Source: Candidatus Portiera aleyrodidarum (GTDB taxonomy: Bacteria > Pseudomonadota > Gammaproteobacteria > Johnevansiales > Johnevansiaceae). Taken from it: a stretch of DNA of 32,000 bases. The stretch lies in assembly GCF_000953395.1 (NCBI RefSeq), contig NZ_LN649236.1, forward strand, positions 60,001 to 92,000. The letters run 5' to 3'. Positions 1-32,000 of this stretch are shown here, piece by piece (positions within the stretch are counted from its first letter, which is position 1; the number at the start of each line of letters is the position of its first letter). A model generated the notes under the pieces. That model did not search any database and was not told the origin of the DNA. It saw only the letters and a list, made by a program, of their open reading frames with translations. The position numbers and the translations under genes were made by a program.

Positions 1-848
1 ATATTAGGATGAATCATACCACAACCTATAACTTCCAACCAATCGGAATAATGTTTTATACGAATATCTACTTCTGCAGAAGGTTCTGTAAAAGGAAAAT
101 ATGAAGGTCTAAATCTTACTTCTATTTTTTGTCCTTCAAAAAAACCTTTTATAAACATATCAATAGTACCTTTAAGATCAGAAAAACTAACAAATTCGTC
201 AACCAATAATCCTTCAACTTGATGAAACATAGGACTATGATTTAAATCCGAATCACAACGATAAACTTTTCCTGCACCAATTACTCTAAACGGAGGATTT
301 TGTTTTTCCATTGTTCTTATTAATATAGAAGATGTATGACTACGTAACATATAATTTGAGTTAAAATAAAAAGTATCATGCATGGCTCTAGCAGGGTGAT
401 TTCTAGGCATATTTAAGGCTTCAAAGTTATGGAATTCATCTTCTATTTCTGGTCCATCAACTAATTTATAACCAATAGTAATAAATATTTTTTTTATTCT
501 ATATAAAGTACGGGTAATAGGATGTAAGTTTCCTATATTTGAACCACCTCTACCTGGTAATGTAACATCAATTTTTTCTTTTGCTATTTTATTTTTTATT
601 GTTTCTTTTTCTAATAAATTATTATGATATTTAAACTTTTTATATAAATTTTTTTTAGTTTTATTAATTGCTTCTCCAATAATTGGTTTATCATATGATT
701 TTAAATTACTAATATGTTTTAATTGTAATGTTAATTTACCTTTCTTACCAAAATATTGTATACGAATTTCATTCAGCTTATTAATATTATTAGCTGCATT
801 AATTTTAATATTTGCTTCTTCTACTAATTTAATTAGATTATAAAACAT
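1..848 (-). CDS. pheS: Phenylalanyl-tRNA synthetase alpha subunit (3' end runs off the window)
   Basis: The minus-strand frame is open from ATG (848..846) to the window edge. Translation reads MFYNLIKLVEEANIK...ALNMPRNHPARAMHDTFYF...GAGKVYRCDSD...FRPSYFPFTEPSAEVD...GCGMIHPN, which carries the class II PheRS-alpha motifs. It sits in the canonical position 3 nt after rplT. It is absent from the ORF track because it is truncated by the window. Confidence 0.9.
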   Translation of the reverse strand, partial: MFYNLIKLVEEANIKINAANNINKLNEIRIQYFGKKGKLTLQLKHISNLKSYDKPIIGEAINKTKKNLYKKFKYHNNLLEKETIKNKIAKEKIDVTLPGRGGSNIGNLHPITRTLYRIKKIFITIGYKLVDGPEIEDEFHNFEALNMPRNHPARAMHDTFYFNSNYMLRSHTSSILIRTMEKQNPPFRVIGAGKVYRCDSDLNHSPMFHQVEGLLVDEFVSFSDLKGTIDMFIKGFFEGQKIEVRFRPSYFPFTEPSAEVDIRIKHYSDWLEVIGCGMIHPN

Positions 849-851
849 TTT

Positions 852-1199
852 TTATTCCATATTATTTTTAATTATATTATAAAAATAATTGGTTTTTCTT
901 ATAGCCAAATCAGAAAGGATTTTTCGATCAATATTAATATTATATTTTTTTATTAAATAAATTAATTTACTATAATTAATACCATAACTTCTGGCTGCAG
1001 CATTAATACGCATAATCCATAAACTTCTTAATTGACGTTTACGTTGACGCCTATCTCTATAAGCATATTGTTTTGCTTTTATTACAGCTTGTTTAGCAAC
1101 ACGGTATACTCTAGACCTAGCTCCATAATAACCTTTAGCCTGTTTAATAATTGTTTTATGACGTTTATGGGCCACAACACCACGTTTAACACGGGACAT
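852..1199 (-). CDS. rplT: 50S ribosomal protein L20
   Basis: 115-aa [42 protein letters not shown]... is a typical L20. It lies in the conserved infC-rpmI-rplT order. Confidence 0.97.
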
Positions 1200-1224
1200 T
1201 ATTTAATTATTCTCCAACTTTTTG

Positions 1225-1416
1225 TTACACTGGTAACATGTTTTTTATTTTTTTAATATTATAAGTATTAACTATACTTAGTTTACGAAGTTTACGTTTA
1301 CGTTTTGATGATTTTTTTGTTAATATATGATTTCGAAAAGAATGACGATATTTAAAATTTTTAGAAGTTTTACGGAAACGTTTAGAAGCTCCACTATTAT
1401 TTTTTATTTTATACAT
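1225..1416 (-). CDS. rpmI: 50S ribosomal protein L35
   Basis: 63-aa basic [46 protein letters not shown] matches the L35 pattern (PKIKT..AKRF..HILTKK). It sits between infC and rplT. Confidence 0.95.
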
Positions 1417-1424
1417 AATAAAAC

Positions 1425-1970
1425 CTACTTAGTTTTTTTTGGTGTAAGCATCATTATCATTTGTTTACCTTCCAGTTTAGGTTTAGATTCTACTATGATT
1501 AAATCTTTTAAATCTATTAAAATACGTTCCATTAATTTTCTTCCTAATTCTTTATGAGCTATTTCTCGTCCTCTAAAACGTAATGTAACTTTACTACGAT
1601 CTCCATCTTCTATAAAACGTATTAAACTTTTAAGTTTTACTTGATAATCACTTTCATCAGTAACAGGTCTAAATTTTACTTCTTTAACCTGAATTTGTTT
1701 TTGTTTTTTCTTTTGTGCAGATCTTTGTTTTTTTTGTTCAAATATAAATTTTCCATAATCCATAATTTTACATACTATTGATTCCGAATTATTATAAATT
1801 TGTACTAAATCTAAACCATATTCTTCAGCTTTATTTATAGCTTCATTAATAGATACTATACCTAATTGTTCACCTTCTTTACCAATTAAACGGACTTTAT
1901 TAGCACGTATATTTCTATTTATAGGGGCTATTTTTTCTTTTAATCGCCCGCGTTGATTATTTTTATTTAT
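1425..1970 (-). CDS. infC: Translation initiation factor IF-3, probable non-canonical ATA start
   Basis: The ORF track starts at the internal MDYGKF (1763). The same frame stays open upstream and encodes (I)[66 protein letters not shown], which is the IF3 N-domain. There is no ATG/GTG/TTG in that frame. ATA at 1970..1968 lies 8 nt after a GGAG (1982..1979) and gives 181 aa (E. coli IF3 is 180 aa and starts with AUU). An alternative ATA lies at 1988..1986. Confidence 0.85.
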
Positions 1971-2041
1971 TTTTACTTCTCCGTATATTTTCTTTATACT
2001 GTTTATAAATTATTGCTTTTTCCTTTTGCATTAGTTTAATA

Positions 2042-2050
2042 ATTATAACA
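2042..2050 (-). promoter_or_regulatory. Candidate extended -10 promoter (TGtTATAAT) for infC-rpmI-rplT-pheS
   Basis: The minus strand reads TGTTATAAT about 70 nt upstream of the proposed infC start. There is no good -35. It is embedded in the left arm of a 21-nt palindrome. Chance matches are common in AT-rich DNA. Confidence 0.3.
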
Positions 2051-2063
2051 AATTTTGTTATAA
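2043..2063. repeat. Perfect 10-1-10 palindrome TTATAACAAA-T-TTTGTTATAA
   Basis: Read directly: 2043..2052 is the exact reverse complement of 2054..2063. It lies in the divergent infC/proS spacer. Confidence 0.9.
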
Positions 2064-2330
2064 AAGATATCATTAAATTCTTATGGTATATTTGGTAATA
2101 AAAAAACTAAGGATAGATTAACTGGATCCAAAAACAATACCTAAAGGATATTTAAAAATTTTTTATATACATTAGGAAAAAAAGTATTTTATTTAATTAA
2201 AATTATGTAAAATGGATACATTAATGAACTTGATTGTGTATGTAATTGGGCAAAAAGATTCTTCTGGAGGCGAACAACAAATAAGAGCTTGAATTAGTAA
2301 TTTATTGATGAAGCAAGTTTACTATTTACC

Positions 2331-2363
2331 TAATACTACTTTGGTTACATAAAAGTAGTGTTA
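2331..2363. other. Stem-loop (12-bp stem including one G-T pair, 9-nt loop) upstream of proS
   Basis: TAATACTACTTT (2331..2342) pairs with AAAGTAGTGTTA (2352..2363); the loop is GGTTACATA. No U-tract follows on either strand, so it is not called a terminator. Confidence 0.5.
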
Positions 2364-2408
2364 ATAACTTTCATGTAAGGATTGTAGATTTAAGAACTTA
2401 AAATAATT

Positions 2409-4070
2409 ATGCGTGCTAGTAAATTATTGATTTTAACATTAAAAGAAATCCCATCAAAATCTGACATTATTAGTCATAAATTAATGTTACGTTCAGGTAT
2501 GATTAGAAGTTTAGCTTCTGGAATTTATACTTGGTTACCTATTGGTATTAGAGTTTTAAAAAAATTTAAAAATCTAATACGCCATGAAATGGAATTAATT
2601 GGTGCTAATGAAGTACTTATGTCATCAATACAACCTATAGAATTATGGAAAGAATCTAAACGTTATGAACAATATGGTCCAGAATTATTAAGATTTAAAG
2701 ATCGTAATAAAAGAGAATTATGTTTTGGTCCCACTAATGAAGAAGTTATTACTGATTTAATACGTCGTGAAATTCATTCTTATAAGCAATTACCATTAAT
2801 ATTATATCAAATTCAAACTAAGTTTCGTGATGAAATTAGGCCTAGGTTTGGTTTAATTAGGGCACGTGAATTCATTATGAAAGATGCTTATTCATTTCAT
2901 ATTAATAATAAGTGTTTAGATAATACATATAAAAATATGTATAATGCTTATAATCGGATTTTACAACGTTGTAATGTTGATTTTCGTTCAGTAATTGCAG
3001 AAAATGGTCCAATTGGTGGTATTGGTTCTCATGAATTTCATATTTTAGCTAATTCCGGAGAAGATAAGTTAGTTTTATCTAATAAATCTAATTATGCTGC
3101 AAATATTGAAATAGCTGAAGCTTTATCAAAAAATAATAAAAATTATATTAAAAAATCATCATTACAAATAATTGATATAAAAAAACATAAAAATTTTTAT
3201 ATAAAAAAAAATATTAAAATATTAATTGTCAATGGTAAAAACAATAATTTAATAGCTTTAATATTACGTAACGATCATGAAATAAATAAAATAAAAGTTG
3301 AGAAACAATTAGAAGTTGCTAAACCTTTAAAGATATTAAATAATGAAGAAATATTAATAAAAATAGGAGTAAACATAGGACCTATTGGTTTAAATATACC
3401 TATTCTAGTTGATAAAAGTGTATCTTTAATGAGTGATTTTAGTGCAGGTGCTAATCAAAATAATAAATTCTATGTTGGTATTAATTGGAATCGTGATTTA
3501 CCTTTACCAAAAATTGTTGATATTAGAAATGTTGTATCTGGAGATTCATCACCTGATGGAGTTGGACAATTAATAATAAAACGTAGTATTGAAGTTGGAC
3601 ATATTTTTAAATTAGGTACCAAATATTCTAATTTAATGAATGCCAAATTTATGAATTCAATAGGTAAACAAAAACCATTAATAATGGGATGTTATGGTAT
3701 TGGCTTAACAAGAATCATCGCGGCCACAATTGAACATAATCATGATTCATATGGTATTAGTTGGCCAGACAAATTAGCACCTTTTGAAGTTGTATTAATA
3801 CCAATTAATTCACATAAATCTAAAGAAGTAATTGAATTATCAGAAAAACTTTATAAAAGTTTTATTAAAGCTAATATTGATGTATTATTAGATGATCGAG
3901 AAATTAGATTAGGACATAAACTTACAGAATGGGAACTTATTGGAATTCATCATCGTATTTTTATAAGTGATCGTAATAAAAAAAAACTAGAATATAATAA
4001 TCGTAAAAATAAAACATCTATTTTTATGAATCCCGATGATATAATAAAATATTTTACTTCAAATATATAG
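2409..4070 (+). CDS. proS: Prolyl-tRNA synthetase (bacterial type, insertion/editing domain region retained but K/N-rich)
   Basis: 553-aa ORF. MRASKLLILTLKEIPSKSDIISHKLMLRSGMIRSLASGIYTWLPIG is nearly collinear with E. coli ProRS. FRDEIRPRFGLIRAREFIMKDAYSF, GCYGIGLTRIIAA and an anticodon-binding C-terminus are present. Confidence 0.95.
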   Translation: MRASKLLILTLKEIPSKSDIISHKLMLRSGMIRSLASGIYTWLPIGIRVLKKFKNLIRHEMELIGANEVLMSSIQPIELWKESKRYEQYGPELLRFKDRNKRELCFGPTNEEVITDLIRREIHSYKQLPLILYQIQTKFRDEIRPRFGLIRAREFIMKDAYSFHINNKCLDNTYKNMYNAYNRILQRCNVDFRSVIAENGPIGGIGSHEFHILANSGEDKLVLSNKSNYAANIEIAEALSKNNKNYIKKSSLQIIDIKKHKNFYIKKNIKILIVNGKNNNLIALILRNDHEINKIKVEKQLEVAKPLKILNNEEILIKIGVNIGPIGLNIPILVDKSVSLMSDFSAGANQNNKFYVGINWNRDLPLPKIVDIRNVVSGDSSPDGVGQLIIKRSIEVGHIFKLGTKYSNLMNAKFMNSIGKQKPLIMGCYGIGLTRIIAATIEHNHDSYGISWPDKLAPFEVVLIPINSHKSKEVIELSEKLYKSFIKANIDVLLDDREIRLGHKLTEWELIGIHHRIFISDRNKKKLEYNNRKNKTSIFMNPDDIIKYFTSNI

Positions 4071-4074
4071 TTTT

Positions 4075-4881
4075 TCATTTAACCCAAATTTTTAACATAA
4101 TTTTTTTATTAAAAATATTTTCTATTGCAATTCGTGCTTCAATACAAATTTTTTTAATTATTCCTAATATAATATGTTTTTGACTATTACGTTTAACAAT
4201 TATTAATGCATAAATATGAATAATTTTAAATGTATTAATTATTTTTTCTAATTTAACATTTATAAAATAAGGAATTTCAGAATGTAATTTCTTTATTATT
4301 TTTTCTCTAATTAATTCAGCTATTAAAAAACTTTTATTTTGATCCGTTTTCTTATATGCAGGAAAACAATGACTGTTCTTAGGTAAATGAGATATTATTA
4401 TAGATTCAAGTTCTTTAATACCTATACCTAATTTTGCTGAAATAGGTATTATTTCAGAACATTTAATTTTTTTATATATTTTTTTTAACCATGGTAATAA
4501 AATTTGTTTATTTTTTATCCAATCAATTTTATTAATTACAATTATTATTGATATATTAATTTTTTTAAGATGTTTAAATAATATGTGTTCTTCAATATTC
4601 CAATACATACGATCTATAACAACTATTACGCAATCGGCAATATTAATAGCATTTATCCATATTTGATTATATTGTTTATAATCTTTTTTTAATACACCTG
4701 GAGTATCTAAATAAATCATTTGAATATTACCTGTTGTTTTAATACCTATTATTTGTTTACGAGTAGTTAATCTATGACGTGAAGTAATAGAAATTTTATG
4801 GCCTAAAATTCTATTAATCAAAGTAGATTTACCTACATTAGAACTTCCTACTATAGTTACTAAACCACAAATCTTATTCAT
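4075..4881 (-). CDS. era: GTPase Era (shortened, KH-domain motif eroded)
   Basis: 268 aa. It has G1 GSSNVGKST, G3 DTPG, G4 NKID and a C-terminal KH-like region ending ...LKIWVK. It sits in the position downstream of lepB. Confidence 0.9.
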   Translation of the reverse strand: MNKICGLVTIVGSSNVGKSTLINRILGHKISITSRHRLTTRKQIIGIKTTGNIQMIYLDTPGVLKKDYKQYNQIWINAINIADCVIVVIDRMYWNIEEHILFKHLKKINISIIIVINKIDWIKNKQILLPWLKKIYKKIKCSEIIPISAKLGIGIKELESIIISHLPKNSHCFPAYKKTDQNKSFLIAELIREKIIKKLHSEIPYFINVKLEKIINTFKIIHIYALIIVKRNSQKHIILGIIKKICIEARIAIENIFNKKIMLKIWVK

Positions 4882-4895
4882 TTATCCTTCTCTTT

Positions 4896-5567
4896 TTATT
4901 TAATCATTCTTATAGAATAAAAATTAGGTAAAATTTGATTGTTACCCCAATGCATCCAAACAGCAATAGCACGTCCTACAATATTTGGTTCTGGTATAAA
5001 TCCCCAATAACGATCACTATTATCCCCCATAACCAAATAATAAGTTTCTGGTACAAATATTTTTTTATATGATACACAGTTAGGATAATATAATTGATGT
5101 TTATTGCTATCTATATTTTTTATAAAACTTTCAGGTATTTCATGTCCATTAATTAAAATACGTTTATTAGTATAAGTAATAAAATCTCCAGGTATTCCTA
5201 CCACACGTTTAATAAAATCTAATTTTGTATCAAGTGGATATTTAAATACAATTACATCACCTCTTGTAGGTTTTCCAATATTTAAAATTTTTATATTTAC
5301 TATTGGTAAACGTAAACCATAATTAAATTTATTTACTATAACAAAATCACATGAATGAAGAGTTGGTAACATTGAACCTGAAGCAATTTGAAATGGTTCA
5401 AAAATAAATGAACGAACTAATAAAACTAATAAAAAAACAGGAAATAAAGATCTAATATATTCTATATACCAATGTTTATTTTTTTGTTCATAGATTTTTT
5501 TAAATCTAATTAATGATATTAAGCCTGTTATTATTACAGCAAAAACTAACAATATGGAAAAATCCAT
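4896..5567 (-). CDS. lepB: Signal peptidase I
   Basis: 223 aa. It has an N-terminal TM helix, the catalytic Ser box SGSMLPTL, the Lys box KRVVGIPGD and a GDNS box. Its start overlaps the lepA stop by 1 nt (TAATG). Confidence 0.9.
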   Translation of the reverse strand: MDFSILLVFAVIITGLISLIRFKKIYEQKNKHWYIEYIRSLFPVFLLVLLVRSFIFEPFQIASGSMLPTLHSCDFVIVNKFNYGLRLPIVNIKILNIGKPTRGDVIVFKYPLDTKLDFIKRVVGIPGDFITYTNKRILINGHEIPESFIKNIDSNKHQLYYPNCVSYKKIFVPETYYLVMGDNSDRYWGFIPEPNIVGRAIAVWMHWGNNQILPNFYSIRMIK

Positions 5568-7384
5568 TATTTACCTTTTTCAAATATATTTTGGTTTAAT
5601 AAAGAAAATAATATATTTTTATTAATTTCTATAATTCCAGTTTTTTTCATACGTTTTTTACCTTCTTTTTGTTTTTCAATTAATTTTTTTTTACGAGTAA
5701 TGTCACCTCCATAACATTTTGCAGTAACATTCTTTCTTAGTGCTTTAATTGTTGATTTGGCTATTATTTTATTACCAATAACTGCATTAATTTTTATATC
5801 AAATAATTGTTTAGATAATAATATTTTTATTTTTTCTAAAAAACTTTTACCTTGTTTATATGCTTTATCAAAAGGAACAATCCTAGTAAAAGCTTCAATA
5901 CGATTGTTATTTATTAATATATCTAAACGAACTAGTTTAGATTTTTTAAAACGATAAAATTCATAATCTAATGATGCATAACCTTTAGAAACTGATTTAA
6001 GCCTATTAAAAAAATTGGTTATTACTTCAGCCATGGGTAATTCGTAAATTAATTTCATATAATTTTTAATTAAAACCATATCAATTTGTTTTACCCTATA
6101 TTTCATACATTCTTTAATAACTTTACCTACATATTCTTTAGGTACTATAATTATAGCAAGTACTATAGGTTCATATATTTTAAACAATTTAGAATTTTCT
6201 GGAATTTTAGATGGATCATAAATATATTCTATTTTACCAGTTTTGAATTTAATCTTATATTCTACTGTTGGTAAAGTTATTATTAAATTTATACCATATT
6301 CACGTTCTATACGTTCTTTAACTATTTCTAAATGCAAATGACCAAGAAACCCAATACGAAATCCACAACCATAAATATTAGAATTTTCTGGTATATAATT
6401 TAAAGAAGCATCATTTAATGCTAATTTTTCTATAGCGTTACTAAAATGTTTATAATCTTTTATATTTACTGGATATAGCCCAGCAAAAAGTTTTGACTTA
6501 ATTTTTTTAAAACCTGATATAAATGGAACATTATTAGTATTTGCATGTGTAATTGTATCTCCTACTGGTGCTCCATGAATATCTTTTATACCAGCAACTA
6601 TGAACCCAACTTCTCCTGCACTTAATTTACAAGTTAAATAACGCTTAGGTGTAAAAAAACCTAATGTATTAATATACCAACTACGTCCTGTAGATTTAAT
6701 AATAATTTTATCACCTTTTTTTATAGTACCATCAAAAATTCTAATTAAAGATATTACCCCAAGATAATTTTTAAACCAAGAATCAATAATTAAAGCTTGT
6801 AAAGGTTTATATGGATCACCTTTTGGTGCATGAATATATGTGATTAATTTTTCTAATAAAATATTAATACCTAAACCAACTTTAGATGATATACAACAAA
6901 CCTTGCTAGATTTTATATTAAATAGTTTTTCAATGTTTTCAATTGTATGTTTAGGATTAGATTGAGGTAAATCTATTTTATTTACAACTGGAATAATTTT
7001 TAAACCACGTTTAAATGCTGTATAAAAATTAGTTAAAGATTGAGATTCAATACCTTGTGAAGCATCAATAATTAATAATGCACCTTCACTAGCATATAAA
7101 GATCTGGATACTTCATAAGTAAAATCAACATGTCCTGGAGTATCAATTAAATTAAATCTATATTTTTTACCTTTTTTACTTTTATATAATAATGTTACTG
7201 CTTGTGATTTAATTGTAATCCCTCTTTCACGTTCTATATCCATAGAATCTAAACATTGATCTTTAAAATCTCTTTTATATAAACCACCACAAATTTGAAT
7301 AAATCTATCAGCTAAAGTAGATTTTCCATGATTAATATGTGCAATAATTGAAAAATTACGAATATATTTTGGAGTGATTAACAT
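5567..7384 (-). CDS. lepA: Elongation factor 4 (LepA)
   Basis: 605 aa. IRNFSIIAHINHGKSTLADR, DTPGHVDF and NKID are present, and the LepA-specific C-terminal domain is full length. Confidence 0.97.
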   Translation of the reverse strand: MLITPKYIRNFSIIAHINHGKSTLADRFIQICGGLYKRDFKDQCLDSMDIERERGITIKSQAVTLLYKSKKGKKYRFNLIDTPGHVDFTYEVSRSLYASEGALLIIDASQGIESQSLTNFYTAFKRGLKIIPVVNKIDLPQSNPKHTIENIEKLFNIKSSKVCCISSKVGLGINILLEKLITYIHAPKGDPYKPLQALIIDSWFKNYLGVISLIRIFDGTIKKGDKIIIKSTGRSWYINTLGFFTPKRYLTCKLSAGEVGFIVAGIKDIHGAPVGDTITHANTNNVPFISGFKKIKSKLFAGLYPVNIKDYKHFSNAIEKLALNDASLNYIPENSNIYGCGFRIGFLGHLHLEIVKERIEREYGINLIITLPTVEYKIKFKTGKIEYIYDPSKIPENSKLFKIYEPIVLAIIIVPKEYVGKVIKECMKYRVKQIDMVLIKNYMKLIYELPMAEVITNFFNRLKSVSKGYASLDYEFYRFKKSKLVRLDILINNNRIEAFTRIVPFDKAYKQGKSFLEKIKILLSKQLFDIKINAVIGNKIIAKSTIKALRKNVTAKCYGGDITRKKKLIEKQKEGKKRMKKTGIIEINKNILFSLLNQNIFEKGK

Positions 7385-7395
7385 AATAAAAGTAT

Positions 7396-8610
7396 TTAAT
7401 TATTTTTTTTAATTTTTTTTATTGTTTTGTATAATCTTTTCATACCTTCTTCAATTTCTTCATTAGAAATTATTAAAGAAGGAGCTAACCTTAATACATT
7501 CTTACCTGCATTTAATAACATTAAACCATTTTCAAAAGCTACTTTTAAAATATCTCTACCTCTGTTAATATAATTTTTATTTAATTCTAGACCTATAAGT
7601 AAACCCATCCCTCGTAGTTCTTTAAATATATCAAATTCTAAATTAATTCTTTTAATATGATTTTTAAATAACTCATGTTTTTTTTCAACACCACTTAATA
7701 CTTCCTTAGAAGAAATTATATCAAAAGCTGTATTACCTACAGCACAAGCTAATGGATTTCCACCATATGTAGAACCATGTACACCTAACTTAAATACTTT
7801 ACCAATATTATTAGTAGTCAACATAGCAGCTAAAGGAAAACCACAACCTATAGATTTAGCTAAAGTAATAATATCTGGCTTAATATTATAATGCATATAA
7901 GTAAATAGTTTACCTATACGTCCCATACCACATTGAACTTCATCAAATATAAGTAATGCGTTATATTGTTTACATAAATAACGCAATTCTTCTAAAAAAT
8001 AATGTTTGGCTACGTTTATACCACCTTCTCCTTGTATTGGTTCTATAATAACAGCACAAGTATAATTATTAATTAATTTACGAACACTATTTATGTTATT
8101 AAATTCAGCATGTATTATTCCCATTGGAGCAGGTCCAAAACCTTTAGAATATTTTTTTTTACCTCCTACATTTACAGTAAAAAAAGTACGTCCATGAAAA
8201 GATTGTTTAAAAGAAATAATTATATTTTTTTGTGAACCAAAAAACTTATAAGCATAACGTCTAGCTAATTTTAATGCAGATTCATTAGCTTCTGCACCAC
8301 TAGAACAAAAGAAAACTTTGTCAGCAAAAGTTTTTTTTACTAATTTTTTTGCTAAACATAAAGCAGGTTCATTAGTATAAAGATTAGATAAATGCCATAT
8401 TTTATCAGCTTGTTCTTTTAATGCTTCTATTAATGCAGGATTACAATGTCCAAGAGCATTAACTGCTATTCCACCTGCAAAATCAATATATTCACTACCA
8501 TCTTGTACCCATATTTTACTACCATACCCTTTAACTGGAATTTGATTTTGAGGTGAATAAATTGGTAATATATAATTATAAAAATCTTTTATATTTGGAA
8601 TAATATTCAT
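7396..8610 (-). CDS. argD: Acetylornithine / N-succinyl-diaminopimelate aminotransferase (class III PLP aminotransferase)
   Basis: 404 aa. FAGGIAVNALGHCNP, GAEANE, DEVQCGMGRIGK and the PLP-lysine context TLAKSIGCGFP are all present, giving collinear ArgD-like architecture. Confidence 0.85.
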   Translation of the reverse strand: MNIIPNIKDFYNYILPIYSPQNQIPVKGYGSKIWVQDGSEYIDFAGGIAVNALGHCNPALIEALKEQADKIWHLSNLYTNEPALCLAKKLVKKTFADKVFFCSSGAEANESALKLARRYAYKFFGSQKNIIISFKQSFHGRTFFTVNVGGKKKYSKGFGPAPMGIIHAEFNNINSVRKLINNYTCAVIIEPIQGEGGINVAKHYFLEELRYLCKQYNALLIFDEVQCGMGRIGKLFTYMHYNIKPDIITLAKSIGCGFPLAAMLTTNNIGKVFKLGVHGSTYGGNPLACAVGNTAFDIISSKEVLSGVEKKHELFKNHIKRINLEFDIFKELRGMGLLIGLELNKNYINRGRDILKVAFENGLMLLNAGKNVLRLAPSLIISNEEIEEGMKRLYKTIKKIKKNN

Positions 8611-8657
8611 AGTATTCTCTTCTCTATAGTGTTATCATGATAAAATAAGAAAATTAA

Positions 8658-8686
8658 ATAATAATTTAAATCTATGTACTTTACAA
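8658..8686 (-). promoter_or_regulatory. Weak candidate promoter for argD (TTGTAA-N17-TATTAT)
   Basis: The minus strand reads TTGTAA (8686..8681), a 17-nt spacer, then TATTAT (8663..8658), about 45 nt upstream of the argD ATG. The match is non-consensus in AT-rich DNA. Confidence 0.25.
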
Positions 8687-8691
8687 GTTAT

Positions 8692-8700
8692 TGTTATAAT
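8692..8700 (+). promoter_or_regulatory. Candidate extended -10 promoter (TGtTATAAT) for valS
   Basis: TGTTATAAT lies at 8692..8700, 31 nt before the valS ATG. It is the same 9-mer as upstream of infC. There is no convincing -35. Confidence 0.35.
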
Positions 8701-8731
8701 TCATCAATCAAAACGCTATTATTGCAGTAAA

Positions 8732-11476
8732 ATGATAATGAATCATTTATATAAAAAATATAATCCAAATAAAATTGAAAATTATTGGTATAACAAATGG
8801 GAAAAAAATAAAAACTTTTTAAGTAATGTATCATGTATACCGTTTTCCATTATGATTCCTCCTCCTAATGTTAATGGAAACTTACATATGGGTCATGCTT
8901 TTGAATATACATTAATAGATACAATAATACGTTATAAACGTATGCAAGGTTATAATACATTATTGCAATTTGGTACTGATCATGCTGGTATTGCTACACA
9001 AATTCTAATTGATAATCATCTTGCTAATGATAAAATATCTCGTATTTATTTGGGCAGAAAATTATTTATAAAACAAACATTAAAATGGTGTAATAAAACT
9101 ATACCTAAAATTATTTTACAAATGAAACGTATAGGTATTAGTGTTGATTGGAAAAAAGAACGATTTACTATGGATTATGGTTTTTATCAAGCAGTACAAG
9201 AAGCTTTTATTAAATTATATAAAAAAGGATTAATTTATAGAGGAAAAAGATTAATTAATTGGGATCCAAAATTATTTACAGCTATATCTGATATAGAAGT
9301 TGAAAGTATTGAATCAAAGGGGATCTTATGGTATATCCGTTATCCTTTATTAAATAATATAAAATCTATTGATGGTAAAAATTATTTAATCGTTGCTACT
9401 ACACGTCCAGAAACTATTCTTGCAGATACTTGTATTGCTGTTAATCCTCAAGATAAGCGATATAAAAACTTAATAGGTAAATGTGTTAAAGTACCATTAA
9501 TAGGTCGTATATTACCAATTATATCAGATGAAGTTGTTGATAAAAATTTTGGCACAGGTTGTGTTAAAATTACACCAGCACATAATTTTATTGATTATAA
9601 AATTGGTAAACGTAATAATAGTCTATTAATAAATATATTTACTAATAATTTTAAAGTTCGTAAAAAAGCAGAAATATGTAAGTTTAAATCAGGTAAAGTT
9701 TTAAATTATAATTTTATAAAAACACCAAAATCATATGTTGGTATGTCTATAAAGTTATTGCGGAAAAATATAGTTAATGATTTATTAAAAAATAATTGTT
9801 TAGAAAAAAAAATAGAGAATTATATATTAATGTTACCTTGTGGAGATCGTTCAGGGGCAATTATTGAACCTTTACTTACAGATCAATGGTTTGTTTCTAT
9901 TAAAAACTTAGCGAAATTAGCTATCAAGGCAGTAAAAAACGGTAATATAAAGTTTATACCAAAAAATTATGAAAAAATATATATAAATTGGATGTATAAT
10001 ATTAAAGATTGGTGTATTTCTCGTCAGTTATGGTGGGGACATAGAATACCAGCTTGGTTTGATGATACTAATAAGATTTTTGTTGGACGTAATGAAGAAG
10101 AAATAAGAAATAAATATTCTATTAATTTAAAAACTAAATTATATCAAGATAATGATGTTTTAGATACTTGGTTTAGTTCCGGATTATGGACTTTTTCTAC
10201 TATTGGTTGGCCTCAAAATACATATGATTTTAAGTTATTTCATCCATCTAGTGTTTTAATTACTGGTTTTGATATTATCCCTTTTTGGGTATCTCGTATG
10301 ATAATGATGACACTTAAATTTATTAATGAAATACCTTTTAAAACAGTATACATACATGGTTTAATTAGAGATCAAACTGGACAAAAAATGTCGAAATCTA
10401 AAGGTAATGTTATAGATCCTATTGAATTAATAGATGGTATTGAAAAAAATAATTTAAATTCTGGTGCTGATGCTTTAAGATATACATATTTATCTATATC
10501 TTTACCAGGTAAAGATATAAATTTGGATCTAGGAAGATTAAAAGGTTATAGGAATTTTTGTAATAAGTTATGGAATGCAACAAGATATGTTATATCTAAA
10601 GCAGAAATTTATTATAATAATGATTCTAAAATTTTTTTTTATTGGGAAAATTTAAATTCAATCAATAGATTTATTATTTCCATTTTACAAAAAACTAAAA
10701 AACTTTTTTATAATTATTTAGAAGAATATCGTTTGGATTTAGCATCTCAAACTATTTATGAATTTGTATGGTATGATTTTTGTGATTGGTATTTAGAATT
10801 TTCGAAAATAATTTTAAATAGTAAATATATATTATTTAAATTTAGTACAATAAATACATTAATATATGTATTAAAAGAAATTTTATTATTATTACATCCT
10901 ATGATTCCTTTTATTACTGAAGAATTATGGAAAAATATAATGTTATTACAATATAAAAATAAAAAAACAATGATTATTAACCAATCTTGGCCTAATATAG
11001 ATAAAAATAAAATTGATGAAGACGCTATATATGATATAGAATTTATAAAAAAAATTATTATAAATATACGTTATATGCGTGCATCAATGAATATTGATAA
11101 TTTTAAAATAATACAAATTTTTTGTTCTAAAGTAAAAAATTTTTATAAAGAATTATTAAACCAATATAATTATTATATATGCAAATTAGCTAAGATTAAA
11201 AGAATAAAGTATTATGAACCAAATATTCATTGTTTATCAAAAAATATTGAAAATCTTATGATAATACATATACCAATAATAAAAGAAAAATATTATGATT
11301 TTAAATTTATTATCGAAGAATTGAAAAAACAAAAAAAACTAATTAAAATTTTAGAAAGTAAATTAAAAAATAAAAATTTTATTAATAAAGCTCCTAAATC
11401 TGTAATAACAAAAAATAAAATAAAATTAAAAAAAGCAAAAGATTTAATTAACTTAATTGGTAAACCAAACTTCTAA
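8732..11476 (+). CDS. valS: Valyl-tRNA synthetase
   Basis: 914 aa. It has the HIGH-type motif PPPNVNGNLHMGHAF, a CP1 editing-domain region, KMSKSKGNV and a C-terminal K-rich coiled coil. The start could be M1 or M3. Confidence 0.97.
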   Translation: MIMNHLYKKYNPNKIENYWYNKWEKNKNFLSNVSCIPFSIMIPPPNVNGNLHMGHAFEYTLIDTIIRYKRMQGYNTLLQFGTDHAGIATQILIDNHLANDKISRIYLGRKLFIKQTLKWCNKTIPKIILQMKRIGISVDWKKERFTMDYGFYQAVQEAFIKLYKKGLIYRGKRLINWDPKLFTAISDIEVESIESKGILWYIRYPLLNNIKSIDGKNYLIVATTRPETILADTCIAVNPQDKRYKNLIGKCVKVPLIGRILPIISDEVVDKNFGTGCVKITPAHNFIDYKIGKRNNSLLINIFTNNFKVRKKAEICKFKSGKVLNYNFIKTPKSYVGMSIKLLRKNIVNDLLKNNCLEKKIENYILMLPCGDRSGAIIEPLLTDQWFVSIKNLAKLAIKAVKNGNIKFIPKNYEKIYINWMYNIKDWCISRQLWWGHRIPAWFDDTNKIFVGRNEEEIRNKYSINLKTKLYQDNDVLDTWFSSGLWTFSTIGWPQNTYDFKLFHPSSVLITGFDIIPFWVSRMIMMTLKFINEIPFKTVYIHGLIRDQTGQKMSKSKGNVIDPIELIDGIEKNNLNSGADALRYTYLSISLPGKDINLDLGRLKGYRNFCNKLWNATRYVISKAEIYYNNDSKIFFYWENLNSINRFIISILQKTKKLFYNYLEEYRLDLASQTIYEFVWYDFCDWYLEFSKIILNSKYILFKFSTINTLIYVLKEILLLLHPMIPFITEELWKNIMLLQYKNKKTMIINQSWPNIDKNKIDEDAIYDIEFIKKIIINIRYMRASMNIDNFKIIQIFCSKVKNFYKELLNQYNYYICKLAKIKRIKYYEPNIHCLSKNIENLMIIHIPIIKEKYYDFKFIIEELKKQKKLIKILESKLKNKNFINKAPKSVITKNKIKLKKAKDLINLIGKPNF

Positions 11477-11522
11477 AGAAAAACTTTCCAACATAATATT
11501 TATAATTTTTTTTAAATGGTAA

Positions 11523-12509
<987 letters not shown>

Positions 12510-12529
<20 letters not shown>

Positions 12530-13697
12530 TTATAATTGATATATCCTTATCGCCTCTACCACTCATATTTACTATAATAATATTTTTCTTTGACAATCTG
12601 GGAGCTATTTTACTTACATAAGCTAATGCATGAGCAGATTCCAGAGCAGGTATTATACCTTCTAAATAGCAACATTTTTTAAAAGCATCTATAGCTTCCT
12701 TATCAGTTACAGATACATAATCAATACGCTTACATTTATAATAATAAGAATGTTCTGGACCTATACCTGGATAATCCATTCCTGCTGAAATTGAGTGGGC
12801 ATCTTTAATCTGACCATCTTTATTTTGTAAAATATAAGTCCTATTACCATGAATAACTCCAGGTACACCTCCAGTTAGGCTAGCTGCATGTTTACCTGTT
12901 TCAATCCCCTTTCCACCAGATTCCACTCCTATCATACGTATCTTATTATCATTTATCATTGGATAAAATAGCCCCATAGCATTAGATCCACCACCTATAC
13001 AAGCTACTAATATATCCGGAAGTTGGCCTTCAATGTTAATAATTTGTTCACGTACTTCATGACCAATTATAGATTGAAAATCACGAACCATAACAGGATA
13101 TGGATGTGGTCCAGCAACTGTACCTATAATATAAAATGTATTTTCTATATTATTTACCCAATCTCTTAATGCTTCATTCATAGCATCCTTTAATGTCCCT
13201 TTACCTGATTTTACAGGTACTACATTAGCACCTAATAAGTTCATTCGATCAACGTTGGTTTTTTGACGCTTCACGTCAGTAATTCCCATATAAATTACAC
13301 ATTTCATACCAAATCTTGCAGCTACAGTAGCTGTAGCTACTCCGTGCATACCTGCACCAGTTTCTGCAATAATACGATTTTTACCTAAACGTTTAGCTAA
13401 TAATATTTGACCAATACAATTATTTATTTTGTGTGCCCCTGTATGGTTTAAATCTTCTCTTTTGAAATATATTATACCTCCTCCTAATGATTGAGTAAAT
13501 CTATCAGCTAAATATAATGGACTTGATCTGCCTATATAATTTTTTTGATAATATAATAATTCATTTTTGAATGATTTATCTATTTTCGCGGATTGGTAAG
13601 TTTGTTCAAGCTCTATTATTAAAGGCATTAATGTTTCTGATACAAAACGACCACCAAAATCACCAAATAAACCTTTATCATTAGGTATAATATTCAT
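12510..13697 (-). CDS. trpB: Tryptophan synthase beta chain
   Basis: 395 aa. [16 protein letters not shown] (PLP lysine), GGGSNAMG and [15 protein letters not shown] are present; the sequence is highly conserved. Confidence 0.97.
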
Positions 13698-13807
13698 TAT
13701 TAATCCTTAGTATTTTTTATTACTTAATTTATATTTTATTATTTTTTATATTATTTACTAGTATTTGTTATTAAAACTATTGATTAACTTTTAAAATTTT
13801 ATTAATA

Positions 13808-14299
13808 ATGCAAATTAAAAAATTACCAATAATTATAAATTTTCAATATGAAATTAAGAATATAATTAAATTAATTATACCAAATGAAAATTTAATGTTT
13901 TCTTGGATTAATTTAGTTTTTCAACAACATTATAAAGATGATGTTATACGACATAAAGATGTTATAATACATAATGAATTGACTATACGTTTTGTTGAAT
14001 ATAAAGAAATTTATACACTTAATAGCTATTATCGTGGTATAAATAATTTAACAAATATACTTTCTTTTCCATATGAAGCTCCTCCTGGGATAAAAATACC
14101 TTTATTAGGTGAAATAGTAATAACACCAAATTTAATTTTATATGAATCATTAAAAAAAAATAAATCTTTTCTATCTCACTTGGCTCATATAATTATTCAT
14201 GGTTGTTTACATTTAATTGGTTATAATCATAATAATGAAAATGATGCTGCTAAAATGGAAAATATTGAATACTCAATATTAGAACAAATAAACTTATGA
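13808..14299 (+). CDS. ybeY: Endoribonuclease YbeY (16S rRNA 3'-end maturation)
   Basis: 163 aa. It has the zinc motif HGCLHLIGYNH (H-x3-H-x5-H) and NILSFP. Its stop overlaps the leuS start (ATGA). Confidence 0.9.
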   Translation: MQIKKLPIIINFQYEIKNIIKLIIPNENLMFSWINLVFQQHYKDDVIRHKDVIIHNELTIRFVEYKEIYTLNSYYRGINNLTNILSFPYEAPPGIKIPLLGEIVITPNLILYESLKKNKSFLSHLAHIIIHGCLHLIGYNHNNENDAAKMENIEYSILEQINL

Positions 14300-16872
14300 A
14301 AAATCCTTTTTATTACATAGATATTGAACGAGAAGCCCAGAAGTATTGGGAAGATAATAAATGTTTTGAAACAGTAGAAGATATGAATAAGGAAAAATTT
14401 TATTGTTTATGTATGTTTCCATATCCTAGCGGTAATCTACATATTGGGCATGTACGTAATTATACAATAGGAGATGTAATATCTCGTTTACAACGTATGC
14501 TAGGTAAAAATGTATTAAATCCTATTGGATGGGATGCTTTTGGTATGCCTGCAGAAAATGCTGCAAAAAAAAATATTGTTTCTCCTAATAAATGGACATA
14601 TACCAATATTGAATATATGCGGAAACAACTAAAAAGTTTAGGTTTTTCTTATAATTGGGATAGAGAAATAACAACATGTAATTTAAATTACTATCGTTGG
14701 GAACAATGGTTTTTTATTAAATTGATAGACCATGGTTTAATATATAAAACTAATGCAAGTGTTAATTGGGATCCGGTAGATAATACTATTTTAGCTAATG
14801 AGCAAGTAATAAATGGTATTGGATGGCGTTCTGGGGCAAAAGTAGAACGTAGAAAAATTCCAATATGGTTTTTTAAAATTACAGAATATGCTGAAGAACT
14901 TTTGAAATGTTTAGAAAATATTGATTGGCCAGAGTCTGTAAAAAAAATGCAAATAAATTGGATTGGTAAATCTAAAGGAATAGAAATTTTTTTCAAAGTT
15001 ATGGCTTCTGTTCCTAACTTTTTATCTAAATTAAAAGTTTTTACAACACGCCCAGATACCATATTAGGAGTTACTTATATAATATTAGCACCTGATCATC
15101 CTTTAGTTGAATTAGCTGCACAATATAATAAAAAATTAAATAAATTTTGTAAGAATTTTCGTATAGGTGGTAATTCTTCAGTAGAATTATTAAATAAGGA
15201 AAAAATTGGATTATATATAGGATATAAAGTATTACATCCAATTACCCATGAATATTTACCAATATATGTTTCTAATTTTATAATTATGGAATATGGTACA
15301 GGGGCTATAATGGGTGTTCCAGCTCATGATCAAAGAGATTGGGAATTTGCAATTAAGTACGGATTACCAATAAAAACTGTAATCACCGACTATAATGGTA
15401 ATATACCTGATATTTCTAAAAAAGCATATACGGAATATGGATTACTTATAAATTCAGGTATATTTAATAACTTAAATTTTTTTGAAGCTTTTGATTCTAT
15501 TAATAAATATATAAAAAAAATAAATTGTGGAGTTATTACAAACCATTTTAGGTTGCGTGATTGGGGTATTTCTAGGCAGAGATATTGGGGCACTCCTATT
15601 CCTATTAAATATGGTCCCAAAGGACAAACAGTCCCCCTTACTGATGAAGAATTACCTGTTTATTTACCTACAGAGGTAAGTTTTAATAGTAAATTTAATT
15701 TAAAAAAATTACCATCTTTTTACGATTTAGGAAATGGATGGGTTCGTGATACGGATACTTTTGATACTTTTATAGAATCCTCTTGGTATTACGCACGTTT
15801 TTGTTGTAATGATAATAAAAAATCAATGCTTGATGCAAGGGTAAACTATTGGTTACCAGTTGATATGTATATAGGTGGGATTGAACATGCAATTCTGCAT
15901 TTATTATATGCTAGGTTTTTCCATAAATTACTGCGTGATTTTGGCTTAGTTGAATGTGATGAACCTTTCAAAAAATTAATTACTCAAGGTATGGTTGTTA
16001 CACCTACCTACTATAGAGAAATACATGGTAAAAAAGAATGGTTTAATCCTTTAGATGTTAAGTTAAATAAAGATAAAAAAGCAACTTTAACTAAAGATGG
16101 TGGTACTGTTATAAAAAGCGGTATTGAAAAAATGTCTAAGTCTAAAAATAACGGTATTGATCCTAAAGTTCTAATTGATAAATTTGGTGCTGATACTTTA
16201 CGTTTCTTCATTATGTTTTCCGCACCTACTGAACAATCACTTATTTGGTCAGAAACTGGAATTATAGGTGCTAACCGATTTATTAAACGTTTATGGAATA
16301 TAGTTCATATACATATATCTAAATCTTATTCAGAAAATAATAAAATAAAAATATCATCATTAACACCTGAACAATTTATTTTATATCGAAAAACCCATAA
16401 AACAATAAAAAAAGCTACTGAAGATATGATTGGACGGCATACCTTTAATACTGTAATAGCTAAAGTAATGGAATTAACTAACTTAGTATCACGTTTTCTT
16501 GATTATAGTATCCAAGGATTAGCTGTAACTAGGGAAGCCTTGAAATCTATTATACTAATATTGGCTCCTATTGTCCCGCACATTACCCATATTTTATGGA
16601 AAAAAATGGGATACTCATATGCTGTTATTGATGCAAAATGGCCAAATTTTAATGAACCATGCTTATTAGGAAAATTAATTACCGTGGTGGTACAGATAAA
16701 TGGAAAATTACGTAAACTATTAAAATTACCTAGTAATTATGGTACTCAAAATAAAAAGCTTGCAAACGCTATTTTATCCTCTAAACAGATTAAAGGTTAC
16801 CTTATAGGGAAAAACCTTAAGAAAATTATTATCGTACCAGGAAAATTAATTAATATAGTCCTTAAACAATGA
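14296..16872 (+). CDS. leuS: Leucyl-tRNA synthetase
   Basis: 858 aa. PYPSGNLHIGHVRNY, a CP1 editing domain (TTRPDT) and KMSKSKNNG are present. Confidence 0.97.
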   Translation: MKNPFYYIDIEREAQKYWEDNKCFETVEDMNKEKFYCLCMFPYPSGNLHIGHVRNYTIGDVISRLQRMLGKNVLNPIGWDAFGMPAENAAKKNIVSPNKWTYTNIEYMRKQLKSLGFSYNWDREITTCNLNYYRWEQWFFIKLIDHGLIYKTNASVNWDPVDNTILANEQVINGIGWRSGAKVERRKIPIWFFKITEYAEELLKCLENIDWPESVKKMQINWIGKSKGIEIFFKVMASVPNFLSKLKVFTTRPDTILGVTYIILAPDHPLVELAAQYNKKLNKFCKNFRIGGNSSVELLNKEKIGLYIGYKVLHPITHEYLPIYVSNFIIMEYGTGAIMGVPAHDQRDWEFAIKYGLPIKTVITDYNGNIPDISKKAYTEYGLLINSGIFNNLNFFEAFDSINKYIKKINCGVITNHFRLRDWGISRQRYWGTPIPIKYGPKGQTVPLTDEELPVYLPTEVSFNSKFNLKKLPSFYDLGNGWVRDTDTFDTFIESSWYYARFCCNDNKKSMLDARVNYWLPVDMYIGGIEHAILHLLYARFFHKLLRDFGLVECDEPFKKLITQGMVVTPTYYREIHGKKEWFNPLDVKLNKDKKATLTKDGGTVIKSGIEKMSKSKNNGIDPKVLIDKFGADTLRFFIMFSAPTEQSLIWSETGIIGANRFIKRLWNIVHIHISKSYSENNKIKISSLTPEQFILYRKTHKTIKKATEDMIGRHTFNTVIAKVMELTNLVSRFLDYSIQGLAVTREALKSIILILAPIVPHITHILWKKMGYSYAVIDAKWPNFNEPCLLGKLITVVVQINGKLRKLLKLPSNYGTQNKKLANAILSSKQIKGYLIGKNLKKIIIVPGKLINIVLKQ

Positions 16873-17810
16873 AAATATTTTATTACCAGCTTTATGAGTA
16901 TTTAAATAATAGTTTATCTACCCTTTATATTATATCTGGATCTGAACCATTGTTACAGATGGAAGTATGTGACATGATTCGTGCAAAATTAAATTCATTG
17001 GGTAGGGTAGAGCGTAAAGTTATATATATAGAAAAAGAAAAAAGCTGGTGTAAAAAAATATTGGAAGTATCTACTAATTTATCACTTTTTGCCATAATCA
17101 AGCTCATAGAAATACAAATTATTAGACTTCCACCTAATATTCAATATATTAAAGTATATGCTAAGCTATTAATGAGTAATAATATTTTTTTATTGATTAG
17201 GACCCCACATCTATCTTATAAGATACAACAAAAAAAATGGTTTAAAGAACTAGAATCAATTAGCGTTTTTGTGCCTATTTTTAAAATAGAAGATATTTCT
17301 GGTTGGATTTTTAATCGAGCAGCAAAAAAACATCAAATCAGTCTTGATATAAATGCTATATCTATTTTAAAGCAGTGCTATGAAGGTAATTTAATTGCCT
17401 TGGATCAAGCTTTAGCCAACCTTAAATTAATATACCCTAACAATACTTTTTTAAAGGCACAGGATATATTAAATACTATTACTGATTATTCACGATTTAA
17501 TGTAATTGATTTGCTGGATGCTTGTATTTTAGGTGATACTAAACGCTGCATACATATTATTCAAGTATTGCAAATATCCGAATTTGATGTATCTATTATT
17601 TTATGGAATTTAATTAGTGAATTGCGTATCCTATTGTCGGCAGGTAGTAAAAAACTAAAACATAAGCTAGCACTACAAAGGTTATCTATTTATTCCATAC
17701 ATAATATGTTATTATTTGCTCAAAAATTAGACAATGCCATTAAAAATGAGGATAATATACCTATTTGGGTATCATTGACTAATTTAGCTTTAATGTTAGC
17801 AGGAGTCTAA
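16869..17810 (+). CDS. holA: DNA polymerase III delta subunit
   Basis: 313 aa. The match to HolA is weak but collinear (YIISGSEPLL..; CYEGNLIALDQALANLKLIYPN versus E. coli CYCYEGNLLALAQALERLSLLWP). It sits in the canonical position after leuS. The ATGA overlaps the leuS stop. Confidence 0.8.
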   Translation: MKIFYYQLYEYLNNSLSTLYIISGSEPLLQMEVCDMIRAKLNSLGRVERKVIYIEKEKSWCKKILEVSTNLSLFAIIKLIEIQIIRLPPNIQYIKVYAKLLMSNNIFLLIRTPHLSYKIQQKKWFKELESISVFVPIFKIEDISGWIFNRAAKKHQISLDINAISILKQCYEGNLIALDQALANLKLIYPNNTFLKAQDILNTITDYSRFNVIDLLDACILGDTKRCIHIIQVLQISEFDVSIILWNLISELRILLSAGSKKLKHKLALQRLSIYSIHNMLLFAQKLDNAIKNEDNIPIWVSLTNLALMLAGV

Positions 17811-19210
17811 ACCTTATGAATAGTAGTACCTGATGATGTAGCACAAGCTGCTTCGTGTACTGCTTCTGAAAGGGTAGGATGAGCAAAACATGTTAATGCC
17901 AAATCCTCAGCACTAGAACTAAATTCCATTGCAATAACACCCTGAGCAATTAATTCACTAGCATTTTGTCCCATTATATGTACACCTAAAATTCGATCAT
18001 TTACATCTGCAATTATTTTAACCATACCTTGTATTGCATTATTTGCCCTAGCTCTACCGCAATTAGCAAACGGAAAACTCCCTACTTTATAGTTAATACC
18101 TGCTGATTTAAGCTGCTGTTCATTTTTACCCACCCAAGCTATTTCGGGTCTTGTATAAATAACCCATGGAATAGTATCATAATTTATCTGTACATTATTA
18201 CCAGCAATAATTTCAGCTACCATAATACCTTCTTGAGCCGCTTTATGTGCTAACATAGGACCCCTTACAACGTCTCCTACAGCATAAATTCCTGATACAC
18301 TTGTTTTACATTGATTGTCAACTTTGATAAATCCTTTATCATCAATCTCTATCCCGCTATAAGGTGGTCTATAAGGTATCCTACCTATACAAACTATCAA
18401 CTTATCAAAAGTTAAGCTATGCTCACCAAAGGGATCCATAAAATTAACTTTAACTTCTTTATTTTTAATTTCGCTACCCATAATACGCACATTAAATTTA
18501 ATATTTAACCCTTGTTTTGTTAATATTTTTGATATTTCTTTAGCTAAAGTTTCATCTACAACTGGAAATAATTTATCTAACGCTTCCAATATAGTAACCT
18601 TACTGCCTAGTCTACTCCAAACTGAACCTAATTCTATCCCAATAATACCTGCTCCTATTATACCTAAACGATTAGGTACCTCCTGTAAACTTAATGCAGC
18701 TGCAGAGTCTATTATTGTATCTCCATTTAATGGTACCTGATTAATGCTGCTAGGAATAGATCCTGAAGCAATAATAATATTATTAGCTTTAAAAATACTC
18801 TTTTTTCCGTTATGAGACAATTCTACTTTTTTTTCATTTAAAATCTTACCAGTTCCTTTCAATACTATAACCCCATTAGCTCTAAACAAAGCATCAATTC
18901 CATCAATTAAACTATAAACAATTTTATTTTTATGCCTGATCATATTTTTAATATCGATACTAATTTTATCAATCTTAATACCTAATTCTTCGAATTTATC
19001 CCTAGCCTCAATAAACTTATGTGATATTTCTAATAATGTTTTTGAAGGGATACATCCAACATTTAAGCAAGTACCTCCATAAATCATTCTTCCATCTTTA
19101 ATCCATTTTTCAACACAAGCAGTTTTTAGTCCTAATTGCGCCGCTCTTATAGCTGCAACGTAACCAGCTGGACCAGCACCTATAACAATTACATCAAAAT
19201 TAGCTTCCAT
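17807..19210 (-). CDS. lpdA: Dihydrolipoyl dehydrogenase (E3)
   Basis: 467 aa. It has the FAD motif VIGAGPAGY, the redox disulfide GGTCLNVGCIPSK, the NAD motif GAGIIGIE and the C-terminal HAHPTLSE. It follows sucB. Confidence 0.93.
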   Translation of the reverse strand: MEANFDVIVIGAGPAGYVAAIRAAQLGLKTACVEKWIKDGRMIYGGTCLNVGCIPSKTLLEISHKFIEARDKFEELGIKIDKISIDIKNMIRHKNKIVYSLIDGIDALFRANGVIVLKGTGKILNEKKVELSHNGKKSIFKANNIIIASGSIPSSINQVPLNGDTIIDSAAALSLQEVPNRLGIIGAGIIGIELGSVWSRLGSKVTILEALDKLFPVVDETLAKEISKILTKQGLNIKFNVRIMGSEIKNKEVKVNFMDPFGEHSLTFDKLIVCIGRIPYRPPYSGIEIDDKGFIKVDNQCKTSVSGIYAVGDVVRGPMLAHKAAQEGIMVAEIIAGNNVQINYDTIPWVIYTRPEIAWVGKNEQQLKSAGINYKVGSFPFANCGRARANNAIQGMVKIIADVNDRILGVHIMGQNASELIAQGVIAMEFSSSAEDLALTCFAHPTLSEAVHEAACATSSGTTIHKV

Positions 19211-19230
19211 ATTTATTTCTCTCGTTACAT

Positions 19231-20463
19231 TTAAATATTTAATATAAACCGTATAGGGTTTTCTAAAAGCTCCTTAACTAAATTTAAAAATTGTACTGCA
19301 TCCTTACCATCAAGTATACGATGATCATAAGACAACGCTAAATACATCATCGGACGTATAACTATTTCTCCATTTAAAACTACTGGACGTTTTTGAATTT
19401 TGTGCATGCCCAGAATAGCCGTTTGAGGCGGGTTAATAATAGGAGTAGAAAAAAGAGATCCAAATACCCCTCCATTGCTTATAGTAAAAGTTCCACCAGT
19501 AATTTCTTTAATACTTAATTTTCCATTAATACCACGTTGCCTGAAATCCATAATTAATTTCTCTATATCTACTATTTCCATAGAATCAGTATTTCTTAAT
19601 ATTGGAACAACTAAACCCCTATTTGTAGAAACTGCTATTCCAATATCTTGATAATTATGATAAACAATTTCTTTAGCATCAATAAAGGCATTAACTTTAT
19701 TAAAACGTTTTAGGGCTACAGTGCAGGCTTTTACAAAAAAACCCATTAATCCTAGCTTAGTACCATGTATTTCTTTAAATAGCTCTCTATATTGTACGCG
19801 TATCTCTATTATATTACTCATATCTACTTCATTATAAGTAGTTAACAATGCAGCATTTTTTTGCGCTTTTACTATACGCTTAGCCATCGTCTGACGTAAC
19901 CGACTCATTGGTACCCTTTTTTCTCCGACTTCTTTTAGACTACGTTGAACATCTTCTTTTAGACTACGTTGAACATCTTCTTTTAGACTACGTTGAACAT
20001 CTTCTTTTAGACTACGTTGAACATCTTCTTTTAGACTACGTTGAACATCTTCTTTTAGACTACGTTGAACATCTTCTTTTAGACTACGTTGAACATCTTC
20101 TTTTAGACTACGTTGAACATCTTCTTTTAGTATACGTCCCCCTTTTCCAGTACCAATAATTGCTTTAACATCTATACTATTATTAGCCATCATTTTGCGT
20201 GCCGATGGTGAAATATCTTCTTTGTTATCTACTATAATACCTAGCAATTGCTCTGATTTGCATGTTTTACCTACTGGTATCTTTATATCTTTAAGAATCC
20301 CTTCCGCTGGTGACACAACCTCTAGCAATACTTTATCAGTTTCTACTTCAACAATAATTTCATATCGTGAAATTTTATCCCCAGGTTTTTTATGCCAAGT
20401 AGCAACTGTACCTTCATTTACCGATTCAGGAAAGCTAGGAGCTTTTATATCTATATATTTAAT
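19231..20463 (-). CDS. sucB: 2-oxoglutarate dehydrogenase E2 (dihydrolipoamide succinyltransferase), probable ATT start, with internal 8x octapeptide repeat
   Basis: The catalytic core is RVPMSRLRQ...[10 protein letters not shown] and the PSBD is [24 protein letters not shown]. The lipoyl domain ([23 protein letters not shown]...[12 protein letters not shown]) lies upstream of the first canonical start used by the ORF track (TTG 20328), in the same open frame. AAGGA (20476..20472) plus 8 nt leads to ATT (20463..20461), giving about 410 aa. Confidence 0.92.
19930..20130 (-). repeat. Perfect tandem repeat, 24-bp unit x 8 plus a 9-nt partial copy, in frame within sucB
   Basis: The plus-strand unit TTCTTTTAGACTACGTTGAACATC starts at 19930, 19954, 19978, 20002, 20026, 20050, 20074 and 20098. 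All copies are identical, and 20122..20130 is a partial copy. It encodes (KEDVQRSL)x8. Confidence 0.97.
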
Positions 20464-20486
20464 CTTAATTATCCTTTTTATTAGCT

Positions 20487-23123
20487 TTAAAGAAAGGCTT
20501 CTTTTATTAAATTAGCCTGCTGTTTCATATGTACATCAATATAACCAGATGCTGGTGCTGCTGCTGCAGTACGACCTATAAACTTTAGCTTAAGCTTCTT
20601 ATTTAAATAGTACTTAATTTGATACCAAGCTCCTTGATTTTTAGGTTCTTCTTGACACCATATAATATGTTCACACTTAGAGTAACTAGATAAGTTTTCT
20701 ATAATACTTTTTTCAGGAAAAGGATAAAGCTGTTCTATTCGTAAAATAGCAGTATCCTTAATATTATTTGCTTTACGATAAGCAAATAAATCGTAATATA
20801 CTTTACCTGATGTAATTATAATTCTTTTTACTATATCTGGATCAATATTCTCCGTTTCACCAATCACCGTTTTAAAACTTCCATAAGATAAATCTTCCAA
20901 ACTAGATTTAGCATATTTATGCCGCAATAAACTTTTTGGTTGCATCAATATTAATGGTTTACGTAATTTCCGTCTTACATGACTACGTATTAAATGAAAT
21001 AGTTGGGAAGGATTTGTAGGTATACATAATTGCATATTTTGTTCAGCACATAACTGAATAAATCGTTCAATACGTGCAGAAGAATGCTCTGGACCTTGAC
21101 CTTCATAACCATGGGGGAGTAATAAAGTTAGACCGCATAAACTTCCCCACTTAGTTTCACCAGAAGATATAAATTGATCAATCACTACCTGGGCTCCATT
21201 AGCAAAGTCTCCAAACTGAGCTTCCCAAGCTACGAACATATTTTGTGATGTAGTAGAATAACCATATTCAAAAGCAAGCACAGCTTCTTCTGAAAGAATA
21301 GAATCTACTATAGTAAACTTAGGTTGCCCTTTTTTTATATGTTGCATAGGTATCCATACTGATCCATCTTTTTGATTATGTATTACTGCATGACGATGAG
21401 AGAAAGTTCCTCTTCCTGTATCTTGACCTGTTATACGAATGGCATAACCTTCATCTAATAAAGTAGCATATGATAACATCTCCGCAAAACCCCAATTGAT
21501 ATTACTACTAACCATACGACGATCTTCGTAAATTTTAGCAACTGTACTTTGAACTTCGACTTCGATACCCAAACCCAAATGGCACATTTTTCCCGCTAAT
21601 GAATGCATACGCTTCATTTCAAATGAGGTATACTCATCATACGAATCATAATACTTATACATAATAACACTTGATTTTTTATATGAATTATTAGCATCAT
21701 AATCTAAATTATGGCGATATAAATACACCATATTTTTAACCTCCTTCTTTGATATTAAACCTTGTTTTAATAAATATTTTGAATAAATTTCCCGTGTAGT
21801 TGGATGATTTTTTATTTTTTTATACATAATTGGTTGTGTTATTGATGGTTCATCTGATTCATGATGTCCCCTACGACGATAACATATCATATCAATTACC
21901 ACATCTTTTTTGAATTTATTCCTATAATCAACTGCTAATTGGGTTACATATTGAACAGCTTCTGGATCATCTCCATTTACATGTAAAACAGGATATTGAA
22001 ACATTTTTGCAATATCACTACAATATTTAGTAGATCGTGCATTGTGTCTATAAGTAGTAAAACCTATCTGATTATTAATAATAATATGTAAAGTACCCCC
22101 CGTATTATATTCCTTTATTTTTGACATTTGTAATGTTTCCATTACCACACCTTGTCCAGAAAATGCTGTATCACCATGTATAACAATAGGTAATACTTTT
22201 GTTACTTTTGTCATATCATTAATATAATCTTGTCTCGCACGAACCGCTCCTTCTATTACTGGATAAATAATTTCTAGATGTGATGGATTAAATGCTAATT
22301 TCAAATGCACCCCACCACCTTTTGTCATTATTTTTGAACTAAAACCTTGATGATATTTAACATCACCAGAACCTGATTCATATATTTGTTTTCCTTCAAA
22401 TTCCTTTATTATATCTGCTGGGCTCTTACCCAAAATATTAACTAATACATTTATACGTCCTCTGTGAGCCATACCCATAAAAATTTCTTTAATACTATAA
22501 TTACCAGAACGTTGAATTAATTCATATAACATAGGAATTAAAGTTTCTCCACCCTCTATACCAAAACGTTTAGTACCAGGATATTTACTAGATAAATAAT
22601 TTTCTAATCCTTCAGCTGCAGTAATTAATTCTAGAATATGCAAACTTATTTTTTTTGTTTGTGAGTAGTTGTTACGTACAGATTCCAAACTTTGCTCTAG
22701 CCACACTTTTTCTTCATTATTAATAAGATGCATAAATTCACATCCTATTGATCTACAGTAAGTTATATCCAAAACTTCAATAATTTCTTTTAATGTTGCT
22801 TTATTTTTACCAACCCCAGTATAAAAGACTTTATTTATATCTTCTTTATTCAATTCGTATAATGACAATTGAAGCGCAACCTTATTCTTACCTGGGTTTA
22901 TAGGGTTTATATTTGCCTTTATATGCCCCATATAACGATAAGCGTTAATAAGTTGCAACACGATCATTTGTTTTTTTATATTTTCTTTTTTTTGAACAAT
23001 GCATTCTTTTTTACTAATATAGTCAAAATATTGACGCCATTCTTCAGTAACCTTACCTTTATGTTTATGGTATTGTTCGTATAGTTCTTCTAAATAACTA
23101 ACATTATCTAAGGCTATTTGCAT
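20487..23123 (-). CDS. sucA: 2-oxoglutarate dehydrogenase E1 component
   Basis: 878 aa. The N-terminus [18 protein letters not shown].. is SucA-like. The ThDP region [11 protein letters not shown]..., [18 protein letters not shown] and the C-terminus are collinear. The start overlaps the gltX 3' end by 20 nt. Confidence 0.95.
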
Positions 23124-24606
23124 ATTTGTTTTGATATTCCTTTATTATTTTATTTTCCTGTTCTAGTGTTATTCCTCCTAATATATTTATTGCCTGCTTT
23201 ATACGTATAATCGTTATATCTTTACCAATAATTACTATAGTATCAATTACCGATGTAGAAATTAATCTTCCATTAATTGCAATAAAAATTGGAGCTAGTA
23301 TTGTTTTCATTTTTATTTTAAAATGGTTAGATAATTGTTTAACCTTATATAGTATAGTTGCCTTGTCCCATTTTTCTATATATTCTAACTGCAACCATAA
23401 AAATTTAAGTACTTTAATTTGCATTGTGTTTTTCAAAGCAATAACTTTAAAATCTTCCGCTTTTAATTTAGGTAATCCAGAAAAAAAATGTTCAGATAAA
23501 GGAATAATATCAGTTAAAATTTTTATACGAGGTTTAATTGATGGTAAAATCTTATATATATAGTCTTTAGCCCATTCATACATAACCTTAATTAACTTTT
23601 TATCTTCCATTGATCGAATATAAATACCATTTAACCAAGTCAATTTGTCTAAATCAAATATTGGACCTCCTAAAGATATACTCTTAATATCAAATTTAGA
23701 TTGCATATCTTCTATAGAAAACTTAGTATTTTTAATACCACCAATACTACCTAAGTAATTGATTATTGTTTGGGGTAAATAACCCATTTTACGATAATAT
23801 TCAATTGAATTATTTTGTTTGCGCTTAGATAGTTTTGATCTATCTGGATTACGTAATAATGGTAAGTGACAAAATTCTGGTGTTGGCCAGCCTAAATATT
23901 CATAAATCAACTTATGTTTTGGAGTAGAATTTATCCATTCTTCACCCCTTATTACATTAGTAATCCCCATCAAGTAATCGTCTACTACATTAGCTAAATG
24001 ATAAGTAGGTGTTCCGTCAGATTTTATTAAAATTTGTGAATCAACCTGATCCCAATTCATTTTAATACTACCCCTTAATACATCATAAAATACGCATATT
24101 CCTTCCTTAGGAACCTTAAGCCGTATTACATAAGGCCAATTGTTTTTTTTACGCAATTTTAATTCTTTATAATCTAACTGTAAATCTTTTTCTTTTAATG
24201 CTTTATCAAATTTACCTTTCCGCAATTTTTCTAGTTCTTCACTAGTTCGATAACATTTAAATACCTTACCTGAATTAATTAATTTCTCAACATATTTATT
24301 ATAGATACTATTACGTTCGCTTTGACGATAAGGTCCGAAATTTCCTCCTATATCCGGTCCTTCATCCCATTGAATGCCTAACCAATGTAATAATTCTAAA
24401 ATTTTTTTTTCAAATTTACTTTTTGATCGCAATCTATCTGTATCTTCAATACGAAGAATTACTTTTCCATTATTAATACGAGCAAAATAAAAATTTAATA
24501 AAGCAATATATGCTGTACCAATATGCGGTTCTCCTGTAGGTGAAGGGGCAATACGTGTGCGTAGAGGTGTTTTAAACGTTTTATCCAATTTTCGCCTCTT
24601 TTTCAC
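23104..24606 (-). CDS. gltX: Glutamyl-tRNA synthetase
   Basis: RIAPSPTGEPHIGTA (HIGH-type) and KLSKR are present. The ORF-track start is GTG at 24606. An in-frame TTG at 24588..24586, preceded by AAGAGG plus 6 nt, is an equally good or better start. Either start overlaps the deaD 3' end. Confidence 0.92.
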   Translation of the reverse strand: MKKRRKLDKTFKTPLRTRIAPSPTGEPHIGTAYIALLNFYFARINNGKVILRIEDTDRLRSKSKFEKKILELLHWLGIQWDEGPDIGGNFGPYRQSERNSIYNKYVEKLINSGKVFKCYRTSEELEKLRKGKFDKALKEKDLQLDYKELKLRKKNNWPYVIRLKVPKEGICVFYDVLRGSIKMNWDQVDSQILIKSDGTPTYHLANVVDDYLMGITNVIRGEEWINSTPKHKLIYEYLGWPTPEFCHLPLLRNPDRSKLSKRKQNNSIEYYRKMGYLPQTIINYLGSIGGIKNTKFSIEDMQSKFDIKSISLGGPIFDLDKLTWLNGIYIRSMEDKKLIKVMYEWAKDYIYKILPSIKPRIKILTDIIPLSEHFFSGLPKLKAEDFKVIALKNTMQIKVLKFLWLQLEYIEKWDKATILYKVKQLSNHFKIKMKTILAPIFIAINGRLISTSVIDTIVIIGKDITIIRIKQAINILGGITLEQENKIIKEYQNKYANSLR

Positions 24607-25858
24607 GTGCTAAATGTGCAAATACTGCTGCTAATTCTATCGGATTAAAACCTTTATCTACTAATTCTTGTACTAAATCCCGTTGATTATAATTTCTAGA
24701 AGCTAATATTGCAGTTGCACGATTTTTAAAAATACGATCACGATGATTTATTAATGCCTTTTCATTTGGTATTTCCATCTTTTGTCCAATAGCTTTTTCT
24801 AACCATTTTATTTTTCGTAATTCACTTCTATTTACAAAAGTAATAGCTATACCTGTACGTCCTGCACGACCTGTACGACCAATACGATGAATGTATGCTT
24901 CTTTATCATTTGGTATATCATAATTAATTACATGAGTAATACTAGGTAAATCAAGTCCTCTTGCAGCTATATCTGTAGCAACTAATATATTAACTTTACC
25001 TAATTTTAATCTAGATACCGTTCTGTCACGTAACTTTTGATTTAAATCACCAGAAAGTGCTGCTGCTGATATACTACGTGTAGTTAATTTTTCCACTAAC
25101 TTACTACAATAAGCTCTAGTACGTACAAATACAATTGCTGCATCAATTTTATAAATTTCTATAATACGCGCTAATGCTTCAAATTTAGCATTATTTTCAA
25201 TTTTACATAATCTTTGAATAATAGTTACTTTTTTATATTCAATATGAATTTTTACAGGATTAACTAAATAACGATTAACTATTGGTTCTATTTCGAATGG
25301 TACCGTTGCAGAAAAAAACACCCTTTGGGTTGTTATTGGCATCTTTTTAAGTATTATTTCTACATCTTCTATAAACCCCATACGTAACATTTCATCAGCT
25401 TCATCCAGTACTAGTGCCTTTAGATGTTTTAAATTCATAGAACCTCTTGTTAAATGATCTATCACACGTCCTGGAGTACCTACTACAATATGAGCACCTT
25501 TATTTAAACCACGTACTTGATCTCTATATTCTTGACCACCACATATAGTTATTAATTCAATATTTTTTACATATTTCCCATATCTAATAAAATTTAAAGA
25601 TACTTGTTGTGCAAGTTCCCGAGTAGGTGCTAATACTAATACCTGAGTATGTTTAATATTAATATCTATTCTAGTTAATAAAGGTAATGCAAACGCCGCT
25701 GTTTTCCCTGTTCCTGTTTGAGCTTTACCTAATAAATCACGTCCTTCAAGTAACCAAGGAATTGTTTTCAGTTGTACAGTGGAAGGATTTTCATAACCCT
25801 TAACTTTAATAGACTTTAAAACCGCTGGCAATAAAGCAAATTTTTTAAAATTAGACAT
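24581..25858 (-). CDS. deaD: DEAD-box ATP-dependent RNA helicase, DeaD/CsdA-like, lacking most of the C-terminal extension
   Basis: 425 aa. It has the Q-motif region, AQTGTGKT, PTRELA, the DEADEMLRMGFIEDVE stretch (the E. coli DeaD version, as I recall it, is nearly identical), SAT and HRIGRTGRAGR. AAGGTG lies 4 nt before the ATG. E. coli DeaD is about 629 aa. Confidence 0.88.
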   Translation of the reverse strand: MSNFKKFALLPAVLKSIKVKGYENPSTVQLKTIPWLLEGRDLLGKAQTGTGKTAAFALPLLTRIDINIKHTQVLVLAPTRELAQQVSLNFIRYGKYVKNIELITICGGQEYRDQVRGLNKGAHIVVGTPGRVIDHLTRGSMNLKHLKALVLDEADEMLRMGFIEDVEIILKKMPITTQRVFFSATVPFEIEPIVNRYLVNPVKIHIEYKKVTIIQRLCKIENNAKFEALARIIEIYKIDAAIVFVRTRAYCSKLVEKLTTRSISAAALSGDLNQKLRDRTVSRLKLGKVNILVATDIAARGLDLPSITHVINYDIPNDKEAYIHRIGRTGRAGRTGIAITFVNRSELRKIKWLEKAIGQKMEIPNEKALINHRDRIFKNRATAILASRNYNQRDLVQELVDKGFNPIELAAVFAHLAREKEAKIG

Positions 25859-25882
25859 TTTACACCTTATTACTTTCTAATA

Positions 25883-26000
25883 GCCTGACGATAACCTACT
25901 CTTACATAAGGAGAACCTCATACTACCATCGGCGTTAGGTGATTTAACTTCTGAGTTCGGAATGGTATCAGGTTGGTCCCACCAACTATAATCGTCAAGC
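25883..26000 (-). rRNA. rrf: 5S ribosomal RNA
   Basis: The reverse complement reads GCTTGACGATTATAGTTGGTGGGACCAACCTGATACCATTCCGAACTCAGAAGTTAAATCACCTAACGCCGATGGTAGTATGAGG...GAGTAGGTTATCGTCAGGC. It is collinear with E. coli 5S, and the terminal helix I pairs. Ends are +/- 2 nt. Confidence 0.92.
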
Positions 26001-26029
26001 TAAATTTTTCAAACTCTTTTAGGTACTAT

Positions 26030-28913
<2,884 letters not shown>

Positions 28914-28934
28914 ATAACCTTTAATTCTTTTTTT

Positions 28935-29007
28935 TGGGTCTGGGCAGAATTGAACTACCGACCTCACCCTTATCAGGAGTGCGCTCTTCCATCTGAGCTA
29001 CAGACCC
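28935..29007 (-). tRNA. tRNA-Ile (anticodon GAT), CCA not encoded
   Basis: The reverse complement is GGGTCTGTAGCTCAGATGGAAGAGCGCACTCCTGATAAGGGTGAGGTCGGTAGTTCAATTCTGCCCAGACCCA. It folds as a 73-nt cloverleaf (7-bp acceptor, GCTC/GAGC D stem, CTGATAA anticodon loop, TTCAATT T loop). It is followed by AAAAAA rather than CCA. Confidence 0.95.
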
Positions 29008-29051
29008 ACTACCTTTGGTAAGTACTTCTTTCATCATAAAGACTATCTTTT

Positions 29052-30593
<1,542 letters not shown>

Positions 30594-30650
30594 TTTTATC
30601 CTTTTTTTGTCTTTATATGAAGAACAAAGTACCTACTTAATTTCTTTTTT

Positions 30651-30679
30651 ATTATATTAAATATATATTTTTTTGTCAA
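30651..30679 (-). promoter_or_regulatory. Consensus sigma70-type promoter for the rRNA operon (TTGACA-N17-TATAAT)
   Basis: The minus strand reads TTGACA (30679..30674), an exact 17-nt spacer AAAAAATATATATTTAA, then TATAAT (30656..30651). It lies about 58 nt upstream of the mature 16S 5' end. The -35 contains the trpS TGA stop (30678..30676). An A/T tract lies upstream (UP-like). Confidence 0.65.
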
Positions 30680-31641
30680 ATTATATTATTTTTTAATTCA
30701 GATATTCTTTTTTTTGCTTTATCTCGTGCTATATATTCTCCTTTTTTTAGTATTTTCTTAATATATGTATAATCTTTTAAAAGTCTTAAATAAATATCTC
30801 TTGGATAACGAAGTGATTCATTAATATAATCAAAAACTATTTTTTTTACTTCACTCCAACTTATACCTTCCTTATATCTATTTTTTAAACAATAAATTTC
30901 TTCTTTATTTGCAAATGCTGAGAATATTTTCAATAAAGTACAATTTTTTATATCTTTAGGATCACTTGCTTTAGTTGAATTAGTTTTTATTTTACGAATC
31001 ATCTTATATAATGTTTTTTCTGTACAAAATAAAGGAATAGTATTACCATAACTTTTAGACATTTTTCGTCCATCTAAACCATTTATAATTTTATTTCTTT
31101 TATCTAATTTTATTTTTGGTAAAACCCAATATTTTCCATACATACTATTAAATTTTAAAGCAATATCTCTTGTAATTTCTATATGTTGAATTTGATCTTT
31201 TCCTACTAAAACCAAATTGGCATTAAATAATAAAATATCCGCTGCCATAAGTAAAGGATAACTATATAATCCCATATTAATATTATTTTTGCCAGTTATT
31301 AATAATGACTTATAAGCATGAGCTCTATTTAATAAACCTTTGGAACAAATACAACATAACAACCACATTAATTCAGTAATTTCTGGTATAGCTGATTGAC
31401 AATATAAAATTACATTCTTTGGATCTAATCCAATTGCTAACCAAGCTGCTAACATTTCTAATCTATACCGTTTTATTTTTTTAGGATTTTTTAATTTTAT
31501 TAAAGCATGTAAATCTGCAATAAAACAATATGTTTTTATATTTCTATTTCTACTTACCTCAATTGTCGGACGCAATGCTCCAATATAATTTCCGATATGA
31601 GGAGCTCCATTAGGAGTAATCCCACTAATTACAGTAATCAT
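30676..31641 (-). CDS. trpS: Tryptophanyl-tRNA synthetase
   Basis: 321 aa. [17 protein letters not shown] (HIGH-type), GKDQIQHIE and KMSKS are present. Confidence 0.93.
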
Positions 31642-31781
31642 TTAGATTCACGATAACAAACATGTCTACGTATTATTGGATCATATTTTTTTAATTCTAA
31701 TTTTTTCGGATTAGTTCTTTTATAAGTTGAATAACAATGACCTGTACCTTTAGTGGAAACTAACTTTATTTTCTTTCTCAC
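31638..31781 (-). CDS. rpmG: 50S ribosomal protein L33 (missed by the ORF track, 47 aa, GTG start)
   Basis: The minus strand reads GGAGA plus 7 nt, then GTG AGA AAG AAA ATA AAG TTA GTT TCC ACT AAA GGT ACA GGT CAT... This translates to (M)[46 protein letters not shown]. Compare E. coli L33 ..[45 protein letters not shown]. The TGA stop overlaps the trpS ATG (ATGA). Confidence 0.9.
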
Positions 31782-31804
31782 AACCAATTCTCCAATATAT
31801 TTTT

Positions 31805-32000
31805 TTAATATTTTTTTAATATTTTTTCTATACCATATTTATCTATTATACGCATACCTTTAGTAGAAATACGTAATTTTATATGCCGTTTCTCATTCTT
31901 TATCCAAAACCGATGTTTTTGTAAATTTGGCATAAATCTTCTACGTGTTTTCCTATTTGAATGAGAAACATTATTACCTTGCATTGGCTTTTTATAAGTT
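31805..32000 (-). CDS. rpmB: 50S ribosomal protein L28 (5' end outside the window)
   Basis: Minus-strand translation is ..[64 protein letters not shown]. This matches L28 (..GNNRSHA.N.TKRRF.PNL..HRFW...EKR...LR.S.KGMR.IDK.GI). The stop TAA is at 31807..31805. Confidence 0.9.

Follow-up and report, generated by a model that had tools for sequence, protein, structure and literature searches.

Intragenic in-frame minisatellites of bacteria originate from slipped-strand mispairing and consist of perfect head-to-tail units with a length that is a multiple of 3. Usually, they reside in surface or contingency genes and are composed of low-complexity sequence. Obligate insect symbionts such as the Portiera of T. 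vaporariorum are textbook examples of genomic stasis. Tandem repeats have been described as rare in Portiera (PMC3673631), and 8 of the 10 tandem repeats in the genome of the T. vaporariorum symbiont overlap genes (PMC7821994). In the E2 subunits of dehydrogenase complexes, linkers of normally 25 to 30 residues determine how far core and shell lie apart (PMC6270654), and the contact to E3 is borne by helix 1 of the E3-binding domain (PSBD; PMC9974300).

The array described here is located in sucB of Candidatus Portiera aleyrodidarum TV-BCN, which lives in the whitefly Trialeurodes vaporariorum. This essential gene of the TCA cycle encodes the E2 subunit (E2o) of the 2-oxoglutarate dehydrogenase complex. 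Like the known minisatellites, it has perfect head-to-tail units with a length divisible by 3, is absent from sister lineages, is bracketed by a short direct repeat, and displays an apparent copy-number difference, at the level of assemblies, between otherwise identical isolates. Unlike the usual VNTRs, it is part of a gene for a core metabolic enzyme of an obligate symbiont with a 281-kb genome and not of a surface or contingency gene, and its unit corresponds to a helix in the structure of a folded domain rather than to low-complexity sequence. What is unusual about the array is its location; as a slippage repeat it is ordinary and does not constitute a new kind of system. A literature search for a tandem repeat in sucB yielded nothing relevant, and sucB is not named in the Portiera genome papers (PMC5322561, PMC7821994, PMC3673631) or the accompanying supplements. 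With a probability of roughly 0.6, it is a genuine and evolutionarily young in-frame minisatellite, which was made by slippage and is tolerated at an interdomain site.

A perfect in-frame array in sucB

The window, which is the whole stretch of 32,000 nt that was analysed, contains the features listed in Table 1. Eight copies of the 24-mer TTCTTTTAGACTACGTTGAACATC follow each other head to tail with 0 mismatches, and the unit reads GAT GTT CAA CGT AGT CTA AAA GAA on the coding strand. The array is adjoined by TTCTTTTAG, a partial copy of 9 nt without a mismatch, which continues imperfectly up to position 20137, and the CGT ATA preceding the partial copy CTA AAA GAA resembles the CGT AGT of the unit. 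The residues encoded by this edge are ...R-I-L-K-E, with which PSBD helix 2 naturally begins. TRF assigned to positions 19929 to 20137 of the window a period of 24, 8.7 copies, and a score of 404, with a score of 117 for the runner-up. A match to TTCTTTTAGACTACGTTGAACATC was found neither elsewhere in the 32-kb window, with up to 3 mismatches allowed, nor in 100 dinucleotide-preserving shuffles. The absence of matches in the shuffles together with the TRF score indicates that the array is far beyond chance, and exact matching recovered what a sequence-only reading of this DNA had claimed, eight zero-mismatch copies of 24 nt plus a partial copy of 9 nt. The same reading had placed the array in frame in sucB, which agrees with the translation of the minus strand, ...GTGKGGRIL(KEDVQRSL)x8..., without a stop or frameshift down to the sucB stop at 19231. 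With near-identical head-to-tail units in frame, the array has the form of an intragenic minisatellite.

The identification of the gene as sucB, also made from the letters of the DNA, stood up to a comparison of the whole SucB with the curated NCBIfam equivalog models, which gave scores of 507.2 for NF004309 (cut-off, 449) and 495.2 for TIGR01347 (cut-off, 378.65). The domains are in the order lipoyl, PSBD, and catalytic; ETDKV and SYDHRILDG are both present in the translation, and the catalytic domain starts 2 codons past the end of the array. The gene is in an operon context with sucA and lpdA, which are on the same strand and also scored above their equivalog cut-offs.

Table 1. Features of the sucB region, given as positions in the 32,000-nt window
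Feature	Position	Strand	Remarks
lpdA (E3)	17807..19210	(-)	Directly downstream of sucB; TIGR01350, 507 bits; product is the partner recruited by the PSBD
sucB (E2o) CDS	19231..20481	(-)	Non-canonical start: ATA at 20481 (RefSeq, 416 aa); ATT at 20469 or 20463 also possible
E2 acyltransferase catalytic domain	19243..19923	(-)	Residues 181-407, DHRILDG motif; Pfam PF00198, 270 bits; PDB 1C4T, 1SCZ, E-value 6e-88
Eight perfect 24-bp units	19930..20121	(-)	(KEDVQRSL)x8, residues 113-176 in 410-aa numbering
PSBD (E3_binding)	20113..20214	(-)	Residues 84-117; Pfam PF02817, 45 bits (cut-off, 23.7); first repeat unit constitutes its second helix
Array 5' edge (gene orientation)	20122..20137	(-)	Perfect partial copy CTA AAA GAA at 20130..20122
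Lipoyl domain	20233..20451	(-)	Residues 5-77, ETDK lipoyl-lysine motif; Pfam PF00364, 61 bits; PDB 1PMR, 1GHJ
sucA (E1o)	20487..23123	(-)	Directly upstream of sucB; NCBIfam NF006914, 1222 bits

Number of units in relatives and assemblies

An alignment with orthologous genes, which the sequence-only reading had proposed, revealed a single unit in L002, a Portiera lineage of approximately 94% DNA identity, and in the Portiera symbionts of Singhiella and Bemisia. One copy in close as well as in distant Portiera indicates that the array is derived. Searches beyond these genomes added little: a two-unit junction pattern gave 0 matches in a scan of JGI metagenomes, a protein search with a short array-plus-core query recovered only one further Portiera-like fragment (P0149/L089), on a contig ending at the critical site, and a protein search with the Aleurodicus SucB for orthologues from A. 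floccissimus or other Aleurodicinae returned nothing new.

The other T. vaporariorum assembly, CP004358, which originates from a separate study, contains 4 units compared to 8 in the window, with 0 other differences over 32 kb. The "2 mismatches" reported by BLAST for this comparison were an alignment overlap in the repeat, and a string comparison over positions 1 to 19929 gave 0 differences. A true difference in copy number would be the sole one between these two genomes in this region, but perfect minisatellites are intrinsically unstable in general, and a difference between isolates would be unsurprising. Alternatively, at a chance somewhat below even, the array may be real and the unit count wrong in one or both assemblies, with one fixed number in all T. 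vaporariorum symbionts. CP004358 was built with Velvet and MIRA from reads of 2 x 76 nt (PMC3673631), and such reads cannot span a perfect repeat of 105 or 201 bp, so that the 4-unit count may be the result of a collapse. Moreover, every short-read Logan assembly breaks at the array. For TV-BCN, on the other hand, about 90x of 454 reads plus Illumina reads were used (PMC5322561). Since 454 reads can span 201 bp, the 8 units of the published assembly are plausible for TV-BCN.

The Logan contigs of the runs SRR34431284, SRR34431285, and SRR7414909 have flanks that are 100% identical to the window and end on each side exactly 30 nt (k-1) inside the array, at window positions 20101 and 19958. Breaks k-1 bases in from both sides are a de Bruijn signature, which indicates that at least 2 copies are real, while these contigs cannot count the copies. 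In addition, the unit-to-unit junction is present in five datasets. Of the two possibilities named in the sequence-only reading, VNTR-like behaviour or an assembly artefact, a complete artefact is refuted by this junction, and the former gains from the difference of 8 versus 4 units between the two assemblies, the count of 4 being one obtained with 76-nt reads. If the difference were real, it would mark the fastest-changing locus in the window, positioned in a core enzyme of the TCA cycle, and could serve directly as a marker by which populations of T. vaporariorum are typed.

A helix of the binding domain in the position of the linker

The Pfam E3_binding match ends at residue 117, within the first repeat unit, and a segment of the array region aligns with GTGVGGRLTREDVEKHL in the PSBD structures 1BBL, 1W4H, and 2CYU of E. 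coli E2o (E-values of about 2e-7). The limits of the Pfam match and the PDB alignment place KEDVQRSL onto helix 2 of the E. coli domain, consistent with the earlier assignment of the unit to the final PSBD helix. The flexible PSBD-core linker of approximately 25 to 30 residues is absent from this SucB, and the repeat fills its position. This loss, also seen in the sequence-only reading, was found in all Portiera compared: between PSBD and core are about 4 residues in single-copy Portiera versus about 35 to 55 in free-living Halomonadaceae. Genome reduction would have cut the normally long flexible linker in Portiera down to this size.

Similar to the linkers of E2 chains (PMC6270654), the array is positioned between PSBD and catalytic core, is of comparable or greater length, and would set the distance of the peripheral modules from the core. 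The E2 linkers are Ala/Pro-rich, form an extended flexible chain, and are ancestral, whereas the array is composed of Lys/Glu/Asp/Arg/Val/Leu without Ala or Pro, should by prediction form an uninterrupted alpha-helix joined to PSBD helix 2, and stems from a recent duplication.

Structure prediction, another step proposed by the sequence-only reading, gave a continuous helix across the array. The AlphaFold model of the full-length protein contains a single helix from residue 113 to 174 at a low pLDDT of 38 to 58, and that of a fragment a single helix from residue 107 to 182 at a pLDDT of 85 to 91, values that have to be read with the caveat that AlphaFold readily predicts charged repeats as helices. 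In the predicted PSBD, a helix comprising residues 86 to 95 is followed by the helix beginning at 113. Half of the residues of the unit are charged (50%), with a net charge of 0 and a ladder of E-to-R and R-to-E pairs at i+4, two of them per 8 residues. The array resembles in these opposite-charge pairs, its charge balance, and the predicted isolated long helix the single alpha-helix spacers of the ER/K type. Unlike these, it has retained from the PSBD core a stripe of Val and Leu with i+4 spacing; its charge density is lower than that of classical ER/K helices, and its helix is a predicted one. A coiled coil was set aside: it would be disfavoured because the strict 4-residue hydrophobic spacing misfits heptad or hendecad packing, and the hydrophobic moment peaks at 90 and not at 100 degrees.

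According to these predictions, the array would add 56 residues to PSBD helix 2, which would become a single long helix with half of its residues charged. The gain would be about 84 Å if fully helical, and the lipoyl and E3-binding module would be moved outward from the 24-mer core. The lipoyl and catalytic domains should be unaffected, as should helix 1 with its contact to E3. The array is perhaps useful as a replacement spacer, with neutral or slightly beneficial tolerance of the extra length as the default assumption.

Origin and age of the array

The young minisatellite would have arisen after the split from the closest sampled relative. Short direct repeats of the AAAGAA(G) type lie on either side of the last helix of the E3-binding domain, and slippage during replication, or an unequal alignment of these repeats, was probably the mechanism. 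Since then, units may have been gained and lost many times, which would have maintained the homogeneity of the array. The insertion was probably tolerated because the unit comprises 8 codons and is placed exactly at the boundary of binding domain and catalytic core.

Two parts of the sequence-only reading did not hold here. The genome had been regarded as fast-evolving, but the lineage of the T. vaporariorum symbiont is the second-slowest of six tabulated Portiera lineages, with a dS/t of about 1e-9 per site per year (PMC7821994). Perfect identity across 192 nt bounds the age of the array, by our estimate, only to millions of years. The 10-mer CTAAAAGAAG, suggested as the seed of slippage, is a property of the 8.4-copy array and not ancestral: its downstream counterpart in single-copy relatives is ATTAATGAAG or ATTAAGGAAG, which match at 7 of 10 positions. 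All junctions in the array, including the terminal one, read CTA AAA, with 3 of these 6 nt altered toward the upstream copy. Simple slippage between ancestral microhomologies predicts ATT AAT at the junctions instead, so that a further event is required, which may have been earlier substitutions or a conversion-like homogenisation. A DNA hairpin that would favour slippage was not found in three units on either strand (minimum free energies of -2.1 and -0.8 kcal/mol).

An array in the Aleurodicus symbiont and spacers in other lineages

In Portiera AD-CAI from Aleurodicus dispersus, sucB also contains an array, of 18 bp x 9.3 with 99% matches and in frame (L004, positions 3241 to 3408). As in the T. 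vaporariorum symbiont, AAAGAA brackets the array, the end of which is at the same nucleotide, 5' of GTCGGAGAAAAAAGG, and SucB gains approximately 56 residues. The unit is a different one, KEISSN/KEIYSN, which is Ser/Asn-rich and not obviously helical, and the AD-CAI SucB is without the whole PSBD (no Pfam E3_binding match), whereas the T. vaporariorum SucB keeps a good PSBD. The two arrays are of independent origin, and an independent array at the same boundary indicates that slippage at this site recurs. The PSBD is below the threshold in the Singhiella Portiera, undetectable in the Bemisia Portiera, and deleted in the Aleurodicus Portiera. One long spacer somewhere between lipoyl domain and core is present in 4 of the 5 Portiera lineages compared, with about 55 aa in Bemisia, about 35 in Singhiella, 56 in T. 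vaporariorum, and about 60 in Aleurodicus. The E2o of the Aleurodicus symbiont has no PSBD, and a linker connects its lipoyl domain to the core. In this respect it resembles the eukaryotic E2o, which has no PSBD either and uses the adaptor MRPS36 (PMC9974300). The T. vaporariorum SucB differs from the eukaryotic protein by its retained PSBD. No adaptor is known from Portiera.

These spacers may be the product of selection. After genome reduction had erased the linkers, slippage products that restored the distance between the core and the swinging arm or E3-binding module would have been favoured; the copy number would be selected and may tune the 2-oxoglutarate dehydrogenase complex. Two lineages that independently made arrays of 56 and about 56 residues at the same nucleotide boundary fit this scenario, as does a long spacer somewhere between lipoyl domain and core in four lineages, and the approximately 84 Å of 56 helical residues would be similar to the 75 to 90 Å at which linkers keep core and shell of PDH apart (PMC6270654). 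We nevertheless consider it unlikely. In L002, the closest relative, sucB seems to be intact with a single unit and practically without a long linker at any position, so that a spacer is not obligatory. Neutral in-frame insertions also survive best at interdomain boundaries, which means that the convergence fits selection or tolerance alike, and a helix, being stiff, is no equivalent of a flexible Ala/Pro linker. Quite doubtful is also a more general proposal, in which the spacer between swinging arm and core was lost with genome reduction, in the Aleurodicus symbiont together with the whole E3-binding domain, and was then remade several times in different lineages of Portiera. The material would have been in-frame minisatellites that started from a single hotspot directly 5' of the catalytic domain, and selection would act on a copy number that continues to differ between whitefly populations. 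Should the linker indeed be regenerated in this way, a tiny "static" symbiont genome would possess a tunable metabolic locus.

The linker would be replaced by a duplicated domain helix in the T. vaporariorum symbiont or by a Ser/Asn repeat in that of Aleurodicus, and the complex presumably still works. Both arrays, together with the lost E3-binding domain, would represent a natural experiment on how far the modular "swinging arm" of E2 can be rebuilt.

State of the gene and its start codon

A sucB gene that is being lost could carry such an array as a symptom of relaxed constraint. None of ATG, GTG, or TTG was found as a start codon upstream of the lipoyl domain, the PSBD is eroding in the Singhiella, Bemisia, and Aleurodicus symbionts, and in L089 a TAA immediately precedes the catalytic domain. 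On the other hand, the frame is open across 416 codons, the three domains score strongly with intact catalytic DHR..DG and lipoyl DK motifs, and sucA and lpdA are intact. The 52 codons 5' of the first TTG, which belong to the lipoyl domain, differ from those of L002 by 2 synonymous and 0 nonsynonymous changes, and the catalytic domain is highly conserved in all Portiera compared, which makes a decaying gene very improbable.

The protein length of 410 aa given in the sequence-only reading presumes an ATT start at 20463 and needs to be revised: RefSeq uses the ATA at 20481, resulting in 416 aa; in the original entry in GenBank, the call is truncated to 361 aa. Public records list sucB products of 361, 329, 384, and 416 aa, a discordance that results from the missing canonical start codon.

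A tandem array in the reading frame of sucB

The frame carrying the array is sucB, which scores above both NCBIfam equivalog cut-offs, has proteins of Candidatus Portiera aleyrodidarum as its closest matches, and is flanked by sucA and lpdA, all three genes having the same orientation. String matching and translation confirmed as written the perfect eight-copy in-frame array of a 24-bp unit described in the sequence-only reading. The array encodes GGRIL(KEDVQRSL)x8 plus 13 more residues on the minus strand, and the frame remains open to the stop at 19231. Further matches to the unit with up to three mismatches were not present in the 32-kb window, 100 dinucleotide-preserving shuffles of the window contained 0 matches, and the runner-up tandem array in the window reached a Tandem Repeats Finder score of 117. 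A search of the unit for DNA hairpins was negative.

Features of the window and of related contigs (nucleotide positions or SucB residues, those of the window SucB in the 410-aa numbering of the sequence-only reading)
Feature	Location	Strand	Remarks
infC (IF3)	window 1425..1931	−	called 168 aa; longest canonical-start frame 112 aa
Repeat in proS frame	window 3128..3228		imperfect, AT-rich, 51 bp x 1.9; identical in CP004358
sucB array, exact copies	window 19930..20121	−	TTCTTTTAGACTACGTTGAACATC, 8 head-to-tail copies, 0 mismatches
sucB array, Tandem Repeats Finder	window 19929..20137		period 24, 8.7 copies, score 404
5' part of sucB	window 20328..20481		no ATG, GTG, or TTG upstream of lipoyl domain
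rRNA operon	window 25883..30596	−	complete; 16S, tRNA-Ile(GAT), 23S, 5S
Repeat near rpmB/rpmG	window 31797..31827		perfect, 11 bp x 2.8, ATATTTTTTTA; identical in CP004358
Lipoyl domain	SucB 5-77		Pfam
E3-binding domain (PSBD)	SucB 84-117		Pfam E3_binding
Acyltransferase domain	SucB 181-407		Pfam
Aleurodicus Portiera array	L004 sucB 3241..3408		18 bp x 9.3, 99% matches
Aleurodicus lipoyl domain	L004 SucB 4-76		Pfam
Aleurodicus catalytic domain	L004 SucB 138-365		Pfam
Start of Portiera-like contig	L089 1..30		TAA directly followed by GTCGGAGAAAAAAGG

Public records disagree on the length of this SucB (329, 361, 384, or 416 aa), and RefSeq starts the gene at an ATA at 20481. Compared to L002, a Logan assembly of SRR12131186 from a Portiera with about 94% DNA identity to the window, the 52 codons that precede the first TTG contain two synonymous and no nonsynonymous changes, so that translation evidently begins ahead of them at a non-canonical start. 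This conservation of lipoyl-domain codons ahead of any canonical start also makes it unlikely that sucB is decaying and being lost, as do the intact domains and motifs of SucB and the intact genes sucA and lpdA.

Copy number of the array

The array had been considered either a VNTR or an assembly artefact. The other published Portiera genome from Trialeurodes vaporariorum, CP004358 (280,663 bp), is identical to the window throughout 1..19929, 20025..25123, and 20676..32000, and the only difference in the 32 kb is the presence of 4 instead of 8 units. These 96 bp account for 60% of the 159 bp by which the genome of CP004358 is shorter than that of TV-BCN, the T. vaporariorum Portiera strain of the window. 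Since the assembly of CP004358 used 2 x 76-nt reads (PMC3673631), too short to span either array length, collapse during assembly is a real possibility for its four units. For the TV-BCN genome (280,822 bp), coverage was about 90x by 454 and about 1,500x by Illumina sequencing (PMC5322561); the count of eight comes from this single assembly, the 454 reads of which could span 201 bp.

Logan contigs (k=31) from three further runs were 100% identical to the 5-kb flank on either side, that is, to the window across about 10 kb flanking the array, and stopped exactly 30 nt inside the array, at 20101 on the sucA side and at 19958 on the lpdA side. A single unit would make no such branch, and the array therefore has at least two copies in five datasets, which refutes an array created wholly by assembly. 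As to the VNTR, the locus with 4 versus 8 units looks like a hypervariable one, but the four-unit assembly, being that from 76-nt reads, may be collapsed.

Origin and age of the array

Comparison of sucB orthologues, a check put forward in the sequence-only reading, gave a single unit in L002 (ATA CTA AAA GAA GAT GTT CAA CGT AGT ATT AAT GAA GTC) and also in the Portiera symbionts of Singhiella simplex and Bemisia tabaci, which shows the array to be the derived state. The downstream junction is AGT ATT AA(T/G) GAA in the single-unit lineages versus AGT CTA AAA GAA in the window. Because of this difference, the perfect 10-mer bracketing one unit, formerly interpreted as a plausible seed for slippage, is a property of the array and not an ancestral seed; ancestrally, 7 of the 10 positions were alike, including all of GAAG. 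The terminal junction carries changes at three of its six bases, each towards the upstream copy, and these changes do not follow from simple slippage between ancestral microhomologies. Either substitutions may have made the 10-mer first, or repeated misalignment may have homogenised the array.

A very recent expansion had been deduced from zero divergence among the units in a fast-evolving genome. This lineage is, however, the second-slowest of six tabulated Portiera lineages, with rates per site and year of about 1.0e-9 for dS/t and about 1.4e-10 for dN/t (PMC7821994), and the two isolates are identical over the 32 kb outside the array. At these rates, the first substitution in 192 nt is estimated to occur after roughly 5 to 15 million years, so that zero divergence bounds the age only loosely. 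Recency itself is better supported by the single copy in the 94%-identical L002 and by the possible 4-versus-8 difference.

The repeat unit and its predicted effect on the protein

[quoted passage not shown] The Pfam E3_binding match ends at residue 117, within the first unit of the array, and a 17-residue segment of the window SucB can be aligned position by position with GTGVGGRLTREDVEKHL of the E. coli E2o PSBD (structures 1BBL, 1BAL, 1W4H, and 2CYU). Judged by this boundary and alignment, KEDVQRSL corresponds to helix 2, which bears out the earlier assignment to the last PSBD helix. It is helix 1 that contacts E3 (PMC9974300), so that the duplication leaves the contact helix intact. The usual linker to the core is indeed absent: free-living relatives (Kushneria, Vreelandella) possess 35 to 55 Ala/Pro/Ser/Gly-rich residues between helix 2 and the conserved start of the core, E(K/Q)RVPM(S/T)RL, versus about 4 residues in every Portiera examined, ...RS(I/L/N)(N/K)E(V/I)G(E/V)KRV.

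Structure prediction, also proposed before, yielded a continuous helix in both models. The full-length AlphaFold model (39-sequence alignment) placed residues 113-174 in one helix with a low pLDDT of 38-58, compared to about 90 for the lipoyl domain, and a 119-residue fragment folded without alignment gave a helix at 107-182 with a pLDDT of 85-91. Half of the residues of the unit are charged, with a net charge of zero, and an E2-R6-E2' ladder and a V4/L8 stripe both have i+4 spacing. If helical, the seven additional units would add about 84 Å, which may be close to the core-shell gap of 75-90 Å held by PDH linkers (PMC6270654).

A second array in Aleurodicus Portiera

The sucB of Portiera AD-CAI from Aleurodicus dispersus (L004, LN649255) contains an independent in-frame array encoding KEIYSN KEIYSN (KEISSN)x7, which forms a direct connection between the lipoyl domain and the catalytic core; Pfam gave no E3_binding match at all in this protein. 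The PSBD has been described as always kept in bacterial E2o, unlike in eukaryotic E2o (PMC9974300), and the Aleurodicus SucB is thus a noteworthy exception. The repeat unit resembles a fusion of the N-terminal flank of the lost PSBD (KEDIYS in Singhiella) with the (S)NKE|VGEK junction. AAAGAA brackets the array, which stops at the same nucleotide as the T. vaporariorum array, directly 5' of GTCGGAGAAAAAAGG. In Singhiella Portiera, E3_binding scored 20.8 bits, below the Pfam threshold, and was undetectable by Pfam in Bemisia Portiera; the PSBD is eroding in both. Instead, the two proteins carry a long spacer rich in Lys and Glu that separates the lipoyl domain from what remains of the PSBD.

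The Portiera-like Logan contig L089 (SRR25685069) breaks at the boundary where both arrays end and has TAA in place of the GAA of other lineages. This third lineage may have a further repeat at the site, or its sucB may be disrupted.

The evidence best supports an in-frame minisatellite that would have arisen by slippage, would persist owing to its position at an interdomain boundary, and is predicted to extend helix 2 of the PSBD into a long helical spacer. That the array compensates for the lost E2o linker has some support, since arrays recur at the same site in T. vaporariorum and Aleurodicus Portiera and, of five Portiera lineages compared, four keep a long spacer, but sucB of L002 is apparently intact without one, and permissive sites draw neutral insertions anyway.

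In kind, the array is an intragenic minisatellite and putative VNTR, a known class, of which its setting and recurrence make it a moderately interesting member. The T. vaporariorum Portiera genome has 10 tandem repeats, 8 of which overlap genes (PMC7821994), and the array sequence is already public, counted anonymously among those 10. The two T. vaporariorum Portiera genomes were called "almost 100% identical" (PMC5322561). A literature search including the Portiera genome papers found no published description of the sucB array, the strain difference, or the Aleurodicus array.

Other features of the window

The G+C content is 21-32% outside the rRNA operon and jumps to 0.46 due to this operon. 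The lengths of the infC frames suggest that its usual non-ATG start has been retained.
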